A DNA stretch of 64,000 nt from positions 5,005 to 69,004 of the forward strand of contig CAYNJC010000007.1 of the NCBI GenBank assembly GCA_964397565.1, read 5' to 3'. The stretch comes from an uncultured bacterium. Its GTDB lineage: Bacteria > Auribacterota > UBA3054 > JAPLST01. Below the pieces are notes generated by a model. That model did no database searches. It worked only from the letters and a program-made list of their open reading frames with translations, and had not been told where the DNA came from. Below, in pieces: positions 1 through 64,000 of this stretch (the stretch's first letter is position 1; each line of letters begins with the position of its first letter). The position numbers and the translations under genes were made by a program.

Positions 1-1193
1 AGTATGAGCCGGTTATGGACAGTAGTGATACTGCATATCACGGTGGCGTCGCGGACGGGGTCGAGGCCGCAATACTGGGCCAAGGTTGGTGCAAGGCCGT
101 GCGCGCTGAGATACTGCTGCACCTGTGCGTCGGCGGGGAACATCTGGCCGTGGTCATCACGGGCGTCGAAGCGCAAGGCGGCGGCGATGACAGCGCAGAC
201 GGGCGCGGGATCGCCGCCAGTCTTCTGGATCAGACGCAGGGCGCCGAGGCAGCGATCATCGGGCGCAAGTTTGCGTGGCAGATCACGGCCGACGCGATAG
301 ACGGTGTCACCCAACGCGCGATTGGCAAAACGGTGCAATAAATCAGCGATGTGCTCGTCGAGGGCGGCGGGCGTGAATACGGCGGGGTAGTGTACCAATA
401 AGGCGTGGCCGGCGGCCTGCATGACCTGCGCGACGCGGGCGCGCACGGCGGCATCTGCCATGCATTCCCAAATGGCCGCATGGCCGCGGAGAAACCCAAA
501 ATAAGCAGCGGCGGCGTGACCTAAATTATGAATGAACAGTTTGCGGTCGACATATGCGGCAAAATCCGGTTTGACCACCAGCCCATCTATTAGCGGCGGC
601 GGGCCGATAAAGCCATCGGCATCCGCGATGATCTGATTGTAGGCTTCCGCCCAGACCAGCAGGGGATCACGGGCGCGCACCTCGGGCGGCATCAGCGGCA
701 CCATTTTACCGATGCTGGTTTCGATCAAGCCCAATGGCGCAGCGGATGTGCGCGTGGGCATTGGCTGCCGCTGGATAGCCGTCCGCAGGATGGTGGCGGC
801 ATGGCGCAAGTTTTCGCACAACAGAATATTGAGCGGCTGGCTGCGCGAGGCGAGGGCGCGAGCAAACAGCGGCGCTAGTTTTGGCAGAATTGTTGCTCCG
901 ACCGCGGTGGACGCCATGGTGCAGGACGCCAGCGCCGCCAGCACTGCCGGCATATTGGCTGCGTCAAGCGCGCGGACATTGGTGACCGAGATGCGGTCGG
1001 GCGTGCCGGGTGGCAGGGTGTCGCTAATCTGGACCGTGTAGCTGTGGCGCGTATTGAGCGCATCCACAATGGCGCGCACCGGGTCGACAAACACCACGGC
1101 GTAGCCGGCGCGCGTGAAAATCGGCGCAACTAGTGAGCGGCCGATGTTGCCGGCGCCGAAGTGCACCAGAGTTTTGCGAGGAGTGTCGGTCAT
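1..1193 (-). CDS. mtlD: mannitol-1-phosphate 5-dehydrogenase family protein, partial (C-terminus beyond window edge)
   Basis: Absent from the ORF track because no stop lies inside the window. Minus-strand translation from ATG (1193-1191) reads MTDTPRKTLVHFGAGNIGRSLVAPIFTRAGYAVVFVDPVRAIVDALNTRHSYTVQI...NILLCENL...VDRKLFIHNLGHAAAAYFG...YRVGRDLPRKLAPDDR and stays open to position 1. It has the HFGAGNIGR dinucleotide-binding motif and resembles E. coli MtlD collinearly (from memory). Its ATG overlaps the upstream stop (ATGA, 1190-1193). Confidence 0.85.
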   Translation of the reverse strand, partial: MTDTPRKTLVHFGAGNIGRSLVAPIFTRAGYAVVFVDPVRAIVDALNTRHSYTVQISDTLPPGTPDRISVTNVRALDAANMPAVLAALASCTMASTAVGATILPKLAPLFARALASRSQPLNILLCENLRHAATILRTAIQRQPMPTRTSAAPLGLIETSIGKMVPLMPPEVRARDPLLVWAEAYNQIIADADGFIGPPPLIDGLVVKPDFAAYVDRKLFIHNLGHAAAAYFGFLRGHAAIWECMADAAVRARVAQVMQAAGHALLVHYPAVFTPAALDEHIADLLHRFANRALGDTVYRVGRDLPRKLAPDDRCLGALRLIQKTGGDPAPVCAVIAAALRFDARDDHGQMFPADAQVQQYLSAHGLAPTLAQYCGLDPVRDATVICSITTVHNRLI

Positions 1194-3313
1194 TGTGCCT
1201 GAGGTGTCAGCGCAGTTGTTGATAGTGGGTCGCAGGGGAGCTCGAGCAATTCAATCCCGCCGCCGCGACCAAGATTGCGCGTATAGCTCTTGCTGCGGGC
1301 ATTATTCCAGTGTTCGTGCACACCCAGGCTGTGCAGGCCGGTGCCGTCGCCTTCGGGATCATAGGTCACGCCGGAGGGCGGGCGGCGGGCGAGGGCGGCT
1401 TCGTGCAGATAGTTGTCGGCGTTGACCGGGACGGCGAATTCAGTGCCCAGAAAATCAAAGGCGACCGAGTCAATCGCGAGCGGATCCTGTGAGAGCAGGA
1501 GACTGGCAGGCCAATGATCCAGAAACGGCGGCATGCGCCACGGCTGCATCCAGCCCTCCCAGCCCTCGCCGCCATACAGGCCATCGAGGAGGTAGAGCAT
1601 GGTTTTGCCGCCCAGATCTTTGTGACCAATCAATTCGACCAGCGGATTGGCCACGCCGCGCGGCTGGACGAAGGCGTTAATGAACGGATGCAAAAACGCG
1701 GGCACTTCACAAAACGAGCCGAAGTGGTTCTTCGCGCAAGCAGTGAAACCGGCAGTTTCGTGCGTTTTCAGGACTGCCAGATTGATGAGATAGTCCGCCT
1801 CGGCGACACAGCGCGGCAGGTAGACCGGGTGGCCAGGCGCGCAGGTGAAGCGCACCACTGCGTTACTGGTGGGCACGGCCTTTTCGCGGCCGAACTGCCC
1901 GGCAACATCCGCGAAATGCACTTGGGGAAATGCGCCGGTGCAGCAGCCGAAGACATGATCGTCAATCAGGGCCAGCGAATCAAACAAGGTGATGTCAGTC
2001 TGCGCGACACCCGCCGTGTAGACCAGTTGCTGCAACAGTGCGCGCACCAATTGGGGTGCGCTGCTGAGATAGCCATCCGGGGTGGCATACGCTTTGAGCG
2101 ACTGGACGCAATTGAGTTTGATGGCGACTTTCTCACCAGATTCGTAGCCGCGGCGTGGCTGGCCCTGCGCAGACTTGCAGTACGCGAAGAGCGTCTGCCA
2201 GGCCTTGGCATCGCTGGCCTGGCCGGTCAGGGCGCGCAGGCCGGCGGAGAGCATGGCGGCGACGCGGTGCGGGTCGGTGCGGTCGTCGCGCCACCACATG
2301 TTTGTGTCGCCGCACTGCCAGGCGGTGGCACGTGGATCATGCGCCCAAACGACGCGGCCGGGCATAATGCCGCGGCCAATGCCAATGGGCTTGTTCGGCG
2401 GTTCAAAGGATTTGAATTGTGAGATGCGCTCGCGCTGCTCCTGCACCGTGGCACGTCGCGCGGCATAGAGCGAATGGCCGGCGGTGATGAAGAGTGTGTG
2501 GTTGTCGCGACTGAAGCCGAGATTGGTCGGTTTCTCGGGCATGCCCAGACGATCAATCTGACGACCGCGGGCGTCGTACACGGTTACATACGAGGAAAAA
2601 TCACGCGTGCCGCCGGTCAAATACACATTGCCCGCATCGTCAATGTCAAGACCGTCGCTGCGCTGCGCGGCGAACATGCGCTGGTTGGCAAGCACGCCGG
2701 GCGCGACAATATCGTACACGTAGGTGGTTTGCGCGCCCCAATCGGCGACGTACAGTCGCGTGCCGTCGCGCGTGCCGACCACACCGTTGGGCATGACCAT
2801 GTTGGTGATGATGCAGACCGGCTCGCGCGAGCCGGGCGCGAGGTAGTATACATAATAGCCCAGATACACATCGCCAACGGCACCGTAGCGCGGATCGGTG
2901 AAGTAGATACCATTGGTCTGGTCGAGCCACAGATCATTGGGGCTGTTGAGTTGCCGGCCGCGATAGGTGGCCGCGAGCACCGTGCGCGTGCCGTCCGGCG
3001 CGATGCGTGCCAGCGCGCGACCATCACCTTCGCAGACAATCAAGTTGCCATAGGTGTCAAAGGCCAGGCCGTTGGCGCCGCGACTGTTCTCCACCACAGT
3101 TTCGAGACCGGCACGCGGCGACCAGCGATGAATGCGCTGATTGGGAATGTCGCTGAAATAGACATAGCCACGCCGATCGACGGCCGGGCCTTCGGTGAAG
3201 GCGAAGCAGTCAGTGACCAGCACGGGCCGCTGGCCGACATGAAATTCACGCCCGTGTGCATGCAGTGCGCACAGGCAAAGCCATAAAACAAAACTGTTCA
3301 GCAAGGCCTTCAT
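1190..3313 (-). CDS. secreted fusion protein: SMP-30/gluconolactonase/LRE-like (SGL) beta-propeller + DUF362 domain
   Basis: Track ORF 1190..3361 begins at a TTG. The preferred ATG at 3313 gives the signal peptide MKALLNSFVLWLCLCALHAHG. N-terminal half: FTEGPAVDRRGYVYFSDIPNQRIHRW, NGLAFD, LNSPNDLWLD, GIYFTDP (SGL family). C-terminal half: GEKVAIKLN ... YLINLAVLKTHETAGFTACAKNHFG (DUF362-type signature). Confidence 0.8.
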   Translation of the reverse strand: MKALLNSFVLWLCLCALHAHGREFHVGQRPVLVTDCFAFTEGPAVDRRGYVYFSDIPNQRIHRWSPRAGLETVVENSRGANGLAFDTYGNLIVCEGDGRALARIAPDGTRTVLAATYRGRQLNSPNDLWLDQTNGIYFTDPRYGAVGDVYLGYYVYYLAPGSREPVCIITNMVMPNGVVGTRDGTRLYVADWGAQTTYVYDIVAPGVLANQRMFAAQRSDGLDIDDAGNVYLTGGTRDFSSYVTVYDARGRQIDRLGMPEKPTNLGFSRDNHTLFITAGHSLYAARRATVQEQRERISQFKSFEPPNKPIGIGRGIMPGRVVWAHDPRATAWQCGDTNMWWRDDRTDPHRVAAMLSAGLRALTGQASDAKAWQTLFAYCKSAQGQPRRGYESGEKVAIKLNCVQSLKAYATPDGYLSSAPQLVRALLQQLVYTAGVAQTDITLFDSLALIDDHVFGCCTGAFPQVHFADVAGQFGREKAVPTSNAVVRFTCAPGHPVYLPRCVAEADYLINLAVLKTHETAGFTACAKNHFGSFCEVPAFLHPFINAFVQPRGVANPLVELIGHKDLGGKTMLYLLDGLYGGEGWEGWMQPWRMPPFLDHWPASLLLSQDPLAIDSVAFDFLGTEFAVPVNADNYLHEAALARRPPSGVTYDPEGDGTGLHSLGVHEHWNNARSKSYTRNLGRGGGIELLELPCDPLSTTALTPQAQ

Positions 3314-3332
3314 AGCACGAGTATAGTACCAT

Positions 3333-4118
3333 TTAGGCCGGCAAACGACAAACCAATGCAAGTTGCTCTTTTAGCCAACCGGCACGATTTGATGTGAGAG
3401 AATCGACGCCTAACTGCAAAAAACGTTTCGCCGTGGTCACCGCGTCCACAGTCCATATGTGAACCTCCTTGTGAGCCGCGCGGAGAGCCTGCATGAACTG
3501 CTGATCTACGATTGTGTGCGCATTGCAGTCCACTCCGTCTGCGCCGATCTGTTCCAGCATTGCCAGAATCTCTTTTGTGGATGGGCGCACTGCGCCAGTG
3601 TGCTCGTCTGTTTTGAAGTCTATCAACAAAAGTGCCTTTAGTTGAGGAGCCTGCCGCTTCGTTTCGGCAACAACCTTGGTGTCAAACGAAATAATGACTG
3701 TTTGTCCGGGCTGCAACGTGGACTTGGCCAGCGCCTGCTTCAGGACGGGAACTATTTCCGGGCCACATTTTATCTCGATGAATACTTTTTTTCCTTCCGG
3801 AACTGTGGCAAGCACCTCGGCCATGGTAGGGATTCTGGCGCCGTCCCATGAAGCTCCTTTCCAGGATCCCACATCAAGTTGGCGAAGTTCCGCGAGGGTC
3901 GCTTCTGCAACCCGCATGGCCTGTCCGGCCGTCCGTGTGGTGGTGGCGTCATGAATACAGACGATTTCCATGTCCTTGGTCAGATGGAAATCCCCCTCGA
4001 CGCCATCGGCGCCCTGTTGCCAAGCCAGCTTGAATGCGGCGATGGTGTTCTCGGGCGCATCCTGTGCGGCGCCACGGTGGGCGATAACCGCCACGCACGC
4101 CATCGTCTGTTGGTTCAT
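3333..4118 (-). CDS. glycerophosphodiester phosphodiesterase (GDPD family)
   Basis: The sequence MNQQTMACVAVIAHRGAAQDAPENTIAAFKLAWQQGADGVEGDFHLTKD carries the classic HRG...ENT...E.D GDPD catalytic motifs. The start is set at ATG 4118; ATG 4103 is also possible. The track ORF extends to TTG 4247 (see the remnant feature). Confidence 0.85.
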   Translation of the reverse strand: MNQQTMACVAVIAHRGAAQDAPENTIAAFKLAWQQGADGVEGDFHLTKDMEIVCIHDATTTRTAGQAMRVAEATLAELRQLDVGSWKGASWDGARIPTMAEVLATVPEGKKVFIEIKCGPEIVPVLKQALAKSTLQPGQTVIISFDTKVVAETKRQAPQLKALLLIDFKTDEHTGAVRPSTKEILAMLEQIGADGVDCNAHTIVDQQFMQALRAAHKEVHIWTVDAVTTAKRFLQLGVDSLTSNRAGWLKEQLALVCRLPA

Positions 4119-4247
4119 TTCGTCTGTTCCCCTGCGTAATAAGGGCTTGCCACCCAGCGTGAGTTCTTTGGTTGACGACCAGTCCGACGCAAATCCGGCA
4201 GCAAGGTAAAAACTGATTGCGCGTGCGTCCTTGGCCAAGACCCACAA
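4119..4247 (-). pseudogene. possible relic of a GNAT acetyltransferase C-terminus, in frame upstream of the GDPD gene
   Basis: The 43 codons upstream of the GDPD ATG read (M)WVLAKDARAISFYLAAGFASDWSSTKELTLGGKPLLRRGTDE. The A..FY...GF pattern is typical of the last strand/helix of GNAT folds. Only this fragment is present, and it starts right after the stop of the upstream gene (4249). Confidence 0.25.
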
Positions 4248-4248
4248 G

Positions 4249-4773
4249 CTAGTGTCGCTCAGACATGCGCTTTCTCAGTCGGCTGATGCAACCGACAATG
4301 GTCAGCACGCCGAGCGCGGCAATGACGATGCTTGGCACAGCCGACATGCCTCCGTCCTGTCGACCCGCACCCTTCAGGACCATCGCGAGTATTGTTAGAT
4401 ACAACAGGCCGACAACGATGCCCAGTAGCAACACCCAGCGCGGGGATCCTGGCCCCCAAATACCCATCGACCAGCCAATCAGATACGGCAGAATCAGCAC
4501 GCCCCACCACATTGAACGTCCAGCATTGCCGCCAACGCCTCCGATCATGCTCAGCCCCCACAACGCTCCCACCCCAATCGCGATCAGAATGAAAACCCAC
4601 ACCCGGTAGGCGATCAACCGGCGTTCACTTTGGCCGAGGTAGGTGCCGAGCGCGACCAGCCCGCTGCCGGGGAAGATGAGAAGCGATCCCTCCATCGGGT
4701 CAATGGCACCGACCAGCATGGCGATGAAACCAGCAATGACCAGAATACGCGACCAGAGCAAACGTGCTTTCAT
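4249..4773 (-). CDS. hypothetical integral membrane protein (4-5 TM)
   Basis: 174-aa ORF made of hydrophobic segments (ILVIAGFIAMLVGAI, VWVFILIAIGVGALWGL, WWGVLILPYLIGW, VLLLGIVVGLLYLTILAMV, IVIAALGVLTIVG). A GAGGAG Shine-Dalgarno lies 7 nt before the ATG. No family recognised. Confidence 0.7.
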   Translation of the reverse strand: MKARLLWSRILVIAGFIAMLVGAIDPMEGSLLIFPGSGLVALGTYLGQSERRLIAYRVWVFILIAIGVGALWGLSMIGGVGGNAGRSMWWGVLILPYLIGWSMGIWGPGSPRWVLLLGIVVGLLYLTILAMVLKGAGRQDGGMSAVPSIVIAALGVLTIVGCISRLRKRMSERH

Positions 4774-4835
4774 GGAATCTCCTCATCTTTCTGTGAACGG
4801 TCGAATTCATTAACGCCGCGCGGCGTGTCGGTGAA

Positions 4836-4844
4836 ATTATAGCA
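4836..4844 (-). promoter_or_regulatory. putative extended -10 promoter element (TGCTATAAT on minus strand)
   Basis: The plus strand reads ATTATAGCA, which is TGCTATAAT on the minus strand, about 60 nt upstream of ATG 4773. The same 9-mer recurs upstream of two other minus-strand genes (11266-11274, 21314-21322). Confidence 0.45.
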
Positions 4845-4854
4845 TAATCTGGAG

Positions 4855-5340
4855 TCAATGCACGCCCCCGCTCGGAGCCTTTTTGCGTTCCAATGCCACA
4901 CGCACCACCCAGCTGTCCGAGAGCGCGCACGACGTCTGTAACGGCAGCACGCCGTCCCGCAGCGGCGTGACGGTCGTGTGCCCTGACGATGTGTTGATAG
5001 TAATGCTGAAATCCGGACGCCCGCCGGCCGAACAGGCAATGTCCTCGGAAATCACCAGGGGGAGATTGGTCAGCGGTCTCCAGTTCACTTGGACAAATCC
5101 TTTGCTGGCCTGGCCGAGCAAGGCCGGAAAGACAGGCTGATGAATAACGGCCCGATACGCGCCATGTTCGATAGTGGACCAGACCGGTCCGCCGGTATAC
5201 TTGTCGTTGATCTTCGTGAACGGTAGGGCTGCAAATGCCTTTTCCCATTGAGCGAAGCCGAAAAACAGCATGAGTAACATGATAAAACAGGCGCAGGCCC
5301 AGAGCATGCCGGCCCCTGTGGTCAGGCGTGTTGTTTTCAC
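4855..5340 (-). CDS. hypothetical membrane-anchored protein (N-terminal TM, ~125-aa extracytoplasmic domain)
   Basis: 161-aa ORF with an N-terminal anchor MLWACACFIMLLMLFFGF. It lies 19 nt downstream of the polyferredoxin gene. Its size and position resemble FixH after FixG, but no motif supports that. Confidence 0.65.
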   Translation of the reverse strand: MKTTRLTTGAGMLWACACFIMLLMLFFGFAQWEKAFAALPFTKINDKYTGGPVWSTIEHGAYRAVIHQPVFPALLGQASKGFVQVNWRPLTNLPLVISEDIACSAGGRPDFSITINTSSGHTTVTPLRDGVLPLQTSCALSDSWVVRVALERKKAPSGGVH

Positions 5341-5359
5341 GGTCAGGCTCCTTGTATGT

Positions 5360-6517
5360 TCAGTAAAGATGCCCGGTCAGGATAAGGTTCATCAGGCGCC
5401 GAATAGCCTCCATGAAAGTTCCCCCGGCAAAAACGGTCAGAAACAGAGACGAACTATAAAGGAAGAGCACGCGGGTCATGACGCTTTTCCATGCCGGCGG
5501 TGTCCCCTTGATATGAAAATGAAGGGCTTCCTTCGGGCAGGCATCGATGCACTTGCCGCATTTTACGCAGGTCATGCTTGTCCCGCCGGCGGCCAGGCTT
5601 TGGTTCGTTATCGAGAAAACAGGGCACACCCGCGCGCACTGTCCGCATTGCACGCAGCGATCCGGATCGACGCGCACATTGAAGACATTGATGTAATTGG
5701 CAAAGGATGTCAGCGCACCCATCGGGCAGAAGAGCCCGCACTGCGTGCGGCGCTTCGTCAGGAACGGCAGGATGATGACCAGACCCAAAAACAACGAAAC
5801 AAAGATGATTGTCTTCAGCAAGATCGTCGCGGACGTCACCGCGTCAAATTCGGTAACGGTCTTGAACGGGCACATCCATGAACAGTACGTCGGCTCAAGC
5901 AGCGCAGCCGAGCTGATTACCACTAGCAACAAGACTGCAAACGGGAGCAACTTCCAAAAGGCCGGAACGGTGCGGATCCGCGCCGTGCGCGCCAGTCGTG
6001 AAATGCCATCGTCCCAGCCCCCGAAAAAACAAACCCAACTGCAGAAGCCGCGCCCCAACACCAGACAGGCGCCGATCCACAGGACAAACATCGCCGCAAT
6101 CGATGCGTAACCACCTGCCACCTGCCCCGGAAAGATGATCGAACGGGTCAGTGCCATCGGAATCACAGTCATGGGAATGACAATATGACAAAACGGCACT
6201 TCGCATTCGATGAGTTTCGCCGCGGAAAGCGACATTGCGCCGCGCGCCTCAAACATATGGACAATGAACGTGAACGACAGCAGCACGGCATAGAGGATAA
6301 AAGCGGTAGCGCGCCAACGGTCGGTTTTCCCGCTGCTGAGCATCTTATAAAACAGCACAGTAAAGAAAAGGAGCGTGACGCCGATGGCGATCATGTCCTG
6401 CGCATTCCGGACGGGTTTTCCGCCGCTCAGCAGCAGACCTGAAAGCAGTAGCATCGGCAGACAGAGCCATAGTGCCGTGCCGCGTGGCAACGCCAATAGA
6501 GAAAGCTTCGATTTCAT
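5360..6517 (-). CDS. membrane-bound polyferredoxin, NapH/NosR/CcoG(FixG)-like 4Fe-4S protein
   Basis: CX3CP-type motifs CSWVCFFG, CSWMCPFK and CGLFCPMG, plus two ferredoxin motifs CVQCGQCARVCP and CVKCGKCIDACP, with multiple TM segments. The preferred start is ATG 6517 (MKSKLSLLALP), preceded by GAGGAG; the track start at 6595 would overlap the upstream gene. Confidence 0.8.
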   Translation of the reverse strand: MKSKLSLLALPRGTALWLCLPMLLLSGLLLSGGKPVRNAQDMIAIGVTLLFFTVLFYKMLSSGKTDRWRATAFILYAVLLSFTFIVHMFEARGAMSLSAAKLIECEVPFCHIVIPMTVIPMALTRSIIFPGQVAGGYASIAAMFVLWIGACLVLGRGFCSWVCFFGGWDDGISRLARTARIRTVPAFWKLLPFAVLLLVVISSAALLEPTYCSWMCPFKTVTEFDAVTSATILLKTIIFVSLFLGLVIILPFLTKRRTQCGLFCPMGALTSFANYINVFNVRVDPDRCVQCGQCARVCPVFSITNQSLAAGGTSMTCVKCGKCIDACPKEALHFHIKGTPPAWKSVMTRVLFLYSSSLFLTVFAGGTFMEAIRRLMNLILTGHLY

Positions 6518-6524
6518 TTGCTCC

Positions 6525-7175
6525 TCATTTCGGCGCGCCGGTGGCAACGCCCTGAACGATGATGACAATGCCGTAATATAGATAGTAACACCCAACCAGT
6601 CCCGCCGATAAGCGACCGATTGTCTGGAGTGCCTGATAGCGCCGCAGCAGGCCCAGCAACGGCAACGGCAGGATGAAAATGGAGGTCCCCAAATAGAACA
6701 TCAGGAAAAACCAGACACTGGCGAACAAGGTTGACAGGGCCGCAGCCGCAGCGAACGCCAGCATAAAGGGATAGCAGATATTCAGTCCCGTTAGCAGGCC
6801 GCCCACGAACGGCATCAGGAAGCGATGCCGCAGCCACTGCTGCCCATGCCATGCGGCACGCGTGGCGCCCGGCTCACAGGTCGCCCGACCGGAGCGGAGC
6901 GCATAAACCACCAGCATTGCGGACAAAACAATGTAGGCGCACCCGAACACATACAGGTACCAGGTCGGCAACGCGGTCTGGAACATCCAGCCCACCAGCC
7001 ATGCCAGGATACCATACACCAGGTATCCCACCAGCCGCCCTCCAAGAAACAGCAGGACAGCTACAACATTCCGCCCCGGCCCCTGCGCTTCCGCCAGCAG
7101 CCACGGCGCCAACAACGGCCCACAGGATGCAAAACAATAAGCCCCCGTGCTCAACCCCAACAGTAATCCGTTCAT
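6525..7175 (-). CDS. DsbD_2 / TauE-SafE-like membrane protein with N-terminal CxxxCGP motif
   Basis: MNGLLLGLSTGAYCFASCGPLL resembles the HCxxMCGP start of PF13386-type (often annotated sulfite exporter TauE/SafE) proteins, and the protein has about 6 TM segments. The ATG at 7175 is preferred over the TTG at 7184. Confidence 0.65.
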   Translation of the reverse strand: MNGLLLGLSTGAYCFASCGPLLAPWLLAEAQGPGRNVVAVLLFLGGRLVGYLVYGILAWLVGWMFQTALPTWYLYVFGCAYIVLSAMLVVYALRSGRATCEPGATRAAWHGQQWLRHRFLMPFVGGLLTGLNICYPFMLAFAAAAALSTLFASVWFFLMFYLGTSIFILPLPLLGLLRRYQALQTIGRLSAGLVGCYYLYYGIVIIVQGVATGAPK

Positions 7176-7201
7176 GTCAGCCAACGCAATGTAGGCGCAC
7201 G

Positions 7202-7672
7202 TTAGACACCCCTCGCGGCGTCAGTTGAATGGGCACGCAGTAAGGCATCAATCATTAGACCAACAATCAGCATGTTTGCCACCAGTGCAGCGAGTGGCAG
7301 AAACGTGATGCGTTGCGACAACGCGTACATCTCAAATGGGATATAGATGCCACCGCTGACTGCAGCGAACCATTCGGCCCAACGCCTTGCGCGCCACAAA
7401 CCGTAGGCCTCGACAAAGCGTATCAATGCATACACGGCCGCGAGGGTGGTCAGCAGCCACAGACGTGAATCGGTGAAGTGGGCTGCGGTGTCCAGAAAAA
7501 CGTGAGGATAGTGTTTTGCAGGATTGAGGTGCAGATGGCCGACCAGGCGTTCGGCGCCCCTCTGGACATCGTGATGGATGAGAGATAATGCACCAAAACC
7601 CGCCAACAGAACCACGGCACCTTTGGCTGCCTCACACACCGCAACCGCACGAATTGTATTAGCTAGTCGCAT
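7202..7672 (-). CDS. DUF2127 family membrane protein
   Basis: The sequence AVCEAAKGAVVLLAGFGALSL...FVEAYGLWRARRWAEWFAAVSGGIYIPFEMYAL matches my memory of the conserved DUF2127 core (EAYGLW..RRWAE...IYIPFE.Y). Confidence 0.7.
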   Translation of the reverse strand: MRLANTIRAVAVCEAAKGAVVLLAGFGALSLIHHDVQRGAERLVGHLHLNPAKHYPHVFLDTAAHFTDSRLWLLTTLAAVYALIRFVEAYGLWRARRWAEWFAAVSGGIYIPFEMYALSQRITFLPLAALVANMLIVGLMIDALLRAHSTDAARGV

Positions 7673-8046
7673 CGCAACAGTTGTGTTTCACCATCCAAGT
7701 CAGCCACACCGTGTGCGCGGGCGGCGTGCATTATTCTCTCGGCATTGTTTGTCTTGCGGGTCCTTCGGCATATACTGATCAACATATGTTTCATAGTGAG
7801 GATAGAAGCCGCGTAGCGCTCCTCATATTCCTGCCGGTTAACGAAATAGTCCTCTGGATAATCATTGAACTGTTGGAGTTGTTCATCCGCGATCGGTTCG
7901 TAGGTCTTCCAATACAAATCCAGGCGGTCACGCAGCAACTGGGCGCGCAGGAGTCGGTTTTGGAGCCGTGTTTGGACTGCCATGAACAATACCGACATAG
8001 TCATGGTCGTAAGGATCAACAATTGAATCATATCCGAGAGGTGCAT
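7663..8046 (-). CDS. hypothetical protein with N-terminal TM helix
   Basis: 127-aa ORF in a locally lower-GC stretch (7.68-8.16 kb), with the TM segment MIQLLILTTMTMSVLFMAV. It overlaps the DUF2127 gene by 10 nt. No family recognised. Confidence 0.55.
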   Translation of the reverse strand: MHLSDMIQLLILTTMTMSVLFMAVQTRLQNRLLRAQLLRDRLDLYWKTYEPIADEQLQQFNDYPEDYFVNRQEYEERYAASILTMKHMLISICRRTRKTNNAERIMHAARAHGVADLDGETQLLRCD

Positions 8047-8162
8047 AATTCAGTTTTCTCCGTTGCCGTTAGTGCTCATGTTGGGATTATCCCGCTGGAG
8101 AGGGGTTTCGGGTTCGCTGCTGCCAATCCAAGTAATCTCCCCCACGGAAATCCATGAAGAAC

Positions 8163-11100
8163 CTAGAAAGAAAGAACAGCCATGGGGGCGCCGTCGCGCG
8201 GGATTTGCCGGCCTTCCGCGTGCTTCCACGACATGGCGGTGCTGAAAACATTCGACTGCGCCAACGAGGCCTTGACCTGGCCGTCGCGCAGCGTGACCAA
8301 TAATTGACCCAGGCGGACTTTGTAAGAATCGCCGGTGTTGTCAACCAGCGTCAGCATATTGTCAGCGCCCAATTTCGCCAAACTTTCCTTGGGCAGCGGC
8401 ACGCGCAGGGCTGCCCAGGCGGCCAGCGGCGGCGGATTGGATGGCAACTGGCCGATGAAGACGCCGTTGAGAAACAGCTGTTTGTTGGCATAGTCGCCGC
8501 CATTGACATCAAAGCAGTCGAGCAGCAGAACGGCCGCACGCGCGCCGGCCAGCTCGCGTTGCACCCGCGCGATGCGGGCGTGATCGACCAGTGCGTCGGC
8601 GTGCGCCAGAAGATTGACGGGGGCCAGCACCTCGTGGGAACTGCGGGCAACATCCTGCAGCAGCGGCAGGGGCCGTGCGCGCGTGGCAGATGTAGCTACG
8701 GCGCTGTGCGTGACCGTCAAGGTTGCATCCTGGTTGCGCTGCTGTGTGGTGAGAAACACCTGCGCGGTTGCGTTCGACGGCACGGCGTCTTTCTGAAATT
8801 GCACGCGGACATCATTGGCGCCGGGCTGCAGACGCAGGGTCAGGAGTTGCCAACCAGTACCGGCATGCCATGCGCCGACAGTGGGCACGTTGTTGATCGT
8901 GAGTTTGGGTGCGAGTGCCTGCGACGACCACAGCACGCATTTCAGCCAGGCCTGTTCCTGCGGGGGCACGAGAATGTCGGCGGTGAACGCCGGCCCGGGC
9001 GCCATGGTTGCGCCACGCACGCAGGTCGTCTCACGGGCCGTGAGGTCCCCGACGCGCACGCGCCATATGCCATCCTCGCCATGCAGGACGGTGGTGCCGG
9101 TTGCATTGACGGCAGTGATGCGCTGCCCCGGCGCGGCGGCGAGGGTGACTTCGCGCGGCGCGCCGTCAACCGCGATGGCAAACTCGGTGGTGGTCGCGTT
9201 GGCTGTCGTAACCCGTGCGCGAGTGCCCAGCACCAGTGGCGCAGTAATCGCGCTGCGGGGATATGACTCAATCTGCACGACGGCCTCGGGTGGAATGTCA
9301 AACGACAAATCCGGGCAGTTGCGCAGCGCGAGGTGCCATGGGTAGACGATGTCGCAGATCTCGTTGGTCAAGCCGAGTTGATCGGCGCGGACAACGAGCG
9401 TACGCAAGCTCGGATTGCGAATGCTGGCATAGGCGCGGCGGCCATCGTTGCCGGTGTAGGCAAACACTGCGCCGGTGCGCGGGTCGCCCAGCGTGAAGGC
9501 CGACTGGGCCATGCACGCATTGAGCGTGGTGGCCCAGCGCAGGCCATGGCCGAGAATGTCCCAGCGCAGCGGGCTGAGTTTGTCCGGCGTGATGTACAAT
9601 TCGCGCATCAGTGTGCCGCGCCCGAGATAGTTCATCAGATAATTGGCCCAGCCCTCATCGTCTTCGGCCGCGACATCATAGACGGTGTGGCGCGCATCCA
9701 CGATGCCGTGTGTCATCAGGGCTGAGAGCGGGAAGGTGTTGCTGTCCGCCACCAGCAGTTGGTACAAGGCGCCATCGCGGTAATTCATCTCGAAGGCGCT
9801 GCCGCGCGAGGCCGGCAGGCGCTTGTCGAAATCATGATCTTTGCCGCCCATCCAAATCGTGTCGCAGTACGGCAGCCACCATGGGCTGGGCCACAGACCG
9901 CTGGTCACGGCCAGGTACAGGTCGGGGCGCAGGCGTCGTTCCATCCGCAACAGATCGAGCAAGGCATTGACGTTTGCTTCACTGCTCTGCAATTCGCCGG
10001 GGAAATGGCCGTGTTCACTGCGACCACAGACGAAATAGTTGAAATCATGTTTGAACAACGCCAAATCCATGTCGTTGACCAATTCGCAAATGCGGTCGCG
10101 GAGAACGCCGTTATAGTTGGTGCCGCTCATGCAATAGTAGGTCTGGCAGGCGACTTCATAGCCGCGCGCGCCACCCCACTCGACATTGAGCATTGTGCCG
10201 CTGAGCGGCAGCCACAGACCGGTGCGAAATCCGAGCTGCGTCAGCGCCGCACCCAGCGGTGCGAGGCCACCCGGGAAACGGTCGACGCGCGGGAACCAAA
10301 TTGAATTCTTGTCTTCCCAGCCATCGTCGAGCACAATCACCTCGAGCGGCAGGTTGTAGCGGGTGCAAGCCGTGCGCAGAGCCGCGACTTGATTGGTGAC
10401 GGCGGCAAAGGTAAGTTGCGTGTCGCGCAAATCGCACCAAGTGTTATAGATCGTCACTGCGCGCGGCGGCCGGCGCAGGGCGGCCATGTACTGGCTGAAT
10501 GCCAGATGGGCTTGCCCGGGCGCGGCCGCGCCCACGACCATGGTTTGCAGTGCCAGCGGCTCTACGCCGAAGCTGGCGCCAGGATACTGGCGCAGCACAA
10601 CCAGACCATTGCTCACGAAGTTGTCATTGAAGGGATGTTCAAGGCCGCAAAAGAAGGTGTTAGCCAGCCAGAGCGGCTGGCCGCGCCCGCCGCCGGACAC
10701 TGTCACCGGCACCTGCCAGCGCGTCTGGTCGGCAAAGTCAATCGCATAGCGTTGCGCATCCGTGGCGCGCAGCGTGATGGTGCGGCGCAGCCAGCCGCCG
10801 GCGCGGTCGGGCTCGAAGCGCAGGGCGATCTGGAAATTCCCGCGCTGCGGCTGCAGCACAAAGGTGGTGCTGCGCAGGCCGCGGATAACCCAGCGTGCCA
10901 CGCACGCGCGCGGCGTAAGCAGCACGCCGTCGCGCACGCAAAATTCAGAACGCGTAACCGCGCCCGGGCCGGCCAGGGCGCGCCAGCCGATTGAGCGCGC
11001 CGTGCCGACCCGCAGCAGGAAGTCGTCACCCTCAATTGGCAGGCGTGTGCGCGAAGGCAGATGTTCGAGCAGAATTGTCTGCACCACACCGTTGCTGATG

Positions 11101-11231
11101 GCGATAGTCCACGCACAAGCGCGACTCTTGATCACATAGACGCCATCGCGGGCGGGCGCATAGCGCCACCAGACAAACGCCAGCGCGGCGATAGTTATCA
11201 CCAGCCCAATTCGTAACTGTAGCCGTGTCAT
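8163..11231 (-). CDS. membrane-anchored glycoside hydrolase, alpha-galactosidase (GH36/GH27 clan)-like
   Basis: 1022 aa from ATG 11231 (MTRLQLRIGLVITIAALAFVWW anchor). Central TIM-barrel motifs: YNTWCDL, LEVIVLDDGWED, FPGGLAPL..LG.RTGLW and FKHDFNYF (the DDGW and K.D motifs of melibiase-type enzymes). A long C-terminal beta-rich region follows. Confidence 0.7.
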   Translation of the reverse strand: MTRLQLRIGLVITIAALAFVWWRYAPARDGVYVIKSRACAWTIAISNGVVQTILLEHLPSRTRLPIEGDDFLLRVGTARSIGWRALAGPGAVTRSEFCVRDGVLLTPRACVARWVIRGLRSTTFVLQPQRGNFQIALRFEPDRAGGWLRRTITLRATDAQRYAIDFADQTRWQVPVTVSGGGRGQPLWLANTFFCGLEHPFNDNFVSNGLVVLRQYPGASFGVEPLALQTMVVGAAAPGQAHLAFSQYMAALRRPPRAVTIYNTWCDLRDTQLTFAAVTNQVAALRTACTRYNLPLEVIVLDDGWEDKNSIWFPRVDRFPGGLAPLGAALTQLGFRTGLWLPLSGTMLNVEWGGARGYEVACQTYYCMSGTNYNGVLRDRICELVNDMDLALFKHDFNYFVCGRSEHGHFPGELQSSEANVNALLDLLRMERRLRPDLYLAVTSGLWPSPWWLPYCDTIWMGGKDHDFDKRLPASRGSAFEMNYRDGALYQLLVADSNTFPLSALMTHGIVDARHTVYDVAAEDDEGWANYLMNYLGRGTLMRELYITPDKLSPLRWDILGHGLRWATTLNACMAQSAFTLGDPRTGAVFAYTGNDGRRAYASIRNPSLRTLVVRADQLGLTNEICDIVYPWHLALRNCPDLSFDIPPEAVVQIESYPRSAITAPLVLGTRARVTTANATTTEFAIAVDGAPREVTLAAAPGQRITAVNATGTTVLHGEDGIWRVRVGDLTARETTCVRGATMAPGPAFTADILVPPQEQAWLKCVLWSSQALAPKLTINNVPTVGAWHAGTGWQLLTLRLQPGANDVRVQFQKDAVPSNATAQVFLTTQQRNQDATLTVTHSAVATSATRARPLPLLQDVARSSHEVLAPVNLLAHADALVDHARIARVQRELAGARAAVLLLDCFDVNGGDYANKQLFLNGVFIGQLPSNPPPLAAWAALRVPLPKESLAKLGADNMLTLVDNTGDSYKVRLGQLLVTLRDGQVKASLAQSNVFSTAMSWKHAEGRQIPRDGAPMAVLSF

Positions 11232-11265
11232 GTAAAGTCCGTTAAGATAACTTACTAAGCGCTCA

Positions 11266-11274
11266 TTATAGCAG
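11266..11274 (-). promoter_or_regulatory. putative extended -10 (TGCTATAAT, minus strand) for the glycosidase gene
   Basis: ATTATAGCA on the plus strand, about 35 nt upstream of ATG 11231. Confidence 0.45.
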
Positions 11275-11325
11275 AACCGCAATAATCCGAGCAACCCGTA
11301 TCATAAGTGCCGCTAACGCAGAAGA

Positions 11326-11382
11326 AAAATGGATGTGCGGCACATCCATTTTGTACAAAACGGTTTGCCACAAACCGTTTTT
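11326..11382. other. two adjacent A-tract/stem/T-tract palindromes
   Basis: The two palindromes are AAAATGGATGTG-CGG-CACATCCATTTT (11326-11352) and AAAACGGTTTG-CCA-CAAACCGTTTTT (11357-11382). They lie between divergently transcribed genes, just upstream of the trpB2 promoter. Confidence 0.6.
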
Positions 11383-11394
11383 CTCAAAAACCGG

Positions 11395-11424
11395 TTGACA
11401 AGCGAGCGCCAGAATGTCTACAAT
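11395..11424 (+). promoter_or_regulatory. sigma70-like promoter for the TrpB2 gene
   Basis: TTGACA (11395-11400), an 18-nt spacer, then TACAAT (11419-11424); the ATG follows 79 nt downstream. Confidence 0.55.
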
Positions 11425-11502
11425 TCTAGTTTGAACAAATTTGGGCGACGCCGCAGCTTTTGCGATTGTCCGGCGTGGCCTGTAGCTAGCACCCGAACCG
11501 AC

Positions 11503-12867
11503 ATGAACGATTACAAGATTCTGCTCCCGGAACGCGAGCTGCCAAAACAATGGTACAATGTCATTGCTGATCTGCCGGCGCCCTTGCCGCCGCCGCTGCA
11601 TCCCGGCACCGGCCAAGTGACCAAGCCGGAGGATCTGCAGGCGATTTTTCCGATGGCACTGATCGAGCAGGAAGTCAGCACCCGGCGCTGGATTGACATT
11701 CCGGAGGAGATTCTCGACATTCTGCGCTTGTGGCGCCCCTCGCCGCTTTTTCGCGCGCACCGCCTCGAAGTTGCGCTCGGCACACCGGCCAAAATATTTT
11801 ACAAGTATGAAGGGGTTTCGCCGGCCGGCAGTCACAAACCCAATACCGCCATCGCCCAGGCCTATTACAACAAAAAGGCCGGCATCAAACGCCTGGCGAC
11901 AGAAACCGGCGCGGGCCAATGGGGCAGTGCCTTGGCCCTCGCCTGCAACTTTTTTGATATCGAGTGCTTGGTCTACATGGTCAAGTGCAGCTATTATCAA
12001 AAACCGTATCGGCGCACCATGATGCATTGCTGGGGCGCGCACTGCATTCCGTCGCCGAGTGACCGCACCCAATCGGGCCGCGCCGTTCTGGCCGAAGACC
12101 CGGACTGCCCGGGCAGTCTCGGGATCGCGATCAGTGAGGCAGTCGAAGATGCGCTCGCGCGCACCGATACGAATTATGCGCTGGGCAGCGTCTTGAATCA
12201 CGTCATGCTCCATCAAACCGTCATCGGCCTTGAGACCATCAAGCAGTTGCGCACGGCGGGCGCGACGCCGGATGTGCTGATCGGCTGTTGCGGCGGCGGC
12301 AGCAATTTTGCCGGGATGGTCTTTCCGTTTGTGCCGGAAAAAGCGGCCGGAAAAAACATCCGCTTGGTGGCCGTCGAGCCGTCTGCCTGCCCGACCATGA
12401 CCAAGGGACAGTATGCCTATGACTTTGGCGACAAGAGCGGCATGACTCCGTTGTTGAAAATGGACACACTCGGTCACGACTTCATTCCGCCGGGGATTCA
12501 TGCCGGCGGGTTGCGCTATCACGGCATGTCGCCGCTGGTCAGCCTGCTGCATCGCTGCGGCGTGATCGAGGCGACCAACTACAACCAACTAAAGTGCTTT
12601 GAGTCGGCCATCCTGTTCGCGCGCGCCGAAGGCATCATTGTCGCGCCGGAAACGTCGCACGCCGTGGCGTGCGCGGTGGACGAAGCGCTGAAGGCAAAGG
12701 AAGAAGGCGTGCCGCGCACGATTGTCTTTTGCCTTAGCGGCCACGGCCATCTGGACCTGGCTTCGTATGAGAAATATTTTGCCGGCGAACTGACCGACTT
12801 CGAGTATCCCGTCGAAAAAATCAAGGAATCACTGGCCCATTTGCCGAAGGTCAACGCGCCGGTCTGA
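11503..12867 (+). CDS. trpB: TrpB-like pyridoxal-phosphate enzyme (TrpB2-type tryptophan synthase beta chain)
   Basis: From ATG 11503 the protein reads [25 protein letters not shown]...[24 protein letters not shown]...[12 protein letters not shown]...[12 protein letters not shown]. The long N-terminal extension and GSHK PLP-lysine motif are typical of TrpB2. No other trp genes are adjacent. The track start at 11329 is an upstream extension through the promoter. Confidence 0.88.
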
Positions 12868-12911
12868 TCGCCATCCGCCACTCACCAACTGCGAATGGGT
12901 GTGCAGAGACC

Positions 12912-13003
12912 CCCACGGCCTTGCGCCGTGGGTGAATGAGATTGATGGAGCCCGCCGCCGCCGTTCTTGCCAATCTCTTCTTCCACCGGCACAAGGCCGG
13001 TGG
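12912..13003. repeat. pair of similar GC-rich hairpins in intergenic spacer
   Basis: The hairpins are CCCACGGC-CTTGC-GCCGTGGG (12912-12932) and CCACCGGC-ACAAG-GCCGGTGG (12983-13003). Both are 8-bp stems with 5-nt loops, and neither is followed by a T-run. Confidence 0.5.
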
Positions 13004-13039
13004 GGAGGTTTGGGGACTAACAAACTGTAGGAGCCCACC

Positions 13040-13606
13040 ATGAAAGTAGTCAGCATTATTGGCAGTCCGCGCAAGAATTCATGCAGCGCGGCGCTGGCCG
13101 CAGCGGTATGCGACGGCGCGCGCGAGCGCGGCGCGAGCATTGAAACGGTGCGCCTGGCGGCGTTGACCTATCATGGCTGCATCGCCTGCATGGCCTGCAA
13201 GCGGACCCATGAGGAATGCGTGGTGCAGGATGGCTTGACGGATGTGCTCGCGGCGGTGCGCGCGTGCGACGTGCTGGTGCTCTCGACGCCGGTCTATTTT
13301 GGCGAGGTGACGGCCCAGATGAAAGGATTCATTGACCGGACGTTTTCCTTTCTGGTCCCAGACTTTCATGAGAATCCTGGCAAAAGCCGCCTGGCTGCCG
13401 GCAAGAAACTGGTCTTTGTGCAAACGCAAGGGCATCCGGATCAGAGCACCTTCGCGGATATTTTCCCGCGCTATGAATTTTTTCTGAAGTGGCTGGGCTT
13501 TGATCCGATCACGTTATTGCGTGTCTGTGGCCCGGAAGATGCCGGCGAAGTGGTGCAGCGCGCCGAAGTGCGGCAGCGCATCGCCGAGATTGTCGCCGTA
13601 CTATAG
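13040..13606 (+). CDS. NAD(P)H-dependent FMN reductase / iron-sulfur flavoprotein-like oxidoreductase
   Basis: MKVVSIIGSPRKNSCSAALA...LSTPVYFGEVTAQMKGFIDR matches the flavodoxin-like fold NADPH-dependent FMN reductase pattern. A Cys cluster CIACMACK is present. AGGAG precedes the ATG. Confidence 0.8.
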   Translation: MKVVSIIGSPRKNSCSAALAAAVCDGARERGASIETVRLAALTYHGCIACMACKRTHEECVVQDGLTDVLAAVRACDVLVLSTPVYFGEVTAQMKGFIDRTFSFLVPDFHENPGKSRLAAGKKLVFVQTQGHPDQSTFADIFPRYEFFLKWLGFDPITLLRVCGPEDAGEVVQRAEVRQRIAEIVAVL

Positions 13607-13654
13607 ACGGTTGTTTTCAATCGACATTTTTTGTTGTTTGTGACGCCGGGCGGT

Positions 13655-15542
13655 CTAGTGTCGCCGCCCGGCGGCGCGGCACCATAGCAGCAGCGCGGCG
13701 CAGGCGGTCAGCAGCGCCGGCTCGGGAATCACCGCGGTGGTTATGGCCCATTGCTTGGGCGGCACGGCCAGGGCCGCGGGCAGCAGCGGCGTCGTCTCGC
13801 TGGCTAGTGAGTAGAAATTCACATAATTCGTCTTGCTGGCCGGATTCCAGGCAACCAGCGTCGCATGGATGCCCTTGACAAACGCGGCGTTGAAGACATA
13901 GTCGTGATTGGCATCACTTGGCGCAACGGCGTGGCCGATGATCGTCCAGTCGGGCGGCCCGTGCTGTTCGATGGCGTCGAGAAAACTGGCGACGTAACTA
14001 ATGGTCAGCTCGGCCGGGTTGAGCGCGAAGTTGCCGGGATTGCTACCCAAGGTCGGATTGCTGAATCTTTGGTCGCCCGACATGAGCATGATCCACGGCG
14101 CTTGATAGGAGAAATTGGTGCCGATGGTCTGGGTGGTACAATTGGCAATCGCCATGTTGAGATAGAACTGCAGCGGCGTAACACCGGCGACGAACAAATT
14201 GCTCGAACCGACGTAGGGCACGGTCGCGTCCGGGTAATTGCCCAAGGCCTTCCGTGTACTGCCGCGCATTGGCCAGATGGTAGGCCTGAATGAATGCGGC
14301 CGCATTGGTGCGGTTCGCCGGGTAGTTGCGCTGGGTCGGCACGCTGGCGATGACCAGCCAGGTCTTGGCGGTGGGCGCCAGCGTCAAAAAATGATTCTGA
14401 AAGCCGCTATAGTTGTCGAGTGTAACATTCACCGCGGCGTTGCTGCGATAGTACACGGCCCACGTCGTCCAGTTGTCCTGAAAGCCGTTGGGATTGGCCT
14501 GCTTGTTTGATGGACTACTGTCGGGGAACGGGCAGTTTTGGTTGGCGTAGATCAGGAAGTACATGACGTCGCTGACGCCGGGGACAGGTTGCGGTGCCGT
14601 GCTGCCGAGCGTGCTCGTGCCTGATACGGTGCCGTGCCCGACGGCATCCGCGCTGGCATTGCGCAAGATCAGGTAGGGGATGCCGCGTGCTTCAATCCAA
14701 GTGAATGGCGCGCCTTGACAGACGCACATCTTGAGATACGTGCCTTGGCCTGGCTGGCCAAAGGCGGTCGTGACATAGGGATCGGCAGGATTCTGATAGA
14801 TGATGTCGGCATCAAAATCACCCATGCGGTCGACCAAGGTGCCCTCGGGACTCCAGGCGGGCAGGACGTCGAGCGGGCCGCCCGGCGGGGTGTTAGTCAT
14901 CGGTACCAAGCGCAAATCAGGCAGCAGGGGATTGGCAATAAAACCAAGCGGACTGCATTGCTTCCAGTAGGTTGCATTGGCCGGTGTCATCAGGCTCAGC
15001 ACATTGGTGGGCCATTGCGCGGCATTTGCGAGATACGGATACACACCACACAAACTAATGCCGCGGTCAAGAATGGCCTGGGCTTCGTTCTGGGCGGAGT
15101 GGGGTGGCGAGCTGTACGACAAGGAAAACGTCTGCAGGAAGACCGGGTGCTGCACGAAGTTGCCGGGAAACCACCCGCCGCCGATCGGATTGACGCAGGC
15201 GGCGTTGGTCCAGAAGCCGGCGGCGGACTCGGGCCCCGTCGAGGTCCAGAGATCCGGTTCGGCCTTGCCGGTGCCCCACAGCGCCCCACCCAGCCATGAA
15301 TGCGTGCGGTACGGCTGCGCCAGATTCGGCGTGGCGGCAACTGTGGCTGGTGCGGCCAGGCGCGGATAGATCACCGGATTGGGCGTGGTGGTCTGGAAGA
15401 ACGTCGCGCCTTGCTGAATGCGCGTGCCCCATGGATCATCGGGCGGCCACGCCGCGCGGCACACCAACTCCGGCATCACGACTAAGACAAGCATTGTGCA
15501 TAGTAACACGTACTGCATTGCAGCTGCTCGGCCGGATGTCAT
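13655..15542 (-). pseudogene. PEP-CTERM-anchored secreted protein interrupted by a single-nucleotide frameshift (or sequencing error)
   Basis: Track ORFs 14043..15542 and 13655..14305 overlap in different frames. Plausible sequence switches frame at ...ANARQYTEGLG | NYPDATVPYVGSSN, around the CCC run at 14241-14243. The combined span is 1888 nt (3n+1). The N-terminus is a signal peptide (MQYVLLCTMLVLVVMPELVCRAA). The C-terminus is IPEPALLTACAALLLWCRAAGRRH (PEP motif, TM, basic tail). AGGAGA precedes ATG 15542. Confidence 0.7.
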
Positions 15543-15595
15543 GACACGTTCTCCTGCTAGTGGTGAACTGTTATGCTATGGCACAATCCAGAAGC

Positions 15596-16303
15596 CTATT
15601 TCACCATGCCGACAAAGCCCATGAAGGCAATCGCCATCAAGCCGGCGATGACAAAGGCCAGCGGCATGCCGCGCAACGGCTTGGGCACGTCGCACAAGGC
15701 TAGGCGCTCGCGAATGCCGGACATCAGCAACAATGCGACCGTAAAGCCGATGCCACCGCCAAAACCATTGATAATCGCGAACAGGAAACTGTCCGGTTGC
15801 CCATAGCCAAGCTGTTTGCCGCCGATGGTCATGCCCTGAATATTCAGAATGGCGACGGCCAGCACGGCGCAATTGGTCGTGATCAGCGGCAGGTAAATGC
15901 CGAGTGCCGTGTACAGCGCCGGGCTGACTTTGCGAATGACCATCTCGACAAATTGCACCAGCACGGCAATGACGAGAATGAACGAGAGCGTGTCAAGAAA
16001 GCGCAAGTCGAAGTTTTTGAGCAGGTAGGCCTGCAACGCGGCGGCACCGCCGGTGGCGGGCGCATGGCCGAAGAGTTGGTACAGGACATTGGCCGTGCTG
16101 GGATACAGAAAAAAGTGATAGACAACCCAGGAGGCGGCGCTGGCCATGGTCATCACAAAAATAATGGCGAGCCCCATGCCGGTCGCCGACTTGCTGTCGT
16201 TCGAGACGCCCACGTACGGGCAATTGCCCAGAAACTTCGCGAAGACAAAGTTGTTGACGAAGATGGTCGAGAGCAGGACGAGGAGAATGGTGGCGATGGT
16301 CAT
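15596..16303 (-). CDS. rnfA: Rnf electron transport complex subunit A
   Basis: The sequence FVNNFVFAKFLGNCPYVGVS...GMGLAIIFVMT...ALYTALGIYLPLITTNCAVLAV...IRERL matches the RnfA/NqrE family. At 235 aa it is about 40 aa longer than typical RnfA because of internal insertions. Confidence 0.85.
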   Translation of the reverse strand: MTIATILLVLLSTIFVNNFVFAKFLGNCPYVGVSNDSKSATGMGLAIIFVMTMASAASWVVYHFFLYPSTANVLYQLFGHAPATGGAAALQAYLLKNFDLRFLDTLSFILVIAVLVQFVEMVIRKVSPALYTALGIYLPLITTNCAVLAVAILNIQGMTIGGKQLGYGQPDSFLFAIINGFGGGIGFTVALLLMSGIRERLALCDVPKPLRGMPLAFVIAGLMAIAFMGFVGMVK

Positions 16304-16305
16304 GG

Positions 16306-16372
16306 TGTGGTCGGTGCGTCGGTTGTCAGTGCGTCGGTGCGTCGGTTATCGGTGCGTCAGTGCGTCGGTGGG
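16306..16372. repeat. V-type stutter array (GGTGCGTC[A/G]GT words), left boundary of four-helix-bundle cassette
   Basis: The array reads GTGTGGTCGGTGCGTCGGTTGTCAGTGCGTCGGTGCGTCGGTTATCGGTGCGTCAGTGCGTCGGTGGGG. It starts 3 nt after the rnfA ATG region, and its complement encodes the tail (HRRTDAPITDAPTH*) of the cassette ORF. Confidence 0.8.
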
Positions 16373-16796
16373 GCGAGTGATGGCAGAAACTGTCAGCCTG
16401 AGCCATCATAGCATGCAGCATTTTTCCAATACTTTGGCATGTTGACAGTAGTTTATCTCGCGTGGCCATATCAATATAACCGCACCTCCACGCGATAAGG
16501 ATCCAATGTTGCGTTTCCAACTGTTCGGCGTCCGCATCAGTGAGTTTCGAGATGAAGTGTGCGATGTAGTTGCGCTTGCCCCATGCTTCCGCGATTGCAG
16601 CGCCAATGGCGCGCGATGAGCGCCTCGTTTGATCGGTAAGTGAATAGACTTCCTCACGGGGAAACTCTCGTGACAGAGTAAACATATCCATGGCGAACTC
16701 TTGGCTCACTTTGTAGACGTTAAGTTCGCTAAAAGATTGTGCAAGGCGCGTGTGCATTGCCTCCGCATCTTGAATTGTATCTAACAACGGGTTCAT
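16326..16796 (-). CDS. four-helix-bundle protein (23S rRNA intervening-sequence protein family, TIGR02436-like)
   Basis: From ATG 16796: ...VYKVSQEFAMDMFTLSREFPREEVYSLTDQTRRSSRAIGAAIAEAWGKRNYIAHFISKLTDADAEQLETQHWILIAWRCGYI. The FP+EE.Y.L..Q.RR...SI..NIAEG-like core is present. Local GC is lower. The track start at 16937 would overlap rnfE and is rejected. Confidence 0.8.
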   Translation of the reverse strand: MNPLLDTIQDAEAMHTRLAQSFSELNVYKVSQEFAMDMFTLSREFPREEVYSLTDQTRRSSRAIGAAIAEAWGKRNYIAHFISKLTDADAEQLETQHWILIAWRCGYIDMATRDKLLSTCQSIGKMLHAMMAQADSFCHHSPHRRTDAPITDAPTH

Positions 16797-16814
16797 CAAA
16801 GAAGCACCTGCTTG

Positions 16815-16855
16815 CTGATGCACTGACGTACCGATGCACTGATCACCGACGCACC
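16815..16855. repeat. V-type array in inverted orientation, right boundary of four-helix-bundle cassette
   Basis: The sequence CTGATGCACTGACGTACCGATGCACTGATCACCGACGCACC is, in reverse complement, about 80% identical over about 35 nt to 16311-16350. It abuts the rnfE stop (16855-16857). Confidence 0.75.
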
Positions 16856-17436
16856 TATGCCCGCTTGCCCATGTTCTTCCACGCCAGCACGAGGCCGAGC
16901 GTGAGAAATGCGCCGGGCGCCAGCACCATGACGCCAATCGGGCGCCAGCCGGGAAAGACGGTGAAGCCGAAGAATTTATTGGCGCCGAGCACTTCGCGAA
17001 TGCCGGCGATGATCACCAGTGCGATCAAGAAACCAATGCCCATGCCCAGGCCGTCCAGCAACGAACGCAGGGGCGTGACTTTTGCAGCAAAGGCTTCGGC
17101 GCGGCCGAGAATGATGCAGTTGACGACGATCAGTTTGATGAACAGGCCGATGGCTTTGCTGATATCAGGAAAATAGGCCGCCAAAACCAGATCCACGACC
17201 GTGACCAGGAATGCAATGATAATGATGTAGCACGGAATGCGGATCTCGGCGGGAATGACCTTGCGCACCAACGAGATTAGCACATTCGAGAGGGTCAAGA
17301 CGAAGATCGTCGAGACCCCCATGCCGATGGCGTTTTGCACGCTATTCGTGACAGCCAGGGCCGGGCATAAGCCGAGCGCCAGCACAAAGACCGGGTTCTT
17401 CTCCCAAAAGCCCTTGGTCAATTCATTGAGCAGCAT
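16855..17436 (-). CDS. rnfE: Rnf electron transport complex subunit E
   Basis: The sequence NPVFVLALGLCPALAVTNSVQNAIGMGVSTIFVL...LIVVNCIILGRAEAFA...GMGIGFLIALVIIAGIRE matches the RnfE/NqrD family. Confidence 0.88.
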   Translation of the reverse strand: MLLNELTKGFWEKNPVFVLALGLCPALAVTNSVQNAIGMGVSTIFVLTLSNVLISLVRKVIPAEIRIPCYIIIIAFLVTVVDLVLAAYFPDISKAIGLFIKLIVVNCIILGRAEAFAAKVTPLRSLLDGLGMGIGFLIALVIIAGIREVLGANKFFGFTVFPGWRPIGVMVLAPGAFLTLGLVLAWKNMGKRA

Positions 17437-17485
17437 GATGGTACCTTGGTAGAGTAGTCATAGGACCAGTAGCATTGATCGGTGG

Positions 17486-18139
17486 TCACTTGGCAGTGGC
17501 AGCGTGCGAGGCATGCCAGGCGAGAAAGGCAGCCACTGGTTCGCGCACGGCCTTGGTCACGGCTGCGCTGGTAATCGTTGCGCCGGAAATGGCCTCGATA
17601 CCAGTTGGCGCTTTTGTCTTTGTGACGACCAGGTCGGTGACGATCTTATTGGCGAATTGCGTTTGGAACGGCGGCAACTGCACGTGTGCGGCTGCCGGCG
17701 CAGCCGGGCGGAACAGGCCGGCAATGGCTTGCCACAGCGACTTCGTGGACGGCACGGCCTCGACTTCGGCGCCAAGGCCCGGCGTTTCGGCCTGGCTGAG
17801 CACTTTAATGCCGCGCAGCATGCCGTTGGTGCCGATCGCGCTGAGCACCCGCACTTGCGACTGATAGCCCTGCACGGCGTAATCCACTTCATAGCCAATG
17901 ATCGTGCCGGCCGCGTCAATGGCCTCGTAGTAAACCACCGCCTTGCCATTGAGTGGGAATGTCATTTCCGCGCTGAAGCGGGCGGCATCGGGCATCAGCA
18001 GTTGTTGCCCTTCGGTCAGTGACTTGCGCTGGGCCGCGGCGATTTTATCGCGGGTCAATTCATTGACGACATATAAGCCGACCCCAGCCACGCTGGAAAT
18101 GACGAGCAGAACCACGGCATAGTGCAGCATTTTCTTCAT
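17486..18139 (-). CDS. rnfG: Rnf electron transport complex subunit G (FMN-binding)
   Basis: An N-terminal TM is followed by an FMN_bind domain with the motif GIEAISGATITSAAV (the covalent FMN threonine motif SGAT). 217 aa. It overlaps rnfD by 4 nt. Confidence 0.85.
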   Translation of the reverse strand: MKKMLHYAVVLLVISSVAGVGLYVVNELTRDKIAAAQRKSLTEGQQLLMPDAARFSAEMTFPLNGKAVVYYEAIDAAGTIIGYEVDYAVQGYQSQVRVLSAIGTNGMLRGIKVLSQAETPGLGAEVEAVPSTKSLWQAIAGLFRPAAPAAAHVQLPPFQTQFANKIVTDLVVTKTKAPTGIEAISGATITSAAVTKAVREPVAAFLAWHASHAATAK

Positions 18140-19110
18140 GGGCGACTCTTGGAAAGATGGGTACCAAAGACACGGCGCGGGAAGGCCCGGTCAAGCCACG
18201 GCACGGTCGTGTTCATAATGAGAATGGCGTACGAAACGCCTTCGGGATAGCCGCCGAATTTGCGGATCAGGAAGGTCAGCAGGCCGCAGCCGACACCAAA
18301 GACCAGTTGGCCACGCGGCGTGAACGGGCTGGTGACCATGTCGGTGGCCATGAACCATGCCCCGAGCATGACGCCGCCGGCGAGGATGGCGACCAGCGGA
18401 TCACCGCCGCCGATGATGCTCGCCAGCGCCAGCGTCGCCAGGTACGTTACGGGAATATACCAGGAAATGATGCCGCGCACGAGCATGAAGATGCCGCCGG
18501 CCAGCAGGAGCGCCGCGGACGTTTCGCCGATACAGCCGCCGATATTGCCGATGAACAGGTCTTTGTAGAGCATGGCTTTGTCGCCGAAGTGCTGCACGAG
18601 GTAGTCCAGGCCGTGTTCTTTGAACATCATCAGCGGGGTGGCCGTAGTCGTGGCGTCAATCTGTGCGGCGGCACCGACAATCTTCCACGTGGTCATATCC
18701 TTTGGGTAGGCTGCCAGCAGAAAGGCGCGGCCGACCAGGGCCGGGTTGAATATGTTGCAGCCCAAGCCGCCGAAGCAGTGCTTGCCGATGGCCATGCCGG
18801 CGATCGTGCCGATGATCGGAATCCACCACGCGATGACCGGCGGAATGTTGCAGGCGACCAGCATGCCCATCACGACCGCGCTGCCGTCACCCAGCGTGAT
18901 GCGCTGACGCCGCACGGCTTGGCAGGCGGCCTCGGTGAGGGCGGCGGTGGCGACGCAGATGCCGATCAGGGCTGCGGAATACCAGCCGTAAATGTAGACG
19001 CTATACGCGCAGGCCGGCACGAGCGCGGCCACGACTGACCACATGATGCGCGGCACGGAATCGTTGGCGCGCAGGTGCGGCGAGGATGACGTGGAAAGGA
19101 GACCAGCCAT
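18136..19110 (-). CDS. rnfD: Rnf electron transport complex subunit D
   Basis: 324-aa polytopic protein: SSSPHLRANDSVPRIMW..., FNPALVGRAFLLAAYP, IDATTTATPL, GETSALLLAGG. The size fits RnfD (about 320-350 aa) rather than NqrB (about 410 aa). Confidence 0.85.
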   Translation of the reverse strand: MAGLLSTSSSPHLRANDSVPRIMWSVVAALVPACAYSVYIYGWYSAALIGICVATAALTEAACQAVRRQRITLGDGSAVVMGMLVACNIPPVIAWWIPIIGTIAGMAIGKHCFGGLGCNIFNPALVGRAFLLAAYPKDMTTWKIVGAAAQIDATTTATPLMMFKEHGLDYLVQHFGDKAMLYKDLFIGNIGGCIGETSAALLLAGGIFMLVRGIISWYIPVTYLATLALASIIGGGDPLVAILAGGVMLGAWFMATDMVTSPFTPRGQLVFGVGCGLLTFLIRKFGGYPEGVSYAILIMNTTVPWLDRAFPRRVFGTHLSKSRP

Positions 19111-19113
19111 AAC

Positions 19114-19641
19114 TTAGTGCGGGTATGTGGGATTGAGCATGCATGACGGTGCCACCAGGCGCACCATTTCGCGCGATGCGGCAATACACGTGTCGTAGAG
19201 TTGCACAATGGTTTGATGCAGGCGTGGATGGACAAAGCGTGGCGCAAGTTGGCGCAAGGGCGCCAATACGAAGAGACGTTCGTGCAGGCGCGGATGCGGC
19301 AAGGTCAGCGCCGGCGCATCGGCAATCAGCTCGCCAAAAAAAAGCAGATCAAGGTCGAGGGTGCGTGGCGCATTGCGCTGGGTGCGCGTGCGGCCGGCCT
19401 GTTGCTCGATCTGCAGGAGCGTGTCCAACAGCGCCGCCGGCTGCAAATCTGTTTGGCATTCCAGCACGGCATTGTAAAACGCAGATGCGCCGGGCGGGCA
19501 GTCAACCGGCGTCGTTTCAAACACACCGGAGATGGCGGAGGCAGGCGCGCCGGCCTCGTGTAGCGCCGTGACTGCCTGGCGCAAATGCGCGAGCCGATCA
19601 CCCACATTGCTGCCAAGGGCGATGTAGCAGGTCGTGCTCAT
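19114..19641 (-). CDS. folK: 2-amino-4-hydroxy-6-hydroxymethyldihydropteridine diphosphokinase (HPPK)
   Basis: [20 protein letters not shown]......[10 protein letters not shown]...[17 protein letters not shown]...GR.R...[11 protein letters not shown].....I......LPHPR...R.FVL.PL matches the canonical HPPK pattern. Confidence 0.9.
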
Positions 19642-20078
19642 TGCGGGCGTTTTTTCCGCGGTGAGCGTGTGGCACGATACGCAACGCGTCCCTCCGCGGC
19701 GTGAAAGCCGATGGCCTTACGCGGCTTGACGGGCGGCAACATCAAGGCGCGCATGATGGCGATATTCACTTGGACGGCGCGTTCAGAGCGCAGCACGCTG
19801 GAGAGCATGGCGACGCCCTGCTCGGTGAAGCAAAACGGTAAGTACTTGCGGTTCAATACAGTAAAGGTCACAGTTTGTGACCTTTGAATTTGAGATTCAG
19901 TTGCAGTCAGTTGGAAAACGAAATCGTCAGGAAACCTCTGTGAATTACGTTTCACCGCCTGAAGCAGAGCTTTTGTCGGCACGCCATACAGTGCGGCGAG
20001 GTCGGCATCCAGCAGCACCTTTCGCCCACGGATTAGCAGGATGCGTTGCTCGAGCGCGTCTAACGAAGGGTTGTACAT
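19638..20078 (-). CDS. ORF6N (KilA-N-like) DNA-binding domain protein
   Basis: From ATG 20078: [45 protein letters not shown]...RSQ...[36 protein letters not shown], which matches the ORF6N domain consensus. A lower-GC patch spans 19.84-19.96 kb. It has an ATGA overlap with folK. The track start at 20393 is an antisense-type extension over the aminotransferase gene. Confidence 0.75.
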
Positions 20079-20089
20079 CGGGCCGCGAC

Positions 20090-21262
20090 TCAACCGTAGA
20101 GTTTGAGTTTCTGAATGCGCGCGACGGCCTCGCGCAGGCGCTCTTTCGGCGCGGTCAAGGTCATGCGCACAAAACCTTCGCCACTGGGACCCAAGCCGTT
20201 GCCGGGGGTGGTGACAATCGCAGCTTGTTCGAGCAGCGTCATGGTGGTCTGGGCGGAGGTCATGCCCTGGGGCACTGGCGCCCAGACATAAAACGCGCCC
20301 TGCGGCGGCTCGACCGCGCAGCCACACGCGCGCAGGCCTTGGATCAACACATCGCGGCGTTCCTGGTACATCGCCAGCAGCGTGGCATGGCACTCCTGCG
20401 GACCAGTCAGCGCGGCGATGGCGGCATCCTGCACCGCGCCGAAAATGCCCGAATCCAAATTCGATTTGACTTTGGCGAGGCCGGCCAGCAGGTCGCGATT
20501 GCCGGCCGCGAAGGCGACGCGCCAGCCGGTCATGCTATAGGTTTTGGATAACGAATAATACTCGAGGCCGACGTCCTTCGCGCCCGGCACTTCGAGAAAT
20601 GACGGCGGTTTGACGCCGTCGTAATACACATCACAATAGGCGGCGTCGTGGCAGACCAGAATGTCGTGCTGGTGGGCGAAGGCGACCACCTCTGCGAAGA
20701 ACGAGCGTGGCGCGATCGTCGCGGTCGGATTGTTCGGATAGCACAAGAACATCAGGCGCGCGCGGCGGGCGACGTCGGCGGGGATGGCGCTCAGGTCGGG
20801 CAGATAGTTGCGGGCACGGGTGAGCGGCATCCAATGCGTGACGCCGCCGGCGAAGAGCGTGCCGGAATGGTACACCGGATAGCCGGGTTCGGGCACGAGC
20901 ACGACATCGCCCGGATTGACGAACGCAAGATGAATGTGGCCGATGCCTTCTTTCGAGCCGAGCAGCGGCAGGATTTCGGTGTCCGGATCAAGCGTGACGC
21001 CGAAGCGGCGCTGATAATGCGCGGCGCAGGCCTGGCGCAAGGCGGGCTTGCCCTGGTCGAGCGCGTATTGATGATTGCCCGGTTCGAGCGCGGCGCGCTG
21101 CAGGGCGGCGACAATGTGCGCCGGCGTGGGCGTGTCGGGATCGCCGACGCCGAGATTGATGACGTCTTTGCCTTGCGCGATGAGCGCGCGTTTGACTTTG
21201 TCGATTTCGGCAAAGAGGTAGGGCGGCAGGTGCTGCAGGCGTTGCGCAAACGAGGTCGTCAC
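20090..21262 (-). CDS. dapL: class I/II aminotransferase, LL-diaminopimelate aminotransferase-like
   Basis: [36 protein letters not shown]...GSKEG...YPNNPT...[16 protein letters not shown] contains the PLP lysine SKT. This pattern is what I recall for proteins annotated LL-DAP aminotransferase (PRK09276-like). Substrate specificity is not provable from sequence alone. Confidence 0.7.
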
Positions 21263-21313
21263 GGGCAGTGCATCTCCAAGCGTTAAACGTAGGCAATCCC
21301 AATTAACTGGCAG

Positions 21314-21322
21314 ATTATAGCA
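21314..21322 (-). promoter_or_regulatory. putative extended -10 (TGCTATAAT, minus strand) for the aminotransferase-ORF6N-folK-rnf transcription unit
   Basis: ATTATAGCA on the plus strand, about 52 nt upstream of ATG 21262. Confidence 0.45.
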
Positions 21323-21351
21323 CAGCCGGCGTGAAAAATCAAAGCGGAATT

Positions 21352-21360
21352 TGGTATAAT
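21352..21360 (+). promoter_or_regulatory. putative extended -10 (TGGTATAAT) for bioA
   Basis: TGGTATAAT at 21352-21360, 32 nt upstream of the TTG start at 21392. Confidence 0.45.
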
Positions 21361-21391
21361 TCCTTTTGTTATGCTAACCGAAGGAATGTGA

Positions 21392-22744
21392 TTGACCGGT
21401 GTTGATGACATACTGCAGTTGGATCGCGCGTATGTGTGGCACCCCTGCACACAGATGAAAGATCATGAGCAGCAGCCACCGCTCGAAATTGTGCGCGGCT
21501 GTGGCGCACTGCTCTTTGACGCCGCGGGCCGGCGCTATATTGACGGCATTTCCTCATGGTGGGTGAATTTGCTGGGGCATGCGCATCCGCGCTTGACGCG
21601 CGTGCTGCAGGAACAGGCGGCCACGCTCGAACAGGTTATTTTTGCGGGCTTCACGCATGCGCCGGGCGCGCGGCTGGCGGCGCGGCTGTGCGCGGCGGCG
21701 CCCGGCGGCTATGCCAAGGTCTTTTATGCCGATTGCGGTTCGGCTGCGGTGGAAGTCGCGTTGAAAATGTCGTTTCAATTTTGGCAGCAGACCGGGCAGC
21801 CGCGCAAGCGCCGGTTTGTCTCCGTGCGCGGCGCCTATCACGGCGAGACGCTCGGCGCGCTGTCACTCGGCGGCCTGGCGTTGTACCGCGAGAAATTCGC
21901 GCCGCTGCTGCTCGACACGCTGATGGTGCCGGGTCCGGATTGCTTTCGCTGCCCGTTCCAAAAAGCGCGCGCCACCTGCGCGGCCGAGTGCTTTGCACCC
22001 ATGCAGGCGGCGCTCGACGCGCACGCCGCCGACGTGGCCGGTGTGTTCATCGAGCCGCTGGTGCAATGCGCGAACGGGATGAACATGTACAGCCCGGTGT
22101 ATTTGCAGAAGCTGGCGGCGGCGTGTGCGGCAGCCGGCGTGCATCTGATTGCCGACGAGATCGCCGTGGGCTTTGGCCGGACGGGCACGCTGTTCGCCAG
22201 TGAGCAGGCGGGGATCGCGCCCGATTTACTGTGCTTGTCGAAAGGACTGACGGGTGGGTACATGCCGTTTGCGGCCGTGCTGGTGCGGGATGCGCAGATG
22301 TTCGACGCATTTTACGGCGAGTATTCAGAAATGAAGGCATTTTACCACAGTCATTCCTACACGGGCAATCCGATGGCGTGCCGGCTCGCGCTGGAAACGA
22401 TGGACATACTCACAGCAGAGGCACTGCCGGCGTTGCCGGTGCGGATCGCGGCCCTGCAACGAGTGCTGGCGTCGCTGGCGGGGCTGGCGCACGTGGGCGA
22501 GACGCGCCAATGCGGATTTATCGGCGCCATCGAGCTGGTAGCTGCGCGGGCGGGCAAGCGCGCGTATCCGCCTGAACAGCGGATTGGTTGGCAGGTATAT
22601 CGCGCGGCGCTGCGACGCGGTGCAATTTTGCGGCCGCTCGGCGATGTGCTGTATTTTTTGACGCCCTTGACGATCCCGCTGGAGCTTCTTGAAGAACTGG
22701 GCGCCATTGCGCGCGACAGTATCCGCGAGGTGACGGAGCGATGA
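21392..22744 (+). CDS. bioA: adenosylmethionine-8-amino-7-oxononanoate aminotransferase
   Basis: LDRAYVWHPCTQMKDHE..PPLEIVRG.G..L.D..GRRYIDGISSWWVNLLGHAHP...AYHGETLGALS...ADEIAVGFGRTGTLFA...CLSKGLTGGYMP is the canonical BioA pattern. The start is a TTG (the track shows M). No other bio genes are adjacent. Confidence 0.88.
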   Translation: MTGVDDILQLDRAYVWHPCTQMKDHEQQPPLEIVRGCGALLFDAAGRRYIDGISSWWVNLLGHAHPRLTRVLQEQAATLEQVIFAGFTHAPGARLAARLCAAAPGGYAKVFYADCGSAAVEVALKMSFQFWQQTGQPRKRRFVSVRGAYHGETLGALSLGGLALYREKFAPLLLDTLMVPGPDCFRCPFQKARATCAAECFAPMQAALDAHAADVAGVFIEPLVQCANGMNMYSPVYLQKLAAACAAAGVHLIADEIAVGFGRTGTLFASEQAGIAPDLLCLSKGLTGGYMPFAAVLVRDAQMFDAFYGEYSEMKAFYHSHSYTGNPMACRLALETMDILTAEALPALPVRIAALQRVLASLAGLAHVGETRQCGFIGAIELVAARAGKRAYPPEQRIGWQVYRAALRRGAILRPLGDVLYFLTPLTIPLELLEELGAIARDSIREVTER

Positions 22745-24402
22745 GCACGACTGACGCGGTGTCATGGAGTGGCCGGACGATGGGCGCCTATAGCGTGCTG
22801 CTCGAGATTGGGCGCGGGCGCAGCGGCGTCGTGTATCTTGCGGAAGAGACGACCACGCAGCAAAAGGTGGCGCTGAAAATATACGCCGCCGGGCCCTGTG
22901 GCGAGTCGGCGCTGCTGGCGGCGCAGGCGCTGCAAACCGCGCACCACGACGGGGTGGCCCGTGTGCATGCCTGCGGTCGTGAGGACGAGCGGGTGTGGGT
23001 GGTGACTGAGTATGTGCTGTTCGAGCCGTTGCGTGCGGATGCGCGCGTCGGCCAGATTGCGTTTGCCAAGAATCTCTCCGAGTATATGAGCGAGCACGCC
23101 GGCCTGCTGGACGAGTGCACGGTGGCGGCGCTGCTGCTCAACCTGTGTGATGCGCTCCTGCACGTCCATGCGCAGGCGCTGCCAGGCTATGGTGGGATTC
23201 ATCCGCATAATATATTACTGCAGCGGGATGAGCAGGGCGCGTTGCGGGCATTGTTGACGGACATTGGCATGAGTGGGGGGCGGCTGCGCCGCTCGGCGGC
23301 GGATGCCTACTTGAGTCCGGAGGAATTGCAGGGGCAGCCCGCGACGGCGCAGAGTGATATATATGGCCTGGGTGCGCTGGCCTACTTTCTGTTGACCAGT
23401 GTTGCGCCGCCCTCGCCGCTGGTCGAGCCGACGCGCATCCGCCAAACTTGCGATCCGGGTTGGGATGCACTGGTGCGGCGCGCATTGAAGTATGAACCCG
23501 AGCGGCGGTACCGCTCCTATCAGGATTTTCGTGCCGAGGTCGCCGAGATTGTGGCACGGATCAAGAAACCCTTCTGGAGAAAATGTATGCGGGTGGTGTA
23601 TTTCACGAACATGTTTATTGGGTTGGTGATTCTGGCGGGTGCGCTGACCGGCATCATTTATTATTTGCGCAGCGAACGGCTGGCGTCGAATGCCGCGCCG
23701 CCGGATATGATTGAGGAGTTGACGCCGGCGCCAGTGCTGACCGAACCACCCGCGCTGCCACAGAGCAGCATGCTGACGGTGGGCGCCGACGACAGCAACG
23801 TGCCGCCGGTGCTGCCGGAAGCGTCGTCGAACAACCTGCTGGACACCACCAGTGCGGTTGCGATCGGCAGCCCGACTAGTCCGACCGGTTCGACAAATCA
23901 GACGAGTCCGACACCTGCAGCCGTGCCGGTGGCTGTTGTAGAACCCGCGGTGCCGGCGGCTGCCGTGCCGGAACCTACACCGGCGGCAGCCGTGCCCGAA
24001 CCCGCGCCGGCAGAAATCGCGCAGGTGTATGTCGTCAAGCCGCATGACACGCTCTGGCGGATTGCGAAGCAGCACGGCATGACCGTGGCGGAATTGTTGG
24101 CACTGAACGGACTGGCGGACAATGTCGTGATTCGGGCAGGGCAGCACTTGCAGGTGCGCGGTAGTGCCAGTACCAGCGTGCCAGACCAGCCCGCGCCTGC
24201 CGCAACGCCGACTGCACCCGTGCCAGCAGCCACGCCGACCACGCCGGTGTACACGCAGTACACGGTGCAGCCAGGCGACACCTATTACAGCATTGCGCGC
24301 AAATTCGGGTGTGCGGTTCAGGAGCTGCAGCGCGTCAACACGAATCAAGCGTTGCGCTTTGACCAGATCATTCAGGTGCCCGGAGTGCAGCGGCATGACT
24401 AG
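22741..24402 (+). CDS. Ser/Thr-kinase-like (predicted pseudokinase) - TM - Pro/Ala linker - 2x LysM protein
   Basis: The Gly loop IGRGRSGVVY, VALKIY, DIG (for DFG) and SPEEL (for APE) are present. The catalytic loop reads GGIHPHNILL instead of HRDxKxxN, so there is no catalytic Asp and the loop is 4 residues shorter. The TM is VVYFTNMFIGLVILAGALTGIIYYL. The two LysM domains are YVVKPHDTLWRIAKQHGMTVAELLALNGL and YTVQPGDTYYSIARKFGCAVQELQRVN. ATGA overlap with the bioA stop. Confidence 0.8.
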   Translation: MSTTDAVSWSGRTMGAYSVLLEIGRGRSGVVYLAEETTTQQKVALKIYAAGPCGESALLAAQALQTAHHDGVARVHACGREDERVWVVTEYVLFEPLRADARVGQIAFAKNLSEYMSEHAGLLDECTVAALLLNLCDALLHVHAQALPGYGGIHPHNILLQRDEQGALRALLTDIGMSGGRLRRSAADAYLSPEELQGQPATAQSDIYGLGALAYFLLTSVAPPSPLVEPTRIRQTCDPGWDALVRRALKYEPERRYRSYQDFRAEVAEIVARIKKPFWRKCMRVVYFTNMFIGLVILAGALTGIIYYLRSERLASNAAPPDMIEELTPAPVLTEPPALPQSSMLTVGADDSNVPPVLPEASSNNLLDTTSAVAIGSPTSPTGSTNQTSPTPAAVPVAVVEPAVPAAAVPEPTPAAAVPEPAPAEIAQVYVVKPHDTLWRIAKQHGMTVAELLALNGLADNVVIRAGQHLQVRGSASTSVPDQPAPAATPTAPVPAATPTTPVYTQYTVQPGDTYYSIARKFGCAVQELQRVNTNQALRFDQIIQVPGVQRHD

Positions 24403-25270
24403 TCACCGGCGCACAAAACGCGCCACCTTGGTGGCGATTGACTTGGACGGCACGCTGTTGCGCGACGACAAGGTCATTTCCGAGTTCAGCCTGGTGACGT
24501 TGCGTTTGCTAAGCCAGGCGGGCATCCACATTGCCTTTGTCACCGGGCGGCGCGCGCGGATCGCCGCGCCGGTCTTGGCGCCGGTTACGTTTCCCGCGTG
24601 GGCGGTGCTGAACAACGGGCCGGTGGGCATCGCGCTGCCGGGCCACACGCGCTGCTTTACGCGCTATATCAGTCCGGTGGTGGTGCAGGAAGTCATTGCC
24701 TGTCTGCATACCGTGGGCCGGCCGCCGGTGATTGTGGTCGACCCGGCCGGCACGCCGGTCGATTTGATCATGGATCGCGCGTTGCTGCAGATCCCCTTGT
24801 ATCAAGAGTATGCGGCCCGACATGAGGGCTATCTCACGATCACCGACGATCTTGCGGGCAGTGCCTTGCTCGCGCGTGCGGTCGCCATGTTCTTGTGCGA
24901 GCCCGAGAGCGCTGTGCCCGCGTTGCGCGCGCATTTGACGACCGCGCTGGGCGATTGCATCGAGCACCGCGCGCTCGACAATCTGGAATATATTCACGAC
25001 CATCGCATTGTCGAAATGGTCGAGCCGGGGCTGACCAAATGGAACGGCATTGAGATGCTGATGGAAGCCCTGGCGCTCGAGGATGCGCGCGTGATCGCGT
25101 TCGGCGACGACCACAATGATCTGGACATGCTGACCGCCGCGGCCATGAGTTTTGCGCCGCGCAATGCGATTCAAGCCGCGAAGCAAGCCGCAGATGACAT
25201 TATTCCGAGCAACAACGACGACGGCGTTGCCGTCACGTTGCGCAAGCTCTTTCCGGATGTCTTTGACTAA
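24395..25270 (+). CDS. Cof-type HAD-IIB family hydrolase (sugar phosphatase-like)
   Basis: From ATG 24395: LVAIDLDGTLL (motif I), FVTGR (motif II), FGDDHNDLDML (motif IV). It overlaps the kinase-like gene by 8 nt. Confidence 0.85.
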   Translation: MTSHRRTKRATLVAIDLDGTLLRDDKVISEFSLVTLRLLSQAGIHIAFVTGRRARIAAPVLAPVTFPAWAVLNNGPVGIALPGHTRCFTRYISPVVVQEVIACLHTVGRPPVIVVDPAGTPVDLIMDRALLQIPLYQEYAARHEGYLTITDDLAGSALLARAVAMFLCEPESAVPALRAHLTTALGDCIEHRALDNLEYIHDHRIVEMVEPGLTKWNGIEMLMEALALEDARVIAFGDDHNDLDMLTAAAMSFAPRNAIQAAKQAADDIIPSNNDDGVAVTLRKLFPDVFD

Positions 25271-27289
<2,019 letters not shown>

Positions 27290-27346
27290 ATGAGCAACGA
27301 TTAGAGATTTGAAATTTGAGATGGAATGGCCTACAATAGGAATAAT

Positions 27347-27427
27347 GCGAGAGTGGCGGAATTGGCAGACGCGCCAGATTTAGGTTCTGGTGTCAATGAC
27401 GTGTGGGTTCAAGTCCCTCCTCTCGCA
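27347..27427 (+). tRNA. tRNA-Leu, anticodon UAG (class II, long variable arm; no encoded CCA)
   Basis: GCGAGAG-TG-GCGGAATTGGCAGACGC-G-CCAGA-TTTAGGT-TCTGG-TGTCAATGACGTG-TGGGTTCAAGTCCCT-C-CTCTCGC-A. The acceptor stem is a perfect 7 bp and the anticodon stem a perfect 5 bp, with loop TT-TAG-GT. The 5' half nearly matches E. coli tRNA-Leu (GTGGCGGAATTGGTAGACGCGC). There is one U-U mismatch in the T stem. It is overlapped by the spurious N-terminus of track ORF 27326. Confidence 0.85.
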
Positions 27428-27430
27428 CTT

Positions 27431-27534
27431 CTTTCGGTTTTCAGCTGCTTGGAGTCCCGCCATCGGTGGGATTTTCGGTTTTCGGTTTTCAGTGACTGCA
27501 GCAAACGGCAAACTGAAAACGGCAAACTGAAAAC
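27431..27534. repeat. composite modular repeat downstream of tRNA-Leu (W' - 32-nt H block - W' - W array)
   Basis: Modules in order: CGGTTTTCAG (27435-27444); TCAGCTGCTTGGAGTCCCGCCATCGGTGGGAT (27441-27472, containing the hairpin TCCCGCC-ATC-GGTGGGA); TTTTCGGTTTTCGGTTTTCAG (27472-27492); then the inverted words CAAACGGCAAACTGAAAACGGCAAACTGAAAAC (27502-27534). Confidence 0.85.
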
Positions 27535-30500
27535 AGGTTGCCGCATCCTGCTGGTCGCCCTCTTCTGGGCATGCGGCAGTACATGGGCCGAGCCGTTGAT
27601 CACCGTCGAATTGGGCTCGCCGCGGCGGGAGGAGGCGCCGGGGGTGATCGAGTCGCCGTATGGCGTCGCCATTCCTGCCTCGGGTAATTCCAACAATTTT
27701 GCGCGGGTGCGCGAGGAAGCGTGCGCGCAGCACATTTATCGCCTGCAGGTGCCGGTGCGCATCACATGTCATGCGGCATCCGTGCCACGCATGGCGACGC
27801 TGTGCTACGCGTTTGCGTATGAAAGCCGGCAGGACGATTTGCGGCCATCCCTGCGCGCCTTAACCAATTTATTGGCGGCGTCCTTGCAGGTGGTGGACAT
27901 CCCCTTGCAGGCCGGGATCACGGAGTGGACTTTGACCTCGCGCTGGATGGTGGAACTGGACCCGCGTTTGTGGGGGGCATCGGATGGCTATCTTGAAGAA
28001 GCGCGCAATGGCCGGACGCGCCAGCGCAGCCGCGCGGCGAGAGGCACGGCGACCTCGCGGGCGTTAAGCAGTTTCTTCCTGCCGTATCGTCTGGCAATGT
28101 GGGTGCCGGAGCAGGGGTTGGACGGCGCGTGGCCGGAGAGCGAGTTTCCGCACTTGGTCATTCGCGAGGTGCAGGGCAATGAAGCGGTTGCCGGTCTGGC
28201 GGTCTATGTCTTCACCGGCGCCGCGCACTTGAGTGGCGGCGGCACGACCGACAATCGCGGACTGGAACAACTGGTGCAACAGTTTCTGCCGCAGGCGGTA
28301 AATCCGCATCGGCAGGCGCCGATTTTCACGAACACCTGGGAAGCGCGCGGCTGGGCCGGCGCGATCGCCCATGCCACCGATCCGAGTTTGCGCGCAGCGC
28401 TGCTGGCGCGCGTCACGCGCGAGCAGCCGGACGACCGGGATGCCGCCGATTTGCTGCTGCGGACGTTGGCGCAGCAAGATGATGCCTCCCGTGCGTATCG
28501 CGTGTATCAGCAATACGCGCAGCGATTTGGCGACCTGAGTGAGCATTGGTTCCAACAGTATTATCAAGCGGTGGGGGAGGCGATGGCGCGGCGTGCGGCA
28601 CTAGTCGCGTTTCGGCGCGCACATCCCGAAAGCGCATGGGCCTTGGAGCAATTGACCGAGGAGATGATCGCCGACGAACAGTGGGGGCTGGCGCGCCGTC
28701 TGGTGACAGAGTGGCTGGCGCGCGAGCCCAGCAACGCCACCGTATATGTGCGGGCCGCGCACATTGCGGAGGCCCAGCACCGCGAGGATGATGCGCGCCG
28801 CTACCTCACGACCGCCCTGGCAATAGTATTGCCGCTGGACACCGTCGTGACGGGCATGTATCATCGCGGCAGCGCGGCGTATCGCGAGTATTTGCTCGGC
28901 ATGGATGCGCTGCGCGACAACGAGTACGAGCGGGCGCGGGCGTACTTGCGCCAAGCGGTTGCGCATGACCCGACCTTCTATCCGGCGATGCTGGCACAAG
29001 CCCAGTTTTTTCTGACGAACGCCATTGCCAGCGCAGCCCGGCGCGAACTGAATCTGGCGTTGCGCGTCGCGCCGGATCATCCCGCGGCGCTGAGCATGCT
29101 GGCGCGCCAGCAGACCCGGCGCCGGGCATCCAGCGCGTCCGTGGTCGAACGCCTGCGGGCTGTGCTGCAGCCGCGCATTGACGCAGCCATGCTGCGACAG
29201 GATTGGACCAATGTGGCGACCATGACGCGCGTGCTGCTGGAGGCTGCGCCGGAGCACACGCCCACCCGGGTTGCCTACGCGCTGGCCTTGCTGCGCGTGC
29301 AGCAATATGATGATGCCAGTGCGGCGTTGCGCGCCGTTGCGCAGCGCGAACAGGGCAGTGCGCCGGTGCGCGCGGCGTGGGCGGAATTGTGCCGGGCGAT
29401 GGATGAGGATCAAAGCGTCGTGGTGGTGTCCGAGCGTCCGCTGGATTGGCACCAGCGCCAGATTGAATTGTGGCAGAGTGTGCAAGCGGCCGCCCCGCGG
29501 GATGTGCGCGCGCTGTTGGAACTGGCGCTGCTCTATCGGCAGCATGACCGATGGGATGATTTTTTTGCCGCCTTGGGTGCGCTGTACAAATGTGCGCCTT
29601 GGCCCTCGGTGGCGTTGTGGCTGGGCGACACGTGTCTTCAGAAGGCAGATGGCCAGCCCAACGCAACCATACCGCGGCAGCCCGGCCGCACGTATCTGCA
29701 GGAGGCGCGCGAATGCTATCAGAAAACGGGTGTCACCCGCAACGAGGGACCGCGCAGCCGCATTGATTTTGGCATGCCGTCGGCCTATGTCGGCTATGCC
29801 CGCTGTGCCGAGCTCAATGCCGGCGCACAGGATGATCCGCTGGCATTTATTCGCGCCGGCACGCGCCGTTTCCCCGCCGCACCGGAACCGCGCGCGGCCC
29901 TGATTGCCAGTGCGGCCCGCCATCAGTTGCTCGCGCCGCTGCTGTGGCAACCGTATACCAATCAACTCATGACGCTGTTTGGTATGCGCGCCGATGTGTT
30001 GACCGCAGTAGCCGTGCTGCACAAAGAGCTTGGTCAGATGCCGGCGTATGCGACAAACTGTGCGCAGCAGGCGGCACTGCTGGTACGGTGCTACGCTGCT
30101 TTGTTTCCGCAAAGCATGGCGCGCCAGGAATATCGCCGGCCGGCACAAGTGTATGTCTTGGATCACGATGCGCGCACCACGTTTGCGGCCCGGCGCCTGG
30201 CGTTCTTGACGCCGGCGGAAGCCTACGATTGGTATGCCATCCGTTCGCGCTATACCGCGGCTGATCTGCTGAACGGCGCGACGCGCTGGTGGCAACGCCG
30301 GGCCATGCTCGAGCGCGGCTTGGATGCGCTGGCAGAAGCGGAACGCAGCCTCGGCTATTCAACCAATGCGACCTATGCGCGCGCGGTGTATGAAGCGCTC
30401 TATCAACCCCAGATGTCGGCGTTGCAGTTGGACGTCAAGATGAACGTGGTGGCAGCCTATGTCACCGAATTGTACAAATGTTTTGGCCGCAGTCGCACAA

Positions 30501-31393
30501 CGTCGGCGCGCACGCCGCGTCGTCTTTTTGAGCACAGGATCGAAGATCAGCAACATGAGGTCGACACGCTGCCGGCCATGATTACGTGCGAACAGGCCTT
30601 GCCGGAGGAGGTTCGCGCGTATTTTGTGCCGCCCGACCTGTTGTTTGCCACGCTGTGGCGCAGTGATGCGGTGCGTGCAACGCCGTGGTGGAATGGCGCG
30701 GCCTGGCGACTCGTGCCGCAGCGGGTTGTGCAGGCGCCCAGTGCCGATTGGAATTTCTCGGCCGCCAGCGGGCGCATCCGCACGCCCGGCCTGGTCACCG
30801 GCGTGGTTGCCCAAGGCATGTTGTCGTTTGCGCAACAAGCCGCCGCCTCACCAGCCGAGACGAATCGCGCCGCCGTTACGCTCCTGCAAGGAACCGACGC
30901 GCGCGTGCCGATGCTGCCCTGCATGTTTGCCGGCGCCGTGACCGGCGCCATTTGGCAACTCGATCTGCGCGCCCAGCAGTTCCACACGGAACAACCGCCG
31001 CGGCTGCTGCTGGCGCTCACGCCCGCGCCGCTGGCGGATGATGTGCGCGATTCGGGCGACGAGGCCTTGGTGCTGGCCTGGCAATGGAGCTCACTGACGA
31101 GCGTGACACTGCGCGTGTATGCCCGCGCCGCCGCGTTGGAGCAGGGCATGCAGCCAGGCCAGATCGGCGTGCCGCTGGGCGAGCTGCAGGCGCCCGATGC
31201 TAGTGACTTTTTCTGGCGGGTCGACGGCAACAACATCAGTGTCTGGTGCACCAACACCCCGCAACAGATCAGCGCCGCGCATGGCTTGTCGGCCTATGCC
31301 TGGCCGCGCGGAATGTATCTGACGGCCCAGTTGATCATCAGCCCGACGGCCTACAGCGTGCAGGCACGCGGCGTGGTCTGCGGTAGTGAATGA
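27449..31393 (+). CDS. large hypothetical secreted TPR-repeat protein (start codon uncertain)
   Basis: The open frame 27326..31393 begins across the tRNA, so its N-terminus is not real. The first post-tRNA start candidate is TTG 27449, inside the repeat. The signal-like segment CRILLVALFWACGSTWA-EP lies at about 27540-27590, with no ATG or GTG before it. TPR-like helices include YERARAYLRQAVAHDPTFYPAMLAQAQFF and RRELNLALRVAPDHPAALSMLA. No enzymatic motif recognised. Confidence 0.6.
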   Translation: MESRHRWDFRFSVFSDCSKRQTENGKLKTGCRILLVALFWACGSTWAEPLITVELGSPRREEAPGVIESPYGVAIPASGNSNNFARVREEACAQHIYRLQVPVRITCHAASVPRMATLCYAFAYESRQDDLRPSLRALTNLLAASLQVVDIPLQAGITEWTLTSRWMVELDPRLWGASDGYLEEARNGRTRQRSRAARGTATSRALSSFFLPYRLAMWVPEQGLDGAWPESEFPHLVIREVQGNEAVAGLAVYVFTGAAHLSGGGTTDNRGLEQLVQQFLPQAVNPHRQAPIFTNTWEARGWAGAIAHATDPSLRAALLARVTREQPDDRDAADLLLRTLAQQDDASRAYRVYQQYAQRFGDLSEHWFQQYYQAVGEAMARRAALVAFRRAHPESAWALEQLTEEMIADEQWGLARRLVTEWLAREPSNATVYVRAAHIAEAQHREDDARRYLTTALAIVLPLDTVVTGMYHRGSAAYREYLLGMDALRDNEYERARAYLRQAVAHDPTFYPAMLAQAQFFLTNAIASAARRELNLALRVAPDHPAALSMLARQQTRRRASSASVVERLRAVLQPRIDAAMLRQDWTNVATMTRVLLEAAPEHTPTRVAYALALLRVQQYDDASAALRAVAQREQGSAPVRAAWAELCRAMDEDQSVVVVSERPLDWHQRQIELWQSVQAAAPRDVRALLELALLYRQHDRWDDFFAALGALYKCAPWPSVALWLGDTCLQKADGQPNATIPRQPGRTYLQEARECYQKTGVTRNEGPRSRIDFGMPSAYVGYARCAELNAGAQDDPLAFIRAGTRRFPAAPEPRAALIASAARHQLLAPLLWQPYTNQLMTLFGMRADVLTAVAVLHKELGQMPAYATNCAQQAALLVRCYAALFPQSMARQEYRRPAQVYVLDHDARTTFAARRLAFLTPAEAYDWYAIRSRYTAADLLNGATRWWQRRAMLERGLDALAEAERSLGYSTNATYARAVYEALYQPQMSALQLDVKMNVVAAYVTELYKCFGRSRTTSARTPRRLFEHRIEDQQHEVDTLPAMITCEQALPEEVRAYFVPPDLLFATLWRSDAVRATPWWNGAAWRLVPQRVVQAPSADWNFSAASGRIRTPGLVTGVVAQGMLSFAQQAAASPAETNRAAVTLLQGTDARVPMLPCMFAGAVTGAIWQLDLRAQQFHTEQPPRLLLALTPAPLADDVRDSGDEALVLAWQWSSLTSVTLRVYARAAALEQGMQPGQIGVPLGELQAPDASDFFWRVDGNNISVWCTNTPQQISAAHGLSAYAWPRGMYLTAQLIISPTAYSVQARGVVCGSE

Positions 31394-31431
31394 GCGCAGC
31401 ATGGTTTCCGATGTTAGTCTGCAACCGAACA

Positions 31432-31455
31432 CTGCAAACGGCAAACTGAAAACGG
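31432..31455. repeat. W module copy (CTGCAAACGGCAAACTGAAAACGG) directly after the TPR gene
   Basis: Near-identical to 27497-27523 (CTGCAGCAAACGGCAAACTGAAAACGG), so the TPR gene is bracketed by direct repeats. Confidence 0.8.
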
Positions 31456-31473
31456 CTGCGCCGCCGCGTGCCA

Positions 31474-31502
31474 TTGACACGGCGCGGCATAAAGAATATA
31501 AT
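31474..31502 (+). promoter_or_regulatory. consensus sigma70-type promoter for nifU-nifS
   Basis: TTGACA (31474-31479), a 17-nt spacer, then TATAAT (31497-31502); the ATG follows 47 nt downstream. Confidence 0.6.
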
Positions 31503-31548
31503 GGTACTGTAATAAACATACACCTAACCGCAACCCGTACACGAGCGC

Positions 31549-32229
31549 ATGTGGGAGTATAATCAGAAAGTCCTTGAGCATTTTCGCAACCCGCACAACA
31601 TGGGCGAGATCGAACATCCCGACGGCGTTGGCGAAGTCGGCAGCATGGCCTGCGGCGATGCGATGCTCCTGACCTTGCGGATTGACCGCGCGGCCGACCG
31701 GATCACGGATGCCAAGTTCAAGACCTTTGGTTGCGCCAGCGCGATCGCCTCCGCCAGTGTCCTGACGGAATTGATCATCGGCAAGACGGTGGATGAAGCC
31801 ATGCAGGTGACCAATGACGACATTGTCCAGGCCTTGGGCGGGCTGCCGACGGCCAAGATGCACTGCTCGGTGCTGGGCCACGACGCGGTCCTGGCAGCCA
31901 TCAACAATTATCGCGGCGTGCACTCGACCCACCAGACCGATGACGAGGGTAAGATCGTCTGCCGCTGTTTTGCCGTAACCGATACGCACATTGAACGGGT
32001 GGCGCGCGAGAACAAACTGCGGACGGTGGATGAAATTACAGATTTCACCAAAGCCGGCGGTGCTTGCAAATCATGTCATGTTGCCATTCAAGACATTTTG
32101 GATCGGCTGTGGGGCACGGCGGCGGAGGCCGACGCGCCCACTGATTGCCAGAAACAACGCGCGACGCGCTGCTGCCAAAAGGCGAAGCGCAGTGCCTGCG
32201 GTTGCGCGGCGTCGCGCGCAAAATCCTGA
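31549..32229 (+). CDS. nifU: NifU-like Fe-S scaffold: IscU-type N-domain + BFD-like [2Fe-2S] domain, lacking the C-terminal Nfu domain
   Basis: The IscU cysteines lie in GSMACGDAM, FKTFGCASAIAS and KMHCSVLG. The BFD-like motif is CRCFAVTD...AGGACKSCH. The protein ends in a basic Cys-rich tail CQKQRATRCCQKAKRSACGCAASRAKS. Confidence 0.85.
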   Translation: MWEYNQKVLEHFRNPHNMGEIEHPDGVGEVGSMACGDAMLLTLRIDRAADRITDAKFKTFGCASAIASASVLTELIIGKTVDEAMQVTNDDIVQALGGLPTAKMHCSVLGHDAVLAAINNYRGVHSTHQTDDEGKIVCRCFAVTDTHIERVARENKLRTVDEITDFTKAGGACKSCHVAIQDILDRLWGTAAEADAPTDCQKQRATRCCQKAKRSACGCAASRAKS

Positions 32230-32237
32230 GGCACCCC

Positions 32238-33404
32238 ATGATCTATGTCGACAATAATGCCACCACCTGTGTCGCCGACGATGTGGTCGAGGCGATGCTG
32301 CCGTTTTTCACGCGCCACTTTGGCAATCCCTCGAGCATGTATGCCTTTGCCGTTGAGGCCGCGCGGCCGATGGCGCGCGCCCGCGAGCAAGTGGCGCACT
32401 TGCTGAATGCCGCGCACGCCGACGAGGTGATTTTCACCAGTTGCGGCACGGAGAGCGATAACGCCGCGGTGTTGGGTGTGCTGGCCGCGCTGCCGCGCAA
32501 GAATCATGTGATCACCACGGCGGTCGAGCATCCGGCGGTGTATAATCTGGGCGAGGAACTGCAGCGCCGCGGCGTGCACGTCACCTATCTGCCGGTTGAT
32601 CGTGATGGCTTGATCAATCTGGATGCCCTGCGCGCGGCGATCACCGACAAGACCGCGCTGGTGAGCTGCATGTGGGCCAACAACGAGACCGGCGTGCTGC
32701 TGCCGATCCAAGAAGCCTGCACGATTGCGCATGAGCACGGCGTGCTGTTTCACACCGACGCAGTGCAGGCAGTCGGCAAGATTCCCGTGGATGTGCAGGC
32801 GGTCGGCGTGGATTTGCTGTCGTTGTCGGGCCACAAATTTCACGCGCCCAAAGGCATCGGCGCACTGTATATCAAGCGCGGAACCCGCGTGCGCTCGCTG
32901 TTTGTTGGCGGGCATCAGGAACATGGCCGGCGCGCCGGCACGGAAAATGTGCCGTACATTGTCGGGCTGGGCGCGGCGGCCGCACTGGCAGCCGGATTTC
33001 TGGACGACGAGGCGATGCGTGTCAAGGCCTTGCGCGACACGCTCGAAATCGAGCTGCTGGCGCGCATCCCCGTCGCGCAGGTCAACGGCCATCGCACGCT
33101 GCGCACACCCAACACGACCAACATCACGTTTGCCTATGTCGAGGGTGAAGCCATGCTGCTGTCCATGAGCGACCTGGGCATCTGCGCCTCGTCCGGCTCG
33201 GCTTGCACCAGCGGCTCGCTCGAACCGTCGCACGTCTTGCGCGCAATGGGGTTGTCCCACGAGGAAGCCCACGGCGCGGTGCGCTTCAGCTTGAGCCGCT
33301 ACACCAGCGCGGCCGATATTGCCGCGATATGTGAGGGATTGCCGCCGATTGTGGCGCGCCTGCGCGCCATGTCGCCGTTTACGCCACCCGCGTTGCGCAC
33401 ATGA
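32238..33404 (+). CDS. nifS: cysteine desulfurase, NifS type
   Basis: From ATG 32238: MIYVDNNATT..., FGNPSS.Y, PLP site SLSGHKFHAPKGIG, active-site loop SSGSACTSG. The track start at 32145 overlaps the nifU tail. Confidence 0.92.
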   Translation: MIYVDNNATTCVADDVVEAMLPFFTRHFGNPSSMYAFAVEAARPMARAREQVAHLLNAAHADEVIFTSCGTESDNAAVLGVLAALPRKNHVITTAVEHPAVYNLGEELQRRGVHVTYLPVDRDGLINLDALRAAITDKTALVSCMWANNETGVLLPIQEACTIAHEHGVLFHTDAVQAVGKIPVDVQAVGVDLLSLSGHKFHAPKGIGALYIKRGTRVRSLFVGGHQEHGRRAGTENVPYIVGLGAAAALAAGFLDDEAMRVKALRDTLEIELLARIPVAQVNGHRTLRTPNTTNITFAYVEGEAMLLSMSDLGICASSGSACTSGSLEPSHVLRAMGLSHEEAHGAVRFSLSRYTSAADIAAICEGLPPIVARLRAMSPFTPPALRT

Positions 33405-34771
33405 ACAACGTGCCGCGCGTGACGCTCAAGCCGGGCAAGGCCAAACCATTTTGGTGCGGCCACCCGTTGGTCTTCTCCGGCGCGGTGCAGTCGGTTGACG
33501 CCGGCATTGAGACCGGCACGATCGTGGCCGTGCGGGATGCGCACGGGACCCAGATCGGGTTGGGGGTTTTCAATACCCATTCGCAATATCGGGTGCGCAT
33601 TCTCAGCCGCGCGGCGGCGGGGGAGTGCGATGCGACGATCGAGAGTTTTGTCGCCCGCCATCTGCGTGACGCCCGTGCCCTGCGCCAATTGCTGCAACTG
33701 CCGTCCGCAGCCACCAACGCATACCGCGTGTTGAACAGCGAGGGCGATGGCTGCTCCGGCCTGACGATTGACCTGTATGGCGACACCGCGGTCGTGGCGT
33801 CGAGCGCCTATTGGACTGAACAGAACCGGGCGGTGATCACGCGCGTGATCCAGGCGGAGCTGCAACCGGCCCAGGTGCTCTGGCGCCCGGTGCATCGCCC
33901 GCTCGAACAGGACGGTTGGAGCACCGAGTCCGCTGGCCTTGCCAGTCCCGCCATCGGCGGGATGGGAGCGGCCTCCGCGCCGCGATCTGCCACTGCATCA
34001 CCGGATGCCGCCGACGCCCACATTGCAGAGGCAGGGTGCGTCAGCTGCTTGGAGTCCCGCCAACGGCGGGATGATCAGTGCATCGGTGCGTCAGTATCTG
34101 CAACTGAAAACCAAAAAACGAAAACTGAAAACTTCGCCGCAGAAGCGCCAGTGCTGGTGCGCGAAAACGGATTACAGTTCACCGTTGATCTGCACGGTCA
34201 GAAAACAGGATTCTACTGTGATCAGCGCGACAATCGCGCCTGGCTTGAAACCCTGGCGCGCGGGCGCACAGTACTGGATGCATTTTGCTTCACGGGCGGT
34301 TTTGGACTGTATGCCGCGCGGGGTGGCGCGACGCGCGTGGTGGGCGTGGATTCGTCCGCACCGGCCATTGCGTTGGCGCGCAAAAATGCGGCGGCCAATC
34401 AGGTCGGCATCGAGCTGTACTGCGCCGACGTGCTCGAATATCTGGGCACGGCACGCGATTTTGACACGATCATTCTTGATCCGCCGAAACTGGCGGGCAC
34501 GGCCGAGCATGTCACCCGCGCGCTGCGTTATTATCGCCATTTGTGCGGGCTGGCGTTGCGGGCGTTGCGGCCACCGGGCATGCTGGTGGTCTGCTCCTGC
34601 TCCGCGGCACTGGGCTTTGAGGCCTTGCAGCACGTCATTCGCGAAACGGCGGTCGAAGAGCAGCGCACGGCGCAGATTGTGCGCGTCAGTGGCGCGGCGC
34701 CGGATCATCCGGTCTTGCCGGCCTTTCCGGAAGGCCAGTATCTGACCTGTGTCTGGGTCGCGGTCAGCTAG
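33401..34771 (+). CDS. rlmI: class I SAM-dependent rRNA (cytosine-C5) methyltransferase, RlmI-like, with ~60-70 aa internal insertion
   Basis: The N-terminus reads VTLKPGKAKPFWCGHPLVFSGAV (PUA-like). The MTase core reads GQKTGFYCDQRDNR...LDAFCFTGGFGLYAARGGA..VVGVDSS...DTIILDPP...HPV..AFPEGQYLT. The protein is 456 aa against about 396 aa for E. coli RlmI (from memory). ATGA overlap with nifS. Confidence 0.85.
   Translation: MNNVPRVTLKPGKAKPFWCGHPLVFSGAVQSVDAGIETGTIVAVRDAHGTQIGLGVFNTHSQYRVRILSRAAAGECDATIESFVARHLRDARALRQLLQLPSAATNAYRVLNSEGDGCSGLTIDLYGDTAVVASSAYWTEQNRAVITRVIQAELQPAQVLWRPVHRPLEQDGWSTESAGLASPAIGGMGAASAPRSATASPDAADAHIAEAGCVSCLESRQRRDDQCIGASVSATENQKTKTENFAAEAPVLVRENGLQFTVDLHGQKTGFYCDQRDNRAWLETLARGRTVLDAFCFTGGFGLYAARGGATRVVGVDSSAPAIALARKNAAANQVGIELYCADVLEYLGTARDFDTIILDPPKLAGTAEHVTRALRYYRHLCGLALRALRPPGMLVVCSCSAALGFEALQHVIRETAVEEQRTAQIVRVSGAAPDHPVLPAFPEGQYLTCVWVAVS
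33945..34132. repeat. repeat-module composite embedded in-frame in the rlmI-like CDS
   Basis: Modules: H palindrome GTCCCGCCATCGGCGGGAT (33945-33963); 32-nt block TCAGCTGCTTGGAGTCCCGCCAACGGCGGGAT (34041-34072; 30/32 identical to 27441-27472); V word TCAGTGCATCGGTGCGTCAGT (34075-34095); W array CTGCAACTGAAAACCAAAAAACGAAAACTGAAAAC (34098-34132). Confidence 0.85.
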
Positions 34772-34774
34772 TCA

Positions 34775-34803
34775 GGAAGAATGGAAGGCTGGAAGGTTGG
34801 AAG
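34775..34803. repeat. 4 x octamer stutter GGAAGNNN
   Basis: GGAAGAAT GGAAGGCT GGAAGGTT GGAAG, immediately after the rlmI-like stop (34769-34771). Confidence 0.8.
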
Positions 34804-34829
34804 AGAATCTGCAGCGCCTCGACACCAAT

Positions 34830-34850
34830 CACTGATCACTGATCACTGAT
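34830..34850. repeat. 3 x perfect heptamer CACTGAT (TGATCA cores) spanning the stop of the protease gene
   Basis: CACTGATCACTGATCACTGAT. TGA occurs at 34833, 34840 and 34847 (+ strand, three frames). TCA occurs at 34829, 34836 and 34843, giving TGA in three frames on the - strand. The - strand TGA at 34845-34843 is the actual stop of the protease gene. Confidence 0.9.
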
Positions 34851-35313
34851 TACCGATCACCTGCTGCAGCAGCGCGCAAGCCAGCGCGAAGGCCTGGTCA
34901 ATGGCCGCCAGCGTGGCCGGGCTCACATCGTCGCGCATGTCAAACGAAAATCCCGGGACAGAAATAATGCGGGCGTCCGGCTGGGCATCATACAACTTGC
35001 ATGCCAGGCCGAGCAATGAGCCGGGTGTAAAGGCGTGGGTGGTGAAGCCCTGCGGTTCCTCGGCGGCCACGGCGGTGACTTCAACGGCGGCGCTGAATTC
35101 GTGCGTATGTGCATCGAAAAAGAAGACGTGCGTGGCGTGGGCGATGTCCTCGACCATGTCAAGATCGAGCTGGTAGTCAGTGCGGACGGTTAATGGTATG
35201 CCCTGTGCGGCAGCCCAGACCTGGACCCGTTCGGCCAGAAGATGGCCGGCGCGGTCGTCCTGGCGGTGCGGGTTGCCGTAGCCGATGATCAAGATGGAAG
35301 CAGATAGTGTCAT
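34843..35313 (-). CDS. hydrogenase maturation endopeptidase (HyaD/HybD/HoxW family)
   Basis: ILIIGYGNPHRQDDRAGHLLAERV matches the GxGNxxxxDDxxG motif, and a conserved His context THAFTPGSLLGL lies downstream. ATG 35313 is preferred; GTG 35331 is possible. No hydrogenase structural genes are in the window. Confidence 0.7.
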   Translation of the reverse strand: MTLSASILIIGYGNPHRQDDRAGHLLAERVQVWAAAQGIPLTVRTDYQLDLDMVEDIAHATHVFFFDAHTHEFSAAVEVTAVAAEEPQGFTTHAFTPGSLLGLACKLYDAQPDARIISVPGFSFDMRDDVSPATLAAIDQAFALACALLQQVIGNQ

Positions 35314-35459
35314 ACCATGAATAGTAGCCACTCAGTGAGAAAAATGCAATCAATCCTTGATACCCCACGTGCAACCGCACATGACAAATCGCTTCAGTTA
35401 TGGTATATTAACACAACTCTTGCAGTGCGATGGTTTGTCTTATTACCATGGGGACAAGC

Positions 35460-36122
35460 ATGAAAAACATGTGGAAACGCGCGGAGTGCATTCTTGAACA
35501 ATGTGGCTGCCTGCTGCTTTTGTTTTTTGTGTGTGGCTGCTCTAAAAAGCCTGACTACAACGCTGCTCTTGTTCAGTTGGCAAGCACAGCATCGTTTCAT
35601 ACGGTCATTAAGGCGGTGAACATAAGTGCAGGCGCCGTCGCCGCGCTGCAGGTACTGCGTGAGCGCTGCCTGACACGCGAGCAATCGAACATAGTCATTT
35701 CGGCGCTTGTGCGCAGCATGGTTCGTTCGGAAATGTACGAAGCAGCACTCGCGCAACACGAAAAGATATCGACCAATTACACCTCGCGGTTAGAAGAGAA
35801 CTTTGCATTACAGGCCGACTATTCCTGCGCACGGGCGCTTTTTGAACTGAGAAGACTGGATGCAGCGATCACGCAATGCCAAGCGATTATCAATGCACCA
35901 ACGCACTATGAACAACAATGGACGTTCAAGGTGAACGCACAGCAGATAGAAGTTAAATGCAGGCTTCTCAATGAAGATTACGATGGTGCAGAGCGTATAT
36001 TGAACGAGATTGAGCAGCTTGCGGGAGAAGAATACATGCCCTTCCGCGTGTGGGCAACGGACGTGCGAGGTGACATGCAAGCGTATCGTGCAGAATTACT
36101 AAAGACCGGCAAAACATACTAA
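35460..36122 (+). CDS. hypothetical lipoprotein (helical/TPR-like), low-GC patch
   Basis: From ATG 35460: MKNMWKRAECILEQCGCLLLLFFVCGCSKKPD, a signal peptide with a possible lipobox VCGC. Region 35.34-36.13 kb is visibly AT-richer than its surroundings. No family recognised. Confidence 0.55.
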   Translation: MKNMWKRAECILEQCGCLLLLFFVCGCSKKPDYNAALVQLASTASFHTVIKAVNISAGAVAALQVLRERCLTREQSNIVISALVRSMVRSEMYEAALAQHEKISTNYTSRLEENFALQADYSCARALFELRRLDAAITQCQAIINAPTHYEQQWTFKVNAQQIEVKCRLLNEDYDGAERILNEIEQLAGEEYMPFRVWATDVRGDMQAYRAELLKTGKTY

Positions 36123-36198
36123 GGATGCGGCGGTGTGAGCGGTGCCATCACATGTCTGGTTGCGGATTTTGCTACACTATGATTATAGGAGACGTTTT

Positions 36199-36873
36199 AT
36201 GCAGAATCAAGGCAAATTGTGCTTGTTGCTGTACGGTGCCGGCGGCCACGCGGCAGTGGTCGAGTCGGCGGTCATTAAAGGCAGTGATTATTTCATTTTT
36301 GAAATTCTGGATGATGGCAAACCGCCTGGGACACGACTGGTGCACGGCAAAGTGCTGGGCGGGCGCAAATATCTTTCCGCATTTCACGCCGACGGGATTC
36401 GCTATGTGCACGTGGCGATCGGTGACAACGCGACGCGCGAACGCGTGGTCGGGGTTCTGGAGCAGACGGGGTTTGTGTACGTGACCGTGCGGCATCCGGC
36501 GGCACTGGTGGAAGAGGGCGCGCTGATTGAGAGCGGCGCGTTTCTGGCGGCGGGCTGCATTGTCGGCGCCCGGACGCACATCGGCCGCGGCTGCATCGTC
36601 AACACGGCCGCGGCGGTTGACCACGATTGCGACGTGGGCGCGTTTGCGCATGTCTGTCCGGGCGCACAACTGGCGGGCGACGTTACCATCGGCGCACGCG
36701 CGTTCATTGGCACTGGCGCGGTGATAATTCCCGGTATAACCATTGGTGACGATGCCATCATCGGTGCCGGCGCGGTGGTCATTCGGCATGTGCCGGCTGG
36801 CCGGACAGTAGTGGGCAATCCGGCGCGGGTGGTCAAACCGCGCGGCGCGCAAGCAGTGGACACGCAGACATAG
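36199..36873 (+). CDS. NeuD/PglB-type sugar O-/N-acyltransferase (left-handed beta-helix, hexapeptide repeats)
   Basis: From ATG 36199 (AGGAG at 36187-36191): the N-terminal Rossmann-like segment LLLYGAGGHAAVV is followed by hexapeptide repeats IGRGCIVNTAAAVDHDCDVGAFAHVCPGAQLAGDVTIGARAFIGTGAVIIPGITIGDDAIIGAGAVV. Confidence 0.75.
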   Translation: MQNQGKLCLLLYGAGGHAAVVESAVIKGSDYFIFEILDDGKPPGTRLVHGKVLGGRKYLSAFHADGIRYVHVAIGDNATRERVVGVLEQTGFVYVTVRHPAALVEEGALIESGAFLAAGCIVGARTHIGRGCIVNTAAAVDHDCDVGAFAHVCPGAQLAGDVTIGARAFIGTGAVIIPGITIGDDAIIGAGAVVIRHVPAGRTVVGNPARVVKPRGAQAVDTQT

Positions 36874-36969
36874 TCACGATCGCTGCAGATGCGCGACACG
36901 GAGGTCGCTCCCACGTTCAGCTGCCGTGCAGAGGCGCCGGGACCAGGAAGGAACGAGTGGCGCTTTTTA

Positions 36970-36978
36970 TGTTATACT
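36970..36978 (+). promoter_or_regulatory. putative extended -10 (TGTTATACT) only 9 nt before the M14 start codon
   Basis: TGTTATACT lies at 36970-36978 and the ATG at 36988. There is no Shine-Dalgarno in the 9-nt gap (AGTATCAAG), so this may be a leaderless or near-leaderless mRNA. Confidence 0.35.
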
Positions 36979-36987
36979 AGTATCAAG

Positions 36988-39225
36988 ATGATTACGACAA
37001 CGACAAAACGACTGGTGTTGAGCGGCTTGGTACTGGTGGTCGGGCTGTTGGCGCACCGCGCGCAGGGTGCGGAGGACAAAACTCTGGTGCGGTTGGAAGC
37101 GCCTACCCCCGCGCTGCTCGCCACGCTGCAGAAAGAGGGCCATGACATTGCTGCCTATCGGCCCGGCAAGTTTTTAGATCTGGTCGTGACCGCCAAAGAA
37201 CGTATAGCGCTGGAAGCACGCGGCCTCACGCCGATACTGCGCAGAACAACGGATGACGTGCGTCGCAATCTTGGCCTGGCGCCGCTGGCCTTGCCGGGCT
37301 ATCGCAGTTACGCGACGGTGCGCGCCGAATTAATCGCGCTGACGGCGGCATATCCGAGCATCACCGCACTGTACGACATTGGCGACAGTCGCGGCAAAGA
37401 GTATGCAACCAACGGCATGGCGGGCTACACTGCGTATCAGCATGATCTGTGGGCGCTGAAAGTGTCGGACAATCCGCAGGTTGAGGAAGACGAGCCGAGC
37501 ATATTCTACTTGGGCGCACACCACGCGCGCGAGCCGATCGGCACGGAAATCGTGATGACCTTACTCAATCTTCTCTTGACGAATTATGGGCATGCTGCGG
37601 CGTGGACGGCCGACGTGACCAACAAACAGATTTGGTTTGTACCGATCGTCAATCCGGACGGGCACAAAATCGTGTACGACGGCAGTGATGTCTGGTGGCG
37701 CAAGAACATTCGCGACAACAATAGCAGCGGCGGATGGAGCAGCGGCGACGGCGTCGATCCAAATCGCAATTACGGCTTTGGGTGGGGCGGCGCCGGCGCG
37801 TCGGCATCGCCGTTTGATGAAACCTATCGCGGGCCGTCGGCGTTTTCCGAGCCGGAGACGCGCGCCGTGAAGGCGTTGGTGGATGCGCACCCGTTTGTGG
37901 CCGGCATTACCTATCACAGTTACAGCGAATTGGTGCTGTTCCCGTATGGGTATGCCACTGGTGTAAGCGCGCCGGATGACGCGGCCTTGCGTGAGCTGGC
38001 GGTGCGCATGGCTCTATCGATTCCCGGACAAAATGGCGGCACCTATACGCCGCAAGTCTCGTGGGAATTATACGCCGCATCCGGCGTGACCGATGACTAT
38101 GCCTATGGCCAGCGTGGCGTATTCTGTTATACCATCGAGGTCGCTGCCAATGAGTTCATCCCGCCGGCGGCGCAGGTGCCGGGCATTTGCCAGAACAACA
38201 TTGCCGCGGCCGTCGCGCTGTTGCGCCGCGTGGACAGCGCGACCTTGACGGGGCGCATCCGTGACGCAGCCAACGCGGCGCCGCTGTGCGCCAGCGTGTA
38301 TGTGCACGGGGTGGACAACACCGGCGCGTATCGCACGCCCTACACGGCTGAACAAACCTTTGGGCGGTATCACCGTTTGCTGACCACGGGCGTATATGCC
38401 GTGACCTATGCCTGCTTTGGTTATCGCAGTGTGCAGACCAATGCGGTCATCCGCGCGACCGGGCAGACCGTCATTGATCTGGACCTGGCCAGCGCGCCGC
38501 GGTGGACGCTGGCAGGGGTGGTGCGCAATGCGGATACGCAGGTGCTGGTGACCAACGCACTCGTGCTGGTGACCAACGCGCCAGTGGCCGCGGTGCGGAC
38601 AGACAGTGGCGGCGCCTTTAGTATGACCAATATACCGCAAGGCCCGTACGCCTTGCGCATCAGTGCGCCGGGCTATGCCGCGATCTGTGCGCCCGTCAGC
38701 GTGGGCGACAGTGACACCAACGTACTCATCGCGCTGCACGATAACATCAATGAGTCCTTTGAGCAAGGCGGATTCAATGGCCTGTGGACCTTTGGCGGCA
38801 ACACGCCATGGACGATCACCAGCGCCCAGCATGCGGACGGCGCCTATGCTGCGCGCTCGGGCGTGATTGGTGACAATCAAAGTTCAAGCATCGCGACGAC
38901 GTTCGACGTGGTGCAACAGAGTGACGTGTCGTTCTACCTGAAAACCTCGACCGAGAGCGGCTATGACTACCTGCGCTTTCTGGTGGACGGCGTCGAGCGC
39001 GCGAAATGGGCAGGCGAGACTCCCTGGCAGCAGGTGCAATATCAGATCAGCACGGGCATGCACACCTTCACCTGGCAGTACAGCAAAGATGCTAACACGG
39101 TGAGTGGCGCGGATGCCGCCTGGCTTGATGTGATTGCATTTCCGGTGGGCGTGCCGGAGCCGTCCGGGCTACTGGCGGCCGCACTGGTGCTGTGGCTGCG
39201 CAGGTATAAATGCACGTTCCAGTAG
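36988..39225 (+). CDS. secreted M14 zinc carboxypeptidase with CarboxypepD_reg-like domains and PEP-CTERM anchor
   Basis: Signal peptide MITTTTKRLVLSGLVLVVGLLAHRAQG. M14 motifs: GAHHAREPIG (HxxE), NPDG, VDPNRNY, ITYHSYSE, YTIEVA. Two regulatory-like beta domains are present (LTGRIRDA..., LAGVVRNA...GPYALRISAPGYA). The C-terminus is GVPEPSGLLAAALVLWLRRYK. Confidence 0.85.
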   Translation: MITTTTKRLVLSGLVLVVGLLAHRAQGAEDKTLVRLEAPTPALLATLQKEGHDIAAYRPGKFLDLVVTAKERIALEARGLTPILRRTTDDVRRNLGLAPLALPGYRSYATVRAELIALTAAYPSITALYDIGDSRGKEYATNGMAGYTAYQHDLWALKVSDNPQVEEDEPSIFYLGAHHAREPIGTEIVMTLLNLLLTNYGHAAAWTADVTNKQIWFVPIVNPDGHKIVYDGSDVWWRKNIRDNNSSGGWSSGDGVDPNRNYGFGWGGAGASASPFDETYRGPSAFSEPETRAVKALVDAHPFVAGITYHSYSELVLFPYGYATGVSAPDDAALRELAVRMALSIPGQNGGTYTPQVSWELYAASGVTDDYAYGQRGVFCYTIEVAANEFIPPAAQVPGICQNNIAAAVALLRRVDSATLTGRIRDAANAAPLCASVYVHGVDNTGAYRTPYTAEQTFGRYHRLLTTGVYAVTYACFGYRSVQTNAVIRATGQTVIDLDLASAPRWTLAGVVRNADTQVLVTNALVLVTNAPVAAVRTDSGGAFSMTNIPQGPYALRISAPGYAAICAPVSVGDSDTNVLIALHDNINESFEQGGFNGLWTFGGNTPWTITSAQHADGAYAARSGVIGDNQSSSIATTFDVVQQSDVSFYLKTSTESGYDYLRFLVDGVERAKWAGETPWQQVQYQISTGMHTFTWQYSKDANTVSGADAAWLDVIAFPVGVPEPSGLLAAALVLWLRRYKCTFQ

Positions 39226-39300
39226 TGCGTCTGAGAGACCGCATTCGATCCCTGTCGGCAGCGCATCTCACGCCGCGCTGCACTATGCCATCGCGCAAAA

Positions 39301-39309
39301 TGCTATACT
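39301..39309 (+). promoter_or_regulatory. putative extended -10 (TGCTATACT) for the 39.3-47.4 kb coupled block
   Basis: TGCTATACT, 37 nt upstream of ATG 39346. Confidence 0.4.
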
Positions 39310-39345
39310 AGGCAGGCCACGTTATCATGTACCGAAGGGTGCAGT

Positions 39346-40191
39346 ATGCATGATCGAACACGCGTTGTCTGCAGTGCCGTGCTGTGGCTGGCAGCTTGTT
39401 GCAGCCACGTCTTTGCGGCCCTCGCGCCGGAGTACACCAACGCCTGCCAGTGGGCGTCAAATCCCAGCAACCTGCCGATCGCGCAGAGCTTGGCGTGGAT
39501 TTGGACCACCAATCACGAGCCAAACACAGCGCTGGTGTGGACCAACACGCGGGTGAAAGTCGTGACCTGGACGCGCTTCTCGAATTCGTTCGCGCCGTAT
39601 GCCGGCACCGGCCAGCTCGTCTCGAACTACTGGGACATGATGTGGGTGACGGTCGCGCCGGAGTTGTACGATTTCTTTGCCGACACCAACCGCTATCCCG
39701 TGCCGATTGACATTGTCGACGCCAAGCTGCGCATCGAACAGTTGTTGGGCGTCTACAATGATTCACTGAATGTGGCATTTGCGGAAGTGTGGGCGCGACC
39801 GGAAGATTTATTCCGCCCGAGTCGCGCTGCCGAAATCACCACGGCCAGCACGGGTGTTGACTGGCCCGCGCCGCTGCAGACGCCGCCGGGCTTTGCCAGC
39901 GCCGACGCGTATGTCGCCTGGTTCACCAATCGGGCCGCGACCGTCTACACCGATCCATATCCGTTCCCGTGGACGCAGTTGGGCTACACCTATGACTGGT
40001 GCCCGGCCAGCACGACCGTGATCGGTATCAGCGAATATGTGCTCAAGAAAAATGCGGAATACTATGTCGCGACGACCTGCGACACGCTCGACTATATTCC
40101 GACCAGTCCGGAGCCGGGCATGCTGGCGGGCATTGCGCTGGTGGTCTGGCGGTGCGCGCGGCGCGGCGGCGCCATGCGGGAGAACGCGTGA
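39346..40191 (+). CDS. hypothetical secreted PEP-CTERM protein
   Basis: Signal peptide MHDRTRVVCSAVLWLAACCSHVFA. The C-terminus is TSPEPGMLAGIALVVWRCARRG (PEP motif, TM, Arg). Its stop overlaps the next start (GTGA, 40188-40191). No family recognised. Confidence 0.75.
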   Translation: MHDRTRVVCSAVLWLAACCSHVFAALAPEYTNACQWASNPSNLPIAQSLAWIWTTNHEPNTALVWTNTRVKVVTWTRFSNSFAPYAGTGQLVSNYWDMMWVTVAPELYDFFADTNRYPVPIDIVDAKLRIEQLLGVYNDSLNVAFAEVWARPEDLFRPSRAAEITTASTGVDWPAPLQTPPGFASADAYVAWFTNRAATVYTDPYPFPWTQLGYTYDWCPASTTVIGISEYVLKKNAEYYVATTCDTLDYIPTSPEPGMLAGIALVVWRCARRGGAMRENA

Positions 40192-41471
40192 GCGGCGTCG
40201 AGCGCACACTCTGGCGGGTCGTGCAGCGGCTGGCGCTGGGCGTTGCGCTGATTAGTGGCTGTGCAGTGCTGTTACTGCTGTCCGACTGGCGCGGGCGCGC
40301 GGCGCGCCGCTCCGCGGTGCCGCGCGTGGCCCTATTTGTTTTTGCCAGCCGGCCGATCATGGAGGAATGCGAACGCGGGTGTCTCGAAGCGCTGGCGGCG
40401 CGTGGCTACCGCGCGGGCGAGACCATGCAGCTGCAACGCTTCAACGCCGAAAGCGATCTGCCGACCGCGAGCACGATCGCCAAGGGGATTGCGGACGCGC
40501 GGGTCACCGCCGTGATCACCTTCAGCACGCCCTGCCTGCAAGCGATGGCGGCCTGCAATCGCGACGGGCTTGTGCCCCATGTGTTCGGTGCCGTCACGGA
40601 TCCGTATGCATCGGGCGTTGGGCTTGATCGTGCGCAGCCGGCGGCCCATCCGTCCTGGCTCACCGGCGTCGGCACCTTTCAGCCGGTGCGCGAGGCGTTC
40701 CGGTTGGCGCGCCAGATGCGGCCCGCGCTACGCTGTGTCGGCGTGGTGTGGTGTACGTCCGAGACGTGCTCGGAAGCGTGTCTGCGCGTGGCGCGCGACG
40801 AATGCCGCGTGCTGGGGATCACGCTGCTGGAAGCGCCAATTACCAGCTCGATTGAAGTGCCCGACGCGGCCAAGGCACTGGTGGCGCGCGGCGCCGAGGC
40901 GCTATGGATTGGCGGTGACAACATTGTCGAGATGGCCGCGCGGGCGATGATTGAGGTTGGCCGTGTCGCCCGGATTCCTGTCTTTGCCAATGCGCCTGGA
41001 CATGCCGCAATAGGCGCGCTGTTCGGGCTCGGCGCCGATTATGTCGAGGTCGGGCGCATTACCGGCAACGTCGCGGCCGATGTGCTGGATGGCGGTGCGT
41101 TGGCGGCGATGCCGGTCCGCGAGGGTGTGCCCCAGCAATTGGCGCTGAACACCGACGTGCCGGCGCTGCTGCGTGACCTGTGGCGGATCCCGTCGAATGT
41201 GCTGGCCGCGGCCGCCATCGTGATCGGCAGCAACCAAGTGGTGCGCGGGCCGGCGCTGGTAGAACAAAAGGGCGCCGTGTCGAATGCGCAGATGCTGGTG
41301 ACGAACGTGCCAGTGGCCGCGGCGCGGATAGACACTGGCGGCGTTGCTGCCGGGCCTCATTCACTCAAGAGATATTGCACGTTGCCGGAATTGTACGGGT
41401 TCTCTGCCGACACCAAGTTTGCCAGTGCCGACGCGTTTGTCGCCTGGTTCACCAAGCGGGACAACGCATGA
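40188..41471 (+). CDS. ABC transporter substrate-binding lipoprotein (PF04392/COG2984-like), single-domain paralog with mosaic C-terminal tail
   Basis: GTG start at 40188. Lipoprotein signal RLALGVALISGC. It is about 88-90% identical at the protein level (by eye) to residues 1-365 of the next gene. The last ~60 aa (MLVTNVPVAAARIDTGG...PELYGFSADTKFASADAFVAWFTKRDNA) are copied fragments of the upstream genes. Confidence 0.8.
   Translation: MSGVERTLWRVVQRLALGVALISGCAVLLLLSDWRGRAARRSAVPRVALFVFASRPIMEECERGCLEALAARGYRAGETMQLQRFNAESDLPTASTIAKGIADARVTAVITFSTPCLQAMAACNRDGLVPHVFGAVTDPYASGVGLDRAQPAAHPSWLTGVGTFQPVREAFRLARQMRPALRCVGVVWCTSETCSEACLRVARDECRVLGITLLEAPITSSIEVPDAAKALVARGAEALWIGGDNIVEMAARAMIEVGRVARIPVFANAPGHAAIGALFGLGADYVEVGRITGNVAADVLDGGALAAMPVREGVPQQLALNTDVPALLRDLWRIPSNVLAAAAIVIGSNQVVRGPALVEQKGAVSNAQMLVTNVPVAAARIDTGGVAAGPHSLKRYCTLPELYGFSADTKFASADAFVAWFTKRDNA
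41289..41467 (+). repeat. collinear relic fragments of the M14 and PEP-CTERM genes (decayed second copy of a tandem duplication)
   Basis: 41289-41345 resembles 38560-38615 (M14 gene). 41382-41417 resembles 39655-39690, and 41415-41460 resembles 39889-39934 (both PEP-CTERM gene). 41456-41485 resembles 40176-40205 (the gene junction). The fragments keep the source order and stay in frame with the SBP ORF. Confidence 0.8.
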
Positions 41472-43498
41472 GCGCAGTCGAGCGCACCATCTGGCGGGTC
41501 GTGCAGCGGTTGGCGCTGGGCGTTGCGTTGATCAGTGGCTGTGCGACCGTGCTGCTGTTGTCCGACTGGCGCGGGCGCGCGGCCCGGCGCACGGCGGTGC
41601 CACGCGTGGCCGTATTCGCCTTTTCCAGCCGGCCAGTTATGGAGGAAAGTGTGCGTGGGTGTCTTGAAGCGCTGGCGGCGCGCGGCTACCGTGCGGGCGA
41701 GACTATGCAGTTACAGCGCTTCAACCCCGAAAGCGATCTGCCGACTGCAAACACGATCGCCAAGGGGATTGTGGACGCGCGTGTTGCCGTCGTGATCACG
41801 TTTGGCACGCCGTGTTTGCAGGTTATGGCGGCCAGTAATCGGAACGGACAAGTGCCGCATGTGTTTGGCGCGGTCACGGATCCCTACGCCGCCGGCGTCG
41901 GGCTTGATCGCGCGCCGCCGGCGGCCCACCCGCCCTGGCTCACCGGCATCGGCACCTTTGAGCCGGTGCGCGAGACGTTCCGGCTGGCGCGCCAGCTGCG
42001 GCCCGCGCTGCAGTGTGTCGGCGTGGTGTGGTGTACATCCGAGACGTGCTCGGAAGCGTGTCTGCGCGTGGCGCGCGACGAATGCCGCGTACTGGGAATC
42101 ACGTTGCTGGAAGCGCCGATTACCAGCTCGATCGAAGTGCCCGACGCGGCCAAGGCACTGGTGGCGCGTGGCGCCGAAGCATTATGGATGGGCGGCGACA
42201 ACATCGTCGAAGTGGCCGCGCCTGCGCTGATTGAGGTCGGCCGCGTCGCGCAGATTCCCGTCTTTGCCAATGTGCCCGGGCATGCCGACATTGGTGCGTT
42301 GTTCGGGCTCGGCGCCGATTTTGTCGAGGCCGGACGGATTGCCGGCAACATCGCAGCTGACGTGCTGGATGGGCGCGCGCCGGCAGATTTGCCGATCCGC
42401 GAGGGCGTGCCCCAGCAATTGGCGCTGAACACCACCGTGCCGGCGCTGCTGCGTGACCTGTGGCAAATTCCATCGAATGTGCTGGCGGCGGCCGCCATCG
42501 TGATCGGCAGCAACCAAGTGGCGCGCGCGCCGGCGTTGGTCGCGCAAGCGGCCGCCGTGACAAACGCGCCGCGCTGCTGGAACATTCATTTTCTGAACTA
42601 TGCCGAATCATCCTTGCTGGACGAGTGCCTGCAAGGATTTCAGGCCGAGCTGGCCGCGCGCGGCATCGTCACCGGCCGGCACTGCCGCATCACGCTGCGC
42701 AATGCGCAATGCCAGATGTTGAACTTGGTGACGATGGTGGATGCCGCCGTGGCGGACAACGCCGATTTGATTCTGGTAACCTCGACACCAACCTTGCAGG
42801 CAACCCTGAAAAGAGCCGGCCGGGTGCCGGTGCTGTTCACGGTGGTGGCCAATCCGTTTCTGGCGGGCGTCGGCACGGATGTGAGCAATCATCTGCCGAC
42901 GGTGACGGGTATTTCGACCATGAGCGATTTCGCCGGCATGGCGGCAGTGGTGCGCGAGTGTCTGCCGCATGCCACCCGGGTCGGCACGCTGTTTTCGAGC
43001 AACGAAGACAACTGCGTGTACAACAAGGACATGCTGGCGGCAGCGCTGCGCAACGTGGGCATCAGTCTGGATGCGGTCGCGGTGTCAACCAGCGCCGAGG
43101 TAGCGGACGCCGCCCTGGCGTTGAGCGGCCGTGGTATTGACGCGATCTGCCAGGTGGTCGGCAACATGCTGGATGCGTCGTTCGCGGGTATCACTCTTGC
43201 GGCCCGGCGCGCGCGCCTGCCGCTGTTCGCGTTTGCGACCAGTCAGGCGCGGGACGGCGGCGCGGCGGTGGCGGTCGCCCGCGATTATGCCGCAGCGGGC
43301 CGTCAACTGGCGCGGCTCACGCAGCGCGTCATGCAGGGGGAGGCGCCCGCACACATGCCGATCGAGTATGTCGCGACAACCGTGGTGAGCGTGCATCCCG
43401 ACAATGCCGCGGCCTGCGGCCTGATGTTGCCGGCGAGTTTGCGCGAGCGCGCGGACAACGTGTTCGGCGTGCCGGAGGAGACGCATGTTGCGCATTGA
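41468..43498 (+). CDS. ABC transporter substrate-binding lipoprotein with two tandem PF04392-like domains
   Basis: ATG 41468 (ATGA overlap). The same lipobox ALISGC is present. Domain 1 (about 1-365) is the paralog of the upstream gene. Domain 2 (WNIHFLNYAESSLLDECLQGF...DLILVTSTPTLQA...VPVLFTVVANPFLAGV...TGIST...LPLFAF...) is a divergent second copy of the fold. 676 aa. Confidence 0.8.
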   Translation: MSAVERTIWRVVQRLALGVALISGCATVLLLSDWRGRAARRTAVPRVAVFAFSSRPVMEESVRGCLEALAARGYRAGETMQLQRFNPESDLPTANTIAKGIVDARVAVVITFGTPCLQVMAASNRNGQVPHVFGAVTDPYAAGVGLDRAPPAAHPPWLTGIGTFEPVRETFRLARQLRPALQCVGVVWCTSETCSEACLRVARDECRVLGITLLEAPITSSIEVPDAAKALVARGAEALWMGGDNIVEVAAPALIEVGRVAQIPVFANVPGHADIGALFGLGADFVEAGRIAGNIAADVLDGRAPADLPIREGVPQQLALNTTVPALLRDLWQIPSNVLAAAAIVIGSNQVARAPALVAQAAAVTNAPRCWNIHFLNYAESSLLDECLQGFQAELAARGIVTGRHCRITLRNAQCQMLNLVTMVDAAVADNADLILVTSTPTLQATLKRAGRVPVLFTVVANPFLAGVGTDVSNHLPTVTGISTMSDFAGMAAVVRECLPHATRVGTLFSSNEDNCVYNKDMLAAALRNVGISLDAVAVSTSAEVADAALALSGRGIDAICQVVGNMLDASFAGITLAARRARLPLFAFATSQARDGGAAVAVARDYAAAGRQLARLTQRVMQGEAPAHMPIEYVATTVVSVHPDNAAACGLMLPASLRERADNVFGVPEETHVAH

Positions 43499-44318
43499 TC
43501 ACATGACTGCGGCCGACGTCGCCTTGGCGCTGGACTGGGCGGCGCGCGAAGGCTGGAATCCAGGATTGCAGGACGCCGTCTGCTTTCACGCGGCGGATCC
43601 GCAGGGCTTTTTCGTAGCGCGCGAGGCGGGACGGGTCGTGGGCTTTATCTCCGCCGTTGCCTACGATGCCGCCTTTGGCTTCATCGGCTTGTATATTGTG
43701 GCGCCGGATTGCCGCGGCAGGCTGGTCGGCATTCGCTTGGCCCAGCGGGCATTGGCGTATTTGGGGCAACGCATCATTGGTGTCGACGGCGTCTTGCAGA
43801 AAACGAAGAATTATGTGGCGCACGGCTTCTGTCTGCAGTGCAAAAACATTCGTCACGCCGGCGTGTTGCCGCACGCGGCCGGCAGCGCGAATGTTGTGGC
43901 GGTGCGAGAGGTGGCGTGGGACGCACTGCTGGCGTATGACCGCCGGCATTTCCCCGCGCCGCGCGCACAGTTTTTGCAGCACTGGCTGGACGCGCCAGGG
44001 CATCATGGCTACGCCTACCTACAGGCGGATGTGGTGCGCGGCTATGGGGTGGTCCGCCCGTGCCGGACGGGCTACAAACTCGGACCACTGTTTGCCGACA
44101 GCATGGCGGTTGCCGATGCGCTGGCAGGCGTGCTGGGTGTGCACACGCAGGGCGCGATGGTGTACTTCGACACACCGGACACGAATCCCGCCGCGGTTGC
44201 GCTGGCGCGCCAGTACGGCATGCAGGAAGTGTTTGCCACGGCGCGCATGTACCGTGGTGGCCTGCCGGATCTGCCAGACAACGAGATCTTTGGCATCACC
44301 AGTTTCGAGTTGGGATGA
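43485..44318 (+). CDS. GNAT family N-acetyltransferase (two-lobed, YitH-like C-terminal extension)
   Basis: GGAGGAG SD, then MLRIDHMTAADVALALDWAAREGWNPG...VGFISAV......IGLYIVAPDCRGRLVGIRL. A second acetyltransferase-like lobe follows (YKLGPLFADS...). It overlaps the SBP gene by 14 nt. Confidence 0.7.
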   Translation: MLRIDHMTAADVALALDWAAREGWNPGLQDAVCFHAADPQGFFVAREAGRVVGFISAVAYDAAFGFIGLYIVAPDCRGRLVGIRLAQRALAYLGQRIIGVDGVLQKTKNYVAHGFCLQCKNIRHAGVLPHAAGSANVVAVREVAWDALLAYDRRHFPAPRAQFLQHWLDAPGHHGYAYLQADVVRGYGVVRPCRTGYKLGPLFADSMAVADALAGVLGVHTQGAMVYFDTPDTNPAAVALARQYGMQEVFATARMYRGGLPDLPDNEIFGITSFELG

Positions 44319-44355
44319 GCATGACGCGGCGCTTTACTTTCCACGGCCAGCACGC

Positions 44356-44388
44356 TATAATGGGCGCGCCGAGTACGGCTTTTTTTTA
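44356..44388 (+). promoter_or_regulatory. possible internal promoter (-10 TATAAT) followed by short hairpin + T8 run in the only real gap of the block
   Basis: GCTATAAT (TATAAT at 44356-44361), then GCCG-AGTA-CGGC followed by TTTTTTTT (44367-44386), with the ATG at 44397. The function (promoter, attenuator or neither) is unresolved. Confidence 0.3.
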
Positions 44389-44396
44389 CAATCCTT

Positions 44397-45647
44397 ATGA
44401 TTGAGCTACAACGCACGACCGAAGAAACCTATGTGACGCTTAACGCCCGCGGGCGTCTCGATGCGGCCAGTGTCAGCACGGTCGAAGCCGAGCTCGATGA
44501 CATTGTGCGCCGCGGCCTCTATGATGTGCGGGTGGGCATGCAGGCGGTCGAGTATATCAGCTCGGCCGGCGTGCGGGTGTTGGTGAAATACTTCAAGTCG
44601 CTCAAGCAACTGGGTGGCGGCCTGCGCATCTGCGCGGCCAGCGACACGGTGTTGGCGGTGTTGCGCATGGGCGGACTGGGTGCCTTGTTCGAGCCGCCCG
44701 CGCGCCACGCGGCGCCGGCGCCGCAAGCGCCGCCCGTCACGCTCACGCGCCACACATTTGGCGACTGTAGTGTCAGCACCTATCCGCAGACGCCGGTGCA
44801 GGCAGTGGCCTGCCGTGTGATCGGGGATGCGCGCGTGCTGACCGCCGCGGCGGCGCCGGAGGTGCTGCCGCGCATTGCGATTACACGTGACCGGCTGGTG
44901 CTCGGCGTGGGCGCCTGCGGACGCGATGCCGCGGATTGCCGCCCGCGCTGCGGCGAACTGTTGGCGGTCAGCGGCGCCGTTGCATATCTGCCCACCGATG
45001 ATGACGGCACGCCCGACTACCTGCTGGCCAGCGCAACAATCCAGCCGGATGCGCATGTGTTGTACGCGCTGCAATGTGATGGCGCGCTGGGCCTGCATGC
45101 GCGCTTCGAGACGGCCGCCGGGCAACGTGGCACACCAGTCTCACAAATTGCGCAGGCGCTGCTCGATCTTTGCGCCGTCGAGCAGATCGCGTTTGTGATG
45201 ATCGCCGAATCGGCCGGCTTGATCGGCGCCGCATTGCGCCGCGCACCGACCGCGGCCGGCGGCGCGCAATTTGCGTTTCCCGATATTCGTGACTGGCTTG
45301 CGTTCACGCCGGAACATGCGCATGAGCGCGCGTTGGCCTTGGTTGTCGGCATCGTCGCGCGGGACGCGCCGGCATGCCTGCAGCCATTCCTGCGCCCGCT
45401 GGCAGCGCCGGCCGCGCTGCTGGGGCACTTGCATGCCGCCGTGTTTGATTACCGCGCCCTGCCCCAAGGTCCGCTGGCGTTGCACGCCACGGTGCATACG
45501 CTGTTCCAGGAGCAAAGCCTGCGCGGCATGCTGCATCTGCTGCATGATCCGCGGGCGATCGCCGGCGCGGGCGAGAGCATGCTGGTGCGCGGTGCGCTGT
45601 GGGCCGGTCCGCTGGGCTCGATCACCCCGGCAGAGCCCACGCGATGA
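44397..45647 (+). CDS. STAS-domain protein with ~310-aa uncharacterised C-terminal domain
   Basis: The N-terminal ~100 aa read TYVTLNARGRLDAASVSTVEAELDDIV....VRVGMQAVEYISSAGVRVLVKYFKSLKQLGGGLRICAASDTVLAVLRMGGL, the SpoIIAA/RsbV-like STAS pattern. The remainder has no motif I recognise. The stop overlaps the permease start (ATGA). Confidence 0.7.
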   Translation: MIELQRTTEETYVTLNARGRLDAASVSTVEAELDDIVRRGLYDVRVGMQAVEYISSAGVRVLVKYFKSLKQLGGGLRICAASDTVLAVLRMGGLGALFEPPARHAAPAPQAPPVTLTRHTFGDCSVSTYPQTPVQAVACRVIGDARVLTAAAAPEVLPRIAITRDRLVLGVGACGRDAADCRPRCGELLAVSGAVAYLPTDDDGTPDYLLASATIQPDAHVLYALQCDGALGLHARFETAAGQRGTPVSQIAQALLDLCAVEQIAFVMIAESAGLIGAALRRAPTAAGGAQFAFPDIRDWLAFTPEHAHERALALVVGIVARDAPACLQPFLRPLAAPAALLGHLHAAVFDYRALPQGPLALHATVHTLFQEQSLRGMLHLLHDPRAIAGAGESMLVRGALWAGPLGSITPAEPTR

Positions 45648-46588
45648 ACCTGCTAATCGGTGCCGTGACCATCGGCCTGTTGCTCTCGCTGCTGGCGCTG
45701 GGCGTCTACATCAGTTTTCGCATTTTCAATTTTGCGGACATCACCGTGGACGGCTCGATTACGCTGGGCGCGGCCGTTGCCGCGATCCTGTTGGTGCAGG
45801 GCGTGCACCCACTCTGGGCGACCTTGCTGGGCGGGCTGGCCGGCTGCCTGGCCGGCATGATCACCGGCGTCCTCCACACGGTGTTCGGCATTCACGGGCT
45901 GCTGTCGGGCATTTTGGTCATGACGGCGCTGTACTCCGTCAATTTGCACGTGATGGGCCGCAGCAATGTGCCGCTGCTGAGTGTCCGCACGATCAGCAGT
46001 GTGGTGGAGCACCAGGCGCTGCGGCTGACCGGCGGCGCGGAGGCGCTGGTGTGGCTCGGCTGGTCCGTGCCGCTGCGCGACGTTGCCATGCTGGGGGTGG
46101 CGTGCGTGGTCAGCGGCGGGGTGGCGTTGCTCCTGTACATGTTCTTGCGCACGAATCTGGGCACGACCATGCGGGCGACCGGCAGCAACGCCCAGATGAT
46201 GCGGGCCTTGGGCGTCAACACCGGCGGGATGATCGTCTTGGGACTGGCGCTGTCGAATGGCTTGGTCGCTTTGTCCGGCGCGCTGCTGGCGCAATACCAG
46301 GGCTTCGCCGATGTGCAGATGGGCATCGGCATGGTTGTCTGGGGCCTGGCTAGTGTCATCATTGGCGAGGCGATTGTGAATACACGCCAGCTTGGCATTA
46401 CCATTGTCGGCGCCGTGATGGGCTCGGTGCTGTTTCGATTGCTGGTTGCCATCGCCTTGCGTTGGGGCCTGAATCCCAACGATCTGAAGCTGATGACCGC
46501 GCTGTTTGTGCTGGGCGCGCTGGTGCTGCCGTCACTGCTGCGCAAACTCGGCGCCCTACGCCTGCGGCGCCCACGGGAGCAGACATGA
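45644..46588 (+). CDS. ABC transporter permease (COG4120-like, BPD_transp_2 type)
   Basis: From ATG 45644: MNLLIGAVTIGLLLSLLALGVYISFRIFNFADITVDGSITLGAAV..., about 9 TM. This is typical of the permease partner of PF04392 binding proteins. Confidence 0.85.
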   Translation: MNLLIGAVTIGLLLSLLALGVYISFRIFNFADITVDGSITLGAAVAAILLVQGVHPLWATLLGGLAGCLAGMITGVLHTVFGIHGLLSGILVMTALYSVNLHVMGRSNVPLLSVRTISSVVEHQALRLTGGAEALVWLGWSVPLRDVAMLGVACVVSGGVALLLYMFLRTNLGTTMRATGSNAQMMRALGVNTGGMIVLGLALSNGLVALSGALLAQYQGFADVQMGIGMVVWGLASVIIGEAIVNTRQLGITIVGAVMGSVLFRLLVAIALRWGLNPNDLKLMTALFVLGALVLPSLLRKLGALRLRRPREQT

Positions 46589-47403
46589 CCGCGCTTAGCA
46601 TGCACCAGGCGCACAAGACCTTTCATGCCGGCACGCCCGACGAGGTGCTGGCGCTGCGCGGCGTCTCGCTGGCCATCGAAGAGGGCAGCTTCGTGGTGGT
46701 GATCGGCACGAATGGCTCGGGCAAGTCCACTTTGCTGAACGCCGTGGCGGGCACGGTCATGCTGGACCGCGGGCGCATCCTGCTGGCGGGGCGCGAGGTG
46801 ACGCGCTGGCCCGAACATCGCCGCGCGCGCATCATCGGCCGGGTCTTTCAGAATCCGTTGAGCGGCACGGCGCCGGGCATGAGCATTGCCGAGAACGTGG
46901 CGCTGGCGGCCCGGCGTGGGCGGACCCACGGCCTAGGCTGGGCCTTGTCGGCGCACACGCGCGCGGAGATCGCCGCGCGCATCGGCGGCCTCGGCATGGG
47001 ACTTGAAGACCGGCTGGGCAATGACATCGCCGGCCTGTCCGGCGGACAACGCCAGGCGCTGACCCTGCTGATGGCCACGTGGGTGCGGCCGCACTTGCTC
47101 TTGCTGGATGAGCACACCGCTGCGCTCGATCCGAAGTCGGCCGCCCTGGTCGTGCGCTTGACCCACACCATTGTGGCCGCGCAACGGCTCACGACCGTGA
47201 TGGTGACCCACTCGATGCATCAGGCGGTCGAACTCGGCGATCGGCTGATCATGCTGCATCGCGGCCAGATTATTGCCGACATCTGTGGCGCGGCGAAGCG
47301 GGCCTTGCGCGCCGCGGATTTGCTCGCGCGCTTCGAGGAACTGCGCCGGATTGAACAGCTTGACTCAAGTGCGGCTGACGTGTTGCGCGCATTCTATGTA
47401 TAA
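46585..47403 (+). CDS. ABC transporter ATP-binding protein (COG1101-like)
   Basis: Walker A GTNGSGKST, signature LSGGQRQAL, Walker B LLLLDEHTAALD, H-loop MVTHS. ATGA overlap with the permease stop. Confidence 0.9.
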   Translation: MTALSMHQAHKTFHAGTPDEVLALRGVSLAIEEGSFVVVIGTNGSGKSTLLNAVAGTVMLDRGRILLAGREVTRWPEHRRARIIGRVFQNPLSGTAPGMSIAENVALAARRGRTHGLGWALSAHTRAEIAARIGGLGMGLEDRLGNDIAGLSGGQRQALTLLMATWVRPHLLLLDEHTAALDPKSAALVVRLTHTIVAAQRLTTVMVTHSMHQAVELGDRLIMLHRGQIIADICGAAKRALRAADLLARFEELRRIEQLDSSAADVLRAFYV

Positions 47404-47413
47404 TAGGGGCGCT

Positions 47414-49591
47414 ATGGACTTTTTTCGCCGCTATCGCCGGATTCTGCGCGTCACCTACGTGGTGGTCGTCCTGATTTCCCTGGCACTCTTCATCATCTAC
47501 ATCAGTGCCGAGTATCGCAGCGCGGAACGCTTGATCACCGAGCGCTTCCGGCAGACTGCCGCACAGGTCGATTATTTCCTGAAAAGCACGACCGATCATG
47601 TGAATGCCATGCGCATGTTCGCCGAACGCTATTGGGTGGAGCATCCCGATGCCACCAACCTGACCGGCTTGGCCGCCCAACTGCGTGATGCGCCGGCACG
47701 CGGCGTTTATGCTCTCGATGACGTGCGGCCGCCCTTCATGACGACCAATATCGCCAACCTGACGGGCTTGGGTTCGATCCACGGGCGCACGCCCGCCTTC
47801 TATCGCCAGATCGCGGTGGCCCTTGCGCTTAACCCGCTGTTCGACATCACCCGCGCCAACGTCCCGAATGCAGCGTGGTCGTATTTTGTCGGCACCGAAT
47901 ATTTTATCAATATCTTCCCTTGGACGCCCAGCGCCAAGTACTGCTATTCGCACACGACCTACAAACAGGAATTTCTTACGCTTGGCCTGCCCACCAACAA
48001 TCCGGGGCGCACCCGCTTCTGGACCGGCATATATGTGGACGAGTGCGGCTTGGGCTTGATGGTCACGTGTGGCGCGCCGGTGTATGAAAACAACCTCTTT
48101 ATCGGTACGGTCTGCGCCGATGCCACCCTCGACGCGCTCAACCGCATCATCAGTGATTTTCCTTTTGCGAATATTACCTTGTGCATTGTCAGTGACCGCG
48201 GCGAGGCCCTGGCGCATCCGCGCCTGATCCGCTCGACCGATACGCAGATCAAACACATCGCCGATATCCTGCCCGGCCGCATGGTGGCGCTGACCAACAC
48301 CTTGCTGCGCGCCGAAGCGGGCGTGCTGCACTATGATTACAGTGTCCTGTATGCCCGTGCCGCGCTTTCGCACGCGCCGTGGCAGTTACTCCTCTACGCC
48401 AATTCCTGGACCATTTTCTGGCCGATCTTCTTGCGGGCGCTGCTGATCTTGGGCGCGTTGCTGGGCGGCCTGACCGCCATGCTCATGATCACCAACCACC
48501 TGACGCGCCGCGAGTTCATTCGCCCGGCTGAGCTGCTGGTCGCACACATCGAGCAGGCCAGCCACGCGCCGGAAACGCCTGCGCCGGCGGTGCCGGCCGC
48601 TTGGACGCCCTGGTTTGCGACGGTCTCAAAAGTGTTCCGCGAGCACAAGCAGCTCCTGGAGGAACTGCGTGAGCACAATGAGCACTTGGACGCCTTGGTC
48701 GCGCAGCGTACGCAGGAGCTAAGCCAGCGCAATCAGGAGGTCGAGGACGCCCTCAAGAAATTGAAGGAAATGCAGCAGCAGATCGTCATGCAGGAAAAAA
48801 TGGCATCGCTGGGCGGGCTCACCGCCGGCGTCGCGCACGAGATCAAGAACCCGCTCAATTTCGTCAATAATTTCGCCGAACTGAGCACCGAGTTGTTCGG
48901 TGAGTTGCGTGAAGCGCTGGCCGCCAATGCGACCACGGGTGATGCGCCGGCGCAGGCCGACATCCGCGCACTGCTCGATGACATCGAACTGAATATTCGC
49001 AAGATCAACGAACATGGCAAACGCGCCGACAGCATTGTGCGCGGCATGCTCTTGCTCTCGCGTGGCAAGACCGGTGAGCGCATGCCGGTTGACATCAACG
49101 CCATGGTGGCCGAATATCTCAATCTGGGGTATCACGGGCTGCGCGCGTTGGATGCGACCTTCAATGTCAAACTTGAGACGGACTTCGACCCGGCCGTCGG
49201 CAGCCTGCTGGTGGTGCCGCAGGATTTGAGCCGCGCGGTGCTGAATGTGGTTAACAATGCCTGCTACGCGGCCTTCAGCGCGCGCAGCAAGCGCGGCGCG
49301 GGCTTTATGCCGACCGTGTCCGTGCGCACCCAGGCGACCGCTGCGCATATCGACATCAGTGTGCGCGACAACGGCATGGGCATCTCGGCCGCCCTGCGCG
49401 AGAAAATCTTTGCGCCGTTCTACACGACCAAGCCGGCCGGCAAAGGCACCGGCTTGGGTCTCTCCATCACCTTCGATATTGTGGTGCATGAGCATCATGG
49501 CGAAATCCTGCTCGATTCGGTCGAGGGTGAGTATGCTCAATTTACCATCCGCCTGCCACGCGCACAAACCCCACCCGGAGCACCTGCATGA
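47414..49591 (+). CDS. sensor histidine kinase with periplasmic Cache-like domain
   Basis: From ATG 47414: TM1 VTYVVVVLISLALFIIYI; a ~300-aa extracytoplasmic region with Cache-like features (WSYFVGTEYFINIFPW, WTGIYVDECGLGLMVTCGAPVY); TM2; coiled coil; HisKA H-box GVAHEIKNPLN; HATPase N/G boxes (NNACYA, DNGMGI, GKGTGLGLS). Confidence 0.85.
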   Translation: MDFFRRYRRILRVTYVVVVLISLALFIIYISAEYRSAERLITERFRQTAAQVDYFLKSTTDHVNAMRMFAERYWVEHPDATNLTGLAAQLRDAPARGVYALDDVRPPFMTTNIANLTGLGSIHGRTPAFYRQIAVALALNPLFDITRANVPNAAWSYFVGTEYFINIFPWTPSAKYCYSHTTYKQEFLTLGLPTNNPGRTRFWTGIYVDECGLGLMVTCGAPVYENNLFIGTVCADATLDALNRIISDFPFANITLCIVSDRGEALAHPRLIRSTDTQIKHIADILPGRMVALTNTLLRAEAGVLHYDYSVLYARAALSHAPWQLLLYANSWTIFWPIFLRALLILGALLGGLTAMLMITNHLTRREFIRPAELLVAHIEQASHAPETPAPAVPAAWTPWFATVSKVFREHKQLLEELREHNEHLDALVAQRTQELSQRNQEVEDALKKLKEMQQQIVMQEKMASLGGLTAGVAHEIKNPLNFVNNFAELSTELFGELREALAANATTGDAPAQADIRALLDDIELNIRKINEHGKRADSIVRGMLLLSRGKTGERMPVDINAMVAEYLNLGYHGLRALDATFNVKLETDFDPAVGSLLVVPQDLSRAVLNVVNNACYAAFSARSKRGAGFMPTVSVRTQATAAHIDISVRDNGMGISAALREKIFAPFYTTKPAGKGTGLGLSITFDIVVHEHHGEILLDSVEGEYAQFTIRLPRAQTPPGAPA

Positions 49592-50757
49592 AGATTCTTG
49601 TGGTTGACGACGAAGCCGATCTTGAACTGCTGATCCGCCAGAAATTCCGCAAACAGATTCAGAGCGGCGCCTATTCCTTCCTCTTTGCCCGCAATGGCGT
49701 CGAGGCCCTCGAACGTCTCAAACACGAACACGACATCGAGGTCGTCCTGACCGATATCAACATGCCGGAAATGGATGGCTTGACCTTGCTGGTAAAAATA
49801 GGCGAGTTGGATCGCGTGCTGCGCGCCGTCGTCGTCTCCGCCTATGGCGACCTGGACAATATCCGCACGGCCATGAACCGCGGCGCCTTTGATTTTCTCA
49901 CCAAACCGATTGACTTCTCCGATCTCGAGATCACCGTCGAAAAAACCATCAAACAAGTCGTCCAGTTGCGCCTGGCCGTGCATGAGCACAGCCGCCTTGA
50001 ATCCATCCAGCACGAGCTCGAACTGGCCCGCACGATGCAGCAGTCGATCCTGCCGCAGACTTTCCCGGCTTTTCCCGACCGCCACGAATTCGACCTCTTT
50101 GCCACGATGATCCCGGCCCGTATGATCGGCGGTGATTTTTATGACTATTTCCTGGTGGATAATGAACATCTCGGCTTGGTCATCGCCGATGTCGCCGACA
50201 AAGGCATCCCCGCCGCCCTGTTTATGATGATGAGCCGCACGTTGCTGCGCGCGCGGGCCTTGAACAATCTGCCGCCGGGGCAGTGCCTGCAGGAAGTCAA
50301 CATGATGCTGTGTGACAATAATGACTCGGCCATGTTTGTCACCCTGTTTTATGGTGTGCTGGATATTGCCAGCGGTACGTTTCGCTATGCCAATGGCGGA
50401 CACAATCCGCCCTGCCTGGTGCGCGCCGCCGGCGACATTGCGCCGCTGCAGACCCAAGCCGGGCCGGTCCTGGGCGTGATTGAGGATGCCACCTATACCG
50501 AGCAAACCGTCACGCTGCAGCCGCACGATGCGATCTTCTTCTACACCGACGGCGTGACGGAAGCGGAAAGCGATGGCCAGGGCTTTTATGGCGAGGCACG
50601 CCTGCATGACGTGCTGCGTCAGTGCCACACGGCTGCGGCCCAGGCGATGGTGTCGGCCGTGGTCAAAGCCGTCCAGCAGTTTGCCGGAGCCGCGGCACAG
50701 TCCGATGACATCACCGCGCTGGCCATGCGCTACAAGCCGGAGGCCGGCGCGGCGTGA
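49588..50757 (+). CDS. response regulator receiver fused to PP2C/SpoIIE-type Ser phosphatase
   Basis: REC: MKILVVDDE...LTDINMPEMDG...KP. PP2C: ARTMQQSILPQ, GGDFYDYF, GLVIADVADKGIPAALFM, FVTLFYGVLD, ANGGHNPP, FFYTDGVTEA, DDITALAM. ATGA overlap with the kinase stop. Confidence 0.88.
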   Translation: MKILVVDDEADLELLIRQKFRKQIQSGAYSFLFARNGVEALERLKHEHDIEVVLTDINMPEMDGLTLLVKIGELDRVLRAVVVSAYGDLDNIRTAMNRGAFDFLTKPIDFSDLEITVEKTIKQVVQLRLAVHEHSRLESIQHELELARTMQQSILPQTFPAFPDRHEFDLFATMIPARMIGGDFYDYFLVDNEHLGLVIADVADKGIPAALFMMMSRTLLRARALNNLPPGQCLQEVNMMLCDNNDSAMFVTLFYGVLDIASGTFRYANGGHNPPCLVRAAGDIAPLQTQAGPVLGVIEDATYTEQTVTLQPHDAIFFYTDGVTEAESDGQGFYGEARLHDVLRQCHTAAAQAMVSAVVKAVQQFAGAAAQSDDITALAMRYKPEAGAA

Positions 50758-50881
50758 AGATGTGGGAGCCACGACCAACGTGGAGAAGGTTTCAGTGACA
50801 AAGACCGACGCACCATGCCGCTGGCCAGCGGTGCGCAAAGTTAGTATCATATAGCAAGTACATTAACCGCAGCACAGGAGC

Positions 50882-51292
50882 ATGACTATGGCACTCAGTG
50901 TGGATATCAAGATACGGCCGGAGGGCGGGCACATTGTCGCGCCAAAAGGCCGGTTGGACACCGTCACGCATGAAGAATTCGAGCAGAAGATCACGCCGTT
51001 GCTCAATGGCGGCACGACCATGGTGGTGCTGGACATGGCCGGGGTTGAGTACATCAGCAGCGCCGGGCTGCGCGTCGTGTTCAAGTTGTGGAAGAACATC
51101 GCGGGCAACAAGGGCGTGTTCACCATGACCAATCTGCAGCCGCAGATCCAGGCCGTGTTTGACATCGTCAAGGCGCTGCCGAAGGAATCCGTCTTCGCCA
51201 GTATGGACGAGGCCGATCGCTACCTGACGGTCATGCAGCAGAAGGCGCTCGAGAAACTGCGCGGCACGGCCAGCGGCGCCACCACGGCCTGA
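50882..51292 (+). CDS. STAS-domain anti-sigma-factor antagonist (RsbV/SpoIIAA-like)
   Basis: The sequence HIVAPKGRLDTVTHEEFEQKI..L...TTMVVLDMAGVEYISSAGLRVVFKLWK...G.FTMTNLQPQIQAVFDIV has a conserved phosphorylatable Ser context ISSAGL. Confidence 0.85.
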   Translation: MTMALSVDIKIRPEGGHIVAPKGRLDTVTHEEFEQKITPLLNGGTTMVVLDMAGVEYISSAGLRVVFKLWKNIAGNKGVFTMTNLQPQIQAVFDIVKALPKESVFASMDEADRYLTVMQQKALEKLRGTASGATTA

Positions 51293-51343
51293 CGCCACCT
51301 GCGGCGCGCGCAACGTGCCGCACTCACCTTGCGGAGTACGAAG

Positions 51344-51775
51344 ATGCCAGCCACGGATCGTGTGCGCGACGTGACGCTGCCCAACGACACGGCGGCCTTG
51401 CCGCGTCTGACGGACGCGGTCACGGAATTCTGTGCGGCACACAACCTGAATGCGCGCTGTTGTCATGATCTGAATCTGGCGCTCGAAGAGGCCGTCAGCA
51501 ATATTATGTTGTATGCGTATGATGACGACGCGCCGCATACGATCCTGGTGCGCCTGACCGTGGACGGCACGGCGGTGCGCGCCACGATCGAGGACGACGG
51601 TGTGGCGTTCAACCCGCTCAACGCGCCGACGCCCGACCTTGACGCGCCGATCGAGCAGCGTCAGATCGGCGGCTTGGGTATCTTCTTCGTGCAGGAACTG
51701 ATGGATGAAGTGACCTACGCGCGGCGCGACGGCAAGAATGTGCTGCAGTTGCTGAAAAAGACGCAGGTGGCATGA
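51344..51775 (+). CDS. anti-sigma regulatory factor-type Ser/Thr kinase (RsbW/SpoIIAB-like HATPase)
   Basis: ATG 51344 (GGAG 8 nt upstream; the track TTG 51329 is also possible). N-box LEEAVSNIMLYAY, G1 IEDDGVAFNP, G2 GGLGIFFVQELMDEV. Confidence 0.85.
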   Translation: MPATDRVRDVTLPNDTAALPRLTDAVTEFCAAHNLNARCCHDLNLALEEAVSNIMLYAYDDDAPHTILVRLTVDGTAVRATIEDDGVAFNPLNAPTPDLDAPIEQRQIGGLGIFFVQELMDEVTYARRDGKNVLQLLKKTQVA

Positions 51776-51986
51776 GGAAATTCTCGCGCAGCGCGATAAT
51801 GTATAAAGGGGCCACCGTTCGGGGTGAATGACGCATGGCGAACGAGGAAGAAAGAAGTTGCAGCGGCAGCATGCACGCCGGGCGGCGTGGCCACAGCAGG
51901 CACTGCAAACGACATAAAATGTCGATTGGAAACGGCGATTGTGTTTGTTGCTTCTTCGTGTCTTGGTGTCTTCGTGGCAAAGTTTG

Positions 51987-53069
51987 CTATTCTTGGTCAC
52001 GCCCGTAATGCAGCGTGAACATGTCGAAGTACTGGTCGGAATAGCACGTGGCATCGTTCCAGCAGGTGAACTCAGGATTGAGCACGTCGCGGAACAAGGC
52101 ATGCCACTGTTGCCGCAACATGTGATAATCGCTGCGCACGCCGCGCGGCTGCGTCAGGAATGAGACTGCTTCGCCCATCAGGAAACTGTCCACGCTGGCC
52201 AGCGCGACGTCCACCGGTGCATCGTGTGAAAACACAAAATCCATGGCGCGCCCGTACGATTGATAGAGCGAGATCGCCAGTTCTGGCGAATGCAGTTCGG
52301 GTGTGTCGTGATTGGCGTCGAATTCCATGATGATGAAATGATCAATCCAGGGCTTCAACTCGCGCAGATGGCGCTCTTTCTTTTCATACGGCATGTGGTG
52401 ATAGGCGAGTGAGCTGAGCGCCACGTCGTAATGGGCATCGAGCTGCGCCGCGACCTGTTCGAAGCGCGCGGTGATGGTGCGGATGGGCGTGGTGGGAAAT
52501 GCGCCGGACAGGGTCTTGGTCGCGTGGGCTATCATGGCGGGGGACGCATCAATCAATAAGATTTCGCCAATGTCGAGCTGCGTGCCTCTCGCCTGTGCGG
52601 CCGTCAACAATTCGACCAGCAACGAACCGTCACCCGTACCGATGTCCATGATCCGCAGCGGATGGTCCAAGGCCGGCAGACTAGTCACGGCCGATGCAAT
52701 AAAGTTTGCGCGCGTTGCTTTGATGGCCGGCGTGCTGATGAAATGCAGATACGGCTGCGGATCCGCGAAGACGACGGCCGGCATGACCAGGCGGCGATGG
52801 CGTTCGAGGAACGAGGCCAGGAAGCCGCTTGAAAACAGCAGGTCATCTTCCAGGAGTGCGCCGGCGCGCAGCCAGGTGAGCGCAGCGTCCGTTTGCGCAT
52901 GCGCCGCGCACAAGGTCCCGACATAAAAGTGAAACGCGGCGCGCAAGGCTGGCCGCACCGCGGCAACATGCGCGGGCGGCGCGAGCGTGTGCGCCAGAAC
53001 ATCGCGGGCGTTGGCGCTCCATTGCTGGGCTTCGCGTGGTGCGAGAAAGTACATATGCATTCCATGCAA
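51987..53069 (-). CDS. class I SAM-dependent methyltransferase with long N-terminal helical domain
   Basis: Motif I is LRIMDIGTGDGSLLVELL, followed by IDASPAM and ALSSLAYHHM. The substrate is unknown. Confidence 0.65.
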   Translation of the reverse strand: MHGMHMYFLAPREAQQWSANARDVLAHTLAPPAHVAAVRPALRAAFHFYVGTLCAAHAQTDAALTWLRAGALLEDDLLFSSGFLASFLERHRRLVMPAVVFADPQPYLHFISTPAIKATRANFIASAVTSLPALDHPLRIMDIGTGDGSLLVELLTAAQARGTQLDIGEILLIDASPAMIAHATKTLSGAFPTTPIRTITARFEQVAAQLDAHYDVALSSLAYHHMPYEKKERHLRELKPWIDHFIIMEFDANHDTPELHSPELAISLYQSYGRAMDFVFSHDAPVDVALASVDSFLMGEAVSFLTQPRGVRSDYHMLRQQWHALFRDVLNPEFTCWNDATCYSDQYFDMFTLHYGRDQE

Positions 53070-53222
53070 TGCCGACTAAGGCGGTTATCAAGGCGATTAG
53101 TCTAACAGAATCGGCAGGCAAACGCAAGAAACAAAACGCGTCGCCTGCGCTTGCATACTGCTCATCATTGTGCTACCATGGTTAATCTGCGTTGAGAAGT
53201 AACTGCTTTTGGGAGAAGAGTG

Positions 53223-53396
53223 ATGCGAACGAAAGTGATCTTATTGCTGGCAATGCTGGCGCTGTGCGCCGTGCCATGTCTGGCCGACTGGGGCCAAGCA
53301 GAATCGCAGGACTTTGCGCTGGACACAACTATTCCAGAACCGGCGCTGATTCTGGCCGCCGCACTGCCGCTCTGGCTGTTGCTGCAGCGGCTCTGA
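53223..53396 (+). CDS. 57-aa mini PEP-CTERM protein (signal peptide + ~18-aa core + PEP-CTERM sorting signal)
   Basis: Not in the ORF track (<60 aa). GGAGAAG SD, then ATG 53223: MRTKVILLLAMLALCAVPCLA-DWGQAESQDFALDTTI-PEP-ALILAAALPLWLLL-QRL*, with the stop at 53394-53396. Confidence 0.6.
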   Translation: MRTKVILLLAMLALCAVPCLADWGQAESQDFALDTTIPEPALILAAALPLWLLLQRL

Positions 53397-53410
53397 TCCG
53401 GCGTCCCGCC

Positions 53411-53430
53411 GTCCCGCCACCGGCGTGGAT
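53411..53430. repeat. degenerate H palindrome copy
   Basis: GTCCCGCCACCGGCGTGGATGGGAGCG compares with GTCCCGCCATCGGCGGGATGGGAGCG at 33945. It is preceded by a partial duplicate GTCCCGCC (53403-53410). Confidence 0.7.
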
Positions 53431-53557
53431 GGGAGCGATCTCTGTGTCGCGATGGTTAGTTCTGCTTGTGCACCGAATACCGAGCCAGGGAGCGGCCCCC
53501 GCGCCGCAAATGCTGCGTGGTGGCACGAATGTTCATAACAATCTGTAACCACTTGCC

Positions 53558-54769
53558 ATGAGACCAACCATGAAAACAACAACACCCATCACTGCCATCG
53601 CTCTGTCCCTCGCGCTGAGCGCATTCACTGCCGTGGCCGCCGTCACGGTCACCATTCCCAGCCAACCCGTCGTGTCGCCCGAGAAAATCGTGACGATCGG
53701 TTATGATTTGGCAAGTGCCAGTGCGCTGAGCAATGTTGTGGCGGTTAGCATCTCCACCAATGCCGGCGCGTCGTTTTTCAGCACCTGCACGAACTTCATC
53801 GGGGATGTGGGCAACAATGTGGCGACGGGCACGGCCAAGCAGATTCTCTGGTATGCCATGAGAGACACGTTGCCGACCAACAATTATCCCTACACGAGAG
53901 TGCGGGTGTGGGCGTCGGACAGCATGGCGCTGATCCCGGCCGGCCCGTTTCAGATGGGCACGAACAACCTGGCCTATGAATCTCAAATGACGGATGCCGG
54001 GCCGAATCACACGGTGACCCTCGGCGCGTTTTACATGGACAACTATTTGGTGACGTCGCAGCAGTGGCATGAAGTGCGCACCTGGGCGCTTGCGAATGGC
54101 TACACGTTTGGCGCTGGTTCCGGCAAAGCGGCGACGCATCCGGTGCAGACCGTCAGCTGGTATGATTGCGTCAAATGGTGCAATGCGCGCAGCCAGAAAG
54201 AAGACCTGACGCCGTGCTATTATCTGGATGCCGCTCAAACAGTCATATATAAGGCTGGTAACAGTAATGCATGGAACGATGCGGTGAAATGGACTGCGAA
54301 TGGCTATCGCTTGCCGACCGAGGCCGAATGGGAGAAAGCGGCGCGCGGCGGCGCGGTTGGCATGCGCTTCCCGTGGAGCGATGTGCAGACAATCTCGCGT
54401 GCGCAGGCGAATTATTATGGTAATACAACTTATCCATATGACTTAGGCCCGGACGGCTCCAATCCGTTGTTCACGCCGGGCGGCTCTCCCTACACCAGCC
54501 CGGCTGGGTATTTCGCGCCGAATGGCTATGGTTTGTATGACATGGCGGGGAATGTGTTTGAATGGTGCTGGGACTGGTATGGCGGCATCTACTACGCGAG
54601 TTCGCCGGCGAGTGATCCGCGCGGGCCTGCTTCTGGCACCTCTCGCGTGCTGCGCGGCGGCAGTTGGCTCAGCGGCTTCGCCTTCGACTGTCGCGTCGCG
54701 TATCGCTACGGCAACACTCCGGACGAGACGAACTACTACTTTGGCTTGCGGTGTGTGCGGGGGCTTTAG
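53558..54769 (+). CDS. secreted formylglycine-generating-enzyme (FGE-sulfatase/C-type-lectin fold) domain protein
   Basis: Signal peptide MKTTTPITAIALSLALSAFTAVAA, then a ~100-aa beta-rich N-domain, then the PF03781-type pattern MALIPAGPFQMG...GPNHTVTLGAFYMDNYLVTSQQW...THPVQTVSWYDCVKWCNA...YRLPTEAEWEKAARGG...YDMAGNVFEWCWDWY...RVLRGGSW...GLRCV. Confidence 0.85.
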   Translation: MRPTMKTTTPITAIALSLALSAFTAVAAVTVTIPSQPVVSPEKIVTIGYDLASASALSNVVAVSISTNAGASFFSTCTNFIGDVGNNVATGTAKQILWYAMRDTLPTNNYPYTRVRVWASDSMALIPAGPFQMGTNNLAYESQMTDAGPNHTVTLGAFYMDNYLVTSQQWHEVRTWALANGYTFGAGSGKAATHPVQTVSWYDCVKWCNARSQKEDLTPCYYLDAAQTVIYKAGNSNAWNDAVKWTANGYRLPTEAEWEKAARGGAVGMRFPWSDVQTISRAQANYYGNTTYPYDLGPDGSNPLFTPGGSPYTSPAGYFAPNGYGLYDMAGNVFEWCWDWYGGIYYASSPASDPRGPASGTSRVLRGGSWLSGFAFDCRVAYRYGNTPDETNYYFGLRCVRGL

Positions 54770-54797
54770 TGCAGGCTTTTGACGTCTAATGTGTAGA

Positions 54798-54822
54798 AAC
54801 TCCGTTCGCGGCGAACGGAGTT
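54798..54822. other. perfect GC-rich hairpin 29 nt downstream of the FGE-domain gene
   Basis: AACTCCGTTCG-CGG-CGAACGGAGTT: an 11-bp stem with no T-run after it. Confidence 0.7.
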
Positions 54823-54826
54823 AAGG

Positions 54827-54916
54827 TTGGGTAAACTGCCGCGCGACCAGAAGTTTCTGTTGGCTGACCGGATCGAAGTGCAGCGCAAATACAGAGACTA
54901 TATCCGACAGAAGTAA
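54827..54916 (+). pseudogene. 29-codon fragment resembling the helix-2 region of DGR accessory protein Avd (four-helix-bundle superfamily)
   Basis: (TTG)GKLPRDQKFLLADRIEVQRKYRDYIRQK*. LPRDQKFLLADRI resembles the LPRDHKF.LGDRI segment I recall from cyanobacterial Avd proteins and the FPK.E.Y.L motif of IVS proteins. An in-frame TAG lies 33 nt upstream, so only a fragment exists. Confidence 0.3.
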
Positions 54917-54947
54917 CAATACATTCTCGCGCGGCACGATACGTTAT

Positions 54948-54980
54948 AAATTCGTTCGTGCACGAACGAATTTCCTTTTT
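54948..54980 (+). terminator. intrinsic terminator-like palindrome
   Basis: AAATTCGTTCG-TGCA-CGAACGAATTT followed by CCTTTTT. It shares the CGTTCG...CGAACG core with the hairpin at 54798. Confidence 0.55.
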
Positions 54981-54988
54981 GGTATACT
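54980..54988 (+). promoter_or_regulatory. putative extended -10 (TGGTATACT) for purL
   Basis: TGGTATACT, 49 nt upstream of ATG 55037. Confidence 0.4.
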
Positions 54989-55036
54989 TATGCGCGGCGT
55001 TGCCGCCTCGTTTTTAATGACTACCCGAAGTGCTGC

Positions 55037-57325
55037 ATGGTAACACGACTGCCTCAGGACCCGGCCATCACGCCGGCGGTCATCGCCGACCATGGCATGA
55101 CCGCCGAAGAATATCAGCGTGCCTGCGCCATCCTCGGCCGCGAACCAAGCTACACCGAGCTCGGCATTTTCTCGGTGATGTGGTCGGAGCACTGCTCGTA
55201 CAAGAATTCGCGGCGCTTGCTGCGCTCGTTTCCGACAAGCGGCCCGCGCGTGTTGATCAAGGCCGGCGAGGAGAACGCCGGTGTGCTCGATATCGGCGAC
55301 GGTTGGGCGGTCGCGTTCAAGGTCGAATCGCACAATCATCCGTCGGCGGTCGAGCCGTTTCAAGGCGCGGCCACCGGTGTGGGCGGCATTCTGCGTGACA
55401 TTTTCACGATGGGCGCGCGGCCGGTGATCAACATGAATTCGCTGCGCTTTGGCCGGCCGGATACGGCGGCCGTGCGCCATTTGATTGACGGTGTGGTCGG
55501 CGGCATTGCCCATTACGGCAATTGCATGGGCATTCCCACCATCGGCGGCGATGTCTATTTTGACGAGACCTACGAAACAAACTGCCTGGTGAATGCCTTC
55601 AGCTTGGGCGTCATGCGCCATGAAGAATTGCAGCGCGGCTGCGCGACGGGCGTGGGTAATCCGGTGTTTTACGTCGGCGCGGCAACGGGGCGTGACGGCA
55701 TTCACGGCGCAACCTTCGCCTCGACCGAATTGACCGAGGAGTCGGAAGCCAAGCGCAGCTCGGTGCAGGTCGCCGATCCGTTCATGGAGAAACTGTTGCT
55801 CGAAGCGTGCCTTGAATTGTACAAGACCGACTTTGTGGTCGGCATTCAAGACATGGGCGCGGCCGGCTTGACCTGCAGCACCTGCGAAACGGCCTGCCGT
55901 GGCGGGAGCGGGATCGAGATTGATGTCGCCAAAGTGCCGCAACGCGAGCGCGGCATGGTGCCCTACGAAATTCTTTTGTCGGAGAGCCAGGAGCGCATGC
56001 TGGTGATTGTGCGCAAGGGCTGCGAGGCCGACGTGCAGCGCATTTTTGAGAAATGGGATTTGCACGCCGAACAGATTGGTCAGGTCACGGATGACGGCGT
56101 GATGCGCGTGAAATGGAACGGCGTGACGGTTGCGGAAATTCCGGCGCGCGACATTGCCGAGGATGCGCCACTGTACAGCCCGCCGGCGGAACGGCCTGCG
56201 TATCTGAAGACCGTGCATGCCTGGCGGCTCGACGCCGTGCCACAGCCGCGCGACCTGACGGCGGTCCTGACCACGCTGCTGGCCGAGCCGACGATTGGCA
56301 GCAAAAAGATGGTTTATCGGCGCTATGACCATATGGTGCGCACCGGCACGGTGGTGCTGCCCGGCAGTGACGCCGCGGTGTTTTGGTTGAAAGATGCCGA
56401 CAAATATCTGGCATTGTCGGCCGACTGCAACGGGCGCTACTGTTATCTGGAGCCGCGCGTGGGCGCGCGGATCGCGGTCGCGGAGAGTGCGCGCAATGTT
56501 GTCTGTTCCGGCGGCGTGCCGCTGGGTTTGACCGATTGCCTCAATTTCGGCAATCCGCTCAAGCCGGAGATTTACTGGCAACTGACCGAATGCATCGCCG
56601 GCTTGGTCGAAGCCTGCAAAATCTTTGCCACGCCAGTCACCGGTGGCAATGTGAGCTTGTACAATGAAAGCCCCGATGGCGCGATTGATCCGACGCCGCT
56701 GGTCGTGATGGTCGGGCAAATTGCCTGCGCCGAGCACATCACCACGCAGTGGTTCAAGCAGGCCGGCGACATGATTGTGGTGCTGGACGGGCGGCAGGAT
56801 GATCCGTTGCACGGTGTGGGCGGCAGCGAGTATTTGCGGCGCACGCACCAACTGAAGACCGGCACGGCGCCGGTGATGGACCTGGCCAAAGAAAAAGCGC
56901 TGCAGGACTGCTGCCTGGCGGCGATTCGCCAAGGACTGCTTGCGTCGGCCCACGACTGCGCGGAAGGCGGGCTGGCCGTCGCACTGGCTGAATGTTGCTT
57001 TACAATGCCGGCCGACCATGTGCGCGCCATGCCGGCGCCACTGGGCGCGCGGATTGATGTGGCCGAACTACGCGCCACCTGTCCGCGTCTGGACGCCTTG
57101 TTGTTTGGCGAGCAGCAGTCGCGCATCGTGGTGAGCGCTGCGCCGGCGCAGGTCGAAACGCTGCGCGCACTGGCGGCCCAACATGGCGTGGCAGCAGTGA
57201 CGCTCGGCATCGTCGGCGGCGACACACTGCAGGTTAACGATGGCAAGAAGGTGCTGATCACTGCGCCGGTCACGCAGCTTAAGCATGTGTGGGATACCGC
57301 GCTTGATAGATTCTTTGCGCACTAA
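55037..57325 (+). CDS. purL: phosphoribosylformylglycinamidine synthase subunit PurL (FGAM synthase II)
   Basis: [55 protein letters not shown] and GNP...[12 protein letters not shown] are present, at 762 aa. This is the canonical small-type PurL. Confidence 0.95.
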
Positions 57326-57418
57326 GTGCCGAATGTTGAATAGTGAATTTCAAATAGTGAATGCCACAGCGAGCTTCACGCCGCACCCTAGATTCTTTCG
57401 CCACGAAAGAATTCCCTC

Positions 57419-59017
57419 ATGAAACAGATCCTATCAGCGGAAGAAATCAGCGCGGAGCACCCCGACTATCTGCGCGATGAATCGCGCGTGACGGCGGCGC
57501 GTGCCGATGCGCTGGTGTGGCCGGAAACCGAAGCGGACGTGCTGACCGCGCTGGCCTTGGCGCGCGCGCACGGCTGGCCGGTGACTGTCTCGGCGGCGCG
57601 CACAGGCATTGTCGCCGCCGCGGTGCCGCTCAGCGGCGGCATGGTGCTGTCGCTCGAACAAATGTCCATGCAGAAAGAATTGGTGCATCATCCCGACACG
57701 GACACCTGGAGTCTGATTGTCGAGCCGGGTGCCTTGTTATGCGGCATTCAAGAGAGCCTGGACAATAATTTCTATTTCTACACCAGCCGCTGGCCGGAAC
57801 GCGCGCAAGCCGCCGTGGCGCTGCTGAAAGAACGCACGCTTCGTCTGTTCTATCCACCCGACCCGACCGAGATGTCCGCGACCATTGGTGGCACGGTCGC
57901 GACGAATGCATCCGGCGCGCGCACGTTCAAGTATGGCGCGACCCGCCCGTTTGTGCGCCGGCTGCGCGTGGCGCTGGCGGACGGCACAGTGCTCGATATT
58001 CCGCGCGGCAACGTGTTTGCGCGCGACGGCGTGCTGACCATTCCGCCAGAACTTGTGGTAGTAGGGGAGCCGCGCAATTACTGTATTCCGCTTCCTTCCT
58101 ACAGCATGCCGGCGACCAAGCATTGCGCCGGCTATTATGCCGCGCCGGCGATGGACCTGATTGACCTGTTCATCGGCAGTGAAGGCACACTGGGCGTCAT
58201 TGCCGAGATTGAAATAGATGTGGTAGTGCGCGTCAAGGCGCGGCTGAGCATCATGGCGTTCTTCGCCAGCGAACCACAGGCGCTTGATTTTGTCGTGGCC
58301 TTGCGCGCTGCGATCCGGCAAGGCATCTTCGACGTCGAGGCGCTCGAGTATTTCGGCGCCAGTGCGCTGCAAGTATTGCGCGACCGGCGCACACCGTCGG
58401 ACAAGACCATTCCGGACATCCCGCCGGCGGATGCGGCTGTGTTTGCGGAGTTTGCCATTAGTGCGGATGCGATGGAAGCCGCGATGGAGCTGCTTGAACA
58501 ATATCTCATTTGCCATGGCTCGTCCACCGAAACGGCGTGGGCCGGCATGGATGACGCCGAGATACAAAAGATGAAACTGGTGCGGCACGCCGTGCCGGAA
58601 ACGATCAACCAGATGATTGGCGAGCGCAAGCGCACACTGCCGGCGCTGCACAAGATCGCGACCGATCTGGCCGTGCCGGATGAGCAGTTGCACGCGATCA
58701 TGCAGTATTACCACGAACAGTTGGACAACACCGGCCTGCAATATGTTATGTTTGGGCACATCGGCAACAATCATCTGCACGTCAACATCCTGCCGCGCGA
58801 CGAGGCCGAGCTGGCGCGTGCAAAGCAGTTGTACCGCGCGTTCGCGGAGAAGGCGATAGCGCTGAACGGCACGGTCGCGGCAGAACACGGCATTGGCAAG
58901 TTGAAGCGCGAATGTTTGCGCAGCATGTTTGGTGACGAGGGCATTGCGCAGATGCGCGCGGTGAAGCACGCGCTCGACCCAAGCGGCATGCTGAATCCTG
59001 GGGCGCTGTTTGCGTGA
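57419..59017 (+). CDS. FAD-linked oxidase (GlcD/D-lactate dehydrogenase-like FAD_binding_4 family)
   Basis: The N-terminal FAD-binding region reads VWPETEADVLTALALARAHGWPVTVSAARTGIVAAAVP. GGTVATNASGAR and the C-terminal motif FGHIGNNHLHVNILP...EHGIGKLK are also present. Confidence 0.75.
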   Translation: MKQILSAEEISAEHPDYLRDESRVTAARADALVWPETEADVLTALALARAHGWPVTVSAARTGIVAAAVPLSGGMVLSLEQMSMQKELVHHPDTDTWSLIVEPGALLCGIQESLDNNFYFYTSRWPERAQAAVALLKERTLRLFYPPDPTEMSATIGGTVATNASGARTFKYGATRPFVRRLRVALADGTVLDIPRGNVFARDGVLTIPPELVVVGEPRNYCIPLPSYSMPATKHCAGYYAAPAMDLIDLFIGSEGTLGVIAEIEIDVVVRVKARLSIMAFFASEPQALDFVVALRAAIRQGIFDVEALEYFGASALQVLRDRRTPSDKTIPDIPPADAAVFAEFAISADAMEAAMELLEQYLICHGSSTETAWAGMDDAEIQKMKLVRHAVPETINQMIGERKRTLPALHKIATDLAVPDEQLHAIMQYYHEQLDNTGLQYVMFGHIGNNHLHVNILPRDEAELARAKQLYRAFAEKAIALNGTVAAEHGIGKLKRECLRSMFGDEGIAQMRAVKHALDPSGMLNPGALFA

Positions 59018-59042
59018 AGCGTTCACGGTTCATCGTTCATAG

Positions 59043-59171
59043 TTACTAATGAATGCGCTAACTAGGTGTCATGCCAATTGTGGCCGCGGGCGCTGACCGT
59101 GGCTGCAGAAGCCGCCCTCGCCGCGGGCGGCTACAAGGACGCTGCAAAGTAGAAAGCGCATTCATTAGTAA
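59043..59171. repeat. MITE-like / structured element with 17-bp perfect terminal inverted repeats
   Basis: TTACTAATGAATGCGCT (59043-59059) pairs with AGCGCATTCATTAGTAA (59155-59171), 95 nt apart. The flanks extend the pairing imperfectly (CGTTCA / TGAACG). An inner hairpin is GCCGCCC-TCGCCGC-GGGCGGC (59111-59131). Confidence 0.55.
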
Positions 59172-59204
59172 GCGTTGAACGTTGACAAATGAGAAGTGAC
59201 CGAT

Positions 59205-59245
59205 GATCCCGCCAGTGGCGGATCCACGCCGGTGGCGGGATCGCC
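59205..59245. repeat. two H-family palindrome variants
   Basis: GATCCCGCCAGTGGCGGATC (59205-59224) and CCACGCCGGTGGCGGGATCGCC (59224-59245). Confidence 0.6.
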
Positions 59246-59301
59246 GCCTTTGACGGGACTAGGCTGGTGCCTTAGCTAGCCGAGCCAGTTCCAAGCAGCC
59301 A

Positions 59302-59961
59302 ATGACCACTGACCATTCGAAAGAAGGCAAGCAAACCACGCCGCCGCCGTGGTTGACCTGGGCGCGGGCGTTGCAGGCGCTCAGCCAGACCGGCTTGCAT
59401 TTCACCGACAATCCGTATGAGCGCGACCGCTACGAGCAGATCGGCGTCATCGCCGCCGAAATGTTGGCGCAGCATACCACCATGCCCGTGCACGACGTGC
59501 TGGCGATGCATGCTAAGGAACACGGTTATGCGACGCCGAAAGTTGATGTGCGCGGCGCAGTCTTTCGCGACGACAAAATCCTGCTGGTGCGCGAAACGCT
59601 GGACAATGGGCGCTGGACACTGCCAGGTGGTTGGGCGGATGTGAACGAAACGCCGGCGCAGGCCGTGGTGCGCGAGATTCGCGAAGAGGCCGGCTTTGAC
59701 GCGACGGTCACGAAAGTCATTGCCGTGTATGATCGCGATGCGCAGGGCCACACGCCGCTGATGCCATATCATGTTTATAAATTGTTTTTCCTATGCGCGC
59801 TGACCGGCGGCGCGCCGTGCGACTCGCACGAGACCAGTGGCGCGGCGTTCTTCGCCGAAGATGCGCTGCCGGAGTTGTCGCACTCGCGGGTGACCCCGCA
59901 GGAACTGCGACGATGCTTTGCACACTCCCGCCAACCATCCTTGGCGACGGACTGTGATTAA
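59302..59961 (+). CDS. NUDIX hydrolase with N-terminal Nudix_N_2-type helical domain
   Basis: The N-terminus reads [28 protein letters not shown]. The Nudix box is [24 protein letters not shown]. Confidence 0.85.
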
Positions 59962-59982
59962 CAGGTAACGAAGGAGCAAGCT

Positions 59983-60393
59983 ATGTGGCGGTGTCTCGAA
60001 TGTAGTTCCATTTGTGATACGCATGCGGCGTTGTGCGACAAATGTGGCGCGGAACACGGAACGGGAGTAGATCTGACGCCCACCGAAAAACAGGTGCTGC
60101 AGGATTTCCTTGCGCAGCAGCGCGGCACAGGACCGGCGACGGTAAAGGCTTCGCGCATTGTGCGCATGGGTGTCTGGACGTGCGGTGGTGCGGTGGTGGT
60201 GTGGCTGTTGGCGTGCTTTCTGGCGCAGCCACCGATGGCGGACGAAACGCCACTGCTGATCCGCATGGCGTTATACAACGCGCTATCCACATTGTCGTTT
60301 ACCGCGTTTGTGGTTGGTGGTTGTGGCATCCTATTGTCCTTGGGCATCTCGTTGTGGCATGAAAAGGCGGGCGAACGAAAAGATGCGTGGTGA
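59983..60393 (+). CDS. hypothetical zinc-ribbon membrane protein
   Basis: AGGAG SD. The N-terminus is MWRCLECSSICDTHAALCDKCG (CxxC...CxxC), followed by two TM segments (VWTCGGAVVVWLLACFLA, FTAFVVGGCGILLSLGISLW). Confidence 0.6.
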   Translation: MWRCLECSSICDTHAALCDKCGAEHGTGVDLTPTEKQVLQDFLAQQRGTGPATVKASRIVRMGVWTCGGAVVVWLLACFLAQPPMADETPLLIRMALYNALSTLSFTAFVVGGCGILLSLGISLWHEKAGERKDAW

Positions 60394-60521
60394 GTAATCC
60401 GCGTGCAGCCACAACAGCGCCTGCACTAGTAGCCGCCGTGTCGGGGTAACATTCGTCGCACGGAGGCGGCTCCCACATTACTCTGCGGCAGCTAGTGTCG
60501 CAGTCAGCGCCTGGTGCTTCA

Positions 60522-60553
60522 ACCGCAAACTGAAAACCGCAAACTGAAAACGG
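60522..60553. repeat. W module array (2 x CCGCAAACTGAAAA)
   Basis: ACCGCAAACTGAAAACCGCAAACTGAAAACGG lies in the convergent spacer, 4 nt from the stop of the flavoprotein gene (60558). Confidence 0.85.
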
Positions 60554-60557
60554 ATCT

Positions 60558-61736
60558 TCACACATTCTGCCCGGCGACAAAGCCGGACGACCACGCCCAC
60601 TGTAGATTGTAGCCGCCAAGCTGGCCGGCGACATCCAGCACTTCACCGACGAAAAACAAGCCGGGCACCGCGCGCGCTTCCATAGTCTTGGATGACACCG
60701 CCGCCGTGTCCACGCCGCCCACCGTCACTTCCGCAAGGTCATAGCCAAGTGTGGCCTCGGGCGTGATCTGCCAGTGTTGCAGGGCGGCGACGCTGCGCGT
60801 CATCTCTGCGCGACTGAACTGGGCCAGCGGTTTGGTGGGCAGGCCATGCAGGTCGCAAACGGTGTGCGCCACGCGGCGGGGCAAAAAGCGCGCCAGCCAT
60901 TGCGCCAGCGGCATATAGGCATCGCGACGCAGCGCCAACTCGTGTGCCACATCAAGGTCGGGCAGGAGATTCACCATGAGCGCCTGGCCGGGTTGCCAGT
61001 AGGAGGAAATTTGCAGCGCAGCCGGCCCGCTCAAACCGTGGTGCGTGAAAAGCAGATCATCGCAGAATACGTGCTGCGCGCAGCCGAGCTTGGCGCGGAC
61101 GGCAATGCCGCTCAATGCGGCCAGGTGCGTGCGTTCCGGCTGGCGCACACGCAGAGGCACCAGGCCGGGATGCGTGGCGATGAGCGGCACCCCGAATTGC
61201 ACTGCGAGGGTATAGCCAAACGACGTTGCGCCGCACTGCGGATACGCCAGCCCGCCGGTGGCGACAACCACCCGGGTCGCGTGGATGACACCCTGCGACG
61301 TGTGCGCGACAAAGTCTGCCTGCTTCTCGAGGCGCTCGAGCTTTATGCCAAGCATGCAGCGCACGCCGGCCTGCTCGCAGTCATGCCACAATGCCTGCAC
61401 AATCTGCGCGGCGCCATGGCAGGTGAACAACTGGCCGGCCGTGCGCTCTTCACAGGCAATCTGGTGGGCTTCGATCCAGGCCACGAAATCCGCTGCGGAA
61501 TATTGCGCCAGGGCCGACACGCAGAACCGTGGATTGGCGGACAGATAGTGTTCGCGGCGCACGGCCCGATTGGTGAAATTGCATTTGCCGCCGCCGGAGA
61601 GCAAAATCTTTCGGCCGGGCTCGGGCGCGTGATCGAGCATCAGCACGCGCCGGCCGCGCGCGCCGGCGGTCTTGGCGCAGAACAGGCCAGCCGCGCCCGC
61701 GCCGAGGATCAGCACGTCAACCGTGATGGGGAACAT
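60558..61736 (-). CDS. HI0933/BaiN-like NAD(P)/FAD-dependent oxidoreductase
   Basis: VLILGAGAAGLFCA..AG.RGRRVLMLDHA...GRKILLSGGGKCNFTN and the C-terminal GEVLDVAGQLGGYNLQWAWSSG are hallmarks of the HI0933-like family. Confidence 0.85.
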   Translation of the reverse strand: MFPITVDVLILGAGAAGLFCAKTAGARGRRVLMLDHAPEPGRKILLSGGGKCNFTNRAVRREHYLSANPRFCVSALAQYSAADFVAWIEAHQIACEERTAGQLFTCHGAAQIVQALWHDCEQAGVRCMLGIKLERLEKQADFVAHTSQGVIHATRVVVATGGLAYPQCGATSFGYTLAVQFGVPLIATHPGLVPLRVRQPERTHLAALSGIAVRAKLGCAQHVFCDDLLFTHHGLSGPAALQISSYWQPGQALMVNLLPDLDVAHELALRRDAYMPLAQWLARFLPRRVAHTVCDLHGLPTKPLAQFSRAEMTRSVAALQHWQITPEATLGYDLAEVTVGGVDTAAVSSKTMEARAVPGLFFVGEVLDVAGQLGGYNLQWAWSSGFVAGQNV

Positions 61737-61779
61737 GGTGGGTGATGTGAGATGTGAGATCTAAACTGTGAGAGTGAAA

Positions 61780-63213
61780 CTATGCCGCGGTCGCACGCTG
61801 ACGCGCAACACTGCGGGCACGCAGGATGCCCAGCCAGCCCGCCACGATGAAGCCGACAAACACTGCCGCCGCAACGATGCCGAAGGAAACATGAAAACCG
61901 CGCAGCGACGGATCGGACGTTGCATCTAAAATAAAGGTTCCGGCGGCGGTGGGACATAGGTGTGAGAAGAGTGTTTCAATGACCAATACGCCGAGTAATT
62001 GCGCGGTGCCGCTCACGGTGGACATGGTGGCGGCGCCAGTGCCGGTGCTGTCGCGCGGCACCGCGCACATGATCATTTCAAGGCAGGGCGCATAAAAGAG
62101 CGCGGTGCCAATGCCGACCAACGCGTAAAACAGACAAATAATCCAGGGGGCCACTGGGCCCGGCACCATGACAAAGCAAGCAATACCGCCTGCTTCCAGC
62201 ATCATACCGGATGCGATGAATACCATGGGGCGCGTGCGCACCAGCAAGGAATTTGCCGTGCTGGTCAACAGCATGGCGATCGGCTCAAACATTTGCACGA
62301 AGCCGACCAGCATCAAGGAAAAGCCCACGCATCTGGTGAGGAACAACGGATACAGAAAATCCGCGCCGGCCAGGCACAAGGTATAGACAAACATGCAGAT
62401 GTTACCAAACAGAAAGGCCGGATGCTTGAACAAACTAAAGTCAAGAATCTTATGTCGTGTAGTGAAGCGCCGCTGCACGATGAACAACCAGCAGGCCAGT
62501 GCGGCACCCGCGGCGCTAGCGAGGATGGGGCCTGAGGTCCAGCCCCATTCATCGCCTTGGTTCAAGGTTAGAATCACGCCGCCAATGCACAGGGCAAGCA
62601 GCGTGATCCCCGGCCAGTTGAGCCGCTGCGTCTGCCGCGCCGCATCCCGCGACATACCGATGGATGCGATCCATCCCAGTACACAGACTGGCAGGCCGGC
62701 CAGGAAGATCCAACGCCAGCCGAAAAAGTGGCAGGTCAAGCCGCCCAGCGGCGGCGCAATACAATACGCCAGCATCGGCGCCATGGCGACGATCATATAA
62801 TTGCGCGTGGATTGGTCATCACTGACCCGCGCACTAGCCGGGGCACACACGCACAGCATGGCAGAGCCAATACCTTGCACACATCGCCCCAGCAGCAGCA
62901 CGCTCATGGTTGTGGAACAGGCGCAGACCAGCGCGCCGGCGGCAAAGGCGGCCAGGCCGCAGCGCATGGTCGTGCGGCAGCCCCACCACTCAACGAGCTG
63001 GCCGGCCAAGGGCACCAGTGCGGAGCAGACAAAGAGATACAGGATAATAACCAGCGAGCTGATGGAAAGCGTGGTCTGGAAATCACGCAGCAACACGGGG
63101 ATAAGCAAGACCATTACCGCTTCATCAAACGCAATCAAAAAGGGACCCAGCGCCAATGCTGTATCGAGCAGAATGACGCGCGACACGTTAGGTGAAGTAG
63201 TTCCGTTTTTCAT
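61780..63213 (-). CDS. MFS transporter, 14-TM DHA2 (EmrB/QacA)-like
   Basis: 477 aa with about 14 hydrophobic segments. An MFS motif-A-like segment PLAGQLVEWWGCRTTMRCG lies after TM2. Confidence 0.75.
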   Translation of the reverse strand: MKNGTTSPNVSRVILLDTALALGPFLIAFDEAVMVLLIPVLLRDFQTTLSISSLVIILYLFVCSALVPLAGQLVEWWGCRTTMRCGLAAFAAGALVCACSTTMSVLLLGRCVQGIGSAMLCVCAPASARVSDDQSTRNYMIVAMAPMLAYCIAPPLGGLTCHFFGWRWIFLAGLPVCVLGWIASIGMSRDAARQTQRLNWPGITLLALCIGGVILTLNQGDEWGWTSGPILASAAGAALACWLFIVQRRFTTRHKILDFSLFKHPAFLFGNICMFVYTLCLAGADFLYPLFLTRCVGFSLMLVGFVQMFEPIAMLLTSTANSLLVRTRPMVFIASGMMLEAGGIACFVMVPGPVAPWIICLFYALVGIGTALFYAPCLEMIMCAVPRDSTGTGAATMSTVSGTAQLLGVLVIETLFSHLCPTAAGTFILDATSDPSLRGFHVSFGIVAAAVFVGFIVAGWLGILRARSVARQRATAA

Positions 63214-63389
63214 TTTATAATACTACCATTTCTGCGTCGCTACAACAACTATAATCTGCCGATGCACGGTAGTTCGCTATAGCGGGATGGCACAGTTATC
63301 TACCGGCACTGCTGCGCCTGCCTGTGGTCGCGGCGCTCTGAACCGCGTCTGCGCTGCCGCAGTCGTAGAAGCGGCTTCTTACCACTTTT

Positions 63390-63398
63390 TGCTATACT
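63390..63398 (+). promoter_or_regulatory. putative extended -10 (TGCTATACT)
   Basis: TGCTATACT, 56 nt upstream of ATG 63454. Confidence 0.35.
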
Positions 63399-63453
63399 AA
63401 TCAGTTATGATTGATACGAATGCACTACCTAACATACCCGCTGCGATCTGCGT

Positions 63454-64000
63454 ATGTTTGTGATTCAAGCCCAGTGGGAGCCGGCCACGCGCACGCTCGA
63501 GTTGTGGGCCGAGTCATCGGATTTGCTGTCGGCCATTGAACGGGGCGGGCGGATGTCACCGGGCACATCGCGCGCGGCGCGCGGCACGTTGCCACATCCG
63601 TTTGCCGCGCCAGCTGCAGTGCTTGAAACCGTGTTGTGGAATGTCCTGCCGCACCTGCCAAGGCAACGCGGGCTGCTGCGCCTGCGCGAAATCTGGCTGC
63701 CCACGGACGGTGCGGCGATTATGCCGTCGGCGGATTTGCGTGCAGTACCGGACGCAACGACCGGCGCGGCTCACACGCTCAGCTTGCGCCGCGTGACCGT
63801 GCCGGCGTATCGCGTGCGCATGGAGCATCTGACGCTGCTTGAACAGTTGCTCGAGCCGGCGCCGGAGGAATGTGTGTATGGCACAACGCTGCAAGGCTGG
63901 CGCTCAGGCGTGCAATTGGCGCGGGCCATGGTGGCACGCGGGCGGCTGATCCCGGCCCTGTCGCAGGAAACGAACGGTGACGGGACGGCAGCGGCGTGTG
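63454..64000 (+). CDS. hypothetical protein, N-terminal part only (runs off window); possibly the N-terminal accessory region of an SNF2-family helicase
   Basis: Not in the ORF track (no stop in window). ATG 63454: MFVIQAQWEPATRTLELWAESSDLLSAIERGG...LRLREIWLPTDGAAIMPSADL...LSLRRVTVPAYRVRMEHLTLLEQL, open to position 64000. The pattern (W....L.LWAE; later L.LP......P.PS) recalls bacterial SNF2 helicase N-termini. The function call is weak. Confidence 0.45.
   Translation, partial: MFVIQAQWEPATRTLELWAESSDLLSAIERGGRMSPGTSRAARGTLPHPFAAPAAVLETVLWNVLPHLPRQRGLLRLREIWLPTDGAAIMPSADLRAVPDATTGAAHTLSLRRVTVPAYRVRMEHLTLLEQLLEPAPEECVYGTTLQGWRSGVQLARAMVARGRLIPALSQETNGDGTAAAC

Follow-up and report, generated by a model that had tools for sequence, protein, structure and literature searches.

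The window considered here, the whole analyzed stretch of 64,000 nucleotides, carries rnfD, rnfG, rnfE and rnfA of an Rnf operon (rnfCDGEAB), all on the minus strand between 19110 and 15596 (NCBIfam). Between rnfE and rnfA lies a 551-bp spacer (16304–16854) that contains a gene of its own, flanked by arrays of short repeats. In the direction of transcription, the features at this junction are:

16855–17436, minus strand: rnfE, 193 aa (TIGR01948, 237 bits; NF009070, 246 bits; PF02508)
16815–16855, minus strand: 5′ arm, paired part 16817–16855 (repeat search; MFE and centroid pairing)
16326–16796, minus strand: PF05635/TIGR02436 four-helix-bundle ORF (protein P0001), 156 aa (profile search)
16306–16372, minus strand: 3′ arm, paired part 16313–16366 (repeat search; fold)
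15596–16303, minus strand: rnfA, 235 aa (TIGR01943, 235 bits; NCBIfam and Pfam agree)

The insert has a GC content of 52.3% (49.5% in the ORF core) vs 57% in rnfA and rnfE and 61.4% in the window as a whole, such that gene calls and composition both agree with an earlier note, made from the sequence alone, that had described a 551-bp lower-GC insert at this position. The rnfE stop codon (TAG, 16857–16855) provides the first paired position of a long stem in the RNA fold, and this stem stops 9 nt short of the rnfA ATG. No Shine–Dalgarno (SD) sequence is recognizable ahead of rnfA in these 9 nt, and there is no Rfam match across 15500–17500.

The cassette ORF matches PF05635 with an E-value of 2.8e-27 and 95.5 bits (cut-off 33.8) over profile positions 2–105 of 106, and TIGR02436 with 87.5 bits (cut-off 24), so the TIGR02436-like assignment made earlier stands; structural relatives in the PDB are 2RLD and 2GSC. 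The ATG at 16757 (MHTRL...) may instead be the conserved start. At the other end, the last ~14 codons and the TAA stop of the ORF fall within the 3′ arm. Against its ortholog, dN/dS is 0.073 for the cassette ORF, 0.072 for rnfE and 0.071 for rnfA, and the ORF is evidently kept by purifying selection as strong as that on its two neighbors. A second, degraded family member had also been proposed at 54827–54916: the two adjacent 11-bp palindromes there are real, but the 29-aa ORF has no family match (Pfam at E ≤ 10, NCBIfam at E ≤ 1, local HMM), and its membership in the superfamily was rejected.

The arms are arrays of short tandem words. The 5′ arm reads GGTGCGTC-GGTGATCA-GTGCATC-GGTACGTC-AGTGCATC in tandem 8-mers (the octamer of the inverted arrays can be written GGTGCGTC(R)) and is conserved in two orthologous loci (L117 and L120), while the 3′ arm consists of complementary ACCGACGC/ACTGACGC tandem 8-mers. 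Repeat searches recover the inverted pairs 16331–16370/16821–16860 (40 nt, 80%) and 16296–16346/16822–16872 (51 nt, 75%), in line with the opposed word arrays seen earlier at the insert ends, together with a 5-copy direct repeat family at 8/15-nt spacing. When 16290–16870 is folded as minus-strand RNA, 16817–16855 pairs with 16313–16366 in the MFE as well as the centroid structure, forming a long stem of 41 pairs, all Watson–Crick, with a z-score of −3.07 and none of 100 shuffles equally stable. Each of the four orthologous versions (three intact, one remnant) forms a long-range stem of this kind when its transcribed strand is folded. Specifically, a change in the 5′ arm (GTGCGTC to GTGCGCC) is compensated in the 3′ arm (GACGCAC to GGCGCAC), and the array is expanded in L120; the two arms evidently co-evolve, changing together.

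We consider it fairly probable that the 551-bp spacer is a hairpin cassette of the intervening-sequence (IVS) type, residing in a protein-coding operon, with arms that duplex in the mRNA and form a putative RNase III substrate. The arms would form a ~41-bp duplex in the rnf transcript, with the rnfE stop and the rnfA start held within 9 nt at its base, a proximity that would limit the polar damage done by the insert. By analogy with the rRNA IVS, this duplex is a predicted RNase III substrate; a cut there would separate rnfE from rnfA on the operon mRNA and may uncouple rnfA, as the earlier note suggested. The cassette protein would be made from uncut transcripts, on which ribosomes entering the 3′ arm would melt the duplex; a point against this reading is that processing would conflict with expression, because cleavage of the stem would take the ORF's own stop codon. 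We infer both cleavage and co-transcription at the rnf locus, where RNase III may plausibly process the transcript; an rnc gene is present in the genome.

The same arrangement is found well beyond the rnf operon. The genome-wide search that the earlier note proposed returned further copies of the protein as well as more arrays of these words, and the genome contains about 20 such cassettes (PF05635 and GxxExxY), the one in rnf included. For 11 of the 14 PF05635 genes genome-wide, a gene's own flank is the best match to its arm, and cognate flanks align with a mean score of 34.8 vs 15.2 ± 3.8 for non-cognate ones, from which it follows that arm pairing of these genes exceeds chance. The own flank is likewise best for five of six GxxExxY genes, with the sixth scoring 27, just under one non-cognate pair, so that most or all of the six appear to carry cognate arms. 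Local alignment scores were used for these comparisons and RNAduplex energies were dropped; the latter do not discriminate, as GC-rich 110-mers yield about −45 kcal/mol with any partner. When the genome under study is pooled with its relatives and with metagenomes, arms flank 127 of 149 PF05635 loci. These numbers bear on whether a small ORF could have come by chance to lie between two slippage-made 7-/8-nt tandem arrays. Such arrays are abundant (TRF reports 729 of period 7 and 389 of period 8 in 4.47 Mb), and solo arrays also occur at gene junctions (the rnf spacer of G008, and C4:150190 in the genome under study). However, the cognate-arm statistics already contradict a coincidence, as do the proportion of armed loci, a fixed arm polarity (opposite-polarity matches about 1–4%) and the conservation and compensation of arms among orthologs, and we regard it as exceedingly improbable.

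Comparison of rnfE–rnfA spacers among relatives, whose genomes stem from anaerobic digester and rumen, revealed the empty sites that the earlier note had anticipated. The junction is empty in G002, where a 36-nt spacer carries an SD sequence (AGGAGG) before rnfA, and rnfE and rnfA overlap as ATGA in a rumen genus (8 genomes); spacers in more distant relatives are 4–65 nt, and outgroups that lack the overlap have 27–65 nt. Four lineages have the cassette, intact in three of them and in the fourth shortened to a remnant that is still armed, and in a maximum-likelihood tree of RnfG, RnfE and RnfA these lineages (the genome under study, meta87, meta71 and G005) form one clade (UFboot 91) with G002 outside (99). 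The closest homologs of the cassette protein, P0002 (87%) and P0003 (71%), lie at the same junction with arms directly after the rnfE stop. In G005 the junction holds a 246-nt remnant, a C-terminal half-ORF with GGTAATC/GATTACC arms, and the cassette of this lineage has evidently decayed to a half-ORF that still bears its arms. The filled state is thus seen to be derived on the Rnf tree, by insertion into a previously tight rnfE–rnfA junction in the ancestor of a small clade, followed by vertical inheritance, and the idea of a mobile or formerly mobile unit holds insofar as this is a discrete inserted cassette. The topology fits a single gain, and the G005 remnant is included in it because of its shared site, its arm words and the tree. 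Alternatively, this remnant may stem from a separate, later or earlier insertion into that junction, since its sequence is only 45% identical to P0001 but reaches 60% with other members of the subfamily.

Purifying selection equal to that on rnfE and rnfA, vertical retention in three lineages and the lack of an SD for rnfA in filled sites—such that rnfA translation may depend on the cassette—would also be expected of a domesticated operon member, in which Rnf has come to use the four-helix-bundle protein (e.g., for assembly or as a regulator) and the host sets the rnfA:rnfCDGE ratio by means of the stem. On the contrary, members of this family occupy many other, unrelated junctions of the genome, and its nearest relatives in other phyla adjoin unrelated genes. 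The rnf operon is complete in G002 and the rumen genus, from which the cassette is absent, and in G005 the gene is truncated. GC3 is 0.55 in the cassette ORF vs 0.79 in the comparison, and its orthologs show no amelioration either. We therefore think domestication improbable.

An element acting at the DNA level deserves more weight, though we still hold it unlikely. The arms would here be hairpins, cruciforms or binding-site arrays for insertion, excision and exchange at gene junctions, driven by the cassette's own protein (the four-helix bundle, or the PD-(D/E)XK-like nuclease of GxxExxY cassettes) or by a factor in trans, and the mRNA fold would be a by-product with no designed role for RNase III. 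In its favor, three of seven orthologous cassette junctions differ in content between the genome under study (G000) and a congeneric genome (G001), within flanks 85–94% identical: one lacks a gene in G000, one holds PF05635 proteins only 58% identical with different arms, and one holds GxxExxY in G000 and PF05635, an unrelated family, in G001. Gain, loss and exchange of cassettes at fixed junctions within the genus are thereby evident, and they belong to the IVS-type reading as well. That reading is also supported by near-identical 5′-arm words at another junction in G005 (C365), where G000 has a 25-nt spacer, which mark the same cassette lineage at a second site. For the DNA-level element speak, further, gene-less hairpins with arms of this kind, which are scattered over the genome in multi-copy families whose loops are conserved (the CACGAAGA octamer family has at least 15 loci, the AATGATG heptamer family at least 12). 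Arm mismatches in 19 cassettes include 19 G·U on the sense vs 31 on the antisense strand, so this strand test gave no signal of selection on the sense RNA, and only 3 of 143 stem pairs are G·U; complementarity of the arms is possibly kept at the DNA level for these reasons. Further support comes from Geobacter, where paired octamer arrays are IS110 insertion targets (PMC2700814), and from Ssn nucleases framed by the repeats they cut (PMC11893778).

Several observations count against this DNA-level reading. No target-site duplication emerges when filled sites are compared with empty ones, and the rnf cassette itself has not moved over a divergence of dS ≥ 0.5. The missing duplication weighs against the IVS-type reading too, as do the lack of a transposase or integrase in the cassette and the lack of any movement seen among near-identical genomes. 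To our knowledge, PF05635 has no catalytic motif. The cassettes are overwhelmingly co-oriented with their host operons and their arms abut stop and start codons, which fits a constraint at the transcript level. Finally, a search of 36 short-loop hairpins of the genome found no PF05635 or GxxExxY fragments, so there is no demonstration here that gene-less hairpins derive from cassettes by decay. The orthologous rnf region is absent from the G001 assembly.

Whichever level they act at, the arms of this protein subfamily carry a common signature. A C-R-G-T-R core is shared by about 65 metagenomic relatives of the cassette protein (C 85%, R 95%, G, T, R 91%; 328 units at 67 armed subfamily loci) and is conserved with fixed polarity over 50–65% protein identity within the subfamily, a pattern that also speaks for a DNA-level element. 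This conservation suggests that the arms are a candidate sequence-specific recognition site, with the cassette's own protein as the most likely partner, and CRGTR repeats (units such as CGGTGCGT and CGGTAAT) offer a concrete ligand hypothesis for that protein. Outside the subfamily, arm units are not conserved at 55–80% protein identity, which weakens any general rule by which each protein reads its own arm. A more speculative proposal, which we would sooner doubt than accept, is that a single junction-targeting mobile system carries PF05635 and GxxExxY cassettes as cargo that can replace one another. The arms would be its functional ends, each protein lineage recognizing its own word (here C-R-G-T-R at 7–8-nt spacing); hairpin recognition would drive insertion, replacement and loss at operon stop/start joints, and the 23S rRNA IVS would be the same elements landed in rRNA.

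The rnf locus joins three questions, namely the function of the very large TIGR02436/PF05635 family, the origin of rRNA intervening sequences, which were found about 35 years ago, and the excess of 7–8-nt tandem repeats in many bacteria. It offers a datable site with insertion polarity, a selected ORF, co-evolving arms, a decayed sister copy and junction swaps within the genus. RNase III-dependent cleavage of the operon mRNA is a simple prediction to take to the bench, and should it prove routine for cassettes of this kind to cut or re-couple operon transcripts, they would add to the operons of many phyla a level of organization that annotation has missed.

Among known systems, the Avd protein (bAvd) of diversity-generating retroelements (DGRs) shares distant homology and a fold class with the cassette protein, and the relatedness claimed earlier goes no further than that. 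The DGR/Avd reading itself was rejected: the protein falls below both cut-offs (NF033474, 20.5 bits of 80; PF22296, 29.8 of 40), there is no template or variable repeat, and no reverse transcriptase (PF00078) was found in the assembly, which also speaks against retro-mobility through a reverse transcriptase in trans. REP/REPIN-RAYT and Ssn-NTS systems (PMC11893778) resemble the cassette in pairing a small gene with a flanking, possibly recognized repeat and in having gene-less repeat copies dispersed at gene boundaries; they differ in that other protein families are involved (PF05635 has no known catalytic activity) and in that the arms here vary per cassette, rather than being one genome-wide repeat. 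Also comparable are the inverted heptamer arrays of Xanthomonas (GGGAATC) and the paired octa-/heptanucleotide "global regulator sites" of Geobacter metallireducens (PMC4692102; PMC2700814). These too are intergenic tandem 7–8-nt arrays in convergent pairs on opposite strands, located between co-oriented genes near the end of the upstream ORF and variable among close relatives. They were interpreted as G-quadruplex formers or protein-binding sites with no enclosed gene family named (PMC4692102; PMC2700814), whereas each pair here encloses a PF05635 or GxxExxY gene and is cassette-specific.

The closest published match is the ORF-bearing 23S rRNA IVS, to which the earlier note had likened the insert, and the comparison with Coxiella burnetii (helix 45), Leptospira and Brucella and their S23p ORF (Warrier et al., 2016, PMC4990558) bears this out: the build is that of ORF-bearing IVSs whose stems RNase III cuts (PMC4990558). 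The rnf cassette has inverted repeats enclosing an ORF, but lies in a protein-coding operon junction and not in an rRNA helix (25 or 45); the 89.7%-complete assembly contains no 23S rRNA gene. Its arms are whole 8-mer arrays, whereas an IVS has a stem and a few one-sided heptamers (in Coxiella, tandem heptamers before the S23p ORF; PMC4990558), and its ORF is under purifying selection, whereas that of Coxiella is in decay and is probably not translated. RNase III excises the IVS, and by analogy may do so with the rnf cassette. Against these differences, both encode PF05635, a four-helix bundle (pentameric in 2GSC), in an element of about 430–550 nt with tandem short repeats beside the ORF, both have an RNase III gene in the genome, and in both the terminal inverted repeats yield a long stem: 28 bp in Coxiella, where RNase III cuts it (PMC4990558), and ~41 bp here.

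The rnf genes of the window are interrupted by a cassette that encodes a four-helix-bundle protein and separates rnfE from rnfA:

18136-19110, minus strand: rnfD (NCBIfam and Pfam)
17486-18139, minus strand: rnfG (NCBIfam and Pfam)
16855-17436, minus strand: rnfE (NCBIfam and Pfam; stop TAG at 16857-16855)
16326-16796, minus strand: cassette ORF, 156 aa, the sole ORF in the spacer (PF05635, TIGR02436)
15596-16303, minus strand: rnfA (NCBIfam and Pfam)

The spacer from the rnfE stop to the rnfA start (16303) measures 551 bp and has a GC content of 52.3% (57% in rnfE/rnfA; 61.4% in the window), with a cassette GC3 of 0.55 vs 0.79 in the rnf genes. Its ORF scores well over cut-off against both PF05635 (23S_rRNA_IVP; 95.5 bits) and TIGR02436 (87.5 bits), and the related solved structures are 2RLD and 2GSC (five chains in each entry). 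Tandem arrays of 8-nt period form the two spacer ends, or arms, reading GGTGCGTC/GGTGATCA/GTGCATC/GGTACGTC/AGTGCATC at the 5' end and, inverted, ACCGACGC/ACTGACGC... at the 3' end. Folded as minus-strand RNA, the arms pair in a predicted stem (16817-16855 with 16313-16366, in both MFE and centroid structures) of 41 pairs, 100% Watson-Crick (z = -3.07), which starts at the stop-codon G of rnfE and closes 9 nt short of the rnfA ATG; the final ~14 codons and stop of the ORF sit within the 3' arm. An Rfam search of the spacer region gave no family matches. GC, profile, repeat and fold data thus agree with the earlier note, which had described a lower-GC 551-bp insert with a TIGR02436-like ORF and inverted arrays. 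The neighboring RnfA has 235 aa, matched in two stretches to a 190-position family model, which implies an insertion of ~40 residues after residue ~56 that is common to all relatives in the order.

An empty site, which the earlier note had expected in relatives, was found: rnfE and rnfA overlap as ATGA in a rumen genus (eight genomes), are 36 nt apart with a good AGGAGG in the relative G002, and lie 4-65 nt apart in more distant phylum members. Elsewhere the joint is occupied, by a solo TTAATAG array in G008 (125-nt spacer) and, in G005 (246 nt), by a PF05635 ORF reduced to its C-terminal half (LETQHW...), whose arms, GGTAGTC-GGTAATC and (GATTACC)n, retain pairing. In a set of 5.8 billion proteins, the two closest homologs of the cassette protein (87 and 71% identity) are both encoded at rnfE-rnfA junctions on metagenome contigs, and their 5' arms begin immediately past the rnfE stop (TAG|GTGCGYCGGT...). 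In a maximum-likelihood tree of RnfG+E+A, our genome (G000) groups with these two lineages and G005 (UFboot 91); G002 branches outside this clade (99), and the genus with the ATGA overlap is more external still. The simplest history suggested by these sequences is a single insertion into a tight rnfE-rnfA junction, then vertical descent and truncation in G005. The G005 remnant may instead record a second insertion at this joint, because the cassette protein is not the nearest relative of its half-ORF.

Comparison among the lineages that share the cassette indicates that its ORF is functional and that its arms co-evolve. Against the 87% lineage, at dS of about 0.5-0.85, dN/dS is 0.073 for the ORF core, 0.072 for rnfE and 0.071 for rnfA. 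Two 5'-arm units in that lineage have changed from GTGCGTC to GTGCGCC, with matching GGCGCAC in the 3' arm. The 71% lineage has an expanded 3' array of about 130 nt, which codes for a PTHRHTD-repeat tail; the long-range stem folded in all four versions of the cassette. Orthologous lineages included, GC3 is 0.49-0.67 in cassette genes vs 0.80-0.84 in adjacent rnf genes. It has not ameliorated in the vertically inherited orthologs (L117, L120), and across G000 cassette ORFs it averages 0.59 (PF05635) and 0.64 (GxxExxY, a second, unrelated family in similar armed cassettes), with rnf genes at 0.79.

The rnf cassette is one of many in G000 (4.47 Mb, 106 contigs, 89.7% complete), which holds 18 PF05635 matches, 14 of them solid, and six GxxExxY (TIGR04256) genes. 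In the genome-wide copy search advised earlier, the 5' flank found its best inverted match in the 3' flank of the same gene for 11 of the 14 PF05635 genes and for five of six GxxExxY genes (the sixth, at 27, is slightly under one non-cognate pair); mean scores are 34.8 for cognate and 15.2 +/- 3.8 for non-cognate flanks. Units are 7 or 8 nt long and particular to each cassette (AGGTTTT, GGTCAAG, CGTTCAT, GATGAAT, CACGAAGA and others), the 3' array regularly contains the ORF end, and the majority are co-oriented with both neighbors. Across G000, 60 relatives' loci and 80 metagenome loci, 127 of the 149 PF05635 genes with sufficient flank are armed. PF05635 load follows lineage (G000 18 matches, G001 15, G005 13, G008 14, G002 1; none found in nine rumen-genus genomes). 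Four G000 proteins of 240-300 aa (C2:6617, C4:129634, C3:43600, C4:16739; C-numbers are contigs) match PF05635 partially, at profile positions 8-73; with the motif RSRTxDQMxQAARSGxQNIAEGS, low-complexity tails and no flanking arrays, they appear to be a distinct subfamily.

Arrays also occur without genes. TRF reports 729 period-7 and 389 period-8 arrays in G000, and dispersed families of gene-less hairpins have 7-8-nt-array arms and conserved loops, in which a search for ORF fragments detected none. One family, in which CACGAAGA/TCTTCGTG octamer arms enclose a conserved loop of 85-116 nt, occupies at least 15 loci (e.g., C1:36214-36377, C1:40522-40685, C22:67752, C37:31139), two copies 4.3 kb apart being 100% identical; a second, with AATGATG arms, occupies at least 12. 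Another ACTGACGCACCGATGCACTGATC-type array, like the rnf arms, lies at about 34040-34100 of the window (C7:39044-39100), broken up by a ~24-nt repeat, CCGCCGNTGGCGGGACTCCAAGCAGC, that has at least 70 copies in G000, almost all nested within heptamer arrays, and that resembles the small dispersed repeats found inside STRR arrays in cyanobacteria. Shortly upstream of the window, a PF05635 cassette with GAACGAT/ATCGTTC arms begins its contig (C7:1-472). Several contigs begin or end in arrays, which suggests that arrays break the assembly.

Within the subfamily of the rnf cassette protein, arm sequence is tied to the protein. Of 76 metagenome loci whose products are 50-65% identical to it, 66 are flanked by inverted arms, and their 5'-arm unit is invariably C-R-G-T-R-N-N (CGGTAAT, CAGTGAT, CAGTAGC, CGGTGGC, etc.), as in three genome-derived relatives (L144-L146), with variable positions that track organism GC content; in the rnf lineage both arms use an 8-nt form, CRGTGCRT. 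Over 328 units from 67 armed subfamily loci, C precedes RGT in 85%, R is kept in 95% and R follows in 91%. Protein identity correlates with same-polarity arm similarity (Spearman 0.56, reached by 0/500 permutations), and opposite-polarity matches stay at 1-4% throughout. Beyond the subfamily the link is weak, only 7% of pairs at 55-65% identity sharing arms; the conserved arm core is thus shown for this subfamily rather than for PF05635 as a whole.

Cassette turnover is visible at fixed junctions. When flanks from G001 (same genus, flank identity 85-94%) were mapped onto G000, both flanks could be placed at seven junctions. Clearly orthologous cassettes (87-90% aa identity, identical arm words) sit at three of these, one (C10:32558) is filled in both genomes, and one (C1:75719) has PF05635 proteins at only 58% identity with different arms. 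At a sixth, downstream of a [2Fe-2S]-subunit-like gene, G000 carries GxxExxY (C9:60234-60590, CGCAAAGG arms) and G001 carries PF05635 (G001 C87:11882-12142, GGAGTGA arms); at the seventh, G000 has two unrelated solo arrays and no gene (C4:150068-150338) where G001 carries PF05635 between TGGAAGAA arms. G005 has a second truncated cassette (G005 C365:2809-3126) between a PGM-like gene and dxr, with a 5' arm, CAGTGCATCGGTACGTGAGTG, nearly identical to that of the rnf cassette and an ORF fragment starting ISKLTDADAEQMETQHW; its G000 counterpart is a 25-nt spacer (C12:79797-79822). Since the contents of these junctions differ, cassette gain, loss and replacement do occur, with arms moving together with the gene. 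The 25-nt spacer opens with ACGCACCGCACC, similar to the 3'-arm unit GACGCACCGACGCACC, which may be the footprint of a lost cassette or chance.

How the stem works can be modeled by analogy. By its size and regularity it is probably a good RNase III substrate, rnc is present in G000, and a 28-bp stem is cut by RNase III in a Coxiella IVS with a PF05635-family gene and tandem heptamers (PMC4990558); on these grounds RNase III would be expected to cleave rnf mRNA between rnfE and rnfA, and the uncleaved structure would bring the SD-less start of rnfA next to the stop of rnfE. The lack of a sense-strand G.U excess among arm mismatches (19 sense vs 31 antisense) speaks against an account in terms of RNA alone, and the conserved arm core and the junction swaps suggest that arms are recognized as sequence, possibly as DNA. 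A DGR-like or retro-mobile mechanism is unsupported, because the 89.7%-complete assembly contains no reverse transcriptase; the relation to Avd (the DGR accessory protein) drawn in the earlier note amounts to distant homology, the cassette protein falling under the Avd cut-off. The same note's second, degraded superfamily member, a 29-aa ORF at 54827-54916, had no family match in profile searches, though the two palindromes said to bracket it are real:

54799-54824: self-contained 11-bp palindrome, AAACTCCGTTCGC..GCGAACGGAGTT
54950-54975: self-contained 11-bp palindrome, AAATTCGTTCGTGCACGAACGAATTT, then CCTTTTT

The latter, with its T-run, looks like an ordinary terminator.

In the literature searched, PF05635 and TIGR02436 are hardly mentioned. 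The closest published match to the cassette is the ORF-bearing rRNA IVS, with which it has the gene family, stem and short tandem repeats in common (PMC4990558). Inverted heptamer arrays in Xanthomonas (PMC4692102) and paired octamer/heptamer arrays in Geobacter (PMC2700814) are described without a tie to any gene family, and Ssn nucleases are framed by repeats that Ssn cuts (PMC11893778). To these systems the rnf locus adds a dated insertion site with polarity, selection estimates with compensated arm changes, and a repeat period that in each arm has gone from 7 to 8—and its comparison adds within-genus swaps, one of them between PF05635 and GxxExxY, and an arm core conserved in one subfamily.

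Follow-up and report, generated by a model that had tools for sequence, protein, structure and literature searches.

Partner switching is carried out by antagonists of the SpoIIAA/RsbV kind, by SpoIIAB/RsbW kinases and by the PP2C phosphatases SpoIIE, RsbU and RsbY. Classical antagonists consist of one domain of 100–130 aa and have an anti-sigma factor as their target. Among ABC importers, TrpXYZ (TCDB 3.A.1.34) has reportedly been characterised in Streptococcus suis, where it takes up tryptophan; no TrpXYZ system described so far is known to us to have a STAS subunit. PhoU, which works with PstSCAB and PhoR, is a cytoplasmic ligand- or metal-binding module at an importer ATPase, where it regulates transport or reports to signalling. 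MetNI and ModBC are ABC importers with regulatory trans-inhibition domains (PMC7367683). MlaB, finally, is the cytoplasmic STAS subunit of the ABC transporter MlaFEDB: it attaches to the ATPase MlaF at the helical subdomain, its Thr52 (equivalent to position S56 of the protein described below) lies at the center of that interface, a phosphomimetic substitution weakens binding, and it may be phospho-regulated (PMC7367683). MlaB is a bare STAS domain of ~100 aa in an MCE lipid transporter, together with MlaE and MlaD and with no substrate-binding protein (SBP).

The locus described here is part of a 64,000-nucleotide stretch of DNA from an uncultured bacterium (the window).

A seven-gene cluster with an ABC importer

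Seven co-oriented genes occupy the + strand. They encode a PEP-CTERM-like secreted protein (281 aa, 39346–40191), a single-domain PF04392 SBP (427 aa, 40188–41471), a second SBP with two PF04392 domains and an N-terminal hydrophobic anchor (676 aa, 41468–43498), a two-lobed GNAT acetyltransferase (277 aa, 43485–44318), a STAS protein that we call STAS-X (416 aa, 44397–45647), a PF02653 permease (314 aa, 45644–46588) and an ABC ATPase (272 aa, 46585–47403). Pfam and NCBIfam bear out the identities originally proposed for the two SBPs, the GNAT, the STAS protein, the permease and the ATPase. On direct reading of the ORF listing five overlaps are exact: GTGA at 40188–40191, ATGA at 41468–41471, 14 nt at 43485–43498, and ATGA at 45644–45647 (where the permease start overlaps the STAS-X stop) and at 46585–46588. 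The original prediction had every gene joined in this way; the shared orientation stands, but the junction between the GNAT and STAS-X is a 78-nt gap (44319–44396), inside which lies a sigma70-like promoter match, TTTACT-17-TATAAT (44333–44361, + strand), that is a match to the consensus only. Start/stop overlaps are ordinary for operons of a GC-rich genome; what goes beyond chance is the gene order kept across genomes.

The cassette shares its three families with TrpXYZ – a PF04392 SBP, a PF02653 permease and one ATPase – and differs in that its SBPs are membrane-anchored and often multi-domain. Homologs of the ATPase are 65–74% identical, measure 270 aa in 112 of 120 cases and in some instances carry the JGI name 'putative tryptophan/tyrosine transport system ATP-binding protein'. 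TrpX is the top NCBIfam match of both SBPs; the scores (138 and 264 bits) fall far under the equivalog cut-off of 390, too low to assign a substrate. PDB relatives of the double-domain SBP are 3lkv, 6hni and 3lft. The first SBP duplicates, in tandem and in truncated form, the first domain of the second, with 85% amino acid identity over residues 1–367 and, in the DNA, a 300-nt direct repeat with a spacing of 1280 nt; the C-terminal tail of this copy is a patchwork that includes short repeats copied from 38548–38614, 39657–39689 and 39892–39934. That the first SBP is a lipoprotein, as described earlier, is doubtful: the LISGC cysteine sits within a hydrophobic stretch of ~20 residues, and a signal anchor is equally likely.

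Two genes of the cluster stand apart. The PEP-CTERM-like gene, which lies outside the conserved system, owes its label solely to a C-terminal motif (SPEPG, a hydrophobic stretch, RCARR), and no NCBIfam or Pfam model matches it even at E≤10; no such gene adjoins the cassette in any of 52 other loci. The GNAT has Acetyltransf_1 and Acetyltransf_18 lobes by Pfam (residues 20–115 and 149–270), and a search for a PDB relative found none. It too is found beside the cassette in none of the 52 loci, and homology to an 88%-identical relative begins only at 44325, downstream of it. We conclude that the GNAT, which separates SBP from STAS-X here, is an insertion specific to this lineage and stands outside the conserved cassette; because it does not recur, the earlier suggestion that it modifies the cargo has no comparative support.

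Gene order is conserved across genomes

Context was surveyed in 84 loci of other genomes. These are the query's closest relatives and come mostly from Acidobacteriota MAGs, so the counts lack phylogenetic independence. Gene order hardly departs from SBP, STAS-X, permease, ATPase: immediately upstream of STAS-X there is a PF04392 SBP in 69 of 77 loci, and directly downstream, on the same strand, follow the permease (70/72) and the ATPase (69/72). Independent gene calls in Acidobacteriota, Kiritimatiellae and other contigs give the identical order. STAS-X orthologs are thus tied to PF04392-type ABC genes in almost all genomes sampled, which is the neighborhood conservation that the original prediction had proposed to check, and whose absence would have refuted it. 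The flanks are another matter. The two closest relatives differ in theirs, one having unrelated genes upstream and the other a sulfatase downstream of the ATPase. Since these relatives lack the link to the SBP/GNAT block and to the kinase and phosphatase genes, adjacency to these genes is facultative.

These data bear on one alternative, that STAS-X sits in the operon by chance and is functionally tied only to the partner-switching genes downstream. The 78-nt gap and promoter-like site that precede STAS-X would suit such a view, as would the presence of those genes 3.5 kb further on in the window. Against it, STAS-X holds this slot, after the SBP and before the permease, in ~70 loci spread over many phyla, mostly without partner-switching genes. 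The census contradicts this explanation, and we accord it next to no probability.

STAS-X is a widespread two-domain family

STAS-X comprises a STAS domain (residues 1–100, 44397–44696), a disordered linker (~102–111) and a C-terminal domain (~112–410, 44730–45626). Pfam STAS matches residues 9–98 (E 6e-14), and TIGR00377 scores above its cut-off. The best 120 of 348 homologs are all 394–440 aa long, with STAS as the sole Pfam domain, and at least 298 species genomes from many phyla encode the protein. STAS-X is a conserved, widespread and unnamed family with a fixed two-domain architecture.

The top PDB sequence matches of the STAS domain are SpoIIAA (E 2e-16) and RsbV. MlaB chains (7ch8) are matched too, but the domain is far nearer to the anti-sigma antagonists (E 1e-16 as against 2e-4); a Foldseek search with the N-terminal domain of the structural model returned RsbV, SpoIIAA and MlaB. 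In the alignment with SpoIIAA, S56 falls opposite the first DSSG serine, which we take to be the phosphorylated Ser58 (counted by hand on the sequence), and it is kept in 132 of 132 STAS-X representatives. Judged from sequence, this is a STAS domain of the SpoIIAA/RsbV type in which the serine at the phosphosite position does not vary. The motif VEYISSAG is, as first noticed, common to STAS-X and the small STAS protein encoded at 50882, the two being 38% identical over 52 aa.

STAS-X thus shares with classical antagonists its STAS fold and sequence family, the serine and, in many loci, adjoining HATPase_c_2 kinase and PP2C genes; it departs from them in its large C-terminal domain, its place inside a transporter operon and the lack of a recurring sigma factor gene nearby. 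Like MlaB, it is a STAS protein whose gene goes with those of an ABC transporter, and it has Ser/Thr at the phosphosite position; unlike MlaB it has an extra domain of 300 aa, belongs with an SBP-dependent PF02653 importer, has a STAS domain nearer SpoIIAA/RsbV and often adjoins kinase and phosphatase genes. Because MlaB is a STAS subunit of MlaFEDB (PMC7367683), the earlier premise that STAS domains are not members of ABC operons is wrong.

The C-terminal domain

Pfam found no match to the C-terminal domain in 60 of 60 homologs, and neither Pfam nor NCBIfam holds a model for it. A profile of the domain alone retrieved 1,019 cluster representatives (50% identity clusters) among 1.84 billion. 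Nearly all are ~400–445 aa long with the domain at ~112–410; it therefore occurs only behind STAS. The AF2 model of STAS-X is confident (pLDDT 91.4, pTM 0.80), and Foldseek searches with the C-terminal domain returned 1xcr (E 1e-7) and acetolactate decarboxylase (ALDC) structures (E ~1e-6), with TM 0.5–0.6 on the target. Conservation among the representatives is 99% for H344, H380 and D384, 100% for H346, 95% for E187 and 96% for E271. According to the model, the domain has an ALDC/PTD012-like fold with near-invariant H-x-H, H, D, E, E and R.

Both ALDC (PF03306) and human PTD012/C11orf54 (DUF1907) resemble the domain in overall fold and in an H-x-H on a strand with a further conserved His; in addition, its G-x-G-x-F ... 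G-E resembles the G-I-G-T-F ... D-G-E-L segment that holds the catalytic Glu of ALDC. The domain differs from both in lacking significant sequence or profile similarity, in its fusion to STAS and in its linkage to an ABC operon; in a profile comparison it is not detectably homologous to ALDC (probability 0.4%). The third His follows the H-x-H at +34, and at +11 in ALDC, which makes a His3 metal site no more than a candidate. From the model we regard the domain as new and probably metal-binding. Membership in a known enzyme family had been named as evidence against a regulatory role, and it counts here by half: the fold is alike, the sequence membership absent.

A metabolic role deserves consideration nonetheless. 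The C-terminal domain might convert the imported solute, as a zinc enzyme of the ALDC/PTD012 fold, with STAS serving phospho-regulation only and with no contact to the transporter. The fold matches enzymes, the near-invariant H, H, H, D, E, E and R look catalytic, and catabolic enzymes typically share an operon with their transporter. However, the gene keeps a fixed slot between SBP and permease and is often translationally coupled to the latter (ATGA), as one expects of a subunit and not of a downstream enzyme; moreover, the domain is never found without STAS, no other catabolic gene recurs nearby (26 kinase-positive loci), and sequence-level membership in ALDC or DUF1907 is absent. We consider this role quite improbable.

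Partner-switching genes around the cassette

Four further + strand genes follow in the window: a membrane sensor histidine kinase of 725 aa (47414–49591; HisKA, HATPase_c, weak dCache) that starts 10 nt past the ATPase stop, a response regulator–PP2C (SpoIIE) phosphatase fusion of 389 aa (49588–50757) and a stand-alone, anti-sigma-antagonist-like STAS protein of 136 aa (50882–51292), both by Pfam, and an RsbW/SpoIIAB-like serine kinase of 143 aa (51344–51775; HATPase_c_2). The arrangement of histidine kinase and PP2C fusion resembles RsbK/RsbY of Bacillus cereus.

Such genes were counted within 10 kb of 52 fully flanked cassettes. RsbW-like, PP2C or small-STAS genes flank 22; orthologous RsbW-like kinases (160–205 bits) flank 18, nearly always directly adjoining, and related PP2C genes flank 13. 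The remaining 30 have no partner-switching gene within 10 kb. STAS-X is the sole STAS protein within 10 kb in seven loci, in two of which a GAF-PP2C-HATPase_c_2 fusion comes right after the ATPase. A Pfam survey of 135 other neighboring ORFs at 26 kinase-positive loci showed the sigma-70 family to be absent from the 25 commonest families (each in at least two ORFs). The original reading, in which STAS-X is an accessory or regulatory subunit with a link to partner switching, remains the best one, and is partly supported: linkage to the ABC genes is near-universal, that to partner switching is seen at 22/52 loci and is missing in the closest relatives.

An alternative is that the locus serves signalling only. 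The ABC cassette would then be a sensor, not a nutrient importer, and STAS-X a transducer, much as PhoU stands between PstB and PhoR; it would inform an RsbW-type kinase, possibly encoded elsewhere, of the transport cycle or of ligand occupancy, with transport itself unaffected. The antagonist-type STAS domain with its invariant Ser, the kinase adjoining 18/52 cassettes and, in the window, the histidine kinase and PP2C fusion set so close behind the ATPase are consistent with this, as are the multi-domain SBPs (one to four PF04392 domains per ORF, two to four in 35 of 82, the longest ORF reaching 1,341 aa). Yet the 30 cassettes without a signalling gene nearby speak against it; permease and ATPase are complete and highly conserved, with invariant Walker and signature motifs, as in a working transporter; and this reading gives no account of why the C-terminal domain has an enzyme-like, conserved polar site. 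On balance, signalling alone seems unlikely to us.

A proposed role for STAS-X

By analogy, STAS-X is probably an MlaB-like, phospho-switchable regulatory subunit of a TrpXYZ-type importer, and probably regulates transport or reports on it. We propose that it would act as a cytoplasmic fourth subunit beside the PF04392 SBP, the PF02653 permease and the 270-aa ATPase. The STAS domain would dock on the ATPase as MlaB does on MlaF, which would place Ser56 at or close to the interface. The C-terminal domain may bind a metal together with a small molecule (the imported solute or a product of it), and could thereby regulate in trans, as the C-terminal domains of MetN and ModC do. The likeness to PhoU, MetN and ModC is one of function only: the folds are unrelated, and those modules signal directly to a histidine kinase or are fused to the ATPase, unlike STAS-X. 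Where kinase and phosphatase are present, phosphorylation of Ser56 would move STAS-X between transporter and kinase; the window, with histidine kinase, PP2C fusion, small STAS and RsbW-like kinase directly downstream, offers a possible example. The proposal as a whole, with its docking, ligand and phospho-switch steps, we give an even chance of being right. If it is, transport activity and a partner-switching cascade would control or inform each other, with no sigma factor in the locus.

STAS-X in a block of ABC-importer genes

Seven co-oriented genes occupy the + strand between 39346 and 47403 (ORF listing and direct reading). The first encodes a 281-aa protein that matches no Pfam or NCBIfam model (39346-40191). 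Matches to these collections identify the products of the others as a PF04392 substrate-binding protein (SBP; 40188-41471), a second SBP with a double PF04392 domain (41468-43498), a two-lobed GNAT (43485-44318), a 416-aa STAS protein, here STAS-X (44397-45647), with STAS at residues 9-98 and no model beyond, a PF02653 permease (45644-46588) and an ABC ATPase (46585-47403). Four further + strand genes encode a sensor histidine kinase, which starts 10 nt past the ATPase stop (47414-49591), a response regulator-PP2C phosphatase fusion (49588-50757), a stand-alone STAS protein of 136 aa (the small STAS; 50882-51292) and an RsbW-like HATPase_c_2 kinase (51344-51775).

The original prediction described the seven genes as joined throughout by start/stop overlaps. 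The five overlaps that it quoted are exact (GTGA at 40188, ATGA at 41468, 14 nt at 43485-43498, ATGA at 45644 and ATGA at 46585); the junction between the GNAT and STAS-X, on the other hand, is a 78-nt gap (44319-44396). This gap contains a match to the consensus of a sigma70-like promoter (TTTACT-17-TATAAT, 44333-44361). It also carries a T8 run, and the STAS-X ATG has no Shine-Dalgarno sequence; GGAG-like sequences are found at all five overlapping junctions. A second promoter-like match (CTGACG-18-TATAAT, 47375-47404) reaches the ATPase stop and lies just ahead of the histidine kinase gene, which begins at 47414.

Two labels attached to upstream genes are in doubt: the PEP-CTERM-like tail of the 281-aa protein has no HMM match even at E≤10, and the first SBP is not a convincing lipoprotein, its Cys lying within a hydrophobic helix. 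Further upstream (36889-39225), an M14 carboxypeptidase of 778 aa that contains CarboxypepD_reg domains has a PEP-CTERM-like tail (VPEPSG-hydrophobic-RRYK), and the product of the next gene has a PEP-CTERM-like tail too; NCBIfam models match neither tail.

The first SBP gene is chimeric. Residues 1-367 of its product repeat the first domain of the second SBP at 85% amino acid identity, as a truncated tandem duplicate, and the DNA shows a 300-nt repeat at a spacing of 1280 nt. Approximately the last 60 residues are translated from reduced copies of parts of the M14 peptidase and PEP-CTERM-like genes upstream, with their order kept (parts at 38548-38614, 39657-39689 and 39892-39934; within the SBP gene, 41277-41460). 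The gene looks like the outcome of a tandem duplication of some 2.7 kb and later deletions.

STAS-X has a fixed place in an importer subfamily

The genomic context of STAS-X was examined in 84 non-redundant loci (five from exact-protein look-up and 79 from a genome scan), which represent the nearest kin of the query and cluster phylogenetically; six-frame ORFs of each locus were searched with the proteins of the window. Among loci with enough flanking sequence, the permease is the next gene after STAS-X, on the same strand, in 70 of 72, and the ATPase follows in 69 of 72; a PF04392 SBP lies directly upstream of STAS-X in 69 of 77, and downstream in three more. The order SBP, STAS-X, permease, ATPase (the cassette) is also evident from gene calls with precomputed Pfam assignments in Acidobacteriota, Kiritimatiellae and other contigs. 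The possibility that STAS-X merely happens to sit beside transporter genes is contradicted by this census, and we regard it as hardly credible. STAS-X is a fixed component of a TrpXYZ-type importer subfamily, and very probably a functional part of the transporter system.

The boundaries of the cassette are narrower than those of the block in the window. Neither the GNAT nor the 281-aa protein occurs near STAS-X in any of the 52 loci with enough flank, and in one of the two nearest relatives (L012, 88% amino acid identity) homology to the window starts at 44325, within the gap between the GNAT and STAS-X, the genes upstream being unrelated. Accordingly, we reject both a single conserved unit of all seven genes and the GNAT as part of the system; the earlier suggestion that the GNAT modifies the cargo finds no comparative support. 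At the other end, the second of the two nearest relatives (L092, ATPase 84% identical) has a sulfatase after the ATPase.

The number of PF04392 domains varies, with one in 47 SBP ORFs, two in 24, three in 8 and four in 3. In two Kiritimatiellae-type cassettes (L002, 5895-9920; L010, 6096-10004) the SBPs are giants of 1,302-1,341 aa that contain several PF04392 domains, preceded in both by a gene for a DUF308 membrane protein.

In composition (a PF04392 SBP, a PF02653 permease and a single ATPase gene) the transporter is of the TrpXYZ type. The SBPs, however, score 137.6 and 264.4 bits against the TrpX equivalog, far below the cut-off of 390, and are thus not assigned tryptophan specificity. 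Positions 36000-53000 were scanned for a T-box or riboswitch such as that on Streptococcus trpX; the region has no Rfam match. The ATPases of the cassette are unusually uniform: among 120 listed, 112 share a length of 270 aa, with 65-74% identity across phyla (about 40% for STAS-X), and they share a C-terminal tail of about 35 residues (…DLLxRFEEVRRxEQLDxxAAEMLRRxYV).

A widespread family without a name

A search of 5.8 billion proteins returned 348 STAS-X matches. The best 120 of these are all 394-440 aa long, align to 94-100% of the query with 34-45% identity and have STAS as sole Pfam domain; their source names are only "STAS domain-containing protein" and "anti-anti-sigma factor". At least 298 genomes in the species-genome collection encode a relative. 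The 80 best loci listed are mostly from Acidobacteriota, with Binatia, Verrucomicrobiota, Planctomycetota, Kiritimatiellae, Thermodesulfobacteriota, Nitrospiraceae, Acidimicrobiia and others also represented, and all except L027 and L034 have records titled as MAGs. Because the members found in this collection come from MAGs, everything past sequence and context is prediction. Literature searches on STAS with ABC transporters and partner switching, STAS with acetolactate decarboxylase, PF04392, and STAS architectures returned no description of the family. The family to which STAS-X belongs is real and widespread but has no name; it varies two known themes, the STAS accessory subunit and partner switching, and contains an undescribed domain.

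An antagonist-type STAS domain with an invariant serine

The N-terminal domain exceeds the model cut-offs for both PF01740 (52.1 bits; cut-off 22.6) and TIGR00377 (60.6 bits; cut-off 53.45). An AlphaFold2 model of STAS-X, built with 60 homologs, has a pLDDT of 91.4 and a pTM of 0.80, with disorder only at residues 102-107. Foldseek aligns the N-terminal domain of this model to the RsbV chains of 6m36 with a TM of 0.86-0.90 and an rmsd of 1.7-2.0 Å; the domain also superposes on SpoIIAA and matches MlaB chains. The best PDB profile matches are SpoIIAA (E 2e-16) and RsbV, with Pseudomonas aeruginosa MlaB at 2e-4. Ser56, within the motif ISSAG, aligns to the leading Ser of the DSSG motif in SpoIIAA; counting along the sequence ourselves, we take that SpoIIAA residue to be the phosphorylated Ser58. 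Ser56 is conserved in 132 of 132 representatives sharing at most 50% pairwise identity. By model cut-offs, fold and phosphosite, STAS-X belongs to the STAS/anti-sigma-antagonist superfamily, and the domain is, as judged from its sequence, of the phosphorylatable antagonist type. A special relation between STAS-X and the small STAS, of which the shared VEYISSAG motif might be a sign, was rejected: 38% identity over 52 aa is ordinary STAS similarity.

A C-terminal domain with an enzyme-like conserved site

The C-terminal domain comprises about 300 aa for which there is no Pfam or NCBIfam model. Pfam left it unmatched in 60 of 60 members, even at E≤10, and nothing related was found among NCBIfam models or PDB sequences. 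A profile of its 305 residues, compared to 1.84 billion cluster representatives, matched 1,019 proteins, 486 of them at E≤1e-30. Almost all have a length of about 400-445 aa and match at approximately residues 112-410, the shorter ones looking like contig-end fragments; the domain thus appears to be confined to proteins in which this STAS precedes it.

Structure comparison with Foldseek gave two likenesses. Human PTD012/C11orf54 (1xcr, a record entitled "novel Zinc-containing fold") aligns at E 1e-7 and TM 0.49; this resemblance to PTD012/DUF1907 (PF08925) is one of fold, there being no Pfam sequence match. Alpha-acetolactate decarboxylases (ALDC) align at E about 1e-6, with a TM of 0.59-0.64 on the target over 288-302 columns. 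Homology to ALDC (PF03306) found no support, as hhalign returned a probability of 0.4% against three PDB-derived ALDC sequences; we accordingly claim the ALDC likeness at the level of fold, and not membership by sequence or profile. The sole stretch aligned by hhalign places the invariant G186-E187 of STAS-X on the D-G-E-L motif of ALDC, at that same non-significant probability.

Near-invariant residues of the domain are G-x-G-A-x-G (170-175), E187, D207, E271, H344-x-H346, H380, D384, R386 and W402, which look like a candidate metal or ligand site. The His3 zinc site of ALDC comprises an H-x-H motif and a His at +11, and a catalytic Glu accompanies it. STAS-X conserves H344-x-H346 and E187, but its third invariant His, H380, comes only at +34; a His3 metal site in STAS-X is hence hypothetical. 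Such an enzyme-like site would suit a protein that converts the solute and makes no contact with the transporter. Given a STAS domain in front of the site and a permease gene behind it, we think that reading quite improbable.

Partner-switching genes accompany a minority of cassettes

Partner-switching genes were sought within 10 kb of 52 fully flanked loci, using HMMs constructed from first matches. An RsbW-like kinase, PP2C or small STAS was detected in 22 loci; the remaining 30 cassettes have none of the three within this range. The kinase is present in 18 of the 52, and scores of 160-205 bits indicate a single orthologous group. Its gene almost always adjoins the cassette, either immediately ahead of the SBP or immediately behind the ATPase, and usually shares its strand. 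Full sets of PP2C, kinase and small STAS, as in the window, occur in Planctomycetota (L028), Blastocatellia (L037, where the set also includes a histidine kinase), Nitrospiraceae (L034), Verrucomicrobiota (L054) and others.

A second STAS was not found within 10 kb in seven kinase-positive loci (L003, L008, L036, L053, L071, L049 and L050). In the last two of these (L049, 13119-14834; L050, 13118-14833) the gene next to the cassette ATPase, on its downstream side, encodes a single 572-aa GAF-PP2C(SpoIIE)-HATPase_c_2 protein, which unites a phosphatase and a serine kinase. With no small STAS within 10 kb, STAS-X is the only visible substrate there. Among 135 other ORFs in the local neighborhood of 26 kinase-positive loci no Pfam family occurs in more than four, and sigma-70 families are absent from the 25 most frequent families listed, which leaves room for a distal sigma factor. 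Peripla_BP_5/6 (UrtA/LivJ-type) was recorded in four of the 135 ORFs and is the sole additional family in more than three.

This comparative context favors the original prediction that the STAS protein may be an accessory or regulatory subunit tied to partner switching. The kinase neighbors would also be compatible with a purely signaling, PhoU-like STAS-X. Set beside the cassettes that have none of the three partner genes within 10 kb, such a role appears unlikely.

MlaB as a precedent, and a possible mechanism

The statement that STAS domains are not members of ABC operons was wrong: MlaB, to our knowledge the one characterized STAS subunit of an ABC transporter, is, like STAS-X, encoded within a transporter operon. 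The systems differ in that Mla has an MlaE permease and the MCE protein MlaD, whereas that of STAS-X has a PF02653 permease and PF04392 SBPs and no MCE protein. MlaB contacts the ATPase MlaF at its helical subdomain, and Thr52 of MlaB, which corresponds to the phosphosite, occupies the center of the interface; a T52E mutant binds MlaF poorly, and the MlaFB structure paper did not settle whether phosphorylation regulates the STAS subunit (PMC7367683).

On this analogy we envisage a composite mechanism of docking, sensing and phospho-switching, the case for which seems to us evenly balanced. STAS-X would dock on the ATPase as MlaB does on MlaF, and the tail of the cassette ATPase could take the role of the MlaF C-terminal "handshake". 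The C-terminal domain would sense a cytoplasmic solute or derivative, as a trans-acting counterpart of the regulatory domains of MetN and ModC. In cassettes that have them, the RsbW-type kinase and PP2C would switch the state of Ser56 and so shift STAS-X from transporter to kinase and back. Because a histidine kinase stands over the PP2C in the window, the system there could take in an external signal; the small STAS would be a competitor of STAS-X for the kinase. More tentatively, and with some doubt, the importer may itself be the direct partner in partner switching: phosphorylation of Ser56, in place of a sigma factor, would gate uptake, or the state of transport would gate the kinase, with the putative metal-site domain sensing the imported solute.

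Post-translational regulation of ABC transporters is poorly understood. STAS-X adds a fourth component to the largely uncharacterized PF04392 transporter family. It is a probable STAS subunit, invariant in its phosphosite serine, of an SBP-dependent importer that hundreds of environmental genomes encode, with kinase and phosphatase genes adjacent in about a third of sampled loci. This suggests an output of partner switching other than a sigma factor and makes the family a natural test case for STAS-mediated phosphoregulation of ABC transporters. If true, the Ser56 switch would be the first natural instance of such regulation, which for MlaB has only been hypothesized.

Follow-up and report, generated by a model that had tools for sequence, protein, structure and literature searches.

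What does a partner-switching module control when no sigma factor is encoded beside it? The window analyzed here, a 64,000-nucleotide stretch of DNA from an uncultured bacterium, raises this question by encoding a membrane histidine kinase (HK), a REC-PP2C phosphatase, a small STAS protein, and an RsbW-like serine kinase in succession (Table 1). A preliminary description of the sequence had assigned these four genes, and Pfam domains confirm all of them; the next gene is, as described, a convergent methyltransferase, and the reported ATGA overlap is real, with a junction (gcATGAag) in which the HK stop codon and the REC-PP2C start codon overlap. Only 10 nt separate the stop of the ABC ATPase gene from the start of the HK, and the ABC importer genes and the partner-switching module thus form one tightly packed, same-strand string (39346 to 51775). 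A PF04392 binding protein, a BPD_transp_2 permease, and an ABC ATPase are all encoded in one operon. No counterpart of the first gene product of the string was found in related loci (L008 to L167) and it is not conserved; the GNAT insertion is lineage specific and is missing from the operon at other loci.

Table 1. Features of the importer and partner-switching gene string and the gene that follows it
Feature	Coordinates	Strand	Evidence and remarks
281-aa protein, first gene of string	39346..40191	+	Hydrophobic N-terminus; no Pfam match
Solute-binding protein 1, membrane-anchored or lipoprotein-like	40188..41471	+	PF04392 ABC_sub_bind (Pfam 3.3e-36)
Solute-binding protein 2, 676 aa	41468..43498	+	Two tandem PF04392 domains (Pfam 3.5e-73, two matched stretches)
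GNAT acetyltransferase, inside transporter operon	43485..44318	+	Acetyltransf_18 2.1e-30; Acetyltransf_1 2.2e-11
STAS-X, 416 aa	44397..45647	+	N-terminal STAS and C-terminal domain
ABC permease	45644..46588	+	BPD_transp_2 (Pfam 2.5e-24); start overlaps STAS-X stop by 4 nt
ABC ATPase	46585..47403	+	ABC_tran 6.9e-27; start overlaps permease stop by 4 nt
Membrane histidine kinase (HK)	47414..49591	+	HisKA 3.1e-8; HATPase_c 2.7e-19 (Pfam)
REC-PP2C phosphatase	49588..50757	+	Response_reg 9.4e-23; SpoIIE/PP2C 1.1e-56 (Pfam)
Small STAS protein, 136 aa	50882..51292	+	STAS 1.1e-14 (Pfam)
RsbW-like GHKL serine kinase	51344..51775	+	HATPase_c_2 1.6e-28 (Pfam)
Methyltransferase, convergent	51987-53054	-	

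To judge from their sequences, all four switch proteins retain the motifs expected of active proteins. Two transmembrane segments in the HK flank a Cache-like periplasmic domain of ~300 aa, with HisKA and HATPase_c domains following. The earlier assignment of a Cache domain holds in part; dCache_1 reaches 22.9 bits where the Pfam threshold is 45, but residues 198 to 380 are similar (8e-7) to bona fide dCache-HAMP-PP2C proteins encoded at related loci. In the phosphatase, PF07228 spans residues 192 to 382, the translation shows the conserved aspartate motifs of PP2C phosphatases, and the best NCBIfam match, below its cut-off, is Pseudomonas RssB. The small STAS protein (134 aa if the start codon is at 50888) has the phospho-site motif VEYISSAGLRV and scores 59.5 bits with TIGR00377 (anti-sigma factor antagonist), above the curated cut-off of 53.45. 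The best NCBIfam matches of the RsbW-like kinase are RsbW and SpoIIAB, all under their cut-offs, and its motifs are intact (N-box E49 and N53, G1 D84, and G2 G109 to G112), these residues being invariant among 21 relatives.

A second STAS protein, referred to here as STAS-X, is encoded within the transporter operon, and the preliminary description had suggested it as the output of the module. Its N-terminal STAS domain (about residues 1 to 100; Pfam match over 9 to 98, 6.3e-14) and its operon position both stand, but it is not a plain STAS protein, and a conserved C-terminal domain of ~300 residues (about 115 to 416) with many invariant polar residues had been missed. The family is conserved and unnamed, and clustering at 50% identity gives no fewer than 718 clusters. 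The motif VEYISSAG(L/V)RV is common to both STAS domains of the window, and Foldseek matches the STAS domain of STAS-X to the MlaB structures 7ch8, 6xgz, and 6zy2. Ser56 aligns with Ser58 of SpoIIAA, and Ser55, Ser56, and Gly58 are invariant across 212 STAS-X sequences. Ser56 is thus the predicted phospho-acceptor, although it could instead be invariant for structural reasons or because it lies at an interface, an explanation that may also apply to MlaB Thr52.

The predicted structure of STAS-X has a mean pLDDT of 87.9, and in this model the C-terminal fold resembles the PTD012 (C11orf54) and acetolactate decarboxylase zinc folds, with Foldseek matches to 1xcr (E 7.4e-7; TM-score normalized to target [TMt], 0.50) and to 5yho, 4bt2, and 6j92 (E 3.5e-6 to 8.1e-6; TMt, 0.64 to 0.68). 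At the sequence level, Pfam and NCBIfam give no match over residues 100 to 416 at E 0.01 or better, and a profile search of PDB sequences recovered STAS proteins only, with no membership of the PTD012 or acetolactate decarboxylase families. His344, His346, and His380 are invariant in a 27-sequence alignment and form an HxH...H pattern that we take to resemble that of acetolactate decarboxylase; these three histidines and the modeled fold similarity (TMt, 0.50 to 0.68) suggest a putative zinc site.

Among the 427 STAS-X-encoding stretches in GTDB species-representative genomes, 80 loci were kept for comparison, and almost every one of these has genes for the PF04392 binding protein, STAS-X, permease, and ATPase. 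Where a locus is long enough to show them, the permease and ATPase genes nearly always follow directly after STAS-X; relatives of solute-binding protein 2 precede STAS-X at almost every locus, and permease relatives (E about 1e-95 to 1e-125) are present in nearly all loci of sufficient length. Close relatives of RsbW and/or PP2C are encoded within 10 kb in 27 of the 80 loci, representing at least nine phylum-level lineages, and the RsbW relatives are 40 to 47% identical (phmmer E, 1e-18 to 1e-37). The gaps between transporter and switch genes are short (median, ~180 bp; 32 of 44 are ≤400 bp), and the switch genes are on the same strand as the transporter in 32 of 44 cases, upstream in 27 and downstream in 17, with a varying gene order. 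Where both flanks are complete, a switch is present within 10 kb at 11 of 35 loci; about two-thirds of all the STAS-X loci have none within this distance, and most Terriglobia-type loci are without one. The reverse search identified transporter parts in 17 of 80 RsbW-relative loci, or about 8 of 21 (counted by hand) among those of at least 8 kb, and fewer than half of the longer loci in the RsbW clade have the STAS-X transporter. The sensor of the phosphatase varies by lineage, being dCache-HAMP, GAF, Tll0287, or REC (with an HK), and the phosphatase is sometimes fused to RsbW; the RsbW and STAS-X partners are constant while this input domain changes.

Across phyla, then, the STAS-X transporter and the PP2C/RsbW(/STAS) clade repeatedly occur side by side. 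The preliminary description had proposed comparative genomics of such modules next to PF04392 transporters and would have abandoned its proposed link had the adjacency not been conserved in relatives; the adjacency is conserved, and the link survives its own refutation test. The proposal that the partner of the module is the STAS protein of the adjacent ABC block is thus partly supported. On balance, we somewhat favor a partner switch that works without a sigma factor and has as its dedicated partner STAS-X, a STAS subunit inside a PF04392-type importer operon.

Several related loci depart from the arrangement in the window. Even with a sensitive HMM, 8 of the 34 loci having both STAS-X and a switch show no other STAS gene, including L059 and L060, both of which have full 10-kb flanks. 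PP2C-RsbW fusion proteins are encoded at L027, L059, and L109. At L109, L112, and L114, a STAS-X homologue lies directly upstream of PP2C, RsbW, and small STAS genes, and there are no ABC genes in the contig stretches covered; a Tll0287-PP2C-RsbW fusion with a 4-nt overlap is confirmed by Pfam in L109 only.

Classical partner switching has a sigma factor encoded with the module, and here we found none. Pfam domain lists for all called genes from 1329 to 64000 of the window and beyond contain neither Sigma70 nor Sigma54, and jackhmmer searches of the window ORFs with RpoS, FliA, and RpoE found nothing, in agreement with the earlier observation that no sigma factor accompanies the module. Nor did jackhmmer find a SigB/SigF-type gene, either in the window or among the 160 related loci. 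A conserved cognate sigma factor elsewhere had been named as a finding that would overturn the transporter link; no sigma factor is a conserved neighbor of the module, and ECF sigma genes are near just two RsbW-containing loci (L101 and L160). It is conceivable that an alternative sigma factor encoded by an unlinked gene is what the RsbW-like kinase sequesters and that the transporter adjacency reflects co-expression or regulon membership only, especially as the sigma factor is encoded elsewhere in known switches (Shewanella CrsR/CrsA, and Pseudomonas RssB/RssC acting on RpoS), the 174 kb of genome covered leaves room for a distant sigma gene, and the closest curated families, albeit below cut-offs, are those of RsbW, SpoIIAB, and RssB. 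The two ECF genes are also consistent with such a role. We nonetheless consider this unlikely, since it leaves unexplained why a STAS protein belongs to the transporter and why its phospho-site serine is invariant, why there are fusion loci and loci without a small STAS, and why the pairing has survived repeated rearrangement. An adjacency arising by chance or genomic hitch-hiking, with no functional link, is already disfavored and seems highly improbable. PP2C, STAS, and RsbW-like genes are indeed abundant in Acidobacteriota, Planctomycetota, and similar genomes, and most STAS-X loci are without the module, but the neighbors belong to a specific clade (a generic paralogue, the second match in L122, reaches only 7e-7), the adjacency is immediate in most cases, in both orders and across many phylum-level labels, and stop and start codons overlap at some junctions, such as STAS-X/PP2C-RsbW in L109.

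A different question is the direction in which information flows. The transporter and STAS-X could be the input rather than the output, with the C-terminal domain of STAS-X sensing the imported solute or flux and its STAS domain competing with the small STAS for the kinase; the true output would then be elsewhere, in some unlinked target of either the RsbW-like kinase or the small STAS; HsbA and SypA are examples of this. Such a role is compatible with the abundance of invariant polar residues in STAS-X, whose fold is like that of a ligand-binding protein or an enzyme, with the occurrence of STAS-X beside the switch where ABC genes are absent, and with that of the switch clade without STAS-X. 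However, the phosphatase already has dedicated sensors (Cache, GAF, Tll0287, or REC), no conserved candidate output gene was found in the 160 loci, and where the small STAS is missing there is no second local STAS to carry the output, and we regard this reversed flow as doubtful.

Like the RsbU/RsbV/RsbW and SpoIIE/SpoIIAA/SpoIIAB systems, the module has a PP2C phosphatase, a STAS antagonist whose phospho-serine is conserved, and a GHKL kinase in which the ATP-binding motifs are intact; like Bacillus cereus RsbK/RsbY, it has a histidine kinase that feeds a REC-PP2C. Unlike the Rsb and SpoII systems, it has no sigma factor in the locus, window, or related loci, and its conserved neighbor is an ABC importer that includes a STAS-fusion protein. 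Other sigma-independent systems with PP2C-kinase fusions are HptB-HsbR-HsbA of Pseudomonas and SypE-SypA of Vibrio, whose outputs are FlgM/HsbD or biofilm polysaccharide. In Synechocystis, the icfG cluster comprises the Slr1861 kinase, the IcfG phosphatase, and two STAS phosphoproteins, and in Chlamydia an RsbU/RsbW pair acts with RsbV1 and RsbV2, RsbU being a periplasmic sensor fused to PP2C. We know of no described link to a transporter operon for either the icfG or the Chlamydia Rsb proteins, and both STAS proteins of each are small and single domain; they resemble the module here in having no adjacent sigma factor and two STAS substrates per kinase/phosphatase pair (here predicted), and the dCache-HAMP-PP2C versions at related loci have a sensor-PP2C architecture similar to that of RsbU. 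The PP2C-RsbW fusions, with no adjacent-sigma output, likewise recall the HptB-HsbR-HsbA and SypE-SypA systems (reviewed in PMC8256260), in which no STAS-fusion transporter subunit is known. Two STAS substrates for one kinase/phosphatase pair are not unprecedented, and the phrase "unusual branched switch" in the preliminary description was overstated, given the two STAS phosphoproteins of the icfG pair (Shi et al. 1999, as cited in PMC11863333).

One architectural parallel to STAS-X as an output is a STAS-effector fusion. In Anabaena, the STAS-glycosyltransferase All4160 is reported to be under the control of the REC-PP2C HenR and the RsbW-like kinase Alr3423 (bioRxiv 10.64898/2026.04.08.717354). 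The locus here has the same elements, namely a STAS-effector fusion that is proposed to be the direct output, a REC-PP2C and an RsbW-like kinase that are both linked to it, and sigma independence; it differs in that the effector domain is PTD012/acetolactate-decarboxylase-like and not a glycosyltransferase, and in the ABC importer context and the usual presence of an extra small STAS. A second parallel is MlaB of the MlaFEDB transporter, also a STAS-fold protein encoded with an ABC transporter and with a conserved Ser/Thr at the phospho-site position. MlaB Thr52 is at the MlaF interface, and its phosphoregulation has been proposed but is still an open question, with no kinase known (PMC7367683). 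The importer here is binding-protein dependent and not MCE/MlaE, and with a core of PF04392 binding proteins, BPD_transp_2 permease, and ABC_tran it is not a Mla system; moreover, STAS-X has a large extra domain and its candidate kinase/phosphatase pair is genomically linked.

If STAS-X is the dedicated partner of the switch, the Cache-like HK would sense a periplasmic signal and phosphorylation of the REC domain would set PP2C activity. The RsbW-like kinase would phosphorylate Ser56 of STAS-X together with the small STAS, and PP2C would reverse both, such that STAS-X would be active or inactive according to its phosphorylation state. STAS-X might dock on the ABC ATPase in the way that MlaB docks on MlaF, or it might switch the Zn-fold domain at its own C-terminus, which possibly binds the solute after import or converts it; the L109-type loci pair STAS-X with a switch and no transporter, and therefore the regulated step may be the C-terminal domain and not transport. 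The small STAS could be a classical antagonist or a competing substrate that titrates the RsbW-like kinase. The solute may be of the aromatic amino acid type, by analogy with solved PF04392 binding proteins, whose ligands are L-Trp, L-Tyr, and L-Phe (PMC10443332). Because the pairing of the STAS-X transporter with the switch recurs across many phyla, the module probably controls transport or the handling of the imported solute, not transcription, and the net effect would be to couple solute uptake or its first processing post-translationally to an extracytoplasmic cue.

According to gene calls publicly available for this contig (ERZ27248937 k141_868698, 174 kb), a complete partner switch and a PF04392-type ABC transporter lie in one unbroken same-strand gene string, with 4-nt overlaps at several junctions. 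The histidine kinase (HK) gene starts 10 nt past the ATPase stop, and the signalling genes are therefore physically within the transporter gene string. All four switch proteins named in the preliminary description are present with their Pfam and NCBIfam domains and catalytic motifs, and the ATGA overlap of the HK stop with the REC-PP2C start and the convergent methyltransferase gene after the kinase are also evident in the sequence. The weakest part is the Cache label of the HK, which scores only 22.9 bits against the Pfam dCache_1 cut-off of 45, although HK residues 198 to 380 are similar to genuine dCache-HAMP-PP2C proteins of related loci. The small STAS protein shares the motif VEYISSAG(L/V)RV with the 416-aa STAS-fusion protein, here STAS-X, encoded among the transporter genes.

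Features of the window and of related loci (L008 to L087, genome loci with STAS-X; L088 to L167, metagenome loci with RsbW relatives); coordinates without a locus name refer to the window.
Feature	Location	Strand	Details
Gene string	39346-51775	same strand	281-aa unknown, two PF04392 binding proteins, GNAT acetyltransferase, STAS-X, permease, ATPase, HK, REC-PP2C, small STAS, kinase
Binding protein	41468-43498		two domains
GNAT	43485-44318	+	Acetyltransf_1 and Acetyltransf_18
STAS-X	44397-45647		416 aa
HK	47414-49591	+	two transmembrane segments, HisKA, HATPase_c
REC-PP2C	49588-50757	+	REC and SpoIIE/PP2C domains
Small STAS	50882-51292	+	over curated cut-off of TIGR00377, anti-sigma-antagonist model
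RsbW-like kinase	51344-51775	+	HATPase_c_2; top curated matches RsbW, SpoIIAB
Kiritimatiellae binding protein	L040:5910-9914		1341 aa, three or more domains
dCache_1-HAMP-PP2C	L010, L013, L024, L077
GAF-PP2C	L023, L026, L034
GAF-PP2C-RsbW fusion	L059		L060 alike by phmmer
Tll0287-PP2C-RsbW fusion	L027		L057 alike by phmmer
REC-PP2C with HK upstream	window, L011, L043
STAS-X/PP2C/RsbW/small STAS block without ABC genes	L109:6983-10799		also L112, L114
NCS2 permease	L090:310-2031, L092:337-2124, L093:11036-12802, L101:1620-3383, L118:10763-12517, L144:2871-5039, L151:6370-8535, L157:6548-8302		also L049:9098-12686, L060:15205-18815
RsbW-STAS loci with other transporters	L149:2587-8728, L141:3342-8632		Na/Pi cotransporter gene at one side; at the other, MFS transporter with unannotated ~280-aa N-terminal extension
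1022-aa protein	8163-11231	-	no Pfam match
156-aa gene	16326-16796	-	23S_rRNA_IVP four-helix-bundle domain, weak bAvd match
LysM-kinase fusion	22741-24402	+	LysM domain fused to Hanks-type Ser/Thr kinase
tRNA-Leu	27347-27428	+	ARAGORN; Rfam 53 bits
1355-aa ORF	27326-31393		faint TPR matches only; 5' end overlaps tRNA-Leu

STAS-X represents a genuine, conserved family rather than an artefact of GC-rich sequence. A word-indexed search returns 348 matches of ~400 to 440 aa at ~40% identity, with no annotation beyond "STAS domain-containing protein" or "anti-anti-sigma factor," and an exhaustive profile search finds at least 718 clusters (50% identity; E ≤ 1e-30); nearly all of the best 150 clusters are ~400 to 445 aa and matched over their full length. 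STAS-X is encoded in 427 stretches of GTDB species representatives. In a fold search with the AlphaFold model (mean pLDDT 87.9), the N-terminal 100 residues match SpoIIAA, RsbV, and MlaB, and for the C-terminal 300 residues the matches include human PTD012/C11orf54 (1xcr, E 7e-7) and acetolactate decarboxylases (5yho and 4bt2, E ~4e-6); the fold search alone is informative for this C-terminal domain, which has no sequence match in Pfam, NCBIfam, or PDB. Ser55, Ser56, and Gly58 of the STAS domain are invariant in 212 STAS-X sequences (an alignment-based count), with Ser56 aligned to the SpoIIAA phospho-acceptor Ser58. His344, His346, His380, and many other polar residues are invariant in a 27-sequence alignment, which suggests a predicted zinc and ligand site in the C-terminal domain. 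This large and unnamed family thereby gains both a context and a fold.

Searching the 80 STAS-X genome loci with the window proteins shows that genes for a binding protein, STAS-X, permease, and ATPase occur together in almost all of them, and that a close relative of the window RsbW and/or PP2C is also present in 27; of the 35 loci flanked by 8 kb or more on each side, 11 have switch relatives. The RsbW relatives match the 143-aa query with E values of 1e-18 to 1e-36, with 38 to 47% identity among 20 that were aligned. Going by record labels, these loci come from Acidobacteriota, Planctomycetota (Brocadiaceae among them), Verrucomicrobiota, Nitrospirota, Binatia, Thermodesulfobacteriota, "Deltaproteobacteria," Hydrogenedentes, and Sumerlaeota, among others. 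Most of the related loci are from metagenome-assembled genomes with uncertain taxonomic labels, and their ORFs were taken from stop codon to stop codon with no gene caller. In the reverse comparison, metagenome contigs were scanned with the RsbW-relative alignment, and transporter parts are adjacent in 17 of the 80 resulting loci, most of which are short, and in about 8 of the 21 of at least 8 kb (hand count). In loci with both blocks, the two are immediately adjacent (median gap, ~180 bp; at most 400 bp in 32 of 44 cases). The adjacency noted in the window is thus conserved in relatives, and it is also rearranged, with the switch upstream in 27 cases and downstream in 17, and on the same strand as the transporter in 32 of 44.

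The GNAT and 281-aa proteins are not kept in the related loci and were rejected as conserved components of the system. We note that the GNAT gene lies between the second binding protein and STAS-X in this lineage only, which is perhaps an indication that the imported compound is acetylated. Rfam identifies no riboswitch or leader in the window that points to the substrate, with a tRNA elsewhere as the only match. In transporters of this type, the PF04392 binding proteins often contain several domains in tandem.

Inputs to the switch are swapped among loci, and the sensor domain of the PP2C phosphatase is variable. Single-chain Cache-PP2C proteins occur in relatives, and the Cache-like HK and REC-PP2C of the window are therefore the two-protein version of this arrangement. 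To judge from these architectures, the signal sensed is likely lineage dependent, with the kinase and STAS-X as the constant partners. With a sensitive HMM made from small STAS sequences, no other STAS gene is detected in 8 of the 34 loci with STAS-X and a switch gene, including the full-flank loci L059 and L060, so that STAS-X is the sole local candidate substrate there. In three metagenome loci (L109, L112, and L114), a STAS-X homologue lies directly before the PP2C, RsbW, and small STAS genes, and no ABC genes are found within 10 kb on each side in L109 or in the L112 and L114 stretches. The L109 switch protein is a Tll0287-PP2C-RsbW fusion confirmed by Pfam, with a 4-nt overlap at its junction with STAS-X. 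The STAS-X copy of L109 is in two ORFs, possibly reflecting a frameshift or assembly error; the L114 copy is a single match.

All of the evidence for linkage and mechanism is comparative or predicted, and three rival explanations bear on it. About two-thirds of STAS-X loci lack a switch partner locally, and over half of the longer loci of the RsbW clade lack the STAS-X transporter. Chance adjacency is nevertheless very unlikely; conservation that persists through rearrangement, as observed here, usually marks a functional link. Less improbably, a sigma factor could be encoded at a distance. The preliminary description reported no sigma factor beside the module, and this extends to the precomputed Pfam annotations of positions 1329 to 64000 and 5 kb beyond, and to jackhmmer searches of the window seeded with E. 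coli RpoS, FliA, and RpoE. Near the RsbW-containing loci, the only sigma genes are of the ECF type and number two (L101 and L160), and single-linkage clustering of the locus ORFs, with assigned genes masked, yields no further conserved family and no sigma factor. The signal could also run in reverse, with STAS-X sensing the solute and passing input to the switch; the predicted ligand site would suit this role.

With STAS-X as the substrate, the RsbW-like kinase would phosphorylate Ser56, the PP2C phosphatase, activated through the HK and REC domain, would take the phosphate off, and the small STAS would titrate the kinase. The phosphorylation state of STAS-X may then determine its docking to the ABC ATPase, or the activity of the Zn-fold domain on the imported solute. 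The near-universal operon position tilts toward STAS-X being a transporter subunit, and the L109-type loci tilt slightly toward the C-terminal domain as the regulated entity. The docking model can be compared with MlaB, in which Thr52 is situated at the MlaF interface (PMC7367683).

The most recurrent neighbour in RsbW-clade loci without the STAS-X transporter is an NCS2-family permease (Xan_ur_permease) of ~575 to 600 aa with an unannotated cytoplasmic C-terminal domain of ~135 aa. This domain aligns end-to-end with the RsbW alignment (hhalign E 6e-4, probability 28%), one member matches HATPase_c_2 (E 0.039), and the N and G boxes are absent; a tentative reading is that the transporter carries a degenerate RsbW-like domain for STAS binding. 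It is conceivable, but in our judgment rather doubtful, that the RsbW/PP2C/STAS clade is a general cross-phylum means of controlling membrane transport post-translationally, acting on ABC importers via STAS-X and on NCS2 permeases via a degenerate RsbW-like pseudokinase domain at the permease C-terminus that would bind the STAS protein. If true, a switch that classically controls sigma factors would have been co-opted to gate transporters of several classes directly. The loci with Na/Pi cotransporter and MFS genes (L149 and L141) are another transporter context of the same kinase clade.

Elsewhere in the window, the 1355-aa ORF overlapping tRNA-Leu probably has its true start downstream of the tRNA, and the 156-aa gene is an insertion in an Rnf-type operon, with an Rnf/Nqr subunit gene on either side. 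A 1022-aa protein with no Pfam match and a LysM-kinase fusion are also encoded.

Partner switches with REC-PP2C input (RsbK/RsbY), sigma-independent outputs (HsbA and SypA), and a STAS subunit of an ABC transporter (MlaB) are all familiar, and all component parts of the system are of known kinds. HenR is a further switch with REC-PP2C input, and the Anabaena STAS-glycosyltransferase All4160 a further sigma-independent output (bioRxiv 10.64898/2026.04.08.717354). Two STAS substrates for one kinase/phosphatase pair, which the preliminary description regarded as unusual, already have a precedent in the Synechocystis icfG cluster (Shi et al. 1999, cited in PMC11863333). The window system is not of the Mla family because its transporter core differs, and it falls outside the classical anti-sigma class, as no sigma factor encoded with the module was found. 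The literature searched describes neither the STAS-X family nor any coupling of a partner switch to a PF04392/binding-protein-dependent ABC importer.

Little is known of post-translational regulation of bacterial ABC importers, and phosphoregulation of transporter-associated STAS proteins such as MlaB was explicitly left open for want of a known kinase (PMC7367683). The window locus and its relatives are a natural candidate set: a single gene string holds a STAS protein that is encoded with the transporter and has an invariant serine at the phospho-site, together with a linked serine kinase and PP2C phosphatase and with defined sensory inputs. The question of STAS phosphoregulation is thus directly testable. 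If the proposed mechanism is true, transport would be added to the short list of sigma-independent partner-switch outputs.
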